Shown here one piece after another: positions 1 to 64,000 of a stretch of DNA of 64,000 bases (positions are counted from its first letter, which is position 1; each line of letters starts with the position of its first letter). A program made the translations under genes and the position numbers. The stretch covers positions 21,901 through 85,900 of the forward strand of contig CAZTFQ010000002.1 of the NCBI GenBank assembly GCA_964613035.1, given 5' to 3'. The notes below the pieces were generated by a model. That model saw only the letters and a program-made list of their open reading frames with translations. It was not told the DNA's origin and did not search any database. The stretch comes from an uncultured Christensenellaceae bacterium. GTDB taxonomy: Bacteria; Bacillota; Clostridia; Christensenellales; DTU072.

Positions 1-1
1 C

Positions 2-1231
2 GTGGAAAATTCCGTCGTTATGCGTCTCATCAGACTTACGGAAGAGTCGGAAAGAAACAAAGCCCCCATCGCGCGTATAGCCGACAGACTGGCGGGATAT
101 ATAGTACCTACGGCAATCAGCCTAGCCGTGATCGTGTTTTTCGTAGCTACGTTTGCACTTAAAGCAGGCTACGTACAAGGTCTCATCCGCGCGGTCACCG
201 TACTGGTCGTTTTCTGTCCCTGCTCTCTCGCTCTGGCTACCCCTACCGCTATCGCCGCGGGACTGGGCAACGCGTCTAAAAAGGGCGTGTTGATCAAGAG
301 CGGTCAGGCTCTCGAGCTACTGGCTTCAGTCAAGAGCGTCGGCTTTGACAAAACAGGCACTCTGACTACGGGCTCCATTGCGGTCGAGCGCGTGGTATGC
401 GACTGCGACGAAGAATATTTCAAGGCTCTATGCGCTTCCGTAGAGTCCGCCTCCAATCACCCTATCGGGATTGCTGTATCCCGTATATCGGATAAAAGGT
501 ACCCTATCTCCGATATAGAGAACATTCTCGGCACCGGCATAAAGGGCGTCGCGGACGGTAAAAGCGTAGAAATAGTCAAGTATAAAGACTCCGGCGTAGA
601 GAGAAAAGATATCGACGAAGTTATCGAAAACGGTCTCTCCGTGGTGGTAGTCAAACTGGACGGAGAATACGCCGGATACATCGTCTTGTCCGACACCGTG
701 CGGGACAGCGCGGCAGGCGCGGTAGAAGAATTGAAAAAGGTCGGTCTTACTACCTTCATCGTAACGGGAGACAATCGTCGTACCGCAGAGAACGTCGCGT
801 CACGACTTAATATAGACGAAGTGTATTCCGAACAACTTCCTCACGAAAAACTGGAAAAAATTGCTTCCAAGCACGAGCAAGGCAGAGTCGCTTTTGTCGG
901 AGACGGAGCCAACGACGCCCCGGCGCTTTCGACAGCCGACGTAGGCATAGCCATAGGCGCCATAGGCAACGCCGTGGCTATGGACGTAGCAGACATATGT
1001 CTGATGGAATCCGACCTTAAAAAAGTATCGTCCGTAATAGCGTTGTCTCGCAGAGTAATGAACGTAATCAAGTTCAACGTCAGTCTCGCGATGCTCATCA
1101 ATCTGGTCGCGGTGATATTATCGACCTTCGGCATCCTCAACCCCGTACTGGGAGCGCTCGTGCACAACTGCTCGTCGGTCTTCGTCTGCACCAACTCCGC
1201 ACTCATAATGACGTATAAGAACAAGCGATAA
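2..1231 (+). CDS. Heavy-metal translocating P1B-type ATPase, C-terminal part (5' end outside the window)
   Basis: CPC ion-binding motif (VVFCPCSLALATP), DKTGTLT phosphorylation motif and the GDGANDAPAL hinge. The ORF runs off the window start. Confidence 0.9.
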   Translation: MENSVVMRLIRLTEESERNKAPIARIADRLAGYIVPTAISLAVIVFFVATFALKAGYVQGLIRAVTVLVVFCPCSLALATPTAIAAGLGNASKKGVLIKSGQALELLASVKSVGFDKTGTLTTGSIAVERVVCDCDEEYFKALCASVESASNHPIGIAVSRISDKRYPISDIENILGTGIKGVADGKSVEIVKYKDSGVERKDIDEVIENGLSVVVVKLDGEYAGYIVLSDTVRDSAAGAVEELKKVGLTTFIVTGDNRRTAENVASRLNIDEVYSEQLPHEKLEKIASKHEQGRVAFVGDGANDAPALSTADVGIAIGAIGNAVAMDVADICLMESDLKKVSSVIALSRRVMNVIKFNVSLAMLINLVAVILSTFGILNPVLGALVHNCSSVFVCTNSALIMTYKNKR

Positions 1232-1257
1232 TCTAATTCTGTCAATGTATGTTATAA

Positions 1258-1292
1258 ATATCCACCGGCTCGGCTGGTGGATATTTATTTAA
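1258..1292 (+). terminator. Rho-independent terminator after the ATPase gene
   Basis: Inverted repeat ATATCCACC-GGCTCGGCT-GGTGGATAT followed by a T-rich run. Confidence 0.55.
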
Positions 1293-1352
1293 GCATTATG
1301 AGTCAAAATACTTAGTGACAAAACTTACATAGTAATTATAATAAATTTTAGT

Positions 1353-1712
1353 TTACCACATTTTGTTACTATTTAATTTGTCAATCATTAATAATAAATC
1401 ATTATTAGATAATTCACATCCGTCTTCGTCCGATTCTTCAATTCGATCTAAAATACTGATTACACAATCTCTACATTTCTCTTCTACGATAAAAATATCT
1501 GAAAATCTTACTACGTTTGCCCAATCCAATAAGTCTTGCATTGTATACTTATTATCTATACATGATTGAATTGCGTTCTTAACAATTCTTTCATCTACAT
1601 TAATAACAAGATTATCCGATTCGATAAGATAAGAATTGCATTTTTCTATATCAGAAAAATCTTTCCAAGAAATATCGCAATTTAATAACATCTGAATTTG
1701 TTCTTTATTCAT
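1353..1712 (-). CDS. Hypothetical acidic 119-aa protein in a low-GC islet
   Basis: Intact ORF in an AT-rich (about 30% GC) segment at 1290-1800. D/E-rich with no recognisable motifs. Its composition differs from the neighbouring genes. Confidence 0.45.
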   Translation of the reverse strand: MNKEQIQMLLNCDISWKDFSDIEKCNSYLIESDNLVINVDERIVKNAIQSCIDNKYTMQDLLDWANVVRFSDIFIVEEKCRDCVISILDRIEESDEDGCELSNNDLLLMIDKLNSNKMW

Positions 1713-1752
1713 AATTCTACCTCATTATTTATTTTTTTCTATATAATTATGT

Positions 1753-1762
1753 GGTATAATAA
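1753..1762 (+). promoter_or_regulatory. Extended -10 promoter (TGgTATAAT) for the small ORF at 1787
   Basis: tgtGGTATAATaa sits about 25 nt upstream of a strong RBS (AAAGGAGGTG) and the ATG at 1787. Confidence 0.4.
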
Positions 1763-1786
1763 AGCAACATAAAAGGAGGTGTAGAT

Positions 1787-1990
1787 ATGGCTTATTTTGT
1801 AGAGTTTACGAGCGGCGATAATTCCGAACGCATCACCGAAACAACCGATAAGGCGGCGGCTATTGCAACCGGAAAAGCAAAGCAAGCGGAATACAAGGCG
1901 GCGGGCAAACACGGCATTATATCTTGCTATGAGATAACGACCGAGCGCGGCGCGCCTATGCGTAAGTGTTATGAGTTTTGGGAAGTGTAA
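1787..1990 (+). CDS. Small hypothetical protein (67 aa)
   Basis: Near-perfect Shine-Dalgarno AAAGGAGGTG 7 nt upstream of the ATG. No recognisable family. Confidence 0.5.
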   Translation: MAYFVEFTSGDNSERITETTDKAAAIATGKAKQAEYKAAGKHGIISCYEITTERGAPMRKCYEFWEV

Positions 1991-2290
1991 AACCCTAAGA
2001 CCCAAACAAACCGACCCCGGGCAGTATATCTCGGTGAAAGGAGAAAAAATCATCAATATTCTATCACCTACCACGCGACCATCGGAGGGCGCGATGTTGA
2101 AAACTGCTTAACCTTTACCGATTGCATAGAAAGTTGCGTGACGATGTTTTCGTTGCGCCGTTTTAGTATTCAATAGTCCTCGTCGTCCGAAACGCAATCG
2201 AGGAAGTTTTGTTCCTCGTCGGAATATTCTACGAAGTTTTCTTTATCTTCCCCGAAAAGGGTTTTTATCAAGGCTATAATTATACACATA

Positions 2291-3679
2291 TCACTCGGGA
2301 ACGTTCTCGGAGACTGTTTCGGAGTCCGCGTCGGAAGAGACGACTTTTTTCGCGGAGTGGCTCTTCCTGACGAAGTACAGCGGAATGAAACCTATCGCCG
2401 CTATTATCGCCGCGGCGAGGAAGATTTCATACGGAGGGGTAAAGTTTTCCGCGGAGTTGATACCCATCGCGTCCAGTCCTATAATAAGCGAAACGATCGG
2501 ACCTATTATCATAGGCACGAGGACGGTAAAGCACATTCTTACGCCCTGGAATCGTCCCTCGCACCCCTCGGGTATATTGTCCTGAAAAGTCGCTCCTAGC
2601 GCTCCCGTCAACGACAGAATAGACCCCATCATCACAATGCCGCCTATATACACGAGGGCGTCTCTTCCTCCGCCGATCGGGACGAACCTAGCCAGATAAA
2701 AAGACAGACATCCCAGTATGACGCCGACGAGAAGAGGAAAATAGAAATGCTTTCTTCCGACCTTGTCGAATGCCACCCCGAGCACGCCCGTAACGACCGC
2801 CGCGCCCACGATGACGACCGCCATAGGCACGATGAATCCGTCGCCGTAACCGAGGGTCACCTGGACAAAATTGATAAGATAGGAAAAGAACGTCTGCTGA
2901 GCTATGGCGACCACGCAATATGCCGCGAGAGCGATATAGAGAGGCTTGTTTTCTTTAACCACTTTCGGAGAAAAACCGTAGAAGGTATCCTTCCGAGAGC
3001 CGTAAGGCGTTTTTTCGATTTTGTCGGAATCTTTCAGTAGAAACAATGCCGCTATTCCCGCGACGACGGGAATTATCCCGAGCACTATGAAAAACAAATA
3101 GTTACTGTCGCTATTGCTGTCGTACAGTCCGCCGAGTCCGACGAAGACGATTACGACTGCGATGACCGGGAGCACAGACAAAACAGCATTGAGTCTACCT
3201 CTGTTGCTTTCGTCTCCGACGTCCGCGATATATGCGTTGAACGCGGCGTCGTTGGAAGTAGATCCCGCCATCGTCATAATACAATCGAAGACGACGAGCA
3301 TCACCGCCACGCCTGCGACCATTCCTCCGGACGGTTTCATCGGAATGACGGCGAATATCATTATGGTTACCCCCCAGACGATATATCCGTACGCGATGAA
3401 AGGCTTCCTTTTGCCGACTCGGTCGCACCATCCTCCCGCGAATATCGTCGTCACCGTAGCGGTGAGCGCGGACAAAACGACCATAAGCGTGGTGACTATA
3501 TATCCGAGATCGTGTCTACCTATATTGGCGAAGACGTCTTGCGCGAAAGTCGCGAAGTACATATTCTCCACGACCCAGGCTATCTGACCTATCAGTCCGA
3601 AAAAGATCGCCGATATCCACTCGCGCGCCCCTAGCGGAGCGGAAGACTTTACGTTAACATTGTTTGTCTCGTCGTTCAT
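2291..3679 (-). CDS. MFS-type transporter (multi-pass membrane protein)
   Basis: 462 aa with about 12 hydrophobic helices, a G-rich helix 1 and cytoplasmic basic loops, matching major facilitator topology. Confidence 0.75.
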   Translation of the reverse strand: MNDETNNVNVKSSAPLGAREWISAIFFGLIGQIAWVVENMYFATFAQDVFANIGRHDLGYIVTTLMVVLSALTATVTTIFAGGWCDRVGKRKPFIAYGYIVWGVTIMIFAVIPMKPSGGMVAGVAVMLVVFDCIMTMAGSTSNDAAFNAYIADVGDESNRGRLNAVLSVLPVIAVVIVFVGLGGLYDSNSDSNYLFFIVLGIIPVVAGIAALFLLKDSDKIEKTPYGSRKDTFYGFSPKVVKENKPLYIALAAYCVVAIAQQTFFSYLINFVQVTLGYGDGFIVPMAVVIVGAAVVTGVLGVAFDKVGRKHFYFPLLVGVILGCLSFYLARFVPIGGGRDALVYIGGIVMMGSILSLTGALGATFQDNIPEGCEGRFQGVRMCFTVLVPMIIGPIVSLIIGLDAMGINSAENFTPPYEIFLAAAIIAAIGFIPLYFVRKSHSAKKVVSSDADSETVSENVPE

Positions 3680-3809
3680 ATCTGACTCCTTATAACAACG
3701 TATTACGGATTAATGATATCACATAAAAAAACCTTTCGCAACAACGATTTTTCACCAACGAAGCCCTCTCGCTTGACTTTGTTCGCGCGCGCTCGTAATA
3801 TGTGTAGGT

Positions 3810-4421
3810 ATGGAACCTATCGTAATCGTCGCTCAAGTAGCCAATTTCCTCGCGGCGGGGATGTCTCTGATCGGATACTGGCAAAAGAAAAAGCTCGGCA
3901 TACTTATTTGTCAAGCCGTAGCCAACGTGCTCTACTTCACGCACTGGTTTCTTATGGGCGAAATGTCCGGCGCGATGTGCTCGGTGTTCCAGATAGCCGC
4001 GCTACTCATATTCTCACTACAGGAAAAGCTCCGCTGGAAACGCCGCTACGTCGCTCTACCCGTCGTCGCGTGTCTCGTGCTAATCGGATACTTCACCTAC
4101 AACGGACCGTATTCCCTTCTCCCGATAGCAGGCTCGCTCATCGCGTTGACGTCGTTCTTCTCCAAGAAAAAAACCGTCATGAGACTGGCGGGAACCTTCG
4201 CCGCGGCGTGCTGGCTGACGTACGCGTTCTTCACCGACTCGCTGTCCGCTAAAATCGTACAACCGATTATGGCTCTGGTCACTTTCCTGTCGGTCTTCGA
4301 GAACAGAATCAAAGCGACTCTAATTAAAATAAAAGAAAAAATCGCCCCGTCGAAAATTTCGGACAAGACGTCGGATATTATTGACAACGGCGAGGATTCA
4401 GGTATCCGAAATAACGAATAA
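3810..4421 (+). CDS. YgjV-like inner membrane protein
   Basis: 203 aa with about 6 TM helices. The sequence pattern resembles the YgjV family. It is divergent from the MFS gene. Confidence 0.55.
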   Translation: MEPIVIVAQVANFLAAGMSLIGYWQKKKLGILICQAVANVLYFTHWFLMGEMSGAMCSVFQIAALLIFSLQEKLRWKRRYVALPVVACLVLIGYFTYNGPYSLLPIAGSLIALTSFFSKKKTVMRLAGTFAAACWLTYAFFTDSLSAKIVQPIMALVTFLSVFENRIKATLIKIKEKIAPSKISDKTSDIIDNGEDSGIRNNE

Positions 4422-4446
4422 GGTTGCCCGAAACGCTAAAACGGAA

Positions 4447-5023
4447 TTATTTCTTTTTATATTTGCCGACTTCGAAAGGAGTCGGTTTTCCTCTCTTCAC
4501 GAGAAACGCGTTGTTGCCCAGCGACAATATCGGAAGGTCGGACAGAGAGTCCGAGTAGACGTTGTCGAACTTCTCGTACCCAAGAGCTTTAAGTCTCTCG
4601 AGCTTTTCTTCTCCCTTGCAATTCTTGCCGATAATGCGACCTGTTTTTATGTCGCAACCCGTGGCAATCACGGTTGCCGAGGGATTGATTTTATCGAAAA
4701 AGGCTCTCACCAAAAACTCGGGCGAGGCACTGCATATGACGTCGTCGGGGCACGCGACTCCGTCGTAATAAGTCAGTCTCTCGGAGACGTATTCTTTCCA
4801 GAAAAGCTCGGCTTCTTTTCCCGCGTCGATTTTTTTCAAAAAAGAAAACGCTTTCGTTTTAAAAGTCTCGGCGGAGACGATTTTCATACCCCACATCGCC
4901 GCGTAGAAGGCAGCCTTAAGCATATAAGGAAAGAGCGTAACGTGACGTCTCAAACAATACAGGCAAAAGAGCGAGCCCGAATCGCGATAAAAAATCGTTT
5001 TGTCGAAGTCGTATAAATTCATA
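4447..5023 (-). CDS. HAD-superfamily hydrolase (HAD-IB-like)
   Basis: The N-terminal motif I DxD is present (MNLYDFDKT). The ORF-track N-terminal extension to 5829 has no RBS. The ATG at 5023 is the likely start. Confidence 0.7.
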
Positions 5024-5118
5024 TCGATATTGTACCAAATCGGAGCTATTAAGTCAATCCCCGAATAAAACGCCGCTCGACGGTCAAGAATAGTCGTATT
5101 AAAAATAAGGAGATTAAA

Positions 5119-6375
5119 ATGAAAAAGGTAAATCCGTTTTTTGAAAAGCGCGCCGTGCCCGTAGGAGAGTTTCGCTCCTGGGACGAGCTTAATTCCGCGC
5201 CTTACGACAAAAGAAAAGCTTCCCCGTACACCAAGACGAGAGTTATTCTTCTCAACGGAGCGGAGTTTGAACAGAACTGGTTTCTTCATCGGTTTTCTCG
5301 CCAATGCAACGACAACGAGCTCCGTCGCGAAATCTCGCGCATACGCCGACACGAGAAACAACAGCAGCTGGCTATAGCCTCTCTTAAGCCTCTCGACGAG
5401 TCCGCGCTGGATGCGACCATAGGCTACGAGCAACTTGCAGTGGACCTCACCGCCATACTCGCCCGACACGTCAAGGACGAGAACGTGAAAAACGCTCTGG
5501 ACTTCGCGCTCCTCGAGGACTTCGACCACTTGTACCGCTTCGCCAATCTGATGGAATCCGAGACCGGGAAAAAGGCTAAAGATCTGACTCTGGACTACAC
5601 GGAAATAACCGTCGGTCGCCCCACTATCGCCGAGCATCGACACCCTTACGACGCGATCAATTGCTTTATCTGTAACGAGACGGCGGATCCCTTCACCAAG
5701 CTGGTCGCCTCTATAATCACCGCGGGAGAACAGCAAACGATGAACTTCTATATGAACGTCGGGTCCTTCCACCCCACCGAAGCGGGACGTAAGCTCTATG
5801 CGGAGATAGCGATGATAGAAGAACAGCACGTCACGGAATACGGGTCTCTCCTAGACCCCAATTGCAGCTGGCTGGAAAACTGGCTGATGCACGAATACGC
5901 CGAGTGCTACTTGTATTATTCTTGTGCGGAAGACGAAACGGACCCCTCGATCCGCGCATTGTACGAGAGACATTATCTGGAAGAATGCGGTCATCTTCAG
6001 CACGTGGCGAGTCTTCTCAACGTCTACGAGGGCAAACCGTGGCAGGCATTATTCCCCGACGGAGGAGATTTCCCCGAGCCGCTTAAATTCGAAGGCAATA
6101 TAGAATACGTCCGAGACGTCATCAAAAACACTTCTTCCTTGACCAAGCACCGCGAAGGTTATCGAGAGGTCAAGGACACGCCTAAAGACGCCCTGTATTT
6201 CTCTTACAACTCCGCCGTCAACAAAAACCCCGCCGCCGTAGCGTCTCACCGAGTCGTCGCCTCTCATATAGAAAAGTACGGCGAAGATTATCGATACGAG
6301 GTATCGCCGCACCCGATCAAATCACTCCGCGACAGAACCTTAGACAACACCGACTACGCGCGTATTCCTTCTTAA
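5119..6375 (+). CDS. Hypothetical 418-aa protein, possible ferritin-like/diiron fold
   Basis: RBS AAGGAG upstream of the ATG. Paired E..EEQH and E.ECGHLQH motifs are reminiscent of ExxH diiron ligands. The family is uncertain. Confidence 0.55.
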   Translation: MKKVNPFFEKRAVPVGEFRSWDELNSAPYDKRKASPYTKTRVILLNGAEFEQNWFLHRFSRQCNDNELRREISRIRRHEKQQQLAIASLKPLDESALDATIGYEQLAVDLTAILARHVKDENVKNALDFALLEDFDHLYRFANLMESETGKKAKDLTLDYTEITVGRPTIAEHRHPYDAINCFICNETADPFTKLVASIITAGEQQTMNFYMNVGSFHPTEAGRKLYAEIAMIEEQHVTEYGSLLDPNCSWLENWLMHEYAECYLYYSCAEDETDPSIRALYERHYLEECGHLQHVASLLNVYEGKPWQALFPDGGDFPEPLKFEGNIEYVRDVIKNTSSLTKHREGYREVKDTPKDALYFSYNSAVNKNPAAVASHRVVASHIEKYGEDYRYEVSPHPIKSLRDRTLDNTDYARIPS

Positions 6376-6442
6376 TACGCGTCCCTCGTTAAATGAAGAC
6401 GCGGCTCGTTATGAGCCGCGTCTTGTCTTTTAACCGTTATAC

Positions 6443-8203
6443 TTATTCTACCGTATAATGTACGTCGTAGAAGGTCGTATTGGAGAAGAACGTCATCAGT
6501 CCGAGATATCCGCCCGCGTAATTGGTAGAAGTCGTCTCTCCGACCAAAACGTCGTCGCAATAGAACTTGAACGTCTTGTTGTCGGCAGAACCTTCCGTCT
6601 TGATTGTCAATTTATGCCATCCTCTGCGCCACTCGAGAGCAATCCCTTTATATTCCGCAAGGTCCGCGGGGTTGTTGCCGCCCGCCTTGAAATATCTGGA
6701 GCCGCCGTCGTCTTCGGAGACGTTGAAGCAGAACCAGGACGCACCGGGATCTTCGTTGTTTTGGATGCCGAAAACCAGTCCCGCGGCTTTGCCTTCATAC
6801 ACGTTGAGATACGCTTCGAAGGTGAAGTTTTGTTCCGCAGTGACGTATTGGTCGGTCACCGCGAAGAAGTCGCCGACGTTAATGTTGTTAACTTCTATCG
6901 AGAGTCCGTCGGAAGAATCCGTCCAAGATCCCCATTTGTTGGTAACTGTCGGATGAGAGTTTTCTTTCTCTCTGTTATACATACCGCGAGTCAGCTCGAG
7001 GTCGTTGCCGATATAATAACGGACGTTGGTCCACTCGGCTTTACTTCTCCAAGTATCGAAGGAAATATATCCGCCGTTGTACGCTTCGTTGTTAAAAGTA
7101 GCGACCAAAATGCCGTCTATGTAGTAAGAAACCCATTTATCGGAGGTTATTTCCAGTCTGACGTGGACGGACTTCTTGCCGTTAAGGCGGAGTAAGGTCT
7201 TCTCGTTACTGTTGGGCGTGCCGTATCCGAACATACGGGCATTGTCTTGGCCGAAGTTGACGGAGACACCGTTCCAGGCAGCGCCCGGGTTTGCGGGATC
7301 GGTGATTCCGTAACCGATATTGGCACCGTAATCGTTCTCGTCGGCATATGAAGTACAGGTTACGTCGAAGTCCGCCACGAAGGCAGTCTCCGCAGGCACG
7401 TAAATCGTAGTGACCGCCTGAGCGTCGCCCCAGGTCGTATTGTCGCCCGTGATATATCCTTTGCCGCCCGACCAGGTTCCCCAGACGTGTTCCTCGTCCA
7501 TATCGGAAGAATAGTCGAAGTCGGTCATAAACGAGAAGTTCTCTACTATCGGTTCCATCTCGCATCTGGAGCAAGAGATCGACTTGCTGCCGTCCTCATA
7601 ATAAGAGGCGGCATTAATGATTTCTTCATCGTAATCGTGACCGAGAGCGGCAATATCTTCCTGTGCTACCAAGACGGTACCGCATCTGTCGCAATGACTG
7701 CCTTCCGTAAGCCCCTTTTCCGTACAGGTGGGATCTACCGCACTGTCGGTAACGGGATTGTGACCTGCGGGGACTTCTTCTTGAGGTACTATAACGGCAT
7801 TACACACTCCGCAGTGACTGCCTTCGGTCAAACCCTTCTCGGTACAAGTGGGAGCTACTGCTTGGTCGACGACTACGTCGTGCTCGACGGTGACGGAGAA
7901 CATAACGGTTTTTTCCAGATACGTAACCGTTATCGTTTGCTCTCCTACGGAGCTTGCGTCGTATCCGGAGATCATGGCGGAAGTTATCTCGATCGTTTCT
8001 TCGGTTTCGTTGTCGTAGACCGCCTTGATAACCGCTCCGCTCAAATCGATCGCATCGCCTTCCTTATACGTCAGCTTGGACGGCGCGCTATCGAGCACAA
8101 CGGACGCGAGTTGTTTTTCGGAATCGTTGTCGCAAGCAAAACAAAGCACGGCACACACTATAACGAGACCTAGTAACATAATCGTTAAAAGTTTCTTCTT
8201 CAT
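6443..8203 (-). CDS. Secreted lipoprotein with two Cys-rich repeats and a C-terminal LamG/concanavalin-like domain
   Basis: Signal peptide with lipobox (MKKKLLTIMLLGLVIVCAVLCFAC). Tandem approximately 37-aa repeats of the form PTCTEKGLTEGSHC.xC. The AAGLVFGIQNNEDPGASWFCFNV block is shared with the GH32 accessory domain. Start refined to the ATG at 8203 with a GGAGAAG RBS. Confidence 0.7.
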   Translation of the reverse strand: MKKKLLTIMLLGLVIVCAVLCFACDNDSEKQLASVVLDSAPSKLTYKEGDAIDLSGAVIKAVYDNETEETIEITSAMISGYDASSVGEQTITVTYLEKTVMFSVTVEHDVVVDQAVAPTCTEKGLTEGSHCGVCNAVIVPQEEVPAGHNPVTDSAVDPTCTEKGLTEGSHCDRCGTVLVAQEDIAALGHDYDEEIINAASYYEDGSKSISCSRCEMEPIVENFSFMTDFDYSSDMDEEHVWGTWSGGKGYITGDNTTWGDAQAVTTIYVPAETAFVADFDVTCTSYADENDYGANIGYGITDPANPGAAWNGVSVNFGQDNARMFGYGTPNSNEKTLLRLNGKKSVHVRLEITSDKWVSYYIDGILVATFNNEAYNGGYISFDTWRSKAEWTNVRYYIGNDLELTRGMYNREKENSHPTVTNKWGSWTDSSDGLSIEVNNINVGDFFAVTDQYVTAEQNFTFEAYLNVYEGKAAGLVFGIQNNEDPGASWFCFNVSEDDGGSRYFKAGGNNPADLAEYKGIALEWRRGWHKLTIKTEGSADNKTFKFYCDDVLVGETTSTNYAGGYLGLMTFFSNTTFYDVHYTVE

Positions 8204-8267
8204 GTTTCTTCTCCTTTTTCGCGACATCTAAATCGCGTATTTTTTCAATTAGACCGTAATACCGCGG

Positions 8268-9605
8268 TTAATCGGCGAGCTGTATCGAAAAATAATTGGT
8301 CTGCACCGCAGGGTCTCCCGCGGGAACTCCGTCCTTTCTCATGGCATTGGCGGGTGAACCGTTATAGATCGACATATCGTCGGTGTTTTGGTAAAACTCT
8401 ATGAACGCGGCGCTGATGTTTTTGACGTCCGTCGCGCCTATTACGGAATAAGGTATCGTCACGGTGAAGGAAAAATAGTCCTTGTTTCTCTCGATAACGA
8501 CCGCGTCGTCCAGCTTGTCGTCGGTGTCTCTTACTCTTCTCCAATTCCATATATACGTAAGACCCGATTTGTAATAGAGATCTCCGCTACCGTATACTCT
8601 TAAGACGGTATCCTTTTTGTTCAGCACCCAGGAAGCGGAATTGGCGGTATCCGTCGTCTTAATCGGAATCATCATAAACTCCGACGAGGTGAAATCGCCG
8701 AAGCCCACTCCTCTCAGTACGAGCGAGTCGGTAGTCGTCTCTATATTGAAATAGAAGTCGTCCGCGCTGTCGTTACGCACGTCGGAAGGATTGGCGAAAG
8801 AATATCGATATCCCGCGATAAGAGATTCTTTGTCGAAGTTGTCCGAGAAGTCTTTCCCGTCGAGATACTCATCGATATATTCTCCGTCCGAGACGTATTT
8901 TACGAACGAGAATATCCCGTGACAATTCTCGGTATATAGCACCGCTTCGACTTCTCCGGAGAATAAAGAGCGTGTGTAATAAGAGGTCATCGCCACGTCG
9001 TCGATAGAGACATATACCCGGTCGCCGCGTTTGATTACCTTGATATTGACGTAATTTCCGTCGGAATAAGCACTTTCGAAGCGTTTGATCGTCTCCAGCG
9101 TGTTGGTTACGCGTCCTTCTTTGACGTCCGTATAGAGGATTCTGTCCTGCATATTATCGCTGAGCTTGACGTAGAAAGAGAGCTCGTTGGGTCCGTCGGT
9201 CAGTTTAACGCCTATCCGTGCGGATTGACCGATATGATACACGCCCAGCGTCGTGACGTCCGCCTCCAGGATACAGTCTATGCCTCGGGTCTCTTTAACC
9301 GCGGCGCTTTGGTTGCCGCCTGAGACGGCTTCCACTGCGGAATAATCGTTAAGTACGCTCATCCCGGAAGTGATGCAATACGTTTTCATTTCTGTTAAAT
9401 CGGGCGTCATATAAGTGTCGTTTTTAGGGTCGGTAGGATTCTGAGAACCCGACGGGGTGGAGCCTGGTTGCGCGGAGCCGGACGGTTCCGTGCCGGAAGG
9501 GACTCCCGAAGACGGATCGGGATCGTTGTCGCAAGCAACGACGGTCGTTACCAGCAGTACGCATAGTATCAAAACTAAGATTATAGATATAACCGAGCGA
9601 CGCAT
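8268..9605 (-). CDS. Secreted lipoprotein, hypothetical
   Basis: Signal peptide plus lipobox (LLVTTVVAC), followed by an S/P/G-rich linker. The ATG at 9605 is preceded by GGAGGGAG. The track start is an upstream GTG. Confidence 0.65.
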   Translation of the reverse strand: MRRSVISIILVLILCVLLVTTVVACDNDPDPSSGVPSGTEPSGSAQPGSTPSGSQNPTDPKNDTYMTPDLTEMKTYCITSGMSVLNDYSAVEAVSGGNQSAAVKETRGIDCILEADVTTLGVYHIGQSARIGVKLTDGPNELSFYVKLSDNMQDRILYTDVKEGRVTNTLETIKRFESAYSDGNYVNIKVIKRGDRVYVSIDDVAMTSYYTRSLFSGEVEAVLYTENCHGIFSFVKYVSDGEYIDEYLDGKDFSDNFDKESLIAGYRYSFANPSDVRNDSADDFYFNIETTTDSLVLRGVGFGDFTSSEFMMIPIKTTDTANSASWVLNKKDTVLRVYGSGDLYYKSGLTYIWNWRRVRDTDDKLDDAVVIERNKDYFSFTVTIPYSVIGATDVKNISAAFIEFYQNTDDMSIYNGSPANAMRKDGVPAGDPAVQTNYFSIQLAD

Positions 9606-9607
9606 TA

Positions 9608-12040
9608 TTACTCCCTCCACATATTTTTCATAGTATATAAAGTGATTCTATTCGCCGTGAACAGACCGTTGGCTGTAAGAGAAATTCCGTCCGACGATAT
9701 CTCGGGGAATACGAGTATTTGCAAGAATTCCTCACCTTGATCGGCATATATCTCGAGATTGGCTCTGTCTAAGAATATCCTCAGCTTAAGCACGCCGTTG
9801 TCGAGAGGCCCTTTCATCTTTAATACGGAATGTCCGTTGACGACGTACTTGAGATGCGATACGTCCGCGACCAGTTCTTCCGTCGTCTTATCGTAAGTCA
9901 AGAGGATATATTCGTCGTCCGACGCGGCGAAGCGCAAGCTGATTTTCGACGCATAATCGAGTTTCAGCTCCAGATTCATATCGAATTCTCTTGCATTGAC
10001 GTCTCCGAATACGTCCTCTCCGTACGCTACGCTCTGTTTTTCGATATCGACTAAAGTTTCGTCGTGGAGGGCGTCGAGCTCTTCTATGGGGCTGTAACAG
10101 ACTTCTATCTTGCCGTTGACGGTCTTAAGGGACAGTTCGCTGAGCAGTCCGATATAACCGTTCCATTCTTTGTCGTCGTACAGCGTACCCGTATAATCGC
10201 ACATCCAGGCGCCTACTATCCAGCGACCTTTTTTCTCGTTATAAAACCCTATCGCGGCGTAGGAATTGCCTGCGGCTATTCTGTATTCATACGTCGTAAG
10301 CAGCTCTATCACTTCCGTCTCCGCACGGAAAACGACGTTGCCGCAGACGTTGACCAGTTGACCGAGCATATACTCTCTGCCGCCGACCGTCAACACCCAC
10401 TTGGTGTTGTCGGGATCATCGTCTACGGGGAGCTTGAAGATATCCACGCATTCTCCGGTGACTTTTATTCCCGAGGCGGTTTTTACGACGCTGTTAAACT
10501 TCCAGTCTATAAGGTTGTCGGAAGTGAATATTTTCAGATTGGTGTACCCTGCCGTGATCATCATCCAATATCCGCCGTTGACGTGAGAGGAATCTTCCAC
10601 CCAGAGTCCTTTGGCATCGCGCATTTCGCCGTATTGATAGTCCGTATTGGATATGACTGGCGCTCCGTCGTTATATTTAATCCAGGTTTCGCCGCCGTCG
10701 AGAGTGTAGGCTATGGACTGCTGCTCTATCCTACGCGTTCCGACAGAGGTCTGCTTGCCTTCCGTATGCGTAGGGCTGTACAAAAGGACCATTCTGGAGC
10801 CCGCGGGCACGCTGTCGTCGAACAGCCCCGAGGTGTTGTTGTAGTCTATGACCGCAGAACCCGACCACATCTGACCGTAATCGTCGGGTAAAACGGCGTC
10901 GGTTTTTTGCTCGAAATGCACCAGATCTTCACTAACCGCGTGTCCCCAGCTTCTCTTGCCGTCGTCGGTGTACTTCTCGCTCCTCTGCCAGAAGATATGA
11001 TAAACTCCGTTATAAGAATCGTACACAAAGCCGTTGGGGTCGTTCAGCCAGCCGCTGTTGGGCGAAAAATGGAAATAACTTCTATACGTTTCGTCATAAT
11101 TCGACAAAATTTCTCTGCGTACGATTATCGGTACCGCCGCCATGGTGGTTTCTCCTTGTTTGATTTCGATGAATATGAAATTCCTCTTTTTGTCCAGCGA
11201 GACGCTCCTAGAAGCTCCTTTAACTCCGTTGATATACGCGTCGTAGTCGGTTGTTACGCTCACCGTAGTCGATTCGTTCTCGGAAGGCGCGGTTACATCG
11301 TACGAAAAAACGGTATTTTTGTAATTAAAATCGATTCCTTCGAGCGAAACGTTGCTTATAGCGGTCGTGTCTCTTGCCAGTATCTTATAGTAGGCGTTGT
11401 TAAAAGTTACGGAAGCGTTCCAGACCATGAATCCGAGATATCCGCCGCCGTTGAGAGTAGAGTCGTAATCGGACCCGACGTATTCTCCGTCCAGATAGGA
11501 CGAAACCGTTCCGCCGAAACACTCTACGCGGAAGTTGTGTGTGGACTCGTTTTGCTGAGCGGTCGTGAGAGACTTGGTCAAATTTTCGTTGCCGGTGCCT
11601 ATAGACCCCGTACCGACCGCGAACACTCTCGTGTTACCTCTGGAATAATCGACGTTCATGCAATACCAGGCTCTGCCGGGATCGGCTTGATTGGGTATGC
11701 CGAACACCAGTCCGGCGGCTTCTCCCGATATGGTGACGTCCGCGGTGAAGACGAAGTCTTTTCCCGCAGGCACCCGAATATTCGAAATATAGAATCTGTC
11801 CGCAGCCTCGAGGTGCGTACCGGTCAAACTTTCCGCGTCGTAACTCCAGGTTCCCCATTTGTACTCGGACATATCCTCGGAATATACGATTTTTTCCAGC
11901 TCTCCCGAGTATCCTATATGCGGATCTTCCTCTGCTGCGGAAGCCGCCCCCAGCGATAATCCTCCGCAACACAATATAAGTATCAGGAGCGTAATTATCG
12001 CGACGCGTCTCAATACGTTTTCTTTTCCGATTGTTTTCAA
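9608..12040 (-). CDS. Glycoside hydrolase family 32 (levanase/beta-fructofuranosidase) with an N-terminal LamG-like domain
   Basis: GH32 catalytic motifs are all present: WLNDPNGFVY (nucleophile), RSWGHAVSEDLVHF (RDP-region) and TGECVDIFKL (EC). A signal peptide is present. The N-terminal block is AAGLVFGIPNQADPGRAWYCMNV. Confidence 0.9.
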   Translation of the reverse strand: MKTIGKENVLRRVAIITLLILILCCGGLSLGAASAAEEDPHIGYSGELEKIVYSEDMSEYKWGTWSYDAESLTGTHLEAADRFYISNIRVPAGKDFVFTADVTISGEAAGLVFGIPNQADPGRAWYCMNVDYSRGNTRVFAVGTGSIGTGNENLTKSLTTAQQNESTHNFRVECFGGTVSSYLDGEYVGSDYDSTLNGGGYLGFMVWNASVTFNNAYYKILARDTTAISNVSLEGIDFNYKNTVFSYDVTAPSENESTTVSVTTDYDAYINGVKGASRSVSLDKKRNFIFIEIKQGETTMAAVPIIVRREILSNYDETYRSYFHFSPNSGWLNDPNGFVYDSYNGVYHIFWQRSEKYTDDGKRSWGHAVSEDLVHFEQKTDAVLPDDYGQMWSGSAVIDYNNTSGLFDDSVPAGSRMVLLYSPTHTEGKQTSVGTRRIEQQSIAYTLDGGETWIKYNDGAPVISNTDYQYGEMRDAKGLWVEDSSHVNGGYWMMITAGYTNLKIFTSDNLIDWKFNSVVKTASGIKVTGECVDIFKLPVDDDPDNTKWVLTVGGREYMLGQLVNVCGNVVFRAETEVIELLTTYEYRIAAGNSYAAIGFYNEKKGRWIVGAWMCDYTGTLYDDKEWNGYIGLLSELSLKTVNGKIEVCYSPIEELDALHDETLVDIEKQSVAYGEDVFGDVNAREFDMNLELKLDYASKISLRFAASDDEYILLTYDKTTEELVADVSHLKYVVNGHSVLKMKGPLDNGVLKLRIFLDRANLEIYADQGEEFLQILVFPEISSDGISLTANGLFTANRITLYTMKNMWRE

Positions 12041-12176
12041 CGTTCTTACTCCTCTTTTTTCGATTTCTCTCGCAAGATTGCCGAATCTTCTTCGGTCAAT
12101 TTAACTATAACACGAAAACGATTTATTTTTTTAGTTGATTTTCATCCCTCATAGTCCATTTTTTTAGTATGCACTC

Positions 12177-12205
12177 TTGACACTCGCGGCGAGGCGGTCT
12201 ACAAT
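12177..12205 (+). promoter_or_regulatory. Sigma-70-type promoter for the ArsR-fusion gene
   Basis: TTGACA (12177-12182), a 17-nt spacer, then TACAAT (12200-12205). The ATG at 12212 lies about 7 nt downstream, so the mRNA is probably leaderless. Confidence 0.5.
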
Positions 12206-12211
12206 ATAAAT

Positions 12212-13159
12212 ATGTTAAAAGCAACCGAAGGAAGCGAGCTGTCCATAACGCTCAAAGACAATGCCGCAGAACTGGAGACTCTTTTCAAGGCGCTGGGGTC
12301 GGAGATACGCATAAAAATTCTACGTCAACTGTATCGTCATCCGATGACCGTGAGAGAGTTGTCGCAGACTTTTCGCGTGCCTATTTCCACGATGAACTTC
12401 CACGTCGCGATGCTGGAGCAAGCCAATCTTATAATAGTCAATCTGATTCCGTCGAAAAAGGGCGCGATAAGAGCGTGCTACGGGAATTTTTCTTTTATTC
12501 ACTTTGAAATGGACGTCCAAAAAGTTTTTCCGGAATTACACACTCACTCCGAAATGATCCCTATCGGCAACTATATAGACTTCAAAAGCGAGGGCGAACA
12601 CGGCTGTGCGTCTCCTCTTCGCTCCTGGCGTAACAACGAGAGCGACTTCTTGAGCAATCGCTCCGATATAGGAATCATATGGACGACTTCCGGCTACGTC
12701 GAATACGGAATAGGCAATTATTTATTCAAAAGATATTCCGTTACGGAGATGACGATTTCTTTCGAGATATGTTCCGAAATCAATTCTTACCGCAACGACT
12801 GGCAATCTATGCTCAACTTCTATATCAACGGCACTCGGGTAGCCTCGTATCTTTCTCCGGGCGACTTCGGCGGCAGACGAGGCACGCTCAACCCCGACTG
12901 GTGGCCCGACAGCAACACCCAGTACGGACTTCTGAAATCGCTGACCGTCAACTCGACGGGCATATATCTCGACCGCAATCTGGTAACCAAAGAATACAAT
13001 ATCAACAATCTGGGACTGGACAAGTCCAATAAAATAGTCTTCCGCATCGAGACCGACGACAAAGAACATTACAACGGCGGCTTCAACCTCTTCGGAAAAA
13101 CTTTCGGAGACTTCCCTCAAGACATATCGGTGGATTACACTTATCGACATAACAATTGA
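12212..13159 (+). CDS. ArsR-family wHTH regulator fused to an approximately 200-aa uncharacterised C-terminal domain
   Basis: N-terminal ArsR/SmtB-like HTH (IRIKILRQLYRHPMTVRELSQTFRVPISTMNFHVAMLEQANLI). The C-terminal domain is conserved with its paralog at 13302-14321 (GxRRGxLNPDWWxDSxTQYGLL...GGFNLFGKxFGDxPQDI). Confidence 0.75.
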   Translation: MLKATEGSELSITLKDNAAELETLFKALGSEIRIKILRQLYRHPMTVRELSQTFRVPISTMNFHVAMLEQANLIIVNLIPSKKGAIRACYGNFSFIHFEMDVQKVFPELHTHSEMIPIGNYIDFKSEGEHGCASPLRSWRNNESDFLSNRSDIGIIWTTSGYVEYGIGNYLFKRYSVTEMTISFEICSEINSYRNDWQSMLNFYINGTRVASYLSPGDFGGRRGTLNPDWWPDSNTQYGLLKSLTVNSTGIYLDRNLVTKEYNINNLGLDKSNKIVFRIETDDKEHYNGGFNLFGKTFGDFPQDISVDYTYRHNN

Positions 13160-13180
13160 TACTTTCCCGATACCTTATAA

Positions 13181-13216
13181 ATATCGCGCGTACGTATGTG
13201 CGCGCGATTCTTTTTA
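13181..13216 (+). terminator. Rho-independent terminator after the ArsR-fusion gene
   Basis: ATATCGCGCG-TACGTATGTG-CGCGCGAT hairpin followed by TCTTTTT. The stem is a 22-nt perfect alternating pyrimidine-purine tract. Confidence 0.6.
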
Positions 13217-13301
13217 AGTAAATCGATATCTGCTTCGGACTTCAATCAACCGCAACGCCTCCTTGCGGTTCCCTTACATCCGATTTCGGCGCGCGCACGT
13301 A

Positions 13302-14321
13302 TTACGTATTGATTTTCGGAGAAACATTTTTATAGGTCACTAAAAGTTTGATATCCTGAGGATAATCTCCGAAACTTTTCCCGAACAAATTAAATCCGCC
13401 TACGTGACGGGCGTCGTCTTTCACGGCTATGCGGAACTTCAACAAATTACTCTGACGGATATCCAAATCTTCGACGCACACGTCGGAAACCTTCTTTTCG
13501 TTAAGATACGTACCGTCAAAACGAATATCCAAAGTCGTCAGCAGTCCGTATTGAGTATGCGAATCCGCCCACCAATCGGGGTTGAGCTTACCTCTGCGCT
13601 CTCCGTAATCCCCCGCCGAAGTGTAAGTACACAGTTCTATATCGTTGACGGAAAAGGTCAGATCGCTCTTACAATTCTGATTATATCCCGGATATTCCGA
13701 ACAGACTTCGAAACTGAAACATAAAGATATGATATTCCTTCTGTCTTTGAGCGTAAGGTTGTGGGCTATTTGAGTATCGTCAACCTCATAATCGAGCATA
13801 GGAACGGAATATTCCAAAAAGCCTCTTTTCAACCATATTATCCCCGCCTCGAAGCGTTGCGGAGAAGAAAAGAAACACTCTGCGTCGGACGGATATACTC
13901 TTTTTTCGGTAGCCAATCCGCACGGAGTTTCTTTAATGGCGTAATCGGTATAACTGCCGACGGGAATGTCTATAACCCGAGTCTCGTTGATATAACGCAC
14001 GTCGTCCGTCGGATGCCCTGTATATATCGTGAACATATAGTTGTTAAGCGTCAGCCTCTTTTGATTGCCGATTTTTTTAGCTTCATTGGAATATTTCAAC
14101 AAACCCGCCGCCACCAACGACTTGACGTGAAACGAAATCGTCGAAACGGGTATGTTAAGTTTCAAGGCGATATCGCTGATCGAATAATTATGAATATTGA
14201 CCAATTTTAGAATTTTTCTTCTGATCGGCACCGATAAAGCCGACACTATACCTGCAATGACATCTTCGTCGTCATACAAATTGAGCGATTTTAATCTGGA
14301 ATTATCAAAAGATCTGTTCAT
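13302..14321 (-). CDS. ArsR-family wHTH regulator fused to an uncharacterised C-terminal domain (paralog)
   Basis: HTH is IRRKILKLVNIHNYSISDIALKLNIPVSTISFHVKSLVAAGLL. The C-terminal approximately 200 aa is homologous to 12212-13159. RBS AAGGAG. The two genes are convergent. Confidence 0.75.
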   Translation of the reverse strand: MNRSFDNSRLKSLNLYDDEDVIAGIVSALSVPIRRKILKLVNIHNYSISDIALKLNIPVSTISFHVKSLVAAGLLKYSNEAKKIGNQKRLTLNNYMFTIYTGHPTDDVRYINETRVIDIPVGSYTDYAIKETPCGLATEKRVYPSDAECFFSSPQRFEAGIIWLKRGFLEYSVPMLDYEVDDTQIAHNLTLKDRRNIISLCFSFEVCSEYPGYNQNCKSDLTFSVNDIELCTYTSAGDYGERRGKLNPDWWADSHTQYGLLTTLDIRFDGTYLNEKKVSDVCVEDLDIRQSNLLKFRIAVKDDARHVGGFNLFGKSFGDYPQDIKLLVTYKNVSPKINT

Positions 14322-14600
14322 ACCGACTCCTTTTATCCTAATTAGTAAAAATTTTGCACGCGAGTGCGCTTATATTGTATACCCGTATCCGGACAAAACA
14401 CAACCGAATTACAATCTATGTTGAAAATTAAAACAAACAAAATTTGCTTTTATAAAATTTTGTTGTAATCCCATGCACAAGGTTTATAATACAAGTGAAA
14501 AAGCTTACTTGCAAGGGCTTTTTCACGCCGTATTTCAACTAACGGCTGATATTTGCGTTTTAGCAAATAACGAAAGCGACAGCGACGCAAAAATTTATTT

Positions 14601-14629
14601 TTGTAAGCCGTGTAATGTTATTATATAAT
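14601..14629 (+). promoter_or_regulatory. Candidate promoter of the three-gene lipoprotein operon
   Basis: TTGTAA, a 17-nt spacer, then TATAAT at 14624-14629, about 28 nt upstream of the ATG at 14657. Confidence 0.45.
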
Positions 14630-14656
14630 TGAAAAAAATTTCGAGAGGATATTTTT

Positions 14657-17191
14657 ATGAAAAAACAACTTCTGGTTATTCTGTTATTCGTCTGCTTGGT
14701 ATTCGCAATGATAGCATGTACCGACAACCAATCGCCGTCTGGAACGGATGATTCCGGTACGATCTCGGGAACAGAACTCTCCGGTACGCTTGATCCGCCC
14801 CCGTCCGAGCCCTCAGGGAGCATTGAGCCGACGCCTTCAGAACCTTCCAAACCGTCCGATACCATTGAGCCGTCAGACCACTCCGGCACGATCCCGCCAT
14901 CCGAACCGTCGGGCGGTGAAGAAGAGCCCGTCACTCCGATAGAACCGGAACAATCCGTTAAATATGCGATACGACTATATAAAACGGAGGACGTAGACGA
15001 CTACACCGTCTTAGAATATGAGGAAGGCGAAATCGTCGACGTATCCGAATGGCCCGTTCCGTCGGGAATAAAATTCGAGGGCGAGACTATTCCTTTCGTG
15101 CATTGGTTGGACGAGCAACAAGAAAACGTCGTTTCGGAAGACTTCTCGATGCCGTCACGTTCTATGGCATTTTATGCGACTTACGATTATCCGCAATTAT
15201 TCAGATGGAGTTACGATGCGGATGCACAGACATATACTTCTACCGGAGCGGGCATTCGTCCCGCAAAAGGTATCGAGGGCGGATATTCTGGCACTCTTTC
15301 CGCAGAATTGACCGTCAACAACGCTTCCTCTACCGGTATCGGTATTATATGGAATCTGACTTGCGGCGACAACGATTATCCTTATGCAGACGGTTGCTCG
15401 TATTGGTATTTTCACCTCAATCCGAGCAACGGCGCTTTTCAATTAGCCTACGTGCAAGAAGACGGCACTTATATTGCAATCAAGACCGTATCCCTCTCGG
15501 ACAGTCCTCAATCGTGGCAAGATAAATATGCCGAATACAAAAATTCTTCCGACGAAGCGCTTTCAACCGTTTTCTCTGTAGAATACAACACGTCTGAAAT
15601 ATCCCTATACGTAGACAGAGAAGAGCTCTACACGTACACCGGCGACATGCTCGGCGGCATCCTCGGGAAAGGCGTCGGCATAAGAACCAACGTCGCCGAC
15701 AACGTAGCCAAAAATATAACCTATACTCCTGACGTCGCGGCGAGCAACACCTATATCGTAACGTACGTCAACACCGCGGAAAACACGGAGGAGGTCAAGT
15801 TGGTCTCGACGGACAACTTCGTATTACCCTCTCCTTCCGTAACGGGATACGAATTCCTCGGCTGGTATGAAGACGAGGAGTTCACTTCTCAACAAATAAC
15901 CGAAGAATTTGTCATCTGTGCAGACGTTACTTTCTACGGAAAATTCGTCCCGATACAGACTAAAAACGGCTATAATATCTATTCGGACGGTCGGTACGAG
16001 TCGACCGTCGCCAAAGCGACCGTCACCGTAGACGGAGCGGGCAGCAGATACGGCAAGTGGTCTACCGACATAACCGTAACGGATCGCAACAACATTCGTA
16101 CGGGTATATTGATTAACTCTTACGTACCTTCTTCGGAAAGCACCGTCCCCTATGACAATACCTCCGTTAGCGGTATATATGTCCATCATAACGTCAATGC
16201 CAACGTCAACTTCACTCTTACTACCATTCACGAGGGCGTTTACGAATCTCACCCCGACGGCACGAAAGAAGCGCTTAAAGTATCGAAATACGACTCCTCG
16301 TCAGAGGGCGCGCTCGGCGCTTATTACGCCAAAAACAGAGCTTTCGTCAACGGCGAAACCGACAGCCTTACGTTCAATCTTGCCGTAGAAGTTCTCAATA
16401 CGTACATTAAAGTATATCTCGACGGAGAATGCATTATAGAATATACCGCAGAGAGCGGACTAGAGATGTTCAACGATTACGACGATTGTCTAGGGGTGGG
16501 TTTCACGACCGCGTCCGTCGGAACCACTTTCTCTGATTATAGCTACACGGAAATGGAAGCGCAGGAAAAACCTACCACTAAAAACGGTTTCATAATCAGT
16601 GCGGACGGTTCGTCTTACACTTCCGACGCCGCCACCGTCGCAACTATCGTCGACGGCATAAGCGGACGGTACGGCAAATGGTCCGTCGACATAACCGAAA
16701 CCAATCGTACCAATGCGAGAATAGGAATATTGATCAACGCCTACGTCAAGTCAGACGACGGACAAGTCAAATATACCGACCAAAGCGTATGCGGTTATTA
16801 TCTGCATCATAGTATAAAAAGCAACACCAACTTCACCCTCAGCACTATTTATCGAGGCACCTATCAGCAGCAGCCCGACGGAACGAAAATGAATCTCTTG
16901 GTATGCAAGTATAACGCCGAGTCGTCGGGCGCACTTAAAGATTATCACGCAAGATGCAAAGCTTTCTTGGCAAAAGAAACCGACAGTCTTACGTTTAATC
17001 TCGGAATCGAAGTTATGCCCGAATACATTAAAGCTTACCTCGACGGAGAATGCATCATAGAATATACGACCGCCGCAGGACTCGGTTTGTTCGACAACGT
17101 AGACGGCTGTATAGGCGTGGGATTCAATACCCAGACGATCGGAACGGTCTTCAGCAATATGAGTTTCGTTCCTTATATTGCAGAGGACTAA
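14657..17191 (+). CDS. Large secreted lipoprotein with an SPE-rich linker, a LamG-like domain, a Listeria-Bacteroides repeat and two tandem approximately 200-aa domains
   Basis: Lipobox MIACTDN. PSEPSG-type linker. The LamG-like block is TGIGIIWNLTCGDNDYPYADGCSYWYFHLNP. A GYEFLGWYEDEEF repeat is present. Residues around 430-640 are internally duplicated at 640-844 (KNGYNIYSDGRYES.../KNGFIISADGSSYT...). Confidence 0.75.
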   Translation: MKKQLLVILLFVCLVFAMIACTDNQSPSGTDDSGTISGTELSGTLDPPPSEPSGSIEPTPSEPSKPSDTIEPSDHSGTIPPSEPSGGEEEPVTPIEPEQSVKYAIRLYKTEDVDDYTVLEYEEGEIVDVSEWPVPSGIKFEGETIPFVHWLDEQQENVVSEDFSMPSRSMAFYATYDYPQLFRWSYDADAQTYTSTGAGIRPAKGIEGGYSGTLSAELTVNNASSTGIGIIWNLTCGDNDYPYADGCSYWYFHLNPSNGAFQLAYVQEDGTYIAIKTVSLSDSPQSWQDKYAEYKNSSDEALSTVFSVEYNTSEISLYVDREELYTYTGDMLGGILGKGVGIRTNVADNVAKNITYTPDVAASNTYIVTYVNTAENTEEVKLVSTDNFVLPSPSVTGYEFLGWYEDEEFTSQQITEEFVICADVTFYGKFVPIQTKNGYNIYSDGRYESTVAKATVTVDGAGSRYGKWSTDITVTDRNNIRTGILINSYVPSSESTVPYDNTSVSGIYVHHNVNANVNFTLTTIHEGVYESHPDGTKEALKVSKYDSSSEGALGAYYAKNRAFVNGETDSLTFNLAVEVLNTYIKVYLDGECIIEYTAESGLEMFNDYDDCLGVGFTTASVGTTFSDYSYTEMEAQEKPTTKNGFIISADGSSYTSDAATVATIVDGISGRYGKWSVDITETNRTNARIGILINAYVKSDDGQVKYTDQSVCGYYLHHSIKSNTNFTLSTIYRGTYQQQPDGTKMNLLVCKYNAESSGALKDYHARCKAFLAKETDSLTFNLGIEVMPEYIKAYLDGECIIEYTTAAGLGLFDNVDGCIGVGFNTQTIGTVFSNMSFVPYIAED

Positions 17192-17198
17192 AAGAATT

Positions 17199-18920
17199 AT
17201 GAAAAAGATTGTTAAGATATCGGTTGTTTTGATTTTTGTTCTTATGATACTGACTCTATCCGACATCGCACCTATTACGGCAGACGCCTACTCCTGGAAA
17301 AACGGAGAAAAGGTCTACTCCATAGCGACCGATAGAATAATGTACGAGACGTCTCTGCCTTACGACGAAACCATCAATACTTTCGAGGCGTGGATTACGT
17401 TGCCGTCGACCGTTGCGGATAATATAGACGGCGGAGTCATATTCGGCAACTATTACAACAATCCTACCGGATACCCGGGATGCGTCAATTTCGGCATAGG
17501 CAACAACGGAAACTTCTACCTATATTGGAACAACGGCGTCTACAAGTATACTTTCGAAAGCGTAGATTTAAGAAACGGCGAGCGTACTCACGTCGCGATA
17601 GTCAGGGATAAAGAAAACTCTCGACTTTTATATTACGTCAACGGCGAACTCGAAGAATGTTTGACGGTAAAATTAAACGAAAGCGTCTGTCAAATGAAAT
17701 TCGGCATAGGCACGGATTGGAACAACTGGTATAACGAAAAAACACCTTTCTTCGGAAAGATAGAGCAGATTACGCTCTATTCTACCGCGCAGACTCAGGC
17801 TGTTATACAGGAAGATATGCAGACGACCGACATACGTTCTTCTTCTAGAAACGGGCTTATGTCCAACTGGTATTTCGGCAAAAACTGGAGCTTTGAAAAT
17901 ACTATTATTCCCGATACCGCCGACATCGGTAACGATTGTCTGGTCAATACCTACGATCAATACGTAGAGGTTAAAGATGTCGACGATTACGATTACACTC
18001 TTATGGTCGTCCCAGATATGCAGGCGATGAACTATTGGGAAAAAAGCAATTTCCGTCAACAGAGCCAATGGATCGTCAATACTGCGAAAGAGCTCAACAC
18101 TCGATTCGTTATGTATCTAGGAGACATGACTGAGAGCAAGTATTCCGTCAATCCCGATGCGAGCGAACAAGAATGGAAAGACGCCTATAAATACATATCT
18201 ATGCTTGACGGAGTGGTTCCTTACTCCGTAATATTAGGCAATCACGATTATGACAGTTGGGCTACTCTAAACAGAAACAGTACGATGTTCAACAAATACT
18301 TCTCCTATGATAAGTATAGCCAAACGGACTCTTTCGGAGGGGCTTTCAAAGAAGGATGTATGGACAACTACTATTCTCTTATATCCGTCGGCGACGTGGA
18401 ATATCTAATTTTTGCTTTGGAATACGGTCCCAGAAACAACGTCGTCAACTGGGTCGACAGAATAATAAGCGAGCATCCTTATAGCCGCGTTATAGTTACG
18501 ACTCACAGTTACTTGGACCCCGACGGCACTTTGGTCGACTCCGACGATATGTTCGCTCCGTCCAGAACCATATCTTACGACAGCAGCAGCAACAACGGAT
18601 CGGACTTTTGGGAAAAAGTTTTGAGCAAGCATTCCAACGTCTTTATGGTCTTCAGCGGACACGTTTGCACGGATTACGTCGTGCGCAGACAAGACCTCGG
18701 CGTCAACGGCAACACCGTCACGTCCGTATTGGTCAACGCGCAGGGCGCGATGATGACGTCAGCAATGAATACTCTGCTGGTAATTAAGGTCAATGAGAGG
18801 ACGAAGACGATGCACTTCTGCTATTACAGTCCCGAATACGACGCCTGCTATAACTACGGCGGTCAATTCAGTATGTCCTTCGCCGACGAATACAATCCCG
18901 CGATAGGCGGCATCGCATAA
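17199..18920 (+). CDS. Secreted LamG-like domain fused to a calcineurin-like metallophosphoesterase
   Basis: Signal peptide. The LamG-like region is GGVIFGNYY...YLYWNNGVYKY...LLYYVNGEL. Metallophosphatase motifs are YLGDMTE and VILGNHDYDSW. Start refined to 17199 (MKKIVK), 8 nt after the upstream stop. Confidence 0.8.
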   Translation: MKKIVKISVVLIFVLMILTLSDIAPITADAYSWKNGEKVYSIATDRIMYETSLPYDETINTFEAWITLPSTVADNIDGGVIFGNYYNNPTGYPGCVNFGIGNNGNFYLYWNNGVYKYTFESVDLRNGERTHVAIVRDKENSRLLYYVNGELEECLTVKLNESVCQMKFGIGTDWNNWYNEKTPFFGKIEQITLYSTAQTQAVIQEDMQTTDIRSSSRNGLMSNWYFGKNWSFENTIIPDTADIGNDCLVNTYDQYVEVKDVDDYDYTLMVVPDMQAMNYWEKSNFRQQSQWIVNTAKELNTRFVMYLGDMTESKYSVNPDASEQEWKDAYKYISMLDGVVPYSVILGNHDYDSWATLNRNSTMFNKYFSYDKYSQTDSFGGAFKEGCMDNYYSLISVGDVEYLIFALEYGPRNNVVNWVDRIISEHPYSRVIVTTHSYLDPDGTLVDSDDMFAPSRTISYDSSSNNGSDFWEKVLSKHSNVFMVFSGHVCTDYVVRRQDLGVNGNTVTSVLVNAQGAMMTSAMNTLLVIKVNERTKTMHFCYYSPEYDACYNYGGQFSMSFADEYNPAIGGIA

Positions 18921-18937
18921 AAAAAGAGGATATCGAT

Positions 18938-26982: not shown

Positions 26983-28422
26983 TTAATTCTCTTGTACGAG
27001 GATATCGTACTCGGGCATAGGCTTGTTGCGATATTCTTCATCCATTATCGCGAGCTGTTTTTTGATTATGCCTCTCATTCTCACGGCGGGCTCCAGACAA
27101 TATTGTCTCAAGAGCTCCGTATCGACGTCGGAGGGTTGTTTCCAGTGCGGGAAGAGGAGCTTAAGATAAGCGGTCATAATCTTCTTCACGGCATTGGTGT
27201 CACGGGTATCCGCATTGTCGGGGACGACGAGGAACGCGTCCACGAGACCTTTTGAGACAACGTCTTCTCTTAACGCGTGCAATATTTCGGCGAAGTATTC
27301 CGTATTGAGGGCGAAGCCTTCCGCTTTCATACTCTCGTTCATACGAGGGAGTTTCCAGCCCTCGACGAATCCGTGGAAGCGGTCGATGAGCGCGGAGTCG
27401 CCGAAGACTTCCGGCAGTGACTCGAACATATTGACGTTGACGTCCATGACCTCGGATCTGATATTGCCGAGCAAGACCACGCCTGCGTCGCCTTTGCCAG
27501 CCTTGGTGCCGACGGTGTAGGAACCGTTCTCCAGGTATCCTTTCATCGCGCCCTGCATCTCGGACGCGTCGGGGAACTTAATGGTGCTGATTTCGTCCAG
27601 AGCGACGTAGTCGTAATTGGCGACGAGACCGTCGGTCTTTTTACTCATATCGTAGAACATTTTCGCTCTGGTCATAACGCCGCCGCTGGAGAGCCAGCCG
27701 CGCTTGCTGATCTGAGAATAGACGTAGCTTTTGCCGGTGCCCTTGGGGGCGAGCTCGATCATATTGAGTCTCTTCTCGAGGAAGGGAAGGAGTCTGGTAA
27801 GTGCCATCAATTTTCCTTCTCTAGAAGAGTATCCTTCGGGGTTATAATCCATCGCCATCAAGAGGACGTCGATCCATTCGTCCAGCTCGAAATATTTACG
27901 AGCGTTTTTATAATAATCGAGGTCGACGCTATAGGGTAAGAAATTCTTAAAGGACAATAACAGAATTCTGTTCTCCGTCTTCTTGGGGCTGACCTGAACC
28001 TGACCGTACCCCAGCTCTATTATCCCCCATATATCTCCGTCGGTGCCGAGGAGACTGTCTTTACATACGCTCCAGACCTCTTTTGAAATATAGGTGTCGG
28101 AGTTCTTCACGTCGAAGTCGGGCAGAGAAAAGCTGATTTTGTTGGCTTTGATATCGAGCGAAACGTTGATTTTCGCAAGAAACTTCACCTTTTCTCCGTT
28201 CATTATGGAATCGATGATGGCGTTCCATTCTCCCTTACGGGGGATGATGTCTTTTATCTTTTCCAAAACGAAGTCGACGTTGACGTCGCCGTTTTTGTCG
28301 GAATAGCGTTTTATGAACCAGTCTCTGATGAACGCAGGCAGGCTCAGAGCGGAAAAGATGCTCTGGACCGACGACTTTTTAACGACCATTCCTTCGAAAT
28401 ATTGTCTGACTTTTTCTTCCAT
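26983..28422 (-). CDS. P-loop NTPase, possibly BrxL-N-terminal/TIGR02688-like (uncertain family)
   Basis: Walker A LAPKGTGKSY and Walker B YDYVALDEIS. The N-terminal approximately 200-aa domain resembles the BREX BrxL N-region. A 1-nt gap separates it from the upstream AAA gene. Confidence 0.55.
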   Translation of the reverse strand: MEEKVRQYFEGMVVKKSSVQSIFSALSLPAFIRDWFIKRYSDKNGDVNVDFVLEKIKDIIPRKGEWNAIIDSIMNGEKVKFLAKINVSLDIKANKISFSLPDFDVKNSDTYISKEVWSVCKDSLLGTDGDIWGIIELGYGQVQVSPKKTENRILLLSFKNFLPYSVDLDYYKNARKYFELDEWIDVLLMAMDYNPEGYSSREGKLMALTRLLPFLEKRLNMIELAPKGTGKSYVYSQISKRGWLSSGGVMTRAKMFYDMSKKTDGLVANYDYVALDEISTIKFPDASEMQGAMKGYLENGSYTVGTKAGKGDAGVVLLGNIRSEVMDVNVNMFESLPEVFGDSALIDRFHGFVEGWKLPRMNESMKAEGFALNTEYFAEILHALREDVVSKGLVDAFLVVPDNADTRDTNAVKKIMTAYLKLLFPHWKQPSDVDTELLRQYCLEPAVRMRGIIKKQLAIMDEEYRNKPMPEYDILVQEN

Positions 28423-28423
28423 A

Positions 28424-29950
28424 TTATATCTCCATATCGTTTTCGATAACGCCTTTCATGAAGGTAATTTCTTGATTGCAAATGTGATTTTTGGACGATA
28501 TCTCGGCGACGTAGGTACCCGGGGCGTCGATATCCACGACACAACTCCAGTTGCGGATACATTTTTCGCAAGAATAATGCTTGCCGTCCAGCTTGAGATA
28601 CATTCTGTCGTAATCTCCGTCGACGTAGAATCTCAATACGGGGTTTTCTCCGGGTTGCAGAGCTATCAACGTGCTCTCGAACTCGACCGTCGGCGCGTCC
28701 TGAGCGGAGGGGGCTTGAGGTTTCTCTACGGGCTCGGGTTGTACCGCGGGCTGTTCGGGAATAATCTCGGGCACGTCGTCTTCGACGGGTTTTTCGTTAA
28801 GTGAGCGGTCCTTGCCCGCATATTCTTCGAATCGCGCGATTTCCTTTTTGTCGACCATCGGTTTGACCTTTTTTATCGCGTCTACGATATGCTTTTGGGT
28901 GACTTTCATCTCGACGTTCGTGCGGATAAAGCTATTGAGGGGGACGTCCTTGGCGCGATCGCAAATTTCGTCTATATCCGCGCCGGAATAGCCCTCCGTG
29001 AGCTTGGCGATGACGTCGAAGTCCACGTCGTCTTCTATCGGGATGTCCGACAATTGTTTTTTAAGCAGATATTTTCTAGCCGCCTTATCGGGGAGAGGAA
29101 CGTAGATTTTTTCGCTGAATCTTCCCGATCTGACCGCCGCGCCGTCTACGTCCCAGGGGCGATTGGTCGCGCCGAGAAGGAGCAGATTGGGGTTACGTCC
29201 GACGAAGCCGTCTATCTGTTGTAAAAACTCGTTGACGCGCTTATCGTTGTGGGGGTCGTTGCCGCGTTGACCGAAGAGGCTGTCCATCTCGTCGATGAAG
29301 ATGATTGCCAGCTTATCTTTTCTGGCGGTCTCGAAGAGGCTGCTGATGTTCTTTTCCGATTCTCCGACCCATTTACTGACGATATCGGAGCCTTTTATCG
29401 CATAAAAGGTCGCTCCGACCTCGTTGGCGATGGCTTTGGCTATCATCGTTTTCCCTGTGCCGGGAGGACCGTACAGGAGCACGCCGCCGCCGCTTTTTTT
29501 GCCGTAGCGGGCGTATTTCTCGGGATATTTGACGGGATTAATCATCCTCATCCTAATGGACTGCTTGACGTCCTCTAGTCCCGCAACGTCGCTGAATTTG
29601 ATGTCGGGGATGGTTGCGGCTTGCCATTGTTTGGCGTCCTCATCCGACGATGCCGCGTTTTTCTGCCCCGCGGACGGAGCCTTCTTCGGCGTAGTCTGAC
29701 CCGCCGTGCCGCCGATGACGGCGCCGCCTTCCAGATTCTCGGCGATCTCGATGAGCCTTTTCGCTCTCTCGAAGCGAGCCTTTTTCAACTCGCCGGTATC
29801 TTCTTTGGCAAGTTTTATGAGAGCCTGAGCCGCGCGGAGGAGGTTTTCTTTGGCACCGGCGACGTCTCCCCTCTGCTGGGCTTTTTTGGCGTTGTCGTAA
29901 TACATAAGAAACGTATCGTATATGAACGTGCTCTTATCTTCATCCCTCAT
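28424..29950 (-). CDS. Vps4/katanin/spastin-clade AAA+ ATPase with an N-terminal MIT-like domain and a novel Cys-containing C-terminal domain
   Basis: The MIT-like helical N-terminus is YDNAKKAQQRGDVAGAKENLLRAAQALIKLAKE. The AAA core is GVLLYGPPGTGKTMIAKA...SDIVSKWVGESEKNISSLFETARKDKLAIIFIDEMDSL, near-identical in pattern to Vps4. The C-terminal approximately 110 aa contain a CxxC...C...C arrangement. Confidence 0.85.
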   Translation of the reverse strand: MRDEDKSTFIYDTFLMYYDNAKKAQQRGDVAGAKENLLRAAQALIKLAKEDTGELKKARFERAKRLIEIAENLEGGAVIGGTAGQTTPKKAPSAGQKNAASSDEDAKQWQAATIPDIKFSDVAGLEDVKQSIRMRMINPVKYPEKYARYGKKSGGGVLLYGPPGTGKTMIAKAIANEVGATFYAIKGSDIVSKWVGESEKNISSLFETARKDKLAIIFIDEMDSLFGQRGNDPHNDKRVNEFLQQIDGFVGRNPNLLLLGATNRPWDVDGAAVRSGRFSEKIYVPLPDKAARKYLLKKQLSDIPIEDDVDFDVIAKLTEGYSGADIDEICDRAKDVPLNSFIRTNVEMKVTQKHIVDAIKKVKPMVDKKEIARFEEYAGKDRSLNEKPVEDDVPEIIPEQPAVQPEPVEKPQAPSAQDAPTVEFESTLIALQPGENPVLRFYVDGDYDRMYLKLDGKHYSCEKCIRNWSCVVDIDAPGTYVAEISSKNHICNQEITFMKGVIENDMEI

Positions 29951-29965
29951 GACGTATTCCTCTTA

Positions 29966-30550
29966 TTATTGTTTTAAGCTCTTAGCCAGTTCTTCCAGCT
30001 GGCGGTCGATATCGTTGTCCAGAGACTGCTCCTCGTCGGAAGCCTGGTTGCCTATAAGCGCCTCCAACTCGCTGTCGTCGATGTTGATGTTGGAAGACGA
30101 AATCGCGGTGAAGGTATCGTTGGTGGAGTCGAGCATGGCGTCGAGGTTGTCGGTGGTCTCTTCCACGCCCATCATCGCCGCTTCGAATTCCTTCTGGACC
30201 TTGGCGAAGTTCATATCCTTGGTAATAGCCTGCATTTCCTTAGAAACGACGCTCATTCCTTTAAGAAACTCGCCCGTCATCTGGCTCAAATCGCGCATTT
30301 GGAGAGTGTTTTGGAAATTAAGAAGCATTTCCTTGGCTTTTTTCTCCTGAGCCATAGCGGTCCTTAAGCAGCTGACTGCCAGGCTGTATTGCTGAGGAGA
30401 GCCTTGAATCTTAGCCTGTTTTGCGGATTCTACGGCTTTTTGTTTCTGAGCCTGGAGCTTGGTGATATGCTTCTCTATGTCGCGCATGGTCCTGCGCACG
30501 AGCATTCTCTTCTCCATTTCTTTTTCTTGTTTTGTCTTAAAGAGTCCCAT
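29966..30550 (-). CDS. Snf7/ESCRT-III-like protein (CHMP3/Vps24-like) with a C-terminal MIM-like motif
   Basis: The N-terminus MGLFKTKQEKEMEKRML... matches MGLFGKTQEK of Vps24. The N-terminal half is basic and the C-terminal half acidic. It ends DIDRQLEELAKSLKQ, resembling MIM1 (D/E)xxLxxRLxxL(K/R). Confidence 0.75.
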   Translation of the reverse strand: MGLFKTKQEKEMEKRMLVRRTMRDIEKHITKLQAQKQKAVESAKQAKIQGSPQQYSLAVSCLRTAMAQEKKAKEMLLNFQNTLQMRDLSQMTGEFLKGMSVVSKEMQAITKDMNFAKVQKEFEAAMMGVEETTDNLDAMLDSTNDTFTAISSSNINIDDSELEALIGNQASDEEQSLDNDIDRQLEELAKSLKQ

Positions 30551-30561
30551 AATAATTACCT

Positions 30562-31164
30562 CTAGATGGAAGAGCTCTCGCTCTGCTTGTTTTCTTCTTC
30601 GGATATCTCGGAGCCGAAGTTTTCCGCGTCTTTTTCCGAGCCGGATATTTCAAACATACTGAGGAGTTGATCGTCCTGCTCGTTGATTCCGTAGATGCGT
30701 TCGTCCGCCTCGTAGGCGTCCTCGACTTCTTCGAAGGTCTCCAAAGTCTCCGACAGCATACTTTCGCTACGCATTTTTTGTCCGGATATTCCGCTGATAA
30801 ACTTACGGAGCGCGTTGGTGTCCGTAAGAAGCTTGTTGATAGGCATATCGGAATTGTTGTTGATGAATTCCTTATCGTCTATTGCGGTCTTGAGCTGATT
30901 GAGCGCGAGAAGATTGGCGTTGAGATACTGGATGCGCTGATTAGCCATCTGATTCTCTTTACGTAAAAGATTGATACGCTTGGCAAGAGTCAACTGTCTG
31001 TCGCGGCTCTTGGTCTCGCTACCAGCCTTAAGGAGCTTCTCTATCTCTTTTTCCCTCTCCTCGACGGCGTCCATTTCTTCTTGCTGTTTTTTCTCGACGT
31101 TGATTATGTTTTCCACAACGTCGCTACGTTTGATTTTCTCAAACTTATTCTTAAAAAAGCACAT
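30562..31164 (-). CDS. Snf7/ESCRT-III-like paralog (200 aa)
   Basis: The N-terminus MCFFKNKFEK follows the same M-[GC]-[LF]-F-[KQ]-x-K pattern. It is predicted coiled-coil with a basic N-half and an acidic C-tail. Confidence 0.6.
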   Translation of the reverse strand: MCFFKNKFEKIKRSDVVENIINVEKKQQEEMDAVEEREKEIEKLLKAGSETKSRDRQLTLAKRINLLRKENQMANQRIQYLNANLLALNQLKTAIDDKEFINNNSDMPINKLLTDTNALRKFISGISGQKMRSESMLSETLETFEEVEDAYEADERIYGINEQDDQLLSMFEISGSEKDAENFGSEISEEENKQSESSSI

Positions 31165-31166
31165 TT

Positions 31167-31520
31167 TTATACCCCCGCCAGACTGTTGCGCTCAACAATC
31201 ATTATCCTGACGTCGTTGATTTTATCGAGAATTTTTCCTTCGTTTTTATCTCCGGATATCAGAATCTTGATATCGTCCAGCTTATCCGCTATTTTGTCGT
31301 CTTCTTTCATGACTGCGGGTGCGGTGGAAGGCGCGCCGTACTCGACGAGTTCTTCCAGCTCGCGGAGCTTCTCTTTGACGACGTCGGACTCGGACATCGC
31401 TATCAGAGTCTTGACCTTGGCAAGATTGATACGCAGGGTCTCGACGTTATCCTTTATCGCCTCGTCGTGCTTGTCGTATTGTTTTTGATGTTTTTTATAC
31501 TTGGATTGGAAAAAACACAT
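31167..31520 (-). CDS. Short Snf7/ESCRT-III-like paralog (117 aa)
   Basis: N-terminus MCFFQSKYKK. Helical with charge asymmetry. Perfect RBS AAGGAG. It lies 2 nt from the next gene. Confidence 0.5.
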   Translation of the reverse strand: MCFFQSKYKKHQKQYDKHDEAIKDNVETLRINLAKVKTLIAMSESDVVKEKLRELEELVEYGAPSTAPAVMKEDDKIADKLDDIKILISGDKNEGKILDKINDVRIMIVERNSLAGV

Positions 31521-31532
31521 AATCTTATCTCC

Positions 31533-32468
31533 TTATTGTAATCTGTTGCCGCATTTGTTGCAGAACAATGCGTCCGCGCTGACCTTGGCGCCGCACTTGG
31601 AGCAGTATCTGCATACTTCAGCATTGCTGTTGACCACTACCTTGGGTCCGCTGTTTTTCTCGGCGTCCGCGGCGACTTCCGCAAGTTTGACGGTAGCGTC
31701 CACGTACATCTTGGCTGCTTCTTGTCTGGAAGCTCTTTCCTTAGAAAAACTACTGTCTTTAAGCTCGAGAAGTCTCTTTTGTTTGAGAATGGCTTCCAGC
31801 TCTCTGATATCGCTGTCGGCGATTTTGACGTCGTTGAGAGAGAACGCCGTTATTTCCACGCCGTAGTCGTCGAACATCTTTCTGACGCTGTCCAAAATGG
31901 TGTCGCAGATGATTTCCAGATTGGAATTGATCTCGAAATAGCTTATCTTGCTACGCTGCATGGCGTTGGCGATGATGTCCTTGATTTTTACGAGCATTTT
32001 ATCCGCGAAAAACTTCTGGAGCCCGACCGTGGTTATGCCCGCGGTGTTGCCTACTACCTTGGAGATAAACTTACGAGAATTGCTGATATTGATATCGAAA
32101 GAGCCGTGCATTCCTACGTTGACGATATAGTCCGCGAAGGGATCTCTGACTTTCATCTGAGAGGGCGTGCCCCACGGTACGATCAGAGTAACGGTCTTGT
32201 TGACGAAAAACGCCTGACATTTAAAAGGCTCGCTGACGATCTTCTTGCCTATGCCCAAGAATCCTTTCGATACGACGGGCACGTTGAGAGAGTGCTTACC
32301 CGGCAACATCGTGTCCAACATCTGTCCGTCCTTAATAAATACGACTTCGTGAGAAAAAGGAACGATTACCTCTGTCTCCCCTATACATTGCTCGATCTGA
32401 GACTGCCAAACGATAACCTCGTTGGGTCCCTCATAGTCGATAATGGTTTTCGGTAAATCTTTTGCCAT
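31533..32468 (-). CDS. SPFH (stomatin/prohibitin/flotillin) domain protein with a C-terminal Zn-ribbon (COG4260-like)
   Basis: The N-terminus IIDYEGPNEVIVWQ is typical of this SPFH subfamily. The C-terminus carries CRYCSKCG...CNKCG. Confidence 0.7.
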   Translation of the reverse strand: MAKDLPKTIIDYEGPNEVIVWQSQIEQCIGETEVIVPFSHEVVFIKDGQMLDTMLPGKHSLNVPVVSKGFLGIGKKIVSEPFKCQAFFVNKTVTLIVPWGTPSQMKVRDPFADYIVNVGMHGSFDINISNSRKFISKVVGNTAGITTVGLQKFFADKMLVKIKDIIANAMQRSKISYFEINSNLEIICDTILDSVRKMFDDYGVEITAFSLNDVKIADSDIRELEAILKQKRLLELKDSSFSKERASRQEAAKMYVDATVKLAEVAADAEKNSGPKVVVNSNAEVCRYCSKCGAKVSADALFCNKCGNRLQ

Positions 32469-32486
32469 GAATAATTTCCTCCGTTT

Positions 32487-33815
32487 TTAATACATATTTT
32501 TTTTGCTTTCCAGCAATGAAGCTTTTTGTTCCAGCCACTCCGCAAAACCGTTGATTTCCACCAACTTGGACTCGTAGCCGCCGCGCAGTCTGCCCATCTC
32601 GTCCAGAATCTGCATCATATGAGAATCGTCCCAGGATCCCGTGAGTCGTCCGAGCGCGTAGAGACACTCCGTGATGACGTTATTTTGCCCGTTGCCGTAG
32701 TCTCTCAATTTCCTCGCCAACAACCTCAGCGCCTCGGGATTGGTACGGACGTCTCCGCCGCCCGTCGAATAAGAACCGCGAACGCCTTCCGCCGATACGG
32801 AACCGCCCGACGACGATTCTCTGCCTCCGCCGTACGAAGGAGCTCTTTTCTCGGGAGCTTTTTCGGGAGCCTTCTCGGGGGTTGCTTTTTCCTTTTCGGC
32901 GACAGGCTCGGAAGCCTTTTCTACGGGTTTCTTTTCCTCGCGGACGAATTGTTTCGCCGCCAATCGAAGAATTCCTTCGAAGTCGCCGTTGCCTATCTCG
33001 AAATAAGGATTGCGCTTGAGTTCCGACGGCATATCGTCGATATCGCAGTCGTACAAGGCGAGGCAGGCTTTTTTGGACGGATCGCTCTTAGCCATCCGCA
33101 GATAACGTCTCCAGACGTCTTCCGCCTGCGTGAGGTTGCAATTGTCAAGCGACGACGTCATTACTATCAACAGCTTGGCTTTCGATATCGCGTTGTAAAG
33201 ATACGGTTCGCGTTCGGTCGGTCCGAGATTTCCCAACTCCGCGCCGCTCCAGAAAACCTTCTTTTTCGTACGTGCTTTCAGTGCCGCGACCAGAGGCATC
33301 GCCAGGGACGCTTCCGGGGAATATTCCTCGCAACACACCATGATGTCGTAGTCGGATTCTTTAGCTATTCTTAAGGCGTTGTTACGCAGTCTGTCCAGCT
33401 CTTCCGCCTTGTAAGCGTATTCTTCCGCCATACTCCCGGGACATAGCGACATGGCTTTTTTATAATAAGCGCTGTCGAAAAACGATTGCGAGCCGATTTC
33501 GTAAAACACCGGACACAAACCATCGTCGTATTTTGAATAAGTCAGGTGCTTGGACGCCAGCATCAATCCCCAGGCGGCTTCGAAGCTGTCGGGGGCATCT
33601 TTCAAAATAGACTCGTAGTCTTCCATCGCCTCTTCGAACTTCGCTTTCCGTCTATACGCGCTCGCGCGGTTAAGATTGATAATGAGCTCGTCGGAGACTT
33701 TAGTAAGATCTATTTCGAACTTCGAATGACAATATATGCACTCGTAGGAGCCCTCGGCCACCTTTTCCAGCGCGCCTCCGCACATTTGACATTCCAGTTT
33801 TCTTAGTTCTGCCAT
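32487..33815 (-). CDS. Zn-ribbon/TPR-like protein with a possible TIR-like (flavodoxin-fold) domain, a PEK-rich linker and a helical C-domain
   Basis: The N-terminus is CQMCGG...YECIYCHSKF. The middle block DIMVCCEEY...KKKVFWSGAELGN...KAKLLIVMTSS has a TIR-like beta-alpha pattern. A (PEKA)n linker follows. The ATG at 33815 overlaps the upstream stop (TGATG). Confidence 0.5.
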   Translation of the reverse strand: MAELRKLECQMCGGALEKVAEGSYECIYCHSKFEIDLTKVSDELIINLNRASAYRRKAKFEEAMEDYESILKDAPDSFEAAWGLMLASKHLTYSKYDDGLCPVFYEIGSQSFFDSAYYKKAMSLCPGSMAEEYAYKAEELDRLRNNALRIAKESDYDIMVCCEEYSPEASLAMPLVAALKARTKKKVFWSGAELGNLGPTEREPYLYNAISKAKLLIVMTSSLDNCNLTQAEDVWRRYLRMAKSDPSKKACLALYDCDIDDMPSELKRNPYFEIGNGDFEGILRLAAKQFVREEKKPVEKASEPVAEKEKATPEKAPEKAPEKRAPSYGGGRESSSGGSVSAEGVRGSYSTGGGDVRTNPEALRLLARKLRDYGNGQNNVITECLYALGRLTGSWDDSHMMQILDEMGRLRGGYESKLVEINGFAEWLEQKASLLESKKNMY

Positions 33816-35923
33816 CACGCACCTCTGTTGCTATCGAGAGCGCTGCCCGAAAAAGCCGTCGAAGAGACGTCGCAATCTTCTTTATAGACGACCTCGACCA
33901 GAGACGTACAATTGCCGAAGGCGTATTCGCCGATAGTGTCGGCGTTGCGGCAATCGACCACTCTCAGCCCGACACAATCGAAAAACGCATAACTGCCGAC
34001 GTTGCCTTCCACGAACACCTTTTTAAGGGACTCGGGGACTTCGTAGCCGCCGAAAAAGTATGCGAGACCCGAGACGTAAGTACCGCCGTTGGTGAGGCTT
34101 TGGACCGTCAACTCCTCTAGTCCCGTGCATCCGTACAACGCACCGTATCCGAAATCTGCGCTACAGGGTAAATCTAATTTTTTAAGAGAGCGACAATTGG
34201 CGTACGCGTTCTCTCCCACGTATATGAAAGTGTTGGCGGAATAAGTCTTGACGGTTATTTTTTGTACATCGATGAGATTGGCAAAGACTTCCGAAGGAAT
34301 AGAGCAAGTCGACGACAAGCTTGTACGCGCGTTGCTGTATTCCACTATTTTCAACGATTTAGGTATATAACTTCTTATTGTGGATTCATTTAAATCGCCG
34401 TCGTATTTCGTCGCACCGAAAAATCTCGAAATACTAGAATTACTAACGTTGTCGAGGTTGTCCTCGAAGACGAGTTTTTGGAGATTTTTGCATCCGGACA
34501 GCGCGCCCTGTTCGATGAGTCTGATATTGTCGCCGATAGTCAGAGAGATTATCGCCTCGTTGCCGCGGAAAGCGTTTGCTCCCAGTCCGACGACGTCGTA
34601 TTCCGTACCGTTGAGCGTAACCTTCTCGGGCACGACGACCTCGTAGTATCCGGGATAAGACGACGATTCCTCACTATCAGGGAAGCTCTTCACGCCCTCT
34701 ATACGCGCGACCAAATCTTCGTTGTCGAAGGAAAGACTGAAAAGATATCCTTCGTCTGAGAGGTTGTATTCTCCCGCCGTGAATCCTTTTAAGAACAAAT
34801 ATCCGCCGGTAAGACCTACCGCCAGGACGAGTATCAACACGATGAAGCTCGTCCAGAGTCTGCCTTTATACTGAGGCGCGTATTTACATTTATGTTTGAT
34901 TTTCTTCCAAGTTACGGGGTCTTCTATTACGATAACGCCTTCCTTCTTCTTGCCGGACTTCTTTTTCTTATGTCCGATAATAAGGAACAGCACGTTGAAC
35001 ACCAGCGAAAATCCCGCCAGACCGAGTCCCAAGAAACAGGCGATTATGTAAAACGCATACGCGCTAAGCATGAGTTCTTCTTGCGCCAGCATCGCGAGAG
35101 GTCCCGCGAAAACAGCCAGCGCCGCGCCCGACGCCACGCCGATGATCATCGACAACCAGGACATGAGCGTGCCTTTTCTTCTGCCTCTCTTTATCTTCTC
35201 GTCGACGCACTGCGCGAGGTCCGCGGTATGCTTTTTACTGTTACTTTTAATAACTGAATAGTTTTTTTTGTATTTTTCGGCGATGGCGTCTTCCTTATTG
35301 CGATATTCGTCCAGATGCGCCTCGAACTTGTCGTTATTCTTGAAGCTTACCTCGGCTTTGGAAGAGAACACGTGAGGATAAGTACCGCGTCTAAGGTCGT
35401 GAAAATCGGCTTCTGCCGTCTCCCAAACCTCTTCCGAATAACCTTTCATCCGATCGGAAACGAAAGACTGCTGAAGATACTTCTTCCCTGCGGAAACGTT
35501 GGATTTTATTTGTTTTTTCTCGGTCGACAATATTTCCGAGTCTTCTTCGATAGGCTCGAGAACGATTTCTTCCGTTTTCTTTTTCCCGCGCTTTTTAGAA
35601 GCCGATTTGTCTTCTTTGGGAGAGGGGGCTTCTACAACTTCTTCGACGACTTCTTCGTCGTCCTCGGATTCCTCCGCGAAAAACGCCTCGATATCGTCCT
35701 CGTAGTCGGAGTCGTCTTCTTCGTCTTCTTCGTAGTATTCTTCCTCTTCGACTATTATATCGTCGTCGTATTCTTCGTTGACGGAAATAGTCGACTCTTC
35801 GTCGGAAGCGACTTCTTCGGATTTCTTATTAGCCTCTTCTTGCGCCAGCATGTTTTGCTTCTCTTCAAGAAGTTTTTTCAACTCTTCGATGGTTAAATTG
35901 TTGAGATCGTCTTTTTTACCCAT
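33815..35923 (-). CDS. Membrane protein: hyper-acidic cytoplasmic N-region, 3-4 TM helices and an extracellular BspA-type leucine-rich-repeat domain
   Basis: An EEYDDDIIVEEEEYYEEDEEDD tract. Hydrophobic helices lie around residues 255-360. The C-terminal repeats with IGEYAFGNCTSLVEV are typical of BspA-like LRRs. Confidence 0.65.
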   Translation of the reverse strand: MGKKDDLNNLTIEELKKLLEEKQNMLAQEEANKKSEEVASDEESTISVNEEYDDDIIVEEEEYYEEDEEDDSDYEDDIEAFFAEESEDDEEVVEEVVEAPSPKEDKSASKKRGKKKTEEIVLEPIEEDSEILSTEKKQIKSNVSAGKKYLQQSFVSDRMKGYSEEVWETAEADFHDLRRGTYPHVFSSKAEVSFKNNDKFEAHLDEYRNKEDAIAEKYKKNYSVIKSNSKKHTADLAQCVDEKIKRGRRKGTLMSWLSMIIGVASGAALAVFAGPLAMLAQEELMLSAYAFYIIACFLGLGLAGFSLVFNVLFLIIGHKKKKSGKKKEGVIVIEDPVTWKKIKHKCKYAPQYKGRLWTSFIVLILVLAVGLTGGYLFLKGFTAGEYNLSDEGYLFSLSFDNEDLVARIEGVKSFPDSEESSSYPGYYEVVVPEKVTLNGTEYDVVGLGANAFRGNEAIISLTIGDNIRLIEQGALSGCKNLQKLVFEDNLDNVSNSSISRFFGATKYDGDLNESTIRSYIPKSLKIVEYSNARTSLSSTCSIPSEVFANLIDVQKITVKTYSANTFIYVGENAYANCRSLKKLDLPCSADFGYGALYGCTGLEELTVQSLTNGGTYVSGLAYFFGGYEVPESLKKVFVEGNVGSYAFFDCVGLRVVDCRNADTIGEYAFGNCTSLVEVVYKEDCDVSSTAFSGSALDSNRGA

Positions 35924-35976
35924 AGCGTTGCCCTGTGCCTTGTATTATATTTGTGATTGGTCGATGCCTTACTTTT

Positions 35977-36252
35977 TTATTTTATCAGCCCCGAGTATCT
36001 CTCCATTATGTCGAGCCTCTGCGTCACGCCGTCGTCCACCGTCGCTCTGTACGCCGCCACGACTTGCAGAAGAGCCTCCAGCTCCGATAATATCTCTCCC
36101 GTGAGATTGTCTATACTCTTCTCCGTCGCGATATCGCTAAGAGAATCTTTTAGCAGGATATACTCGGACTCTATTCTTTCGTGAAGTTCCGCCGTACACG
36201 CTCTGAAAGCGAGAAGCTTCTCGGGAGTGTTATCTATCGTTATTCCGCTCAT
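35977..36252 (-). CDS. Small helical protein (92 aa)
   Basis: The ORF-track N-extension overlaps the upstream gene. The internal ATG at 36252 gives a 4-nt overlap (ATGA) with the upstream stop, typical of translational coupling. Confidence 0.45.
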   Translation of the reverse strand: MSGITIDNTPEKLLAFRACTAELHERIESEYILLKDSLSDIATEKSIDNLTGEILSELEALLQVVAAYRATVDDGVTQRLDIMERYSGLIK

Positions 36253-36761
36253 AGACCGAATCTCCTCGCGTTGAGATATTCTCCGACGCAATTTTCGCAG
36301 GCGTCGACGAGTGCCGCTCTCGCTCCGAATGTCTCTCCCAGAGCGTTGAGCAATCGGCTGATTTCCGAAGTGAGCTCGTCGGCTCTCTCTATCCTTTTGT
36401 CGACGAAACCGCATATCTCCTCTATAACGGAGATATTGGCGGAGAGCTCTTTACAAAACTCGTCTATTCCGTCGATGTCGGCGGCAAGTTTTTCAGACTC
36501 GCCTTCGTTTTTGTCAAACAACTTTTCCTCGCTGCTGACGGAAACGAGATCGTTTTCCATGGCGACGCGTCTGGTGTTGCGCTCTTCGATGATGGCGTTA
36601 AGTTTCCTCTTCTTGTCCTCGAGATTTTCGCGGACGGACGAGGCGATTTCTCTTGCCGCGGCTATTTCCGAGGAATACGCGCCGACGTTTTCCGCAATCG
36701 TCGCGTACAGCTTGAAATAGACGTTCTTTGCCGCTTCTATCGCGTCGAGATTGACTTTCAT
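36249..36761 (-). CDS. Coiled-coil protein (170 aa)
   Basis: RBS GGAGGAG. Heptad-like helical sequence. Stop/start overlaps on both sides. Confidence 0.5.
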   Translation of the reverse strand: MKVNLDAIEAAKNVYFKLYATIAENVGAYSSEIAAAREIASSVRENLEDKKRKLNAIIEERNTRRVAMENDLVSVSSEEKLFDKNEGESEKLAADIDGIDEFCKELSANISVIEEICGFVDKRIERADELTSEISRLLNALGETFGARAALVDACENCVGEYLNARRFGL

Positions 36762-37021
36762 CGGTTCTCCTCCGCACGCGCATACGCCGCTCTCAAAAGG
36801 TTGTCGAGGTCTTCCGCGGGTACTGCCGCCACCGCCTCGTTGAGGGCGGTAAAGAATTCTTCGTCGCTTCTTTTCAACAAGAGCGCGACGTTACTGAGAT
36901 CTTCTATTCCGCTACCGAGAACCGCCGCGCCTACTTCGTCGTCCCATTCCGCGGACAACTCGTCGATAGACGCGCGGGCTTCCGCTATAGCCGCCAGACA
37001 ATCGTCGATATACTTACTCAT
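36758..37021 (-). CDS. Small helical protein (87 aa), WXG100-sized
   Basis: All-helical and acidic with a central W (AEWDDEVG). It has 4-nt overlaps with its neighbours. Confidence 0.5.
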   Translation of the reverse strand: MSKYIDDCLAAIAEARASIDELSAEWDDEVGAAVLGSGIEDLSNVALLLKRSDEEFFTALNEAVAAVPAEDLDNLLRAAYARAEENR

Positions 37022-37284
37022 GAGTCAAGATACATACACAGCCAGTTGTAAACTTCCTGACAAAAGCCGTCTATGGCGTTGAGTCTGCCGAGAATTTCCG
37101 ACAAGTCTGCCGTTATTCCCTGGAAGTTGTTAAGAAACTTGACCACGTTGGCGTCTTTCCATTCCGACAGACTCTGTTCTATCTCCGACACCATCTCGGA
37201 ATGATTTTGGACAAGCGCCTGCTCGGTCTGTCTCACTATGTTCTGAGCCGTCAGTACGGACTCTTTGCTTACGTTGACGTTCAT
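37018..37284 (-). CDS. Small helical protein (88 aa), WXG100-sized
   Basis: RBS GAGGAAAGA. Helix-turn-helix-like hairpin with a central SEWKDA. Confidence 0.5.
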   Translation of the reverse strand: MNVNVSKESVLTAQNIVRQTEQALVQNHSEMVSEIEQSLSEWKDANVVKFLNNFQGITADLSEILGRLNAIDGFCQEVYNWLCMYLDS

Positions 37285-37292
37285 TCTTTCCT

Positions 37293-37559
37293 CTACTTGA
37301 GCGTAATGCTTCTATATAAGTCGATGAGCTCTTGTTTTTGCCTGATGACGTTTTCGACGCCGTCGGTCTTGGAAACCAGCTCGTCGGCAATCGACAACAA
37401 CTTGACCGCGACTTCTTCCGCGTCGGCGTAATCTCGGTCGGCACAATTCTCTTTCAGCGCCTGTACTTTACGCAGATAATCGACGCACGCGTCTCTTACT
37501 TCTCCGACGACTCTTCCGAGCGCTCCCTCGTCTACGGAACCGCTTACCTTTACTTCCAT
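37293..37559 (-). CDS. Small helical protein (88 aa)
   Basis: Helical. It overlaps the 3' end of the upstream ATPase gene by 10 nt. Confidence 0.5.
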   Translation of the reverse strand: MEVKVSGSVDEGALGRVVGEVRDACVDYLRKVQALKENCADRDYADAEEVAVKLLSIADELVSKTDGVENVIRQKQELIDLYRSITLK

Positions 37560-40500
37560 AGAGCGTTATAATCCTCTGCCAGCTTAACCATCCAGGCTTC
37601 GTCCGCTTCGCTGTAGTATCTGTACGGCTTAAACTTATTCATCTCGTTGTTGACGAGGCATACGCCCAGTCCTTCTATGCCGATATTGATATTGCTTCTA
37701 AACGATGCGACCGATGTGACGGCTTCCGCGTCGAGTCCCTTGATGAAGACCTTGTTCTGACAATTACGCATAACGGTATTGATGCTGGGGACGCTGGACG
37801 GCTTGTCTATCGAGAACACTATATGAATATTCTGGTTGGGTCCGTTTTCGAACACGTCGTTGAACAGTTGCGAAAAAGTCATCTTGTTGCCGCCGGAAGA
37901 CGCCGCGCCGCCTAAGTTGAGTCCGAGACTGAACCCCATTCCGGACGATGACGCCACGGGTGCGGGGGCGGGTTTTTCGGACAAATCGATGAGCTTGGAG
38001 TTGTCCTTGAAGTAAGACGCTATCTCCTGAATTTTGTTTATGAACAGGAATATCGGATTGTGCTTATCCTGAATATGGTCTGCTCTCTCTTTTCTGAGAT
38101 TATGAAGCTTGACCAGAGCATCGGTGAGATCTCCCGCGGCATTCAAAACGCGAGTCGAATCCGCGAAATACTTAGGCAGGACGAAGAACAGGTCGTCGGG
38201 GTTTTTCTGACTGATGACTTCGCCGTTGAAGTAGTACACCTGCGCGGAGGAGTCGTTTTCAAAGTCTTGGTTGGTACGGTTTTCCATAAGCACGGACAGC
38301 ATGGAAAAGCCCATCATATCTCTCAGCACCTCTACGTTGGCGCCGGCGAACCACAGGTTGGAATTGGACTCGCGCAGACGTATCGGGATATTGTACGGCT
38401 TGCCGGAGATGTAATCCTGACCGATAGCCAGATTGTAGAAGTCGGCGGACTTGGAGACGATATCTTCTTTCGAGACTTTTTTCGTGTAAGCGGAGAGACC
38501 CTCGTTGGCTTTGGGCTCTTCGAGGTTGCTGCCGACGACGAAGAGCGGCTCTCTGACGCTCCACTTGGAGACGACGTCTTGCCACTTCTCTATAATGCGC
38601 TCGGAATACATCTCTCTGTTGTCGGAGTTTTCCGCATACGCCACGCGGAATTCAGCCGCGTTCTGTCCAGTACGGGTATCCTTGATGATGCCTACGCCCA
38701 AGGTATTGGACAAATTGGCTACTTTAGATACGCTTATGCCCAGTTCTTGCGCGTCGTCGGGATTGTTGAGTTTAAGAGAAATTCTGTTGCCTATCTGAGA
38801 AATGACCTTGTCTCTGAGTCCCGCCACCTTAGGCACGTTCTGCGACGCCCAGAGCACGTTGATGCCGAAAGCTCTGCCTTTTTTGAAGAGCTTGGACATA
38901 AGATTGATGGCGTAGGTGCCGACGTTTTGGTCGCGCTCGAACAGTTCCTGAACCTCGTCGATGATGACAAGCAGTCTCGGGAGCGTCTTACCGGCACGCT
39001 TCTTGTATTGCATGATGTCTTCCACGTTGTTGTTGCGGAAGAGCGCCTCTCTTCTCTCCAGCTCTTTGTCTATGTTGGACAACACCGCGAGTCCGTCCTC
39101 GGGGTCGGAAGAAAGCGCCGTCAGCTTGACGTGAGGAAGTTGTTTTTCTACGTTCTTGTTGGCTTCGTAATACTTGAATTCCACGCCGCCCTTGAAGTCG
39201 ACCAGGTAGATGTTGAGGTCGTCGGGGCTGTACTTATAGCACGCGGACATAACGATGGCGTGGAGTAGGTTGGACTTACCGCTACCGGTACCGCCTATCG
39301 CCAGAGCGTGAGCCGCGCCGTCGCCCTTGGACGAAAACGCCAGAGTCTGAACGTCTCCGCCTCTCATACCTATCGGGATATCGATAATCTCCGTAGGATC
39401 CGCGTAATCCTCGCTCTTGACGACGACGTCGGTGCTGTCGAACATCTTGGACAGTGCGATAACCTTGTTGGCGCTCTTCTTGATGTTCTGTTTCATAACC
39501 TTGATGTAGTCGTCCAGCTTTTCGTACGAGCAGTCTTTATTGTTTTCGAAAACGTATTTGGGATTGGCTTCCAAATAAATTTCGCCGCCCTTAACGAGGA
39601 AATAATTCATCGATTGCTTCGCCTCCGCGACGAAGTCTTTTATGTACTGGGGCTGAGTGCCCTTGCCGTTGTACAGCATTATCGTGAATATACCGGAACG
39701 ATTGCCGTTGTCGATGATTTTTTTGAGTCTCTTGACGGTCTTCTCGCTGCTGAAACATTCCGGGAAACCGACTATCGACAACACCGAGAACGCCTGGGGG
39801 TCGTTTTCGGAAACGACGTTGTAACCGTAGATGTCTTTTTTGTTGCTACGAGTGATTTTATCGTCGTAGATACTGCCCATTCTCTCGTCAAGATTGACAA
39901 TCTCGTTGGACACTCTCGAATCGTCGTTGTAAGTCTTTTTGAATAGATTGTTGTCGATGTTGTTGAGCTGGTTGAACGCGGCGAATTCTCCCGTATCGTA
40001 GAGGTCTATCAGTTGATAATTGACCCTCGTCGGCGGGAACCCCATCAAAAACGACAACATAATGTTGCGCACCATCGATATGGCGACCGCATTATCCTTG
40101 TCGGAATCCACTTCTATCAAAACGTTGCCGTTCTTTTTCAACTCCAGCACGTACGGCGCGGTCAGTACGCCGCCGGGCGTGTATTTGCCGAGTAAGGGAC
40201 TGTCGGTAGAATTGATATATTTTTTGTAGCCGTCCTTATCGAGATAACTGATCTTCATATCGCCGAGAGTCAGCTTGGTGGGATAAGTAAGACTGCCTTT
40301 TTCGAAGTCTACCTTGCCGCTCTTGGCAGACTCGTAAATGTCGCAAAAACGGTCGTCGTTGAGAACATTGTCTTCTACCTGAAGTCTGTTCTTGAGAGCG
40401 GAAGCCATCTCCTTATTGAGGACCGCCGCGCAATCTGCCATATATTCTTCCGACTGCTTTTTGAGATGTTTATCGAATTTTTTAAGGTCGAAACGTCTCC

Positions 40501-41086
40501 TTATCATCGTTTCCATGGAGTCGAGGACCATACGGCACTGAGAAGCCTTCCCGTACAGCTCTCTCATCAGGTCCGTATAAGGCGTCCCGTAGACGCCGTA
40601 CTCCTTGGAGTCGCCGAGCGTTACGGTCCTCTTCCCGTCGCGATCGTTGATTACGAAGCTCTCCGCTCTGCCTTCTACGGAGAGAACCTCGGGAATGGGT
40701 TCGGTCGCCTCCAAATCGAGGTCGTTGAGAGCCTCTACGAGAGCGTTCATTTCCGCACACAGTCTTTTGACGGTGTCTCTGTTGACGTCGTAGTCGAGAG
40801 AAACGATTCCTTCCTTGGGGACGTCGCCTATGTTGGCGATACTCTCTTTCATGCTATTGCCGTATGAGTCGAGGAGCTTTTGAATATCTTTTCTGACTCT
40901 GTCCACTTCCGTCTTGACGTAAGTATCGATCGACTTCTCCATCTCCTTGTAGAGCTTGGAATTGGTCTCGTCGAGAGCGTTGCGTTGCATAACGATAGCG
41001 CCGGCGATTTCTTTCTCGAAGGCGCTCAACGCGGAAAAACGAGCGTTGAAAGAATCTATCATTTTTTTGATTTCTTTGAATTCCAT
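37550..41086 (-). CDS. FtsK/SpoIIIE-family (EssC/EccC-like) ATPase with three tandem domains (one intact P-loop), no TM segment
   Basis: Central domain is GGTGSGKSNLLHAIVMS (Walker A) ... LPRLLVIIDEVQELF (Walker B). The flanking domains have the FtsK-like fold pattern but degenerate P-loops. It is the first gene of the operon, with RBS GAGAGGAAG. Confidence 0.75.
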   Translation of the reverse strand: MEFKEIKKMIDSFNARFSALSAFEKEIAGAIVMQRNALDETNSKLYKEMEKSIDTYVKTEVDRVRKDIQKLLDSYGNSMKESIANIGDVPKEGIVSLDYDVNRDTVKRLCAEMNALVEALNDLDLEATEPIPEVLSVEGRAESFVINDRDGKRTVTLGDSKEYGVYGTPYTDLMRELYGKASQCRMVLDSMETMIRRRFDLKKFDKHLKKQSEEYMADCAAVLNKEMASALKNRLQVEDNVLNDDRFCDIYESAKSGKVDFEKGSLTYPTKLTLGDMKISYLDKDGYKKYINSTDSPLLGKYTPGGVLTAPYVLELKKNGNVLIEVDSDKDNAVAISMVRNIMLSFLMGFPPTRVNYQLIDLYDTGEFAAFNQLNNIDNNLFKKTYNDDSRVSNEIVNLDERMGSIYDDKITRSNKKDIYGYNVVSENDPQAFSVLSIVGFPECFSSEKTVKRLKKIIDNGNRSGIFTIMLYNGKGTQPQYIKDFVAEAKQSMNYFLVKGGEIYLEANPKYVFENNKDCSYEKLDDYIKVMKQNIKKSANKVIALSKMFDSTDVVVKSEDYADPTEIIDIPIGMRGGDVQTLAFSSKGDGAAHALAIGGTGSGKSNLLHAIVMSACYKYSPDDLNIYLVDFKGGVEFKYYEANKNVEKQLPHVKLTALSSDPEDGLAVLSNIDKELERREALFRNNNVEDIMQYKKRAGKTLPRLLVIIDEVQELFERDQNVGTYAINLMSKLFKKGRAFGINVLWASQNVPKVAGLRDKVISQIGNRISLKLNNPDDAQELGISVSKVANLSNTLGVGIIKDTRTGQNAAEFRVAYAENSDNREMYSERIIEKWQDVVSKWSVREPLFVVGSNLEEPKANEGLSAYTKKVSKEDIVSKSADFYNLAIGQDYISGKPYNIPIRLRESNSNLWFAGANVEVLRDMMGFSMLSVLMENRTNQDFENDSSAQVYYFNGEVISQKNPDDLFFVLPKYFADSTRVLNAAGDLTDALVKLHNLRKERADHIQDKHNPIFLFINKIQEIASYFKDNSKLIDLSEKPAPAPVASSSGMGFSLGLNLGGAASSGGNKMTFSQLFNDVFENGPNQNIHIVFSIDKPSSVPSINTVMRNCQNKVFIKGLDAEAVTSVASFRSNINIGIEGLGVCLVNNEMNKFKPYRYYSEADEAWMVKLAEDYNALWK

Positions 41087-41202
41087 ATAAAGACTTCCTC
41101 TCTTCGTGCTTACTATTCTATTGCGGGCAAGGGAAGAAGTTACCGTAAAACGAGTGAAAAATTTGTCAGCAATGCGAGTCTAGTTATCTTCCCATTGTAT
41201 TT

Positions 41203-41232
41203 AATAATACAACGGGGGGGGGTACCTGTCAA
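41203..41232 (-). promoter_or_regulatory. Candidate promoter of the 15-gene operon with a G10 homopolymer in the spacer
   Basis: Minus strand TTGACA (41232-41227), an 18-nt spacer containing C10 (41213-41222 on the plus strand as G10), then TATTAT (about 41208-41203). Confidence 0.45.
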
Positions 41233-41343
41233 TACCTTGCAAGAAAAAAATAAAGGATTTTTTAAGTTTTTAGCACACTTAGCGATTGAATATTATAAAA
41301 ACGGTCGATTGCAATCGCAACCGACCGAGAACGACCGATTTTT

Positions 41344-42939
41344 CTATTTTTTCAACGCCGCTTCAACGAAGCCTTTGAACAGCGGATGAGGCTTATTGGG
41401 ACGGCTCTTGAATTCCGGATGATATTGGACGCCGACGAAGAATCTGCAAGCGGGATTCTCCACGGTCTCGACCGTCTCTCCGTCGGGAGTGGTGCCGCCT
41501 ATCACCAAACCTTTTTTCGTTAAAACGTCTCTGTAGGCGTTGTTAAACTCATAGCGGTGGCGGTGTCTTTCGGAAATCTCTTCCTCGCCGTATAAGCGAT
41601 ATAGAAGAGTGCCTTCTTTCACTTTCACGGGGTGTGCGCCCAGTCTGAGCGTGCCGCCCATGCCGACGTCGCCGTTCTGTCCCTTGAGATAATCTATCAC
41701 CTTATGGGGGCTGTTTTGATCGAACTCGCCCGAATCGGCGTCCTTAAGTCCCGCAACGTTACGCGCAAACTCCACTACGGACATTTGCATACCCAGGCAT
41801 ATGCCGAGGAAGGGCACGTCGTGCTCTCTGGCGTAACGGATGGCGGAGATTTTCCCTTCCACTCCGCGATTGCCGAAGCCTCCCGGGACGAGAATTCCGT
41901 CGGCTTTTCCCAGCAATTTTTCGACATTGTCGTCGGTTACGGTCTCGCTGTCGATCCAGTCGATATCTATTCCCGCTCCGCACCAATATCCGGCATGACG
42001 GAGGGACTCCGCTATAGAGAGATACGCGTCGTGAAGGGATACGTATTTACCTACGACGGCTATATTGACTCGCGAGGAGGGGTTTTTGATTTTTTTCACC
42101 ATATCTTCCCATTCTCTCAGGTCGGGTTCGGGCGCGTCTATGCCCAGCTCTCTGCACACCACGCGAGAAAAACCGTTTTTCTCCAACATAAGAGGCGCCT
42201 CATAGAGGGTCGGAAGAGTTATGTTTTCTATAACGCAATCTTTTTTCACGTTGCAGAACATCGCGATTTTATTGAACACGTCTTCTTCCGGCGGCTCGTC
42301 GCAACGCAAAACGATTATGTCGGGGCTTATTCCCAGACCTCTGAGCTCCTTGACGGAATGCTGGGTCGGTTTGGTTTTATGTTCTTCGCTGCCTTTGAGA
42401 TACGGCACGAGAGTAACGTGGATAAAGAGAGAGTTTTCTTTGCCGACTTCCAGAGATATCTGTCTGACGGCTTCTATATACGCCTGGGACTCGATGTCGC
42501 CGATAGTCCCGCCCAGCTCCGTAATTACGACGTCGGCGTCGGACTCTCTGCCCTCGTTGTAAATGAATTCTTTTATCTCGTTGGTTATATGCGGAATAAT
42601 CTGGACTGTCGAGCCTAGATACTCGCCGCGACGTTCTTTGTTGAGGACGTTCCAGTAGACTTTACCCGTGGTGAGATTGGAATATTTATTGAGATTTTCG
42701 TCGATAAAGCGCTCGTAGTGACCGAGGTCGAGATCGGTCTCCGCGCCGTCTTCCGTAACGAAAACTTCCCCGTGCTGATACGGACTCATCGTACCGGGAT
42801 CGACGTTGATGTACGGGTCGAGTTTCTGCGCCGCGACCTTAAGACCTCTTGCCTTCAACAGGCGCCCAAGAGACGCCGCCGTAATCCCCTTGCCGAGACC
42901 GGAAACCACTCCGCCCGTTACGAAAACGTATTTTTTCAT
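41344..42939 (-). CDS. pyrG: CTP synthase
   Basis: [25 protein letters not shown]... with the full synthetase and glutaminase domains, including GICLGMQ. Confidence 0.95.
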
Positions 42940-43252
42940 ATATACCTCACTGCTATAGTCTGCAACCTAATCTCTCCTCGGGGAGTGTTTTTCACTCAAT
43001 CTCCGAGAGCTCTCGACCGTAACGTATTATATTACTCTTAAAATACGCCTGTCAATCGATTTGCTCCCGCGCGCCGACCAAGGAAAAAGAACCGCCCCCG
43101 ATTCTCGGCGTTGCCGCCAAATAACGATGTTTGGTTAAACCGCCGTTTATGCTCCTTTTGCTTCGGTTTCGGATGCCCTAAGCGACAAATCGGATAAAGA
43201 GGCATTAACGCGAAAGGCAATCGAAAGGAGTGACGACTCGCTCCGTTAAATG

Positions 43253-43283
43253 AAAAATCTCCTCTTGAAAAGGAGACTTTTTT
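43253..43283. terminator. Bidirectional rho-independent terminator (downstream of cysS)
   Basis: AAAAA-TCTCCT-CTTGAAA-AGGAGA-CTTTTTT. Confidence 0.6.
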
Positions 43284-43306
43284 ATCGGTCACGCAGTTGC
43301 CTAAAG

Positions 43307-44701
43307 TTATTTAAGAGGTTCTATCTTGACGCCGTCTTTGGTATCGAGAATAGAGTATCCTTTCTCCGCGACGGTCTTTCTTATCTCGTCGGCGAGGGCG
43401 TAATTTTTAGCGGCTTTGGCTTCCCCTCTCTTAGCCGCGAGGGCGAGAATTTCTTCGGGGATATCGGAGACTTTTTTATCGTCGACGCTCTTCAAAAACG
43501 TTGCGGCGTCCTTAGTAAACAGACCGAGGAGCGAATATACCTTTCTGACGGTATCGGCGTCGTCTCGAGCTGTGGCGTCGCCCGCGGCGAGTTTGCGTTT
43601 AATCGTCTTGAAGTATCCGTACAGATTGGACAGTGCTCTGGCGGTATTGAAGTCGTCGTCCATGGCGTAGTCGAATTCTTCTTCTATCGCGGAATTAAGC
43701 GCGCCCGCACCTTCGGTCTTTTCCGCCCGCTCTATTATCTTGTAGAAATCACAGAGGCTCTTCTCGGCGTCGCGGAAAACCTCGTCGGAGAGATTGATGT
43801 CGTTACGATAATTGGTGGACAGCAGAGCGAACTTAATCGTCTCGGGAGAATATTCGTCCAGCAAATCTTCGAGAAGAAGGCTGTTGCCCAGAGACTTGGA
43901 CATCTTCTGTCCGTTGACCTTAATCAGACCGTTGTGAAGCCAATATTTGGCAAACTGCTTGCCCGTAAGGGATTCCGTCTGGGCGATTTCGTTTTCGTGA
44001 TGAGGGAAGACCAAATCTCTGCCACCGCCGTGGATGTCTATCTGCTCGCCGAAGGCGACTCTGTTCATGCAGGAGCATTCTATATGCCAGCCGGGGCGAC
44101 CTTTTCCCCACGGGCTGTCCCAGGATATCTCACCGGGTTTCGCACTCTTCCATAAAGCGAAGTCCAGAGGATTTTTCTTCTCCTCCCCCGCCTCTATTCT
44201 CACGCCGGCTATGGCGTCTTCCAGATTCCTGTTGGAGAGTTTTCCGTATTCTTTATACGACTCCACCGCGAAATAAACGTCTCCCGAGGGGACTGCGTAC
44301 GCGTGTCCCGTTTCTACCAATTCTTTAACGAAATCTATGATGTTGCCGATGTTTTCGGTGGCTTTTAGCCAGATATCCGGGTCGTCCACTTCAAAGCGGC
44401 GCATCTGAACGTCGATTTTTTTAATCATCTTCGCGGCGTACTCGTCGGCGGGCACGCCCGTGCGAATACCGGCGGCGATTATTTTGTCGTCGACGTCCGT
44501 ATAATTACGCGCATAAGTGGTCGAAAAACCTTTCTTGTTGAGATATTTTCTTATGATATCGTATATAAGCGCCTGGAAGGCGTGGCCGATATGCGCATCG
44601 CCCGAGACCGTTATGCCGCAAGCGTACATTTTCACTTCAGGGGGATTGAGAGGGGTGAAAATTTCTTTTTTTCTAGTCAGCGTATTATAAACTCGTAACA
44701 T
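43307..44701 (-). CDS. cysS: Cysteine--tRNA ligase
   Basis: HIGH motif region (GDAHIGHA) and KMSKS. 464 aa. Confidence 0.95.
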   Translation of the reverse strand: MLRVYNTLTRKKEIFTPLNPPEVKMYACGITVSGDAHIGHAFQALIYDIIRKYLNKKGFSTTYARNYTDVDDKIIAAGIRTGVPADEYAAKMIKKIDVQMRRFEVDDPDIWLKATENIGNIIDFVKELVETGHAYAVPSGDVYFAVESYKEYGKLSNRNLEDAIAGVRIEAGEEKKNPLDFALWKSAKPGEISWDSPWGKGRPGWHIECSCMNRVAFGEQIDIHGGGRDLVFPHHENEIAQTESLTGKQFAKYWLHNGLIKVNGQKMSKSLGNSLLLEDLLDEYSPETIKFALLSTNYRNDINLSDEVFRDAEKSLCDFYKIIERAEKTEGAGALNSAIEEEFDYAMDDDFNTARALSNLYGYFKTIKRKLAAGDATARDDADTVRKVYSLLGLFTKDAATFLKSVDDKKVSDIPEEILALAAKRGEAKAAKNYALADEIRKTVAEKGYSILDTKDGVKIEPLK

Positions 44702-44742
44702 TGGTTGTTTCTCCCTAATCCGTCCGCGCGGGGGCAGACGTT

Positions 44743-45279
44743 TTATTCTACGTCGATTGACGTCGTGTCTTTTATTTTAACTATCCTTCCGGGGACTCCC
44801 ACCACCGTAGCGTAAGGCGGGACGTCTTTCAGCACCACCGATCCTGCTCCTATGACGGAATGCGCGCCTATCGTCACCGCGCCGAGAATTTTCGCTCCCG
44901 CGTAAATAATCGCGCCGTCTCCGACGGTGGGGTGCCGCTTGCCCTTTTCTTTCCCGTTGCCGCCCAGGGTAACGCCCTGATAGACGGTCACGTCGTTACC
45001 TATCTCCGCGGTCTCTCCTATAACGGTGCCCGAGCCGTGGTCTATAAAGAAGCCTTCTCCTATCTCCGCCGCGGGATGAATGTCCACGTCGTACTTGATA
45101 CGGGCTCTGTACGAAATATATCTCGCAACGGTTTTCATCCCCCTCTTCCACAGCGCGTGCGCCCTTCTGTATAGGCACAACGCTCTGAATCCGGGATACG
45201 TCAACGCGACGCCGATCTTACTCGTCGCCGCAGGATCTCGTTCCATAGCCGCGTCGAGATCTTTTAAGAACTTACGCAT
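44743..45279 (-). CDS. cysE: Serine O-acetyltransferase
   Basis: N-terminal SAT helix domain followed by left-handed beta-helix hexapeptide repeats ([14 protein letters not shown]). Confidence 0.85.
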
Positions 45280-45311
45280 ATCTTCAATATATTAAAGAAG
45301 CCGCGCAGTCG

Positions 45312-46730
45312 TTACCTCCTAGTGCCGTTTTTAGGATTCCGCGGAGATGTCGGCATCTGACCGATGACGAAAGACGTCGGAACGGCAGCTCTTCTCTGTG
45401 GACGTTTTTTCACGGGTCCCGGGGTCGGCGGACGATTGCCAGCCGGAACGAAACTCGGGAGTTTCTGCGCGCGGTTGCGGAAAATTTTCGGCAAAACCAA
45501 CAGAACCACACCTACGGCAAGGGTAAGCATGACGGGAATATTAACGCATACGACGGCATACTCGTTGCCGAGGAACGCGTCCAGAGTCATCGAAAAATAA
45601 TTGCTCAGGCAATAGTCCGATTCCAGACCGTAAGGTATCGCGAGGAATGCAGGCATCAACATCGCTATTAGGGAGAAGATTATCAACATAATCGCATAGA
45701 TATGAAGTCGACGTCCCGTATAAGTGAAGAGACTGACCACGGACGTTACCAGACCGCACGCGAGGCAAATCAATATTCCAATATAAGAATATAGCGTCGA
45801 GTAAACCGCGAGGCTGTAGAGGACGTTTTCTTTATCGTACTCGCCGTCGGCGTTTTTCTTGATTTCGAGGTACTCGTTCTTTTCGAAAATAAACCTTGCG
45901 TAAAAAGCGTCCGCACCGCTAATCGTCTCGTTGTCCTTCACGAAACTCAAGTCGTACGCGGAGAGCGGTTTGACCTGCGCCACGCCTTTAATTATATCCG
46001 CGAGAGTGACGTCCATCGTCAGCATCCCCAGCTCGTCGTAGAGTCTGACGGTCCCCGGAGTGATCGAAGAGCCGTCGGGGACGTACGGCTCGTACAATCT
46101 TTCGTATCCTTCCGCAAAAGAACCTTGCGGGAAGTCGCCGTCGTTGATTACCGCGTAGTCGAGAGCGTCGGGTCCCAGCTTAAACGAGTACAGCGAGACG
46201 ATATTGAGTCCTCCCGTAGAAGCGGAGATTTCGTCGACCGTATACGACGGAAGTATCATCCCCAGCATCAACACTACCGCTACTATCACGATGAGGACCA
46301 CGTTGATCAGAGGAAGAGAAATTCCGTAATATCTCGTCTTCCTAAAATACTCGTCGAAACGGAAGTCCATCTGGTCGTAAGACGACTCTCTGCCTTTTGA
46401 CGCTTTCGGCTTGATTCCGACCTTTTTCAATTGCTTATATAGCTCGGTGCTGCCGTAATTACCCGCATACACCTTGTCTATCATATTGCGATAAGCCTTC
46501 TTCTTGTCCTTGAGACGACTCTTGGCATTGGGAGACTCGCACTCGGCTATCTCTTGATCGAGCGCGTGAATTTTATCCTCGAGAGCATATATAAGCAACG
46601 CCTCGTCGCGGTTCTGCCACTCGAACGCGTCGGACTCTCTGTCGGCACTTTTTATGAGTTCGCTTCTAGAAGGAAGTTTTTTCTTAACCTCTTTCGCGGA
46701 CTTTTTTTTGTCGTAAGACTTCTTGCTCAT
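45312..46730 (-). CDS. Hypothetical membrane protein with a basic N-terminus and a P/R-rich C-tail
   Basis: 472 aa. Lys-rich N-region. TM helices lie around residues 150-175 and 325-430. Confidence 0.55.
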   Translation of the reverse strand: MSKKSYDKKKSAKEVKKKLPSRSELIKSADRESDAFEWQNRDEALLIYALEDKIHALDQEIAECESPNAKSRLKDKKKAYRNMIDKVYAGNYGSTELYKQLKKVGIKPKASKGRESSYDQMDFRFDEYFRKTRYYGISLPLINVVLIVIVAVVLMLGMILPSYTVDEISASTGGLNIVSLYSFKLGPDALDYAVINDGDFPQGSFAEGYERLYEPYVPDGSSITPGTVRLYDELGMLTMDVTLADIIKGVAQVKPLSAYDLSFVKDNETISGADAFYARFIFEKNEYLEIKKNADGEYDKENVLYSLAVYSTLYSYIGILICLACGLVTSVVSLFTYTGRRLHIYAIMLIIFSLIAMLMPAFLAIPYGLESDYCLSNYFSMTLDAFLGNEYAVVCVNIPVMLTLAVGVVLLVLPKIFRNRAQKLPSFVPAGNRPPTPGPVKKRPQRRAAVPTSFVIGQMPTSPRNPKNGTRR

Positions 46731-46779
46731 ATGAAATTATTATATAATAACGGGCGCGGTTTGTAAACAACTAAATTTT

Positions 46780-48471
46780 TTATCGGCAACCTTTGCGTTC
46801 CACGAGGTAGTTGTCTTCCAAATCATTGTCCGTGACGTGCAAGTCCGTACAGTAAGAAAACTTCATCATCGCACCGTAGGGCTTGCCCTTAAACTCGTTT
46901 TCCGTGACGAGTATTCTGTCCGAATATCTTATGTCGAGAGCGCTCGCATTACAGCCGACCAGGAAAGCGTTTTCTTTAATCAAAATATCTCTGTGGACCG
47001 CTCCGTCGAATCTGCCCACTTCGGGTCTAATTGCTATCGCGGCGTCGCCGCATTCCGTGAATTTATTTCCCGTGATCGTGACGCTCTTAACGGGACCGGA
47101 CTCGTACCAGGAGCGAGCGTCGTCGGCTACCAGTATGCCGCACATCCCCGTCCGACGAAAAGTATTGTCCAGTATGTTGACTCTGCCTCGAGTGGTAACA
47201 AGCACGCCTCTCGTGGATATTTCGGACAAATAATTGCCCGCGAAAAACACGTCGGGGTTGGTTGATAAATTTTCGATTACGGTATCCTTAATGCCAATTT
47301 CGGGAACCTTATCTAACGTTAATTTGATTCTGTACGGATCCGAAAGAACGCTTCTCGAGACCCTTGAGGTAGCGACGTCGAGGAGGGTATTTTTGTCTAC
47401 GAAAACTACCTCGTCGCCCTCTTTGAAGGGATTGAAGCCGTAAGTTTCTTTATGCGAAAAGACTATCGTAACCGTATTACCGTCGATCTCTGTTATAGGG
47501 AAATTGACTCCGTGGACGTTGAGACCGTCGTCGTTGGCACCCGCAAAACAGGAATTGCTGACGAGGATCTTTCCTCTGCACATATTGAAATGTAAAAAGT
47601 CCGTGACCGACGCGATCATTCTGTGAGAATTTTTGCACGGAGAGAAGTTACAATAGTCCAGAGATACGTCTCGGCTGCACTGCGCGACCAGCGCGTGCGA
47701 CATATTGAAGTGCTGGGATACGTTTTCGAGATACACGCCCTCGGACTCGTTGACGACGATACCCGACTCGAGTCTTTTTATATTGATGAGAGCATACGTT
47801 TCGCCCTCTTCTATTCTCGGCGGAAGATAATAGTCGACCGATATGACGCCCTTTTCCTTTTCTCTAATTCTTCTCGCGTGACGGAAGGGATGCGCGCCGC
47901 CTCTCATCGCGCCGTCTTTTCGTCTCGGAACGTATCCTGCCTTAGCCGAGTCGTATCTGCCAGAAAAGCTCCAGTTTTCTCCTTTGAATATAATATCGGT
48001 AGGAGTCATTTCGTAATCGGAATCGGGATGAATTTTGAACTCCGCGCTCAACAATTTTTTGGACGTACAAGTGAGCTCGGAGCAATACGGCGGACGAGAG
48101 TGATCCAGCGTAAGATTTTTGATACGGATTTTTTTACAACGATCGATGAGAATATGCGTCATTGCGCCGTGATAGGACAACGTCGCCCCGCCGAAGTCCA
48201 GCTCGACGTCGGTCAGATCTCTGAAAATAAGCCCGAACGTATGTAGCGGCGTAGGCATATCTTGCTCGCTGAGAGTATTGGTTATGAACAGGACCTCTTT
48301 CGCCGAGGACTCGGCATAGATATCGTAGACACCGCGCTCGAACTTCACCGTAACGCCGTCTTTCTCTTCCTTAAGAGCTTCCGACAACGCGCGAAAATTC
48401 TCCGTGTAATCGCATTTATTATCGCTCGGCACGATGCCGAAACTCTCCGCAAGTATAATTTTTCTATCCAT
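46780..48471 (-). CDS. Right-handed parallel beta-helix (pectin-lyase-fold) protein, possible glycoside hydrolase
   Basis: Repetitive beta-helix signature (NxxxG/ITxxGN...). No signal peptide detected. Confidence 0.6.
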   Translation of the reverse strand: MDRKIILAESFGIVPSDNKCDYTENFRALSEALKEEKDGVTVKFERGVYDIYAESSAKEVLFITNTLSEQDMPTPLHTFGLIFRDLTDVELDFGGATLSYHGAMTHILIDRCKKIRIKNLTLDHSRPPYCSELTCTSKKLLSAEFKIHPDSDYEMTPTDIIFKGENWSFSGRYDSAKAGYVPRRKDGAMRGGAHPFRHARRIREKEKGVISVDYYLPPRIEEGETYALINIKRLESGIVVNESEGVYLENVSQHFNMSHALVAQCSRDVSLDYCNFSPCKNSHRMIASVTDFLHFNMCRGKILVSNSCFAGANDDGLNVHGVNFPITEIDGNTVTIVFSHKETYGFNPFKEGDEVVFVDKNTLLDVATSRVSRSVLSDPYRIKLTLDKVPEIGIKDTVIENLSTNPDVFFAGNYLSEISTRGVLVTTRGRVNILDNTFRRTGMCGILVADDARSWYESGPVKSVTITGNKFTECGDAAIAIRPEVGRFDGAVHRDILIKENAFLVGCNASALDIRYSDRILVTENEFKGKPYGAMMKFSYCTDLHVTDNDLEDNYLVERKGCR

Positions 48472-48766
48472 ATTAGGCTCCTTTCTCGTAAATTATATCA
48501 TATATCTCAATCAACAACAATTGTTTTTCCGTAACGACGTTTTTAACGAAGTTTTTCTTGCGGCTAAATCGATTTTCGCAAAAGGTTTCTACAAAATTTT
48601 CATCGACAACGGTTATACGTCGATATCTCGGCGCATAGCAATAATTGTGGACAACTCGGTGGATAACTCGAGACTTTGTGAATAACTTCACGCGATTTTT
48701 GTCAAATAACTTGTCGAGGGGAGTCGATAGCGCCGTGTCCGGGAAACTATTTGGAGGGAAATAAAA

Positions 48767-49513
48767 ATGTTTGTCGTAATTAAAAGAAAAACCGTCATAG
48801 CCGCCGCAATGATTCTCATAACGATCGTTGCCGTATCTTCCGCCGTCGGAGTGTGTCTGGCGGGAATAGAAAGCGTGGCTGACGACGACGCATACGTAGT
48901 GGTACTGGATGCGGGTCACGGCGGAGTGGACGGAGGCGTCAAAGGCGCCGAAAGCGGCGTATACGAGAGAGAAATCAATCTCCTCATCGTCCGTGAAACG
49001 GAAAAATTGTTGACCGACAACGGTATCAAGGTAGTCCTCACCCGAGAAAACGAAAACGGGCTCTACGACATCGTTGAAGAGGGATTCAAAAAGAAAGACT
49101 TCGCCGCAAGAAAAGCCGTTATAGAAAACGCCGACGCAGATCTCGTAGTCAGTATACATTGCAATAAGTTCCCCGACAAATCCAGAAGAGGCGCGCAATG
49201 CTTCTTCGAACAGACCTCGGACGCGTCCGTCCGACTGGCGGAAACCATCCAAAACGCCCTCAATCCTCTCAACGAAAGAGAACTGTCCAAAACCTATTCC
49301 GCGTTAAAAGGCGACTATTTCATGCTAAAATGCTCCTACGCACCGTCCGCGATAGTGGAATGCGGCTTTTTATCCAATCCCGAAGACGACCGCCTCCTCA
49401 ATACCCCCTCTTATCGCACAGAAATCGCCCGCGCCATAGCCGACGCAATACTCGCGTATAAATCAACCTCTGCGGATTCCGTGCCGACGCCTCTCCCTAG
49501 CGGCACTTCGTGA
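48767..49513 (+). CDS. N-acetylmuramoyl-L-alanine amidase (Amidase_3, CwlD-like)
   Basis: VVVLDAGHGGVDGG...EREINL...DADLVVSIHCN. Signal/TM N-terminus. RBS GGAGGGAAA. Confidence 0.85.
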   Translation: MFVVIKRKTVIAAAMILITIVAVSSAVGVCLAGIESVADDDAYVVVLDAGHGGVDGGVKGAESGVYEREINLLIVRETEKLLTDNGIKVVLTRENENGLYDIVEEGFKKKDFAARKAVIENADADLVVSIHCNKFPDKSRRGAQCFFEQTSDASVRLAETIQNALNPLNERELSKTYSALKGDYFMLKCSYAPSAIVECGFLSNPEDDRLLNTPSYRTEIARAIADAILAYKSTSADSVPTPLPSGTS

Positions 49514-49592
49514 ACTTGCTCGACTTGTTCGACGTTGGCTGCTTGTACAACATCGCTTTGCGATTAGAGTTTACGCAGCCCGTCTGCGCTAA

Positions 49593-49620
49593 AAAGCACA
49601 TCCGTACGGACGTGCTTTTT
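49593..49620. terminator. Bidirectional terminator-like hairpin (unit 1 of a tandem repeat)
   Basis: AAAAAGCACATCCGTACGGACGTGCTTTTT. Confidence 0.5.
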
Positions 49621-49741
49621 GATTTAGTTTTGGTTCTTTAATACTAGGTATTTTCGATTAGACGCGGTGTCAGACTGCTCGACGTTGATTGCTTTTATTC
49701 CGTCACATGCGTGACTTGGGCGTACGCAATCCGTCTCCGCT

Positions 49742-49770
49742 AAAAAGGATGTCACGAGGACATCCTTTTT
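49742..49770. terminator. Bidirectional terminator-like hairpin (unit 2)
   Basis: AAAAAGGATGTCACGAGGACATCCTTTTT. Confidence 0.5.
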
Positions 49771-49921
49771 GGTTTGAGTTTGGTTTACTATAAGGTTTCT
49801 TTTCGATTTGATTGGTGCGTATAGAAGACAAGGGAGTAACGCAGCCGCGACGTGTACTATAACGTACTCGAGCGGTGAGTAACGCACCTTAACGCACTAG
49901 ACGCGCCGAGATAATCGAAAA

Positions 49922-51010
49922 TCACACGTTGAAGCGGTATATCACTACATCCCCGTCCTGCATCACGTAGTCCTTACCCTCGCTACGGACTTTTCCCTTC
50001 TCTCGAGCGGCGGTCCAGCTGCCGCACTCTACCAACGTTTCGTATGATACGACTTCCGCACGGATGAAACCTCTCTCGAAATCGGAGTGGATTTTCCCTG
50101 CCGCCTGAGGGGCTTTGGTTCCCTTTTCTATCGTCCAGGCGCGGGTTTCCTTTTCACCTGCGGTGAGATAGCTGATGAGCCCCAGGAGCTCATAGCACGC
50201 GGCGATCATTTTGTCGAGACCGGACTCCTTGATGCCGAGCTCTTCTATAAACATTGCCGCTTCTTCTTCCGGAAGAGCCGCCAGTTCTTCTTCCAATCTG
50301 CAACTGAGGGCAATGACCTCGGAACGGTCCGCGGCAGCGTATTCACGGACTTTGAGGACGTTTTCGTTGGTGTTTTCATCGTCGTCTTCGCCGATATTTG
50401 CACAATAGATAACCTTCTTGTCGGTCAGGAGGAACTGCTCTTTGACCAGGGCTCTTTCTTCGTCGGTAAGGTCTGCGCTACGGGCGGGTTTCCCGTCGTT
50501 GAGGGTAGAGAGAACTTTATTAAAAACGTCTATCTCCGTCTGATACTTTTTGTCTCCCGACTTAAGCGAGGTGCGCGCCTTGTCGATGCGGCGGTTGATA
50601 GTCTCGATGTCTGCGAGGATAAGCTCCGTGTTGATCGTATCTATATCGCGGACGGGGTCTACGGAGCCGTCGACGTGGGTTACGTCGGGGTTTTCGAAGC
50701 ATCTGACGACGTGTACGATAGCGTCCACTTCTCTTATATGCGAGAGGAATTTGTTTCCGAGACCTTCTCCTTTGGATGCGCCTTTTACCAGTCCCGCGAT
50801 GTCGACGAATTCTATCGTCGTATATACTTTACTCTTGCTGTTGAACAAGTCCGTGAGCACGTCTACGCGCTTGTCTTTGACGGCGACCATGCCGACGTTG
50901 GGTTCGATCGTACAGAAAGGATAATTCTGCGCCATCGCGCCTGCGTTGGTTATTGCGTTAAAAAGTGTCGATTTGCCGACGTTGGGCAGTCCTACTACGC
51001 CTAATTTCAT
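49922..51010 (-). CDS. ychF: Ribosome-binding ATPase YchF
   Basis: Obg-family G1 motif GLPNVGKST. 362 aa with a TGS domain C-terminus. Confidence 0.9.
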   Translation of the reverse strand: MKLGVVGLPNVGKSTLFNAITNAGAMAQNYPFCTIEPNVGMVAVKDKRVDVLTDLFNSKSKVYTTIEFVDIAGLVKGASKGEGLGNKFLSHIREVDAIVHVVRCFENPDVTHVDGSVDPVRDIDTINTELILADIETINRRIDKARTSLKSGDKKYQTEIDVFNKVLSTLNDGKPARSADLTDEERALVKEQFLLTDKKVIYCANIGEDDDENTNENVLKVREYAAADRSEVIALSCRLEEELAALPEEEAAMFIEELGIKESGLDKMIAACYELLGLISYLTAGEKETRAWTIEKGTKAPQAAGKIHSDFERGFIRAEVVSYETLVECGSWTAAREKGKVRSEGKDYVMQDGDVVIYRFNV

Positions 51011-51078
51011 ACTAATTGCCTCCGAAATAACTGCATATATTGTATCATATCGGACTTGAAGTGTAAAGGAGAAACGCT

Positions 51079-51855
51079 ATGGAAGAATACCTGGAAGCGG
51101 TGCTTGCCGGAGCGGTGCAAGGGCTGACGGAATTTTTGCCTATATCCAGTTCGGGACATCTGGCGCTGTTATCTCTACTCGGAATCGACACGGGCGGAGT
51201 GTTCTTGACCGTGATGCTGCATTTAGGCTCTCTGATATCGGTGGTAATCGTATATAGGAAAAAGCTGTTTTCCGTACTGCGACATCCTTTTAAGAAACCT
51301 GCCGTGCTTCTATACGTCGCAACGGGAATAAGTTTTTTTATAGTCGGGAGCGTACGACTTCTTTTCGGCGAAACAATCGAACTTCTTTTCTCGTCGCCTC
51401 TTTCTCTGTCGATAAGCTTTTCAGTGACGTCCGTTCTGCTTTTCTTATGCGACGTAATTAAAAAGCGCAACAAGGATATAACGCCAGTCTCCGCGCTGGC
51501 GATAGGCGCGGTCCAAGGCGTGGCGGCGATCTTCCCCGGATTATCGCGAAGCGGCTCGACCATAACCGCGGGGGTAGTTGTAGGAACGGACAAGGAAAAA
51601 GCCGCCGACTTCAGTTTTCTATTATCCGTACCCGTCATTATCGGAGCGGCGCTCTTCGAAGTCCTATCCGTCGTCGTAGACGGCACGACCGTAGACGTTG
51701 ACGTTCTGCCGACAATCGCAGGAGTAATTACCGCGGCATTAACGGGCACCGCGTCCGTCCTCATTCTTATTAAAGCCGTTAAGCGAGGACAACTGTATCC
51801 GTTCGGACTGTACACTCTTGCGTTATCGTTATTTATAGCGGTTTTCTTTGTTTAG
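51079..51855 (+). CDS. uppP: Undecaprenyl-diphosphatase
   Basis: GLTEFLPISSSGHL and PGLSRSGSTI motifs. 8 TM helices. Confidence 0.9.
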   Translation: MEEYLEAVLAGAVQGLTEFLPISSSGHLALLSLLGIDTGGVFLTVMLHLGSLISVVIVYRKKLFSVLRHPFKKPAVLLYVATGISFFIVGSVRLLFGETIELLFSSPLSLSISFSVTSVLLFLCDVIKKRNKDITPVSALAIGAVQGVAAIFPGLSRSGSTITAGVVVGTDKEKAADFSFLLSVPVIIGAALFEVLSVVVDGTTVDVDVLPTIAGVITAALTGTASVLILIKAVKRGQLYPFGLYTLALSLFIAVFFV

Positions 51856-51914
51856 GTATCCGTATACGGCATTACGGTAGCCTTAATCAACTATTTATCC
51901 GCATTTAAGACAAG

Positions 51915-51944
51915 GAAAAAGCCCGATTGCTCGGGCTTCTTTTG
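51915..51944. terminator. Bidirectional terminator between the convergent uppP and gyrA
   Basis: AAAAAGCCCGA-TTGC-TCGGGCTTCTTTT. Confidence 0.6.
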
Positions 51945-51952
51945 TAACGATA

Positions 51953-54538
51953 TTATTTGCTTTCGGGTTCCGTCGGAGCTTCCGCGGGAGCCTCTGTCTG
52001 TACCGAAGGAGCTTCGGCGGCTTCGGGCGCGGGGTTGACGATATTGCCGTCCTCGTCGAATACGTCGTATTGAGCCTCGTCGTCGTGAGGAGTGAGCGCC
52101 ATTGCCATGACCTTGGCGTCGCCTCTCTGTCTCATGACGATAACGCCCTGAGCGGCTCTGCCGGTCTTCCTTATCTGCTCGGCTTTAATTCTGATCATTA
52201 TGCCGGAGTCGCTTATGATAATGATATCGTCATCGTCGGGGCTGACGAGTTTTTGGTTGACTATTCTTCCGGTCTTGTCGGTGAAGTTGCCCGCTTTGAT
52301 ACCCTTACCGGCTCTGCCTTGCAGACGATACTCGTCGAGAGAACAACGTTTTCCGTAACCCTTCTCGGTTATCGTGACGACTTCTTTGCTTTCGTCGACC
52401 AGCGCGAGATCGACTATGCTGTCGTCCTCGTCTATCTTCATCGACTTGACGCCCATGCTTTCTCTACCGGTAGGACGAACGGTGTCTTCGGAGAATCTGA
52501 TGCACTTGCCTTCCGCGGAAGCCATCATCAGCTCGGCGTTACCGTCGGTCTTAAGGACTCCGACCAGCTCGTCGCCTTCCTGGAGCGTTATGCACTTCTT
52601 GCCGTTGGCGCGGATCTTTTTGAATTCCGCCATATCGGTCTTCTTAATAAGTCCCTTTTTAGTCGCCATGACGAGATATCCGTCCTGATACTCGCTCATA
52701 TTGAGAAGCGACGTAATTTTTTCACCGGGTTGGAGCGGAAGTATATTGACGATGGCTCTGCCCTTGGACGTCTTGGTCGCCTCGGGTATCTCGTATCCCA
52801 TCAGGAAGTAGACTCTGCCGAAGTTGGAGAAGAACAATATTCCGTCGTGCGTATTGGTGGTGAAGATGGACGAAACGAAGTCTTCTTCCTTGGTCTTGTG
52901 CGCGGTTACGCCTATGCCGCCTCTGTTTTGGACTCTGTATTCGTCCACGGGAAGTCTCTTGATATATCCGCCGTAGGTCATGGAAACGACCACGTCTTCT
53001 CTCTCGATGAGGTCCGCAATGTTGATTTCGGAAGAGTCGTACGACAGCTCCGAGCGACGCGGTACGCCGTACTTTTCTTTAATCGTAAGAAGGTCTTCTT
53101 TTATAATCGTTCTGACTCTCTCGGGCTTGTCGAGAATGTCGAGATAATCCGCTATGGCGGCGTGAAGTTCGGCAAGTTCCGCCTTGAGCTTTTCCACTTC
53201 CAGACTCGTAAGAGTACGGAGTTTCATCTCCACTATTGCGGTGGCTTGTCTTTCCGACAGATCGAATCTTACCATTAAGTTGTTGATGGCGTCCTTGGCG
53301 TCGGAACTGCGTTTGATTATAGCAACGACTTCGTCGATATTGTTCTGCGCGATGACCAGACCTTCCACGATATGGGCTCTTTCTCTTGCTTTCTGGAGAT
53401 TGAAGCGAGTGCGTCTCTCTATAACTTCTATCTGGTGCGCGACGTACGCCTCGAGCATCTCTTTAAGATTGCATATCTTAGGCGCACCGTTGACCAGCGC
53501 GAGGAATATGATACCCTCTTTGACCTGAAGAGCGGTCTGTTTATACAGAGAATTGAGCACGACCTGCGCGGAGAAGTCCTTCTTAATGTCGATGACTATT
53601 CTCATACCGGTACGGTCGGAATGCTCGTGAATGTTGGATATTCCGTCCAGCTTCTTGTCTTTGACCTGCTGAGCGATATTCTTGAGCATATCTTCCTTAA
53701 TAATCTGATACGGTATCTCGGTGACGACTATACTCTCTCTGCCGTTGTTTTCTTCTATCTCGCACTTGGCGCGGATAACGACGCCGCCGTGACCGGTGCG
53801 ATACGCCTCTTTTATCGCGGCGCGACCCAAAACCAAACCTCCCGTCGGATAATCGGGAGCGGGGATATATTTCATCAGATCGTCGATCGTGATATCGGGA
53901 TCGTCGATGAGGGCGACAGTACCGTCGATAACCTCGGCAAGGTTGTGAGGAGGAATGTTGGTCGCCATACCTACCGCGATACCTTCCGTTCCGTTAACGA
54001 GCAGATTGGGAAATCTTGCGGGCAGAACGACGGGTTGCAAGAGAGTATCGTCGTAGTTGGGGTAAAAGTCGACCGTTTCTTTGTCGATGTCTCTTAACAA
54101 CTCCGCGGCAATCTTAGAAAGTCTCGCCTCGGTGTATCTCATTGCGGCGGGCTTGTCGCCGTCGATACTTCCGAAGTTGCCCTGACCGTCGATGAGCGGG
54201 TGATTGATGGAGAAAGGCTGCGCCATACGAGCCAGAGCTTCATATATGGACGAGTCTCCGTGAGGGTGATATTTACCCATAACGTCACCGACTATACGGG
54301 CGCATTTTTTATGAGGAGAGGTATAATAATTGCTAGCCTCGTTCATCGAGAAGAGTATTCTTCTCTGCACCGGCTTAAGACCGTCTCTTACGTCCGGAAT
54401 GGCACGCGACGCGTTGACCGCCATCGCATAGCTAATGAAGCTGTTTTCCATCTCGTCGCGGATGTTTTTATGGAGAATCTTGGTTTTTGACAAAGACTCT
54501 CTGATTTTTTCTACGTCTATATGCTTATTGGATGCCAT
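51953..54538 (-). CDS. gyrA: DNA gyrase subunit A
   Basis: [10 protein letters not shown] active-site region. 861 aa including C-terminal beta-pinwheel repeats. Confidence 0.95.
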
Positions 54539-54548
54539 AACTCACCTC

Positions 54549-56468
54549 TTATACGTCCAAATCCTCGATAGAACGCGCGTGCGTCTCTATAAATTCTCTT
54601 CTGAGCTCGGGAGCGTCTCCCATGAGCATGGTAAATATCGCGTCGGCTTCCACCGCGTCTTCCATCGTTATTCTGACCAGAGTCCTCGTCTCGGGGTTCA
54701 TCGTGGTCTCAAAGAGCTGATCGGCGTTCATTTCGCCCAAGCCTTTATAACGTTGTTGATCGACCTTTTTAGTGCCGTTTTCGCTCATTTCCGCCATAGC
54801 TACCTTCAGCTCGGCGTCGTCGTAACAGTATCTGACCTCCTTGCCTCTGGACAGCTTATAGAGAGGCGGCAGTGCGGAATACACGTGTCCCTGCGCGATA
54901 AGCTCGGGCATGAATCGGAAAAAGAATGTAAGCAACAATATTCTGATGTGAGAGCCGTCGACGTCGGCATCGGTCATACAGATGATGCGGTCGTAGCGGA
55001 GCTTGTTGATATCGAAGTCTTCCTTATATCCGCACCCGAAAGCCTTAATCATGGCTTGTATTTCTTTGTTGTCGAGTATCTGATGCTCTCTGGCTTTTTC
55101 TACGTTAAGAATTTTACCTCTTAACGGCAATATCGCCTGAAATTCTCTCATTCTGCCGGTTTTGGCAGAACCGCCTGCCGAGTCACCCTCGACGATGAAA
55201 ATTTCGCAGTTGTGAGGATCCGTATCCACGCAGTCGGCGAGTTTTTCGGGCATACCGCCGCCGCCGAAGATGTCTTTACGGGTCTGCTCCTTAACCTTAC
55301 GGAGTTTTTCTCTGACTTGCTGAGCGTTGTACGCCTTGGTTACCAGAGTACGGGCAAGCCCCGGATTCTCTTCGAAGAGCTCTCCCAATTTATCTCCCAC
55401 TATCTTGTTGACGAGAGTCCTCATCTCGGCGTTGCCGAGCTTCGTCTTGGTCTGCCCTTCGAACTGCGGATCGGAGAGCTTGACAGATATTACGGCGGTT
55501 AAACCTTCTCTGACGTCTTCTCCGGAGAGCTTGTCTTTATCCTTATCCTTAAGGACCTTAAGGTCGTAACCCGCATTATTGAAGACTCTGGTGAGAGCGG
55601 TCTTGAGACCCTCTAAGTGTGCGCCGCCTTCTTCCGTGTTGATATTGTTGGCGTAGGTAAAAATCGTCTCGTTGTAGCCCTCGTTAAACTGAAGCGCCAG
55701 CTCGACTTCTTTGTTCTCCAATATCTCTTCGATATAAATGACGTCTGCGAGGACGTTTTTACCCTTGTTGAGCTGCTCGACGAATTGCTTGATACCGCCT
55801 TCGTAGTGGAACTTCTCTTCCTTTTCCTGACCTTCTCTTAAGTCCTGAGCATTGATGATGAGTCCCTTGTTAAGATACGCCAGCTCTCTGAGTCTGCCTT
55901 TCATCGTATCGTAATTGAAGACGATGGAATCAAATATCTCGGGATCGGGCCAGAAGGTTACTCTGGTACCCGTTTTCTCGGTCTTGCCTATTACCGTAAG
56001 AGGAGCGTCTGGGATACCTCTGTGATAGGTCTGGGCGTAAATATTGCCGTTTTGATAAACCTCTATATAAAACTTCTCCGAAAGCGCGTTGACGCACGAC
56101 ACGCCTACGCCGTGGAGACCTCCGGATATTTTATAGCCGCCGCCGCCGAACTTACCGCCTGCGTGGAGCTTGGTAAGTACTACCTCTACAGCCGACTTAC
56201 CTTCTTTTTCTATAATTCCGGTAGGTATACCTCTGCCGTTGTCTATTACCGTGCACGAGCCGTCTTTTTCTATGCGGACGATTATTTCCGTACAATAACC
56301 GGCGAGAGCCTCGTCGATAGAGTTGTCGACAACCTCGGTGATTAAGTGATGAAGTCCCTTGACGTCAGTCGTGCCGATGTACATACCGGGTCTCTTCCGG
56401 ACGGGTTCCAACCCCTCCAGAACCTGTATGGCACTCTGGTCGTAAGAATTCCGTACCTGTTCGCTCAT
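54549..56468 (-). CDS. gyrB: DNA gyrase subunit B
   Basis: GHKL ATPase N-domain and Toprim EGDSAGGSAK. 639 aa. Confidence 0.95.
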   Translation of the reverse strand: MSEQVRNSYDQSAIQVLEGLEPVRKRPGMYIGTTDVKGLHHLITEVVDNSIDEALAGYCTEIIVRIEKDGSCTVIDNGRGIPTGIIEKEGKSAVEVVLTKLHAGGKFGGGGYKISGGLHGVGVSCVNALSEKFYIEVYQNGNIYAQTYHRGIPDAPLTVIGKTEKTGTRVTFWPDPEIFDSIVFNYDTMKGRLRELAYLNKGLIINAQDLREGQEKEEKFHYEGGIKQFVEQLNKGKNVLADVIYIEEILENKEVELALQFNEGYNETIFTYANNINTEEGGAHLEGLKTALTRVFNNAGYDLKVLKDKDKDKLSGEDVREGLTAVISVKLSDPQFEGQTKTKLGNAEMRTLVNKIVGDKLGELFEENPGLARTLVTKAYNAQQVREKLRKVKEQTRKDIFGGGGMPEKLADCVDTDPHNCEIFIVEGDSAGGSAKTGRMREFQAILPLRGKILNVEKAREHQILDNKEIQAMIKAFGCGYKEDFDINKLRYDRIICMTDADVDGSHIRILLLTFFFRFMPELIAQGHVYSALPPLYKLSRGKEVRYCYDDAELKVAMAEMSENGTKKVDQQRYKGLGEMNADQLFETTMNPETRTLVRITMEDAVEADAIFTMLMGDAPELRREFIETHARSIEDLDV

Positions 56469-56623
56469 AAGAATCTCCTAAATTAGAATTTGGATTTATT
56501 TTATCATATATTATATTAAATGTAAAGTAATAATTAAAATAAACGCGCGCATACGTGTGTACGCACATATTACGCGCGTTATGCGCGCGCACGCGCGCAT
56601 ACATATATAAATTGTATCTTGCA

Positions 56624-64000: not shown

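Follow-up and report, generated by a model that had tools for sequence, protein, structure and literature searches.

A conserved operon in an uncultured Christensenellaceae bacterium combines a soluble EssC/EccC-like ATPase and divergent WXG100-type proteins with an ESCRT-III-like module

The window, the whole 64,000-nucleotide stretch of DNA analysed here, comes from an uncultured gut bacterium of the Christensenellaceae (Clostridia) and carries on its minus strand an operon that opens with a large ATPase gene and has a short BrxL-like gene as its last conserved member. Its features, with the evidence for each assignment, are:

41204..41232, minus strand: candidate promoter, the best sigma-70-like match (TTGACA-17-TATTAT, 11/12), 5' of the ATPase gene; consensus scan only
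37550..41086, minus strand: soluble EssC/EccC-family ATPase, 1178 aa (Pfam, NCBIfam, PDB sequence, Foldseek, hhalign)
38591..39400, minus strand: domain D1 of the ATPase, the sole domain with intact Walker A and Walker B (motif scan, orthologue alignment)
37293..37559, minus strand: s1, 88 aa, predicted WXG100-superfamily hairpin of W-x-D type (family HMM E 1e-15)
37018..37284, minus strand: s2, 88 aa, predicted WXG100-superfamily hairpin, SEWKDANVVKF (Pfam WXG100; family HMM E 1e-29)
36758..37021, minus strand: s3, 87 aa, helical, W-x-D-x-x-G/S conserved (hhalign)
36249..36761, minus strand: s4, 170-aa coiled-coil protein (hhalign, operon position)
35977..36252, minus strand: s5, 91-aa helical protein (hhalign, operon position)
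33815..35923, minus strand: membrane protein, 702 aa, 3-TM plus BspA-type LRR (Pfam, hydrophobicity, synteny)
32487..33818, minus strand: Zn-ribbon/TPR/TIR-like protein with C-terminal WXG-like domain (Pfam, hhalign, HMM, fold match)
31533..32468, minus strand: SPFH protein (Band_7_1, YdjI-type family) with C-terminal zinc ribbon (Pfam E 1e-22)
31167..31520, minus strand: p117, small helical protein with N-terminal motif MCFFxSKYKK, no assigned family (conservation)
30562..31164, minus strand: p200, 200-aa helical protein with acidic tail and N-terminal motif MCFFKNKFEK (conservation with the module)
29966..30550, minus strand: Snf7-type ESCRT-III-like protein, 194 aa (Pfam Snf7 E 8e-5)
28424..29950, minus strand: classic-clade AAA+ ATPase (CdvC/Vps4/CDC48-like), 508 aa (NCBIfam: CdvC 3.7e-64, CDC48 1.8e-71)
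26983..28422, minus strand: short BrxL-like ATPase, BrxL_N plus BrxL_ATPase (Pfam, PADLOC)

The open reading frames of the ATPase and of the five small genes packed closely 3' of it lie exactly at the coordinates originally given, all on the minus strand. From the ATPase to s5 the junctions are a 10-nt overlap, an 8-nt gap and three 4-nt ATGA overlaps, and most starts are preceded by Shine-Dalgarno-like sequences, so that the original description of the small genes as translationally coupled is fair. The s5 start is an internal ATG; the mechanical reading frame from 36414 is too long, because the orthologues have 92-94 aa. The ATG at 33815 is likely the true start of the TIR-like protein. Intergenic gaps throughout the operon measure 1-53 nt and contain no strong terminator, and a terminator-like hairpin (41327..41302) follows pyrG, with the candidate promoter of the ATPase gene directly beyond it.

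The ATPase comprises a helical N-region (residues 1-295), a degenerate domain D0 (296-562), the active domain D1 (563-832) and a degenerate domain D2 (833-1178), which is interrupted at about 1035-1068 by a disordered insert rich in G/S/P. The protein has a single Walker A, GGTGSGKS at residue 598, and a single Walker B, LLVIIDE at residue 705; the D1 motifs GGTGSGKSN and IIDEhQELF are invariant in 17 orthologues, and Pfam FtsK_SpoIIIE is matched at residues 583-784 only. D0, which is without a P-loop, is homologous to D1 (hhalign 91%, E 1e-6) and, searched alone in an exhaustive search, matches EccC-like ATPase domains. D2 retains the order of strands and, in place of Walker B, a similar hFhFI[N/H][K/S]hQ, but reaches an hhalign probability of only 42% and has no match among PDB sequences; it is likely a P-loop-type domain. 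Judged from its sequence, the protein appears to contain three tandem P-loop-type domains (the third likely), with Walker A and B kept in the middle one alone, in agreement with the degenerate-active-degenerate layout first proposed. Identity across the family is 58-87% in D1, 14-47% in the N-region and 22-76% at the C-terminal end, and the predicted structure model is of low confidence (pLDDT 56.8). The 19-residue Kyte-Doolittle mean peaks at 1.49, indicating that there is no TM segment, and the Pfam scan found no FHA domain, no FtsK gamma domain and no other DNA-binding domain; the predicted lack of a membrane anchor and of an FHA region was thereby borne out.

By sequence and fold the closest kin of the ATPase are EccC and EssC, as first suggested, well before FtsK, TcpA and HerA. 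NCBIfam models ranked EccCa (2.3e-33), EssC (1.2e-30) and EccCb (2.9e-24) ahead of FtsK (9e-8), with CedB and HerA also behind; the ATPase nevertheless scores far below the equivalog cutoffs (116 vs 509 bits). A PDB sequence search placed Thermomonospora curvata EccC on top (3.6e-27), followed by EccC5 and then YukB, with FtsK at 5e-7, and Foldseek returned multi-domain EccC/EssC matches at 6e-15 to 6e-12, compared with 1.5e-7 for FtsK and 7e-7 for TcpA. A DNA translocase, whether chromosomal (FtsK/SftA/SpoIIIE type) or conjugative (TraB/TcpA type), would account for the Pfam FtsK_SpoIIIE domain and for the presence of FtsK and TcpA lower in the PDB and Foldseek match lists, but FtsK, TcpA, CedB and HerA are at least 20 orders of magnitude worse than EccC/EssC, and such a role also sits badly with a tandem triple-domain layout in which two domains are dead, with the missing TM segments and gamma domain, with the lack of relaxase or replication genes among the scanned operon proteins, and with the steady linkage to WXG100-like genes. 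Given the PDB and NCBIfam rankings and this linkage, we regard the DNA-translocase role, which had been left open at first, as effectively refuted.

The five small proteins had been described as WXG100-sized, which holds for s1, s2, s3 and s5 (87-91 aa) but not for s4 (170 aa). On profile evidence s1 and s2 are genuine WXG100-superfamily members with a conserved W-x-D turn: the WXG-like family profile has full-length matches to solved EsxB (4j41, 6e-8), SAG1039 and Staphylococcus aureus EsxA (1.8e-6), and its alignment to solved EsxB/EsxA places W on W. In a 37-sequence alignment the turn reads W-x-D in place of W-x-G, with D at least 90% and W at least 70% conserved, and 12 of the 37 family members match Pfam WXG100 (best 6e-7). 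For s2, which is better conserved than any other small gene of the family, the match is at E 7.5e-4 (20.2 bits, under the 27.3-bit cutoff). In the window's s1, which has the conserved C-terminal motif QKQ-hh-x-x-Y-x-x-I-x-L-K, a C replaces the turn W (ENCADRDY); the central-W motifs noticed earlier are thus present, but they represent a family-wide W-x-D turn whose W this copy has lost. A C-terminal HxxxD/ExxhxxxH signal, proposed as a further mark of secretion, was not enriched (4 of 37 sequences vs 6.2 expected).

Kinship with WXG100 did not extend to s3, s4 and s5, which are separate helical families (hhalign 6-35% against WXG100, no tie). For s3, hhalign against the WXG-like family gave 22-35%, establishing no homology; it is the orthologue of an 84-aa gene, c8, in toxin-linked clades (hhalign 88%, E 3e-6). 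At the operon position of the sister clades' polymorphic toxins sits s4, in which no toxin domain was found and which is weakly similar to the toxins' helical N-domain (hhalign 27-58%). The positional counterpart of s5 is the WXG-like c4, the gene before the membrane protein in sister clades (hhalign 30-43%), and its C-terminal motif QR-h-x-h-h-E-[RK]-Y is similar to that of s1. Nothing here overturns the core of the original prediction: the ATPase groups with EccC/EssC, and s1 and s2 are WXG100 relatives.

The 702-aa membrane protein has hydrophobic segments at 252-280, 283-318 and 353-382, the second and third joined by a Lys-rich loop; its N-region is acidic and cytosolic, and its BspA-type LRR domain is presumably extracellular. 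In the TIR-like protein, a TIR-like fold (about 155-293) and a disordered linker are followed by a WXG-like (W-x-D) domain (about 356-442, the extent of the HMM match; hhalign of the last 100 aa to the WXG-like family, 98%, E 2e-13). Its homologues match TIR_2, and in the alignments inspected the catalytic Glu that canonical TIR domains have behind the conserved Trp is not evident. The p117 gene is kept wherever the SPFH/Snf7 module is present, and p200 has no demonstrable kinship to ESCRT-III (hhalign <1%). The Snf7-like protein matches Pfam Snf7 at 22.8 bits, under the 27.3-bit cutoff; its N-terminal motif is MGLFKTKQEKE, and DxDxxLxxLxxxLK at the C-terminus is MIM-like; 25 of 81 clusters of its homologues carry a precomputed Snf7 annotation, and its single PDB match is CHMP2A (E 0.22). 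The AAA+ ATPase has a helical N-region, a C-terminal extension of 130 aa, no MIT match, and matches to the IetA models of PADLOC. The short BrxL matches the 482-aa PADLOC BrxL model at 5e-197; it has no Lon protease domain, and Pfam and PADLOC scans of the operon proteins found no other BREX component.

The ATPase-small gene arrangement recurs in about 20 related loci (ATPase identity 35-84%), and all 14 genes stand in the same order in the window's clade (41-84%), the ESCRT-linked ATPases forming one clade in an NJ tree. No toxin domain and no toxin/immunity pair was found in this clade. Sister loci run from the ATPase through three WXG-like genes and the 84-aa gene to a protein of about 470 aa whose helical N-domain is conserved and whose C-domain varies, being ADPrib_exo_Tox in two loci (L019, 6.9e-26; L011, 2e-11), and then through a gene of about 125 aa and a WXG-like 97-aa gene to a 3-TM protein. 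The last is homologous to the 702-aa protein and is located after the small genes in 10 of the 13 sister loci. The polymorphic toxins (ADP-ribosyltransferase and others) lack a Sec signal and, together with small immunity-like genes, separate the small genes from the 3-TM protein; many relatives also have WXG-like N-domains on larger downstream proteins. None of the toxin-linked relatives has the ESCRT-type genes, so that T7SS-like export or targeting is the better reading of the core module.

That absence also bears on whether the operon is a functional whole. Conceivably it joins, by chance or island formation, a decayed T7SS-like locus that has lost its toxin domain to an independent PspA/YdjI-like membrane-stress module. 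The SPFH/Snf7/AAA module does occur elsewhere without the ATPase: in L090 its neighbours are an SNF2 helicase and a TnsA-like nuclease-AAA gene, in L091 they are TIR/PP2C/vWA genes. In addition, s4 resembles a toxin stem minus the toxin, and L022, with its ATPase joined straight onto a BrxL remnant, exemplifies such a locus decaying. We nonetheless consider this improbable: the 14-gene order is kept from 84% down to 41% ATPase identity across short junctions without a strong internal terminator; the small genes and D1 are still well conserved, so they are not pseudogenes; and the L022 fusion is as expected if both ends once bounded one unit. Moreover, the WXG-like domain of the TIR-like protein is confined to loci with the ATPase, the L091 homologue lacking it with no ATPase within ±10 kb.

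The accessory genes of the window's clade (TIR-like, short BrxL, AAA, SPFH) are of a defence-island sort, and the operon might instead be an intracellular anti-phage or abortive-infection system, in which the ATPase senses or translocates invader DNA or protein, the WXG-like hairpins serve as adaptors or regulators, the effector is the TIR-like protein, and the SPFH/Snf7/AAA module and BrxL act on membrane and DNA during infection. The TIR-like fold with TIR_2 matches in homologues, the BrxL and IetA matches, the match of D1 to the FtsK-like part of SspH (6e-25) and to mad8 in PADLOC, the neighbours of the module in L090 and L091, and island flanks that differ among genomes all suit such a system. 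We consider it a serious rival but less likely than the export or targeting reading, since the ATPase is far nearer EccC/EssC than DNA pumps and without a gamma or DNA-binding domain in Pfam, the PADLOC matches are to single domains while the gene set of no known system is present, the TIR glutamate is not evident, and the exotoxin-type ADP-ribosyltransferases, immunity-like genes and extracellular-domain membrane protein of sister clades point outward. Viral contigs held no close relatives, which is neutral as to defence.

The reading we prefer, at a probability of roughly 55%, is that the ATPase and five small genes encode the cytoplasmic core of a divergent type VII-like targeting or export module, whose client in this clade would be the TIR-like protein of the ESCRT module; the export role is suggested by the relatives. 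Against it stand the missing anchor and FHA domain, three NTPase-like domains instead of four, the lack of YukD/EsaB, EssA, EssB or EsaA matches among the operon proteins, the weak P-loop kinship of D2, the want of a WXG100 or LXG tie for s3, s4 and s5, the C-terminal signal that is not enriched, the missing toxin/immunity pair, the defence-type accessory genes and the occurrence of the SPFH/Snf7/AAA module without the ATPase. By analogy with T7SS, the ATPase would oligomerise and, because it has no anchor of its own, might dock at the membrane via the 3-TM LRR protein. Its C-terminal domain, variable where D1 is well conserved, may recognise helical-hairpin dimers or bundles, s1/s2 among them, with s3, s5 and the s4 rod perhaps acting like Lap/LXG partners, and ATP hydrolysis in D1 would move hairpins and clients bearing WXG-like domains to the membrane or across it. 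The client in the window's clade could be the Zn-ribbon/TPR/TIR-like protein of the co-inherited SPFH/p117/p200/Snf7/AAA module, which may remodel, repair or bud membrane at the same site, resulting in export, vesicle release or membrane defence. The original idea that small helical effectors are fed to the ESCRT-like machinery finds indirect support in the gene order conserved within one clade and in the WXG-like domain of the TIR-like protein, and is tempered by the sister clades that do without ESCRT genes.

Like EssC (T7SSb; S. aureus EssC, Bacillus subtilis YukB) and EccC (T7SSa), the window ATPase has tandem FtsK/SpoIIIE-type domains, a degenerate ATPase-like domain preceding the catalytic one, and genetic linkage to WXG100-type proteins and toxins with helical targeting domains. 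In the EccC structure a DUF precedes D1. The window protein differs in having neither TM helices nor FHA domains, three NTPase-like domains rather than four with Walker motifs in one, and an N-region that is a 295-aa helical segment of no assigned family. As in WXG100/ESAT-6 proteins (EsxA, EsxB), s1 and s2 are paired paralogues adjoining the ATPase, sharing size, full-length profile alignment and the aligned turn Trp; unlike them, their family has W-x-D, the window s1 has no Trp, the window copies fall under the Pfam gathering score, and the family shows no enrichment of the HxxxD/ExxhxxxH signal. A parallel is offered by LXG toxins and their Lap targeting factors, and by TslA, a substrate of reverse orientation (PMC10730906, PMC10801868): small helical partners stand ahead of a protein with a long helical targeting domain, and in sister clades this protein has a variable toxin at its C-terminus and an immunity-like gene after it. 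The TIR-like protein has its targeting-type helical domain at the C-terminus, as in TslA. In contrast to LXG toxins, s4 is without a toxin domain; Pfam gave no LXG, DUF3130 or DUF3958 match, and s3, s4 and s5 are not demonstrably homologous to Laps or LXG.

As in archaeal and eukaryotic ESCRT-III with Vps4 (CdvB/CdvC), a MIM-tailed Snf7-type protein adjoins a classic-clade AAA ATPase, but no MIT domain was detected, the Snf7 match is sub-threshold in the window copy, and the operon has no ESCRT-I or ESCRT-II parts. Recent reviews describe a Vps4-like ATPase as apparently absent in bacteria (PMC7619361), so the Snf7-AAA pairing is itself unusual. The zinc-ribbon SPFH protein upstream of the Snf7-type gene recalls bacterial PspA with YdjI, the PspA-YdjGHI pairing that PMC10936438 cites. 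The short BrxL shares BrxL_N and BrxL_ATPase with BREX BrxL, without its Lon domain or a detected BREX partner. T7SS subtypes c-j, as described by Garrett et al. 2024 (PMC11217815), likewise combine EssC-like ATPase and WXG100 genes in Bacillota, often near toxin/immunity genes. By that account the ATPase of every subtype is membrane-bound and has four NTPase domains, and a YukD-like protein is nearly universal; neither is seen in the window operon, whose scanned proteins include no YukD/EsaB, EssA, EssB or EsaA. The 3-TM LRR protein, SPFH, Snf7-like, AAA and BrxL appear to lie outside the component lists of that paper. We found no earlier description in the literature of a soluble T7SS-like ATPase combined with divergent ESAT-6-like proteins and an ESCRT-III/AAA module. 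We take the operon to be a new, soluble-ATPase variant of type VII-like systems joined to a bacterial ESCRT-III module.

An unbroken row of six genes on the minus strand of the window encodes a soluble EssC/EccC-like ATPase of the FtsK family and five small proteins, s1 to s5, and is continued in the same operon by genes for a 3-TM LRR protein, a TIR-like protein and a set of proteins of ESCRT type.

Genes in the first part of the operon (window coordinates)
41086..37550, minus strand: ATPase gene, 1178 aa
37559..37293, minus strand: s1, 88 aa
37284..37018, minus strand: s2, 88 aa
37021..36758, minus strand: s3, 87 aa
36761..36249, minus strand: s4, 170 aa
36252..35977, minus strand: s5, 91 aa
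35923..33815, minus strand: 3-TM LRR protein, 702 aa, homologue of the 3-TM protein of sister clades
33818..32487, minus strand: TIR-like protein, 443 aa, two genes downstream of the small genes

The junctions from the ATPase gene through s5 are a 10-nt overlap, an 8-nt gap and three ATGA overlaps, and GGAGG-like sequences lie 5-10 nt 5' of most operon starts. We set the start of s5 at the internal ATG 36252 and not at the mechanical ORF start 36414 because its orthologues are 92-94 aa long and begin at the equivalent ATG. The original prediction had given all five small proteins WXG100 size, which is right for s1, s2, s3 and s5 (87-91 aa) and wrong for s4 (170 aa). For the TIR-like protein the mechanical ORF has its start at GTG 33818. 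Orthologues begin with MAELRK, which fits the neighbouring ATG at 33815 instead, and the 432-aa product of the NCBI record (P0017) implies a start that is later again. By consensus match only, the top promoter-like site in the scanned 19-kb region is 41232..41204, right after a strong terminator-like hairpin 3' of pyrG, and the strong minus-strand terminator that follows is at 23845..23820. This terminator is shared by the gene after BrxL, the last gene of the ESCRT-type set; that gene (23869-26922, minus strand) encodes a 1017-aa secreted-looking protein with a sub-threshold trypsin-like peptidase domain and Flg_new / InlB B-repeats, and it is probably outside the system because it is not conserved after BrxL in the related locus L089. 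On the plus strand, the region 19990-23753 holds a tRNA-Met, tRNA-Met, tRNA-Glu cluster, a 116-aa ORF (20593-20943) that looks like a four-helix-bundle protein, and an 877-aa protein (21120-23753) with long Gly/Asn-rich GGNGG repeats at its end.

Every comparison placed the ATPase nearer to EccC/EssC than to FtsK, TraB/TcpA or HerA, in agreement with the EssC/EccC-like assignment of the original prediction. Its best NCBIfam matches were EccCa (2.3e-33), EssC (1.2e-30) and EccCb (2.9e-24), versus FtsK at 9e-8, CedB at 3e-7 and HerA at 1.5e-6. Sequence searches of the PDB gave Thermomonospora curvata EccC (3.6e-27), EccC5 (3e-20) and YukB (5e-15), versus TcpA (7e-9) and FtsK (5e-7), and Foldseek ranked EccC/EssC structures (6e-15 to 6e-12) ahead of FtsK (1.5e-7) and TcpA (7e-7). 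The grouping with FtsK/SftA or TraB/TcpA that would have spoken against this assignment was not seen. The scores are far under the NCBIfam equivalog cutoffs (115.9 bits versus 509 for EccCa; 106 versus 778 for EssC).

The protein appears to be built from three tandem FtsK/SpoIIIE-type P-loop domains, not four, that follow an N-region (residues 1-295) with no family in Pfam. A single Walker A (GGTGSGKS, residue 598) and a single Walker B (LLVIIDE, residue 705) are found, both in the central domain D1 (563-832), which has the sole Pfam FtsK_SpoIIIE match (2.7e-30, residues 583-784); both motifs are invariant among 17 orthologues. In the same 17 sequences, the preceding domain D0 (296-562) has no P-loop and reads h-h-h-h-N-[FY]-P at Walker-equivalent positions, and the last domain D2 (833-1178) reads N-h-h-h-A-G... 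and h-F-h-F-I-[NH]-[KS]-h-Q. Comparison by hhalign shows D0 to be homologous to D1 (91%, E 1e-6, 164 columns). A search with residues 1-560, a stretch that excludes D1, against 1.84 billion representative proteins aligned D0 to positions ~480-660 of many ~1300-aa proteins (1e-12 to 1e-8), taken as EccC-like because of their length. D2 is likely rather than certain: it has no match in the PDB by sequence, and the assignment draws on a motif order that agrees with D1, an hhalign value of 42%, and Foldseek alignments of 530-925 columns to two- and three-domain EccC/EssC structures. These alignments come from an AlphaFold model of low confidence (mean pLDDT 56.8, 8-sequence alignment) that was used for ranking fold matches only, not for geometry. 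Of the degenerate-active-degenerate layout read from the sequence at the outset, the D0 and D1 parts are therefore confirmed and the D2 part is likely. Between its Walker-B-like strand and the strand that follows, D2 is interrupted by a disordered insert rich in Pro/Ser/Gly, EKPAPAPVASSSGMGFSLGLNLGGAASSGGNK (window 37880-37985, residues ~1035-1068); such an insert is found in every family member, with length and sequence differing widely between clades. The C-terminal end of the ATPase also varies between clades, the sole and indirect hint that this domain may bind a substrate signal for ATP-driven export.

The absence of a membrane anchor and of an FHA domain, also claimed at the outset, was borne out. 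No TM helix was found (peak Kyte-Doolittle 19-residue mean 1.49, no segment at or above 1.6), and Pfam found no FHA domain, a feature of T7SSb-type EssC. The 1.49 peak falls on the core helix that follows strand one of D0. Among ~25 close relatives the 1.6 threshold flags no segment or just one, and in five of the six loci with a flagged segment it aligns to this same core helix.

The ATPase family is real but rare, and so far it is confined to uncultured anaerobes. A word-indexed protein search under-reported it, returning only 8 full-length relatives. A scan of one genome per species gave ~19 loci with a full-length match (35-66% identity), mostly in Clostridia, Christensenellales, Lachnospiraceae and Bacilli MAGs, together with many more distant relatives. 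An exhaustive search returned 624 proteins at E<=1e-3, of which only ~30 clusters (50% identity representatives) have the whole N-region and D0 architecture at 1150-1215 aa. Viral contigs yielded relatives of only 23-29% identity, which gives no evident sign that the family is carried by phages. The ATPase and flanking genes have identical scores (3e-237) in two loci binned as Acholeplasmataceae (L011) and Prolixibacteraceae (L012), and an orthologue (L021) is in an archaeal 'Methanocorpusculum' bin, a pattern that could be mis-binning or recent horizontal transfer.

The small proteins gave a mixed result. By BLAST, s1, s2 and the first three small genes of related loci form one cluster, and a 37-sequence alignment of this WXG-like family has W-x-D, not W-x-G, at the turn (D at least 90%, W at least 70%), after which comes an aromatic or aliphatic residue; the distant relative L007 has a canonical turn, FWKGDQY. 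The original prediction had noted no strict WxG and a central Trp in two proteins; the turn of the family is W-x-D, and as to the Trp, s2 has it (EWKD) and s1 does not (ENCADRDY, with NCAD at the turn, versus SWDDSDY, TWQDEDF and EWQDDDY in orthologues). Pfam WXG100 was matched at E<=0.01 by 12 of the 37 members, the best at 6e-7; s2 reached E 7.5e-4 (20.2 bits, below the gathering score of 27.3 bits), and s1 had no match. Searched against the PDB, the s1/s2 family profile found Bacillus anthracis EsxB (6e-8), Streptococcus agalactiae SAG1039 (2e-7), Staphylococcus aureus EsxA (1.8e-6) and Helicobacter pylori HP0062, all over their full length and with Trp on Trp; the alignments to the EsxB and EsxA helix-turn-helix hairpins covered 85-86 of 89 profile positions. 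These full-length matches to solved WXG100 proteins, with the Pfam matches in 12 of 37 members, indicate that s1 and s2 are divergent members of the WXG100 superfamily. The proposed HxxxD/ExxhxxxH C-terminal secretion signal of Firmicutes was not supported, being found in 4 of 37 tails versus 6.2 ± 2.0 in shuffled ones; each WXG-like subfamily has its own conserved C-terminal motif.

The sister clades, at 35-40% ATPase identity, offer a view of what such ATPases may serve. Their gene order is ATPase, three WXG-like genes, an 84-aa gene (c8), a ~470-aa protein and a ~125-aa gene, the last two sometimes doubled, then a 97-aa WXG-like gene (c4), a 3-TM protein and sometimes a 6-TM protein. The ~470-aa protein has a conserved ~215-aa helical N-domain and a variable C-domain, which is ADPrib_exo_Tox in L019 (6.9e-26) and L011 (2e-11); further loci have other C-domains, one has a Hint module on the membrane protein, and some toxins begin with a WXG-like domain instead. 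None of the toxin N-termini inspected has a Sec-type hydrophobic leader. Such an arrangement of toxin and immunity-like genes marks polymorphic toxins that depend on a dedicated exporter, and its genetic logic is that of the EssC, EsxA, Laps, LXG toxin and immunity protein of T7SSb.

Comparison with these loci clarified the other small genes of the window, none of which (s3, s4, s5) matched Pfam or, at hhalign values of 6-35%, could be established as WXG-like; the proposal of five WXG100-like proteins thus holds for s1 and s2. s3 has its own conserved W-x-D-x-x-G/S and is orthologous to c8 (88%, E 3e-6). s3 and s5 were both considered as WXG100 proteins, for which values of only 22-35% against the family were obtained. 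s5 is the positional counterpart of c4, which itself matches the WXG-like family at 95.6%, with only 30-43% between s5 and c4. The 170-aa s4 is coiled-coil-like. A resemblance to the last 74 residues of the toxins' N-domain, which would have made it a toxin stem, fell from 58% with four sequences to 27% with seven, so the similarity argument was dropped and s4 is the equivalent of the N-domain protein by position only. Unlike the toxins of the sister clades, with their immunity-like pairs, s4 has no LXG match, no toxin domain and no immunity-like gene after it. Taken together, the opening observation was confirmed and its family assignments were largely right.

A further WXG-like domain was found on the TIR-like protein, which consists of a zinc ribbon and TPR, an alpha/beta domain (~155-293), a disordered linker and a C-terminal stretch of ~90 residues. 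This C-terminus has GSWDDSH at the turn and matches the s1/s2 family at 98% (E 2e-13), the family HMM covering residues 356-442. The alpha/beta domain is well modelled, and its top Foldseek matches are the TIR domains of SARM1, L7, SPARTA, MyD88 and AbTir (probability ~1, TM-target up to 0.75 for AbTir). A fold search was needed for this assignment because the family profile gave only TPR matches in the PDB by sequence; the window protein has no Pfam TIR match, and precomputed TIR_2 annotations are found in its homologue clusters. In our reading of the alignments, the conserved Trp is set in W-R/K-R-Y/F and the usual W-x-x-E Glu is not evident, making NADase activity uncertain. The domain order, catalytic-type before helical targeting-type, is reminiscent of the T7SSb substrate TslA (PMC10730906).

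The 702-aa protein encoded between the small genes and the TIR-like protein has a cytosolic N-region with no family in Pfam and three hydrophobic segments, the third preceded by a Lys-rich loop; its BspA-type LRR domain would be extracellular. Given an ATPase without an anchor, this protein is the obvious candidate for a membrane partner.

The operon continues with genes for an SPFH protein, two small helical proteins (p117 and p200), a Snf7-like protein, an AAA protein and a short BrxL. The SPFH protein has Band_7_1 (1e-22) and a zinc ribbon. The Snf7-like protein matches Pfam Snf7 at E 8e-5 (22.8 bits versus a cutoff of 27.3), its only PDB match is CHMP2A (E 0.22), and Pfam Snf7 is recorded in 25 of its 81 homologue clusters; its C-terminus, D-x-D-x-x-L-x-x-L-x-x-x-L-K, looks like a MIM1 motif. 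The AAA protein matches Pfam AAA (2.3e-41); in NCBIfam it matches CDC48 (1.8e-71) slightly better than CdvC (3.7e-64), with Vps4_C at 19.8 bits versus a cutoff of 21.3 and a helical-looking N-region in which Pfam finds no MIT domain. The short BrxL has BrxL_N and an ATPase domain without the Lon protease domain, and no other BREX part (PglX, PglZ, BrxA-C) was found among the operon proteins scanned. PADLOC recovered no known defence system, only single-domain matches (SspH, mad8, HerA, IetA, BrxL). The N-termini of p117 (31520, MCFFQSKYKK), p200 (31164, MCFFKNKFEK) and the Snf7-like protein (30550, MGLFKTKQEKE) are near-identical, with a common motif, M-[CG]-[FL]-F-K-x-K-x-E-K, that is kept in orthologues. 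In all three proteins this basic-aromatic motif may signal membrane binding or lipidation, in a way comparable to the ESCRT-III H0 element. The idea that p117 and p200 are extra ESCRT-III paralogues was rejected (hhalign <3%).

Whether the two halves of the operon are one system or neighbours by accident can be judged from their distribution. Profile searches found no SPFH, p117, p200, Snf7, AAA or BrxL genes in the toxin-linked loci, and in a neighbour-joining tree (no bootstrap) the ESCRT-linked ATPases form one clade beside the toxin-linked ones. In the window clade the ESCRT-type genes have the same order wherever the locus is long enough (L001/L002/L009, L003/L004, L008 and L089), including L089, where the Snf7-like protein is 64% identical and the ATPase, of L010 type, is 41% identical to that of the window. 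In L022 (9890-13722) the gene directly after an ATPase gene 40% identical to that of the window is a BrxL fragment (E 8e-27), beyond which lie unrelated genes on the opposite strand. A deletion seems to have removed everything between the first and last operon genes, and such an adjacency would be expected if both had been the ends of one unit.

Some loci have the SPFH/p117/p200/Snf7/AAA set but no ATPase. One such locus (L091, 8133-14037) has PP2C and vWA genes and a 759-aa TIR_2 homologue of the TIR-like protein (E 1.5e-22), and another (L090, 4815-12805) has two Snf7-like genes, three AAA genes, a SNF2 helicase and a TnsA-like nuclease-AAA fusion; the small genes of these cassettes encode ~105-aa and ~207-aa proteins. 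One Snf7-like homologue cluster (P0057) is listed in 132 blocks of the contig index. Since its homologue sits with the ESCRT-type module in L091, the TIR-like protein belongs to that module. The family HMM found no WXG-like domain on the L091 homologue, and no ATPase lies within ±10 kb of it, whereas all T7-linked loci examined (the window, L001, L003, L008 and L089) have the WXG-like domain on the TIR-like protein. This difference gives a testable hypothesis, that the two machines work together, and the fusion, with an order kept at 41-84% ATPase identity and junctions of 1-53 nt, argues for functional coupling over accidental adjacency. Such coupling might serve export, either through a remodelled membrane or together with it, vesicle budding, secretion-site repair or a membrane-centred defence response.

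From homology and synteny, the operon is best read as encoding a type VII-like targeting or export module that is new in having a soluble ATPase and that uses WXG100 proteins of W-x-D type. In the window clade this module has probably switched from delivering toxins to serving the Snf7/AAA/SPFH membrane module, or to being served by it. A more specific version, which we consider improbable, is a hybrid secretion route in which a soluble type VII-type ATPase works with ESCRT-type membrane sites. The ATPase would select WXG-like-tagged clients (the TIR-like protein and a helical bundle of s3, s4 and s5) and deliver them to sites shaped by a Snf7-type ESCRT-III polymer, the SPFH scaffold and the Vps4-like AAA, and cargo would exit either in vesicles that bud outwards and bear the LRR protein or through a short-lived opening under ESCRT control. 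If true, it would be the first route of ESCRT-dependent protein export in bacteria, and also a functional Snf7/Vps4-type pair outside archaea and eukaryotes.

For the ESCRT-type half, reviews state that components beyond PspA/Vipp1 are not identifiable in bacteria (PMC10936438) and that a Vps4-like ATPase appears to be absent (PMC7619361), and a PSP survey reports occasional Snf7-plus-AAA pairs and transferred Vps4-like genes (PMC11237479). The operon and the 81 homologue clusters place a Snf7-type protein, fixed beside a classic-clade AAA and SPFH, in Bacillota. A full-text literature search, incomplete in coverage and not proof of novelty, turned up no paper in which bacterial Snf7/Vps4-like genes are connected to FtsK/EssC/WXG100.

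A much commoner sister family was found in gut Oscillospiraceae/Lachnospiraceae (L043, 4596-15684; L034, L049, L038, L006 and ~30 others). Its ATPase, soluble and ~1460 aa long, has one Walker A and is accompanied by a WXG100 protein above the Pfam cutoff (28.7 bits), beside a B-box zinc-finger protein, a 63-aa gene, a 184-aa E2-like gene, Prok-JAB and a ThiF E1, with an effector bearing an N-terminal WXG100 domain, DUF7675 and an M48 peptidase downstream. From its gene content this is a predicted T7SS-like module beside a complete ubiquitin-like conjugation set, in a field where canonical T7SS have only the non-conjugatable YukD.

Type VII secretion is defined by a membrane-embedded EssC/EccC motor. 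The window ATPase differs from EssC/EccC in having no TM helices, no FHA domain, three rather than four NTPase-like domains and sub-cutoff scores, and Pfam and NCBIfam scans of the operon proteins found none of the T7SSb apparatus proteins EsaA, EssA, EssB or YukD/EsaB. In the census of subtypes T7SSa-j (Garrett et al. 2024, PMC11217815), each subtype has a membrane-bound ATPase of four NTPase domains, with no exception to a membrane-embedded motor, and nearly all have a YukD-like protein; the window family, unlike these, has neither, and its set of partner genes was not seen in the text consulted. The family is carried by uncultured gut Clostridia, with exotoxin-type cargo in the sister clades. 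If confirmed, a soluble-ATPase family would provide a simpler system for how hairpin substrates are recognised, and a soluble motor with a separate 3-TM membrane part would widen the known architecture of the T7SS.

Follow-up and report, generated by a model that had tools for sequence, protein, structure and literature searches.

Does the long G/C homopolymer at the promoter of an operon of 15 genes in an uncultured gut bacterium of the Christensenellales (Bacillota) set the expression of that operon through changes in its own length? The question was raised by the window, i.e. the whole 64-kb stretch of DNA that was analyzed, in which an initial annotation had pointed to such a homopolymer between the TTGACA and TATTAT hexamers of a minus-strand promoter. 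The run is indeed present at this position, and the promoter is a near-consensus one of the sigma-70/sigmaA type. Phase variation through promoter-spacer repeats is textbook biology in mucosal pathogens, namely those of Neisseria, Haemophilus, Treponema, Helicobacter and Bordetella. The phase variation known from gut commensal Bacillota mainly involves invertible promoters, such invertons also being common in Bacteroidota. Our literature search turned up a single paper in which Christensenellales and phase variation are both mentioned, and this paper treats a different topic; it yielded no work devoted to phase variation in Christensenellales, and no description of a promoter switch of the simple-sequence repeat (SSR) type in gut Clostridia.

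The promoter, its spacer tract and the limits of the transcription unit

A consensus scan recovered the minus-strand promoter as TTGACA-17 nt-TATTAT with a consensus match of 11/12. Its -35 hexamer TTGACA (41227..41232) and -10 hexamer TATTAT (41204..41209) are separated by the 17-nt spacer GGTA-C9-GTTG (41210..41226), so that the operon strand reads TTGACA GGTACCCCCCCCCGTTG TATTAT; a 17-nt spacer with the run interrupted (CCCCACCCC) would be expected to preserve activity and to fix the phase. The homopolymer itself is a C9 run on the minus strand (G9 on the plus strand) at 41214..41222, which occupies 9 of the 17 spacer positions and is the sole G/C run of at least 9 nt in the window. With about 8 nt or more taken as the length from which a G/C homopolymer is slippage-prone, C9 falls within the slippage-prone range, and its place between the -35 and -10 of the predicted promoter means that its length sets their spacing. 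The tract had earlier been given as G10 at 41213-41222, within an 18-nt spacer one off the optimum. Base 41213 is, however, a C, leaving G9 at 41214-41222; as the tract is 9 nt and not 10, the spacer is 17 nt (41210-41226), and hence the present genome stands at the predicted optimum rather than one step off it. Upstream of the -35 hexamer lies a largely conserved A/T-rich block on the minus strand (AAAAACTTAAAAAATCCTTTATTTTTTTCT, 41242..41271), which by inference from its composition may be UP-element-like.

We infer that TTGACA-17-TATTAT is probably the functional promoter of the operon. Located at 41232-41204, it scores highest of all sites in 23400-41400, an 18-kb region surrounding the operon. 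The initial annotation had called it the only plausible promoter, which is nearly correct; a weaker site, TTGCGA-17-TATAAT, is present at 41320-41292, where it overlaps the pyrG terminator and is not conserved in one of the two related lineages described below (lineage B). An invertible promoter was considered and rejected because recombinase-type inverted repeats do not flank the promoter: a search for flanking inverted repeats gave no convincing pair around it, only A/T-rich low-complexity matches with one arm lying in coding sequence. Reiterative transcription at a homopolymer is known at pyrG of Bacillus subtilis. It was likewise rejected here, given that the predicted start comes only after the tract, that no -10-like element precedes the tract, and that the tract is located downstream of pyrG rather than at its 5' end.

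The genes cysS and pyrG are situated upstream on the same strand, with the end of pyrG at 41344. It is followed by an intrinsic terminator with an 11-bp stem and a T tail (41302..41327, minus strand), which is predicted to insulate the operon from read-through. A further intrinsic terminator comes directly after the last operon gene (23820..23845, minus strand), and these two, at 41327-41302 and 23845-23820, are the only strong minus-strand terminators in 23400-41400 and bracket the unit. Within these limits the 15 genes (23869..41086, minus strand) are joined by overlaps or by gaps of at most 60 nt. The predicted 5' UTR is ~110 nt long (41087..41197, minus strand), if the start is placed ~7 nt after the -10 box. 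It holds a conserved leader hairpin in which CUUCUUCCC (41131-41139) pairs with the Shine-Dalgarno segment GAGAGGAAG (41094-41102); the leader fold displays almost no covariation and a z-score of 0.5. Sequestration of the Shine-Dalgarno sequence by this hairpin suggests that a further, non-stochastic layer of regulation may exist. A GGGAAGA motif near the 5' end of the leader could compete with the Shine-Dalgarno hairpin. A riboswitch or other known RNA in the leader or the intergenic region was rejected, as no Rfam match there came near the gathering score.

The spacer tract is real and non-random. Apart from G9 at 41214-41222 the 64-kb window contains a single other G/C run of at least 8 nt (C8 at 25331-25338), as well as three C6 runs, bearing out the earlier remark that runs of at least 8 nt are otherwise almost absent. 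A first-order Markov model of the window predicts 0.10 runs of at least 9 nt and 0.46 of at least 8 nt. The window has eight promoter-like sites with a match of at least 11/12, and the chance of one such run falling wholly inside any of the eight spacers is ~1e-3. In ~301 kb of non-redundant sequence, comprising the window and 24 related loci and thus a sampling centered on the operon, there are five independent G/C runs of at least 8 nt, and three of the five lie at or beside the operon promoter. A position inside the operon is weak evidence by itself because the sampling is operon-centered; promoter regions make up <1 % of the surveyed sequence, so three of five runs at promoters would not be expected by chance.

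Gene content of the operon

The first gene (37550..41086, minus strand) encodes a 1178-aa FtsK/SpoIIIE ATPase of EssC/EccC-like type (PF01580, E 2.7e-30). It has one FtsK/SpoIIIE domain and scores 85-116 bits with the EccC/EssC models, against cut-offs of 346-778. Genes 2-4 code for three proteins of 87-88 aa, one of which has a weak WXG100 match (E 7.5e-4) that lies below the cut-off. No match to the type VII(b) components EsaA, EssA or EssB was obtained among the operon proteins. These genes are followed by two coiled-coil proteins of 170 aa (gene 5) and 91 aa (gene 6), a membrane protein with BspA-type LRRs (gene 7), a TPR protein (gene 8), an SPFH/Band-7 protein with a zinc ribbon (gene 9) and two proteins of 117 aa and 200 aa (genes 10 and 11). 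Toward the end of the operon come a Snf7-like protein (gene 12, 29966-30550, minus strand), an AAA ATPase nearest to CDC48-D2 and CdvC, and hence described here as CdvC/Vps4-like, with a possible MIT domain (gene 13), and a BrxL-like ATPase (gene 14; E 5e-197, above the TIGR02688 cut-off). The last gene, gene 15, encodes a predicted surface protein of 1017 aa with a signal sequence, a trypsin-like domain and Listeria-Bacteroides repeats. Just past the operon a convergently oriented gene encodes an 877-aa protein resembling thiol-activated cytolysins.

The initial annotation had compared the switch with those of surface and defense loci. The operon is no recognized defense locus, and such an assignment was rejected for want of a complete gene set: PADLOC detected no complete known anti-phage system in it, only isolated domain-level matches, namely to BrxL, an IetA/TRIP13-like AAA protein and an SspH/HerA-like P-loop protein, and no BREX partners of the BrxL-like protein were found.

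Several observations concern the pair formed by genes 12 and 13. In the gene 12 family 24 of the 43 members match Pfam Snf7, with a best E of 1.2e-8. The protein begins with MGLFKTKQEK and ends C-terminally in a MIM1-like segment, DRQLEELAKSLK, and we take these features to be likenesses to CHMP3 and to MIM1, respectively. Four long helices make up its AlphaFold model (pLDDT 80), for which the best fold matches in the PDB are CdvB, CdvB2, CHMP2A-CHMP3 and CHMP1B, at E values of only 0.04-1. For the gene 13 ATPase the match to CdvC scores 217 bits, and that to Vps4_C is weak. A three-helix bundle is predicted for the N-terminal region of this protein, and a sequence search with that region gave no match in the PDB; the single-sequence AlphaFold model of the protein has a pLDDT of 46, too poor for a fold search. 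According to a 2025 review a Vps4-like ATPase is apparently absent in bacteria (PMC7619361).

The second long run of the window lies in gene 15, as an in-frame G8 on the coding strand (= C8, 25331-25338) in the context CAA ATC GGG GGG GGT ACC, i.e. Q-I-G-G-G-T. Slippage by one base here would cut the protein short around residue 535. At this site QTGTL stands in the homologues P0019 and P0020, which indicates that the G8 run is a lineage-specific insertion. The two window tracts have the 12-mer GGGGGGGGTACC in common. A shared origin is nevertheless unlikely, as the QTGTL of the homologues implies that GGTACC (Gly-Thr) probably pre-existed and that the resemblance is probably coincidence.

Tract length and position among relatives

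The FtsK-like protein has few homologues. We found no second genome of the species of the window: the P0001 cluster consists of a single member, found on a single contig, and exact-protein look-ups with the FtsK-like protein and PyrG of the window and with the 100 %-identical P0001 returned no retrievable contig. The conserved leader 25-mer was absent from the genome_contigs and metagenome_contigs collections. The closest relatives form two lineages that retain the pyrG synteny. With the window lineage designated A, these are lineage B, represented by the Logan contigs L001, L002, L029 and L030, and lineage C, represented by the NCBI MAG contig L003 and the Logan contigs L031-L035. Their FtsK-like proteins are 84 % (B) and 82 % (C) identical to that of the window and 86 % identical to each other, with B and C being sisters and A the outgroup. 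A, B and C have the same -35 and -10 hexamers in the same TATTGACAG context, and they also agree in the upstream A/T-rich block and in a 32-nt stretch before the start codon, whereas the remaining intergenic region diverges. TTGACA is invariant in the window, L001, L002, L029, L030, L003, L031 and L034, and TATTAT is kept in all three lineages.

In lineage C the spacer tract is C8, giving a 16-nt spacer in L003, L031 and L034; L032 is identical to L031, and C8 is also the tract of L035, a contig starting 5 nt upstream of it. The five lineage-C contigs concerned share this length at ~2 % divergence from one another, and hence the tract is not wildly unstable. The exception is L033, with C11, which would correspond to a 19-nt spacer, provided that the upstream flank absent from this contig is unchanged. 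This allele is known from a single contig end that lacks the -35 side; over 4280 aligned bases L033 differs from L031 at 2 (99.95 % identity). Both L033 and L035 end 3-5 nt past the tract. Such contig ends are compatible with branching of the assembly graph at a length-heterogeneous repeat, which is only suggestive. The tract is flanked by GGTA/GTTG in the window and by GCTA/GTTT in the other lineage. Given that B and C are sisters and A the outgroup, the spacer tract common to A and C is most simply viewed as ancestral and maintained.

Lineage B has no repeat in its spacer, which measures 17 or 18 nt, and has lost the spacer tract. Its G tract is instead found between the A/T-rich block and the -35 hexamer, separated from the latter by two bases, with G8 in L001 and L030 and G9 in L002 and L029. 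The FtsK-like protein is identical in L001 and L002, and again in L029 and L030; the latter two contigs are 99.7 % identical and differ by no indel other than the G tract. The G8/G9 split contradicts the surrounding 3.4-kb haplotype block (columns 887-4257 of the four-way alignment), the nearest informative sites lying 78 nt upstream and 26 nt downstream of the tract. The simplest account of this discordance is at least two independent one-base slips; recombination was considered an unlikely source of the pattern, as the tract is embedded in the concordant 3.4-kb block. Tract length therefore varies among close strains beyond what is seen in their flanks, as C8/C11 in one lineage and as the G8/G9 homoplasy in the other. 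Other between-strain indels of the same intergenic region fall in A/T homopolymers, and since these also vary, part of the signal is ordinary instability of non-coding homopolymers.

Another 21 loci, encoding FtsK-like homologues at 33-66 % identity, came from profile searches; they belong to MAGs of Christensenellales and uncultured Clostridia from the guts of rabbit, goat, sheep, termite and other hosts. None of the relatives at or below 66 % identity recovered by these protein-profile searches has the spacer tract. In the more distant orthologous operons of L004, L005 and L007, TTGAC(A/T)-17/18-TATAAT-like sites recognized by eye lie ~100-130 nt upstream of the first gene, and their spacers are A/T-rich and repeat-free. 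Only two of the 21 loci have G/C runs of at least 7 nt. In a goat-colon Clostridia MAG (L025, ~34 % identity) a G11 run lies 18 nt upstream of TTGACA-18-TATAAT at the homologous operon, and in L015 a G11 run is placed between two small genes of the operon. The proposal of the initial annotation that a slippage-prone tract sets the spacing of the operon promoter thus gains from the C8/C9/C11, G8/G9 and G11 forms in relatives, although the lengths it gave were wrong.

A candidate slippage switch and its counterparts in other bacteria

On balance we consider it probable that the C9 tract of the spacer is a slippage-driven transcriptional phase-variation or rheostat switch of the porA/tp0126 type, now in its high state. 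C9:G9 would be a hypermutable simple-sequence repeat within the spacer of the sigmaA-type promoter of the 15-gene operon. [quoted passage not shown] Promoters of the sigma-70/sigmaA type perform best with hexamers 17 ± 1 bp apart, and spacers of 16, 17 and 18 nt are usually all active. The 17-nt form (C9) is accordingly predicted to be strong, the 16- and 18-nt forms (C8 and C10) weaker, and those of 15 nt or less (C7 or fewer) or of 19 nt or more (C11 or more) near-silent. As the 16-18 nt forms are usually all active, one-step slips may give modest changes only. A single step would be expected to lower expression and not to abolish it, so the behavior is better described as that of a rheostat than as strict ON/OFF switching. 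The outcome would be heritable and reversible subpopulations that differ in how strongly they express an envelope-associated apparatus, among whose parts are LRR and repeat proteins exposed at the surface. Frequent, reversible slippage within a clone would be the expectation from the length variants, and expression would, by analogy with known switches, follow spacer length. Lineage B and L025 have their tract outside the spacer, where it leaves the spacing of the core hexamers unaffected; here slippage may instead change the distance and helical phase of the A/T-rich UP-like block or an activator site relative to the -35, again in a rheostat-like manner.

The principal competing view is that of a neutral hotspot, in which an accidental non-coding homopolymer drifts in length with no selected role and any differences in expression are incidental. 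The single-base indels that A/T homopolymers of the intergenic region likewise show between strains are in line with it, as are the uniform C8 of five lineage-C contigs and the non-repeat T indel which shifts the lineage B spacer between 17 and 18 nt, suggesting that spacer length may be loosely constrained. Yet G/C runs of at least 8 nt are otherwise scarce, and three independent forms nonetheless occur at the operon promoter: in the spacer, beside the -35, and, in a remote relative, 18 nt upstream of the -35. Moreover, an unselected long G/C run should decay through point mutation, whereas the spacer tract has been kept across ~17 % protein divergence while nearby intergenic sequence turned over, and any change in spacer length necessarily alters promoter geometry. 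We hence regard a purely neutral hotspot as rather unlikely. A distinctly smaller chance is accorded to a role for the composition of the tract rather than its length, with the run acting in promoter melting or as a structural or regulator-binding site and its length changes being tolerated noise. A partial precedent is the poly-C of Neisseria meningitidis opc, which overlaps the -35 and is thought to act through a regulator (PMC7864442), and the tracts of lineage B and L025 lie outside the spacer and leave core spacing unaffected. On the other hand, we saw no candidate regulator or conserved flanking operator, the tract-flanking bases differ between lineages (GGTA/GTTG vs GCTA/GTTT), lineage B has no G/C tract in its spacer at all, and a tract between the UP-like A/T block and the -35 would still act via length and phasing.

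There is finally the question of whether the length differences, or the tract itself, could be Illumina homopolymer or poly-G errors in metagenome assemblies. All the relatives are MAG or Logan contigs built from short reads, homopolymers of at least 9 nt have raised indel error rates, and the C11 allele, being at a contig end, is the weakest datum. Against this, the tract is internal, has correct flanks and recurs at the same position in 11 independent assemblies, drawn from no fewer than 9 samples, in addition to the NCBI-derived window; five assemblies agree on C8, and two each on G8 and on G9; and poly-G dark-cycle errors fall at the ends of reads or contigs rather than between conserved flanks. 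Because the tract is internal, with conserved flanks, and was reproduced in eleven assemblies, an artefact is very improbable.

If the slippage switch is confirmed, an uncultured lineage of gut Clostridia would employ the same contingency strategy as the mucosal pathogens, and expression of the operon would be marked as costly or only conditionally beneficial, as expected under pressure from host immunity, phages and competitors. The tract-length variants C8, C9 and C10 would offer a simple handle on an operon of unassigned function, and the consensus MAG sequence at the tract would be hiding population heterogeneity. The locus is in this sense plausible and useful to specialists rather than surprising. 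A broader reading, which we put forward only tentatively and think doubtful at present, is that the operon constitutes a conserved contingency locus of gut Clostridia, combining EssC-like and WXG100-like components with surface proteins, an SPFH protein and a Snf7 (ESCRT-III)/Vps4-like pair, at which tracts were recruited several times independently. Were this broader reading true, Christensenellales would gain their first described phase-variable system of the SSR type, and a bacterial ESCRT-III/Vps4-like machine would be under stochastic ON/OFF control.

Among systems characterized elsewhere, a parallel in gene content is offered by Mycobacterium tuberculosis, in which homopolymer indels at the espR 5'UTR and the espACD promoter tune ESX-1 type VII secretion (PMC11898584). 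The present operon similarly begins with an EssC/EccC-like ATPase and WXG100-like genes, its type VII identity being putative; unlike here, the espR mechanism is post-transcriptional and the M. tuberculosis tracts do not lie in a -35/-10 spacer. The upstream tracts of lineage B and L025 have their closest analogues in sabA of Helicobacter pylori and nadA of N. meningitidis. In the rheostats of these two genes a repeat upstream of the core promoter alters the spacing or phase of upstream elements. The repeat is a promoter-proximal homopolymer at sabA and a distal repeat at nadA (PMC2715451, PMC2791445). Those repeats differ from the present ones in being poly-T and TAAA and in having known regulators, whereas a role for an upstream activator or UP-element is here a prediction. 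At N. meningitidis opc a promoter poly-C of variable length controls the level of transcription (PMC3960869; PMC7864442), but there the tract overlaps the -35 region or takes its place, and its effect is probably regulator-mediated, while in the window the canonical TTGACA is present and the tract lies strictly within the spacer.

The closest known systems are the spacer-type switches of tp0126 in Treponema pallidum and porA in N. meningitidis. A poly-G tract separates the -35 and -10 of tp0126, with transcription being optimal at 17 nt, and at the tprE/G/J/L promoters of the same organism G tracts of 7-11 vary in vivo and modulate transcription (PMC7864442). The tract lengths reported here (8, 9 and 11) fall in the same range; T. 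pallidum differs in being a spirochaete, in having outer-membrane proteins as the targets and in that the effect was shown with reporters and fragment-length analysis. At porA a poly-G tract likewise lies between the -35 and -10, with peak expression at 17 nt and lower or no expression when shorter, as summarized in PMC7864442. Like porA, whose product is surface-exposed, the present locus has a G/C homopolymer inside a sigma-70-type spacer whose length sets the spacing. The porA host is a Gram-negative pathogen, in which switching of a single gene has been experimentally demonstrated, whereas in the uncultured gut Christensenellales (Bacillota) the evidence is comparative and the tract stands before an operon of 15 genes.

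Homopolymeric tracts within the operon and its distant homologues

The second G/C tract of the window (25331-25338) lies inside the last gene (23869-26922) of the minus-strand operon; this gene encodes a protein of 1017 aa with a trypsin-like domain and Listeria-Bacteroides repeats. On the coding strand this tract is a G8 run, read in frame as Q-I-G-G-G-T, and because homologues with 60-64 % identity display QTGTL at the same position the run is a lineage-specific insertion. With slippage by a single base the protein would end prematurely, near residue 535, and the tract is therefore a candidate site for translational phase variation. It shares a 12-mer, GGGGGGGGTACC, with the C9 tract of the operon promoter, against a chance expectation of 0.08.

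Longer runs are found in or ahead of homologous operons from two gut Clostridia MAGs. In the version from rabbit gut (L015), a G11 run at 8148-8158 separates two small WXG100-like genes, being preceded by a stop at 8146 and followed by an ATG at 8165, and it overlaps what is likely the ribosome-binding region. In the version from goat colon (L025), the G11 run (3473-3483) is located ahead of the operon, 18 nt 5' of TTGACA(3502-3507)-18-TATAAT(3526-3531), and the first gene of this operon is an extra one coding for 116 aa.

Promoter region and 5' leader

Upstream of the operon, the terminator stem of pyrG together with its T tail forms a second promoter-like site, TTGCGA-17-TATAAT, on the minus strand (41292-41320). 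Among close relatives carrying the same operon this site is present in lineage C and absent from lineage B, and it is therefore probably fortuitous. Within lineage B the promoter spacer is 18 or 17 nt depending on a single T outside the repeat, with TATTAC in L001 and L002 versus TATAC in L029 and L030. Downstream of the promoter, alignment columns 5168-6527 constitute a second haplotype block that groups these four contigs differently, suggesting recombination or a mixture of strains in the assemblies.

The 5' leader (41087-41197, minus strand) is conserved and about 110 nt long. It contains a hairpin in which CUUCUUCCC (41131-41139) is paired with the Shine-Dalgarno sequence GAGAGGAAG (41094-41102), and GGGAAGA (41187-41193) is a possible competing anti-anti-SD. 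The hairpin displays almost no covariation, the fold energy of the leader is not better than that of shuffled sequence, and Rfam gave no match.

The Snf7-like protein, its AAA ATPase neighbor and the operon in comparison with known systems

The operon encodes a 194-aa protein of the Snf7 (ESCRT-III) family (29966-30550, minus), with the N-terminus MGLFKTKQEK and a MIM1-like C-terminus. Pfam Snf7 is matched by 24 of the 43 members of this protein's family. CdvB, CdvB2 and CHMP2A/3 rank top among the fold matches, but at weak E-values. The adjoining gene (28424-29950, minus) codes for a 508-aa AAA ATPase with a CdvC match at 217 bits and a weak Vps4_C match. Its N-terminal region is predicted to form a bundle of three helices, and at the C-terminal end it has an additional Cys-rich domain. 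According to a 2025 review (PMC7619361), Vps4-like ATPases are seemingly absent in bacteria. Genes 10 (31167-31520) and 11 (30562-31164) of the operon both encode coiled-coil proteins beginning with MCFF.

Convergent with the operon end is a plus-strand ORF of 877 aa (21120-23753), in which Pfam identifies a thiol-activated (cholesterol-dependent) cytolysin domain at E 5.7e-33. The 3' part of this ORF includes 9-nt tandem repeats (23249-23647).

The operon encodes an EssC-like FtsK/SpoIIIE ATPase and three small WXG100-like proteins, and as a whole it did not match a canonical T7SS. The ESCRT-III/AAA pair is accompanied by a BrxL-like ATPase scoring above the TIGR02688 cut-off; it has no BREX partners, and no complete PADLOC defence system was matched. 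With a BspA-LRR membrane protein, a TPR protein and an SPFH plus Zn ribbon also encoded, the layout (23869-41086, minus) is unusual and conserved, occurring in Christensenellales and in MAGs of uncultured gut Clostridia.
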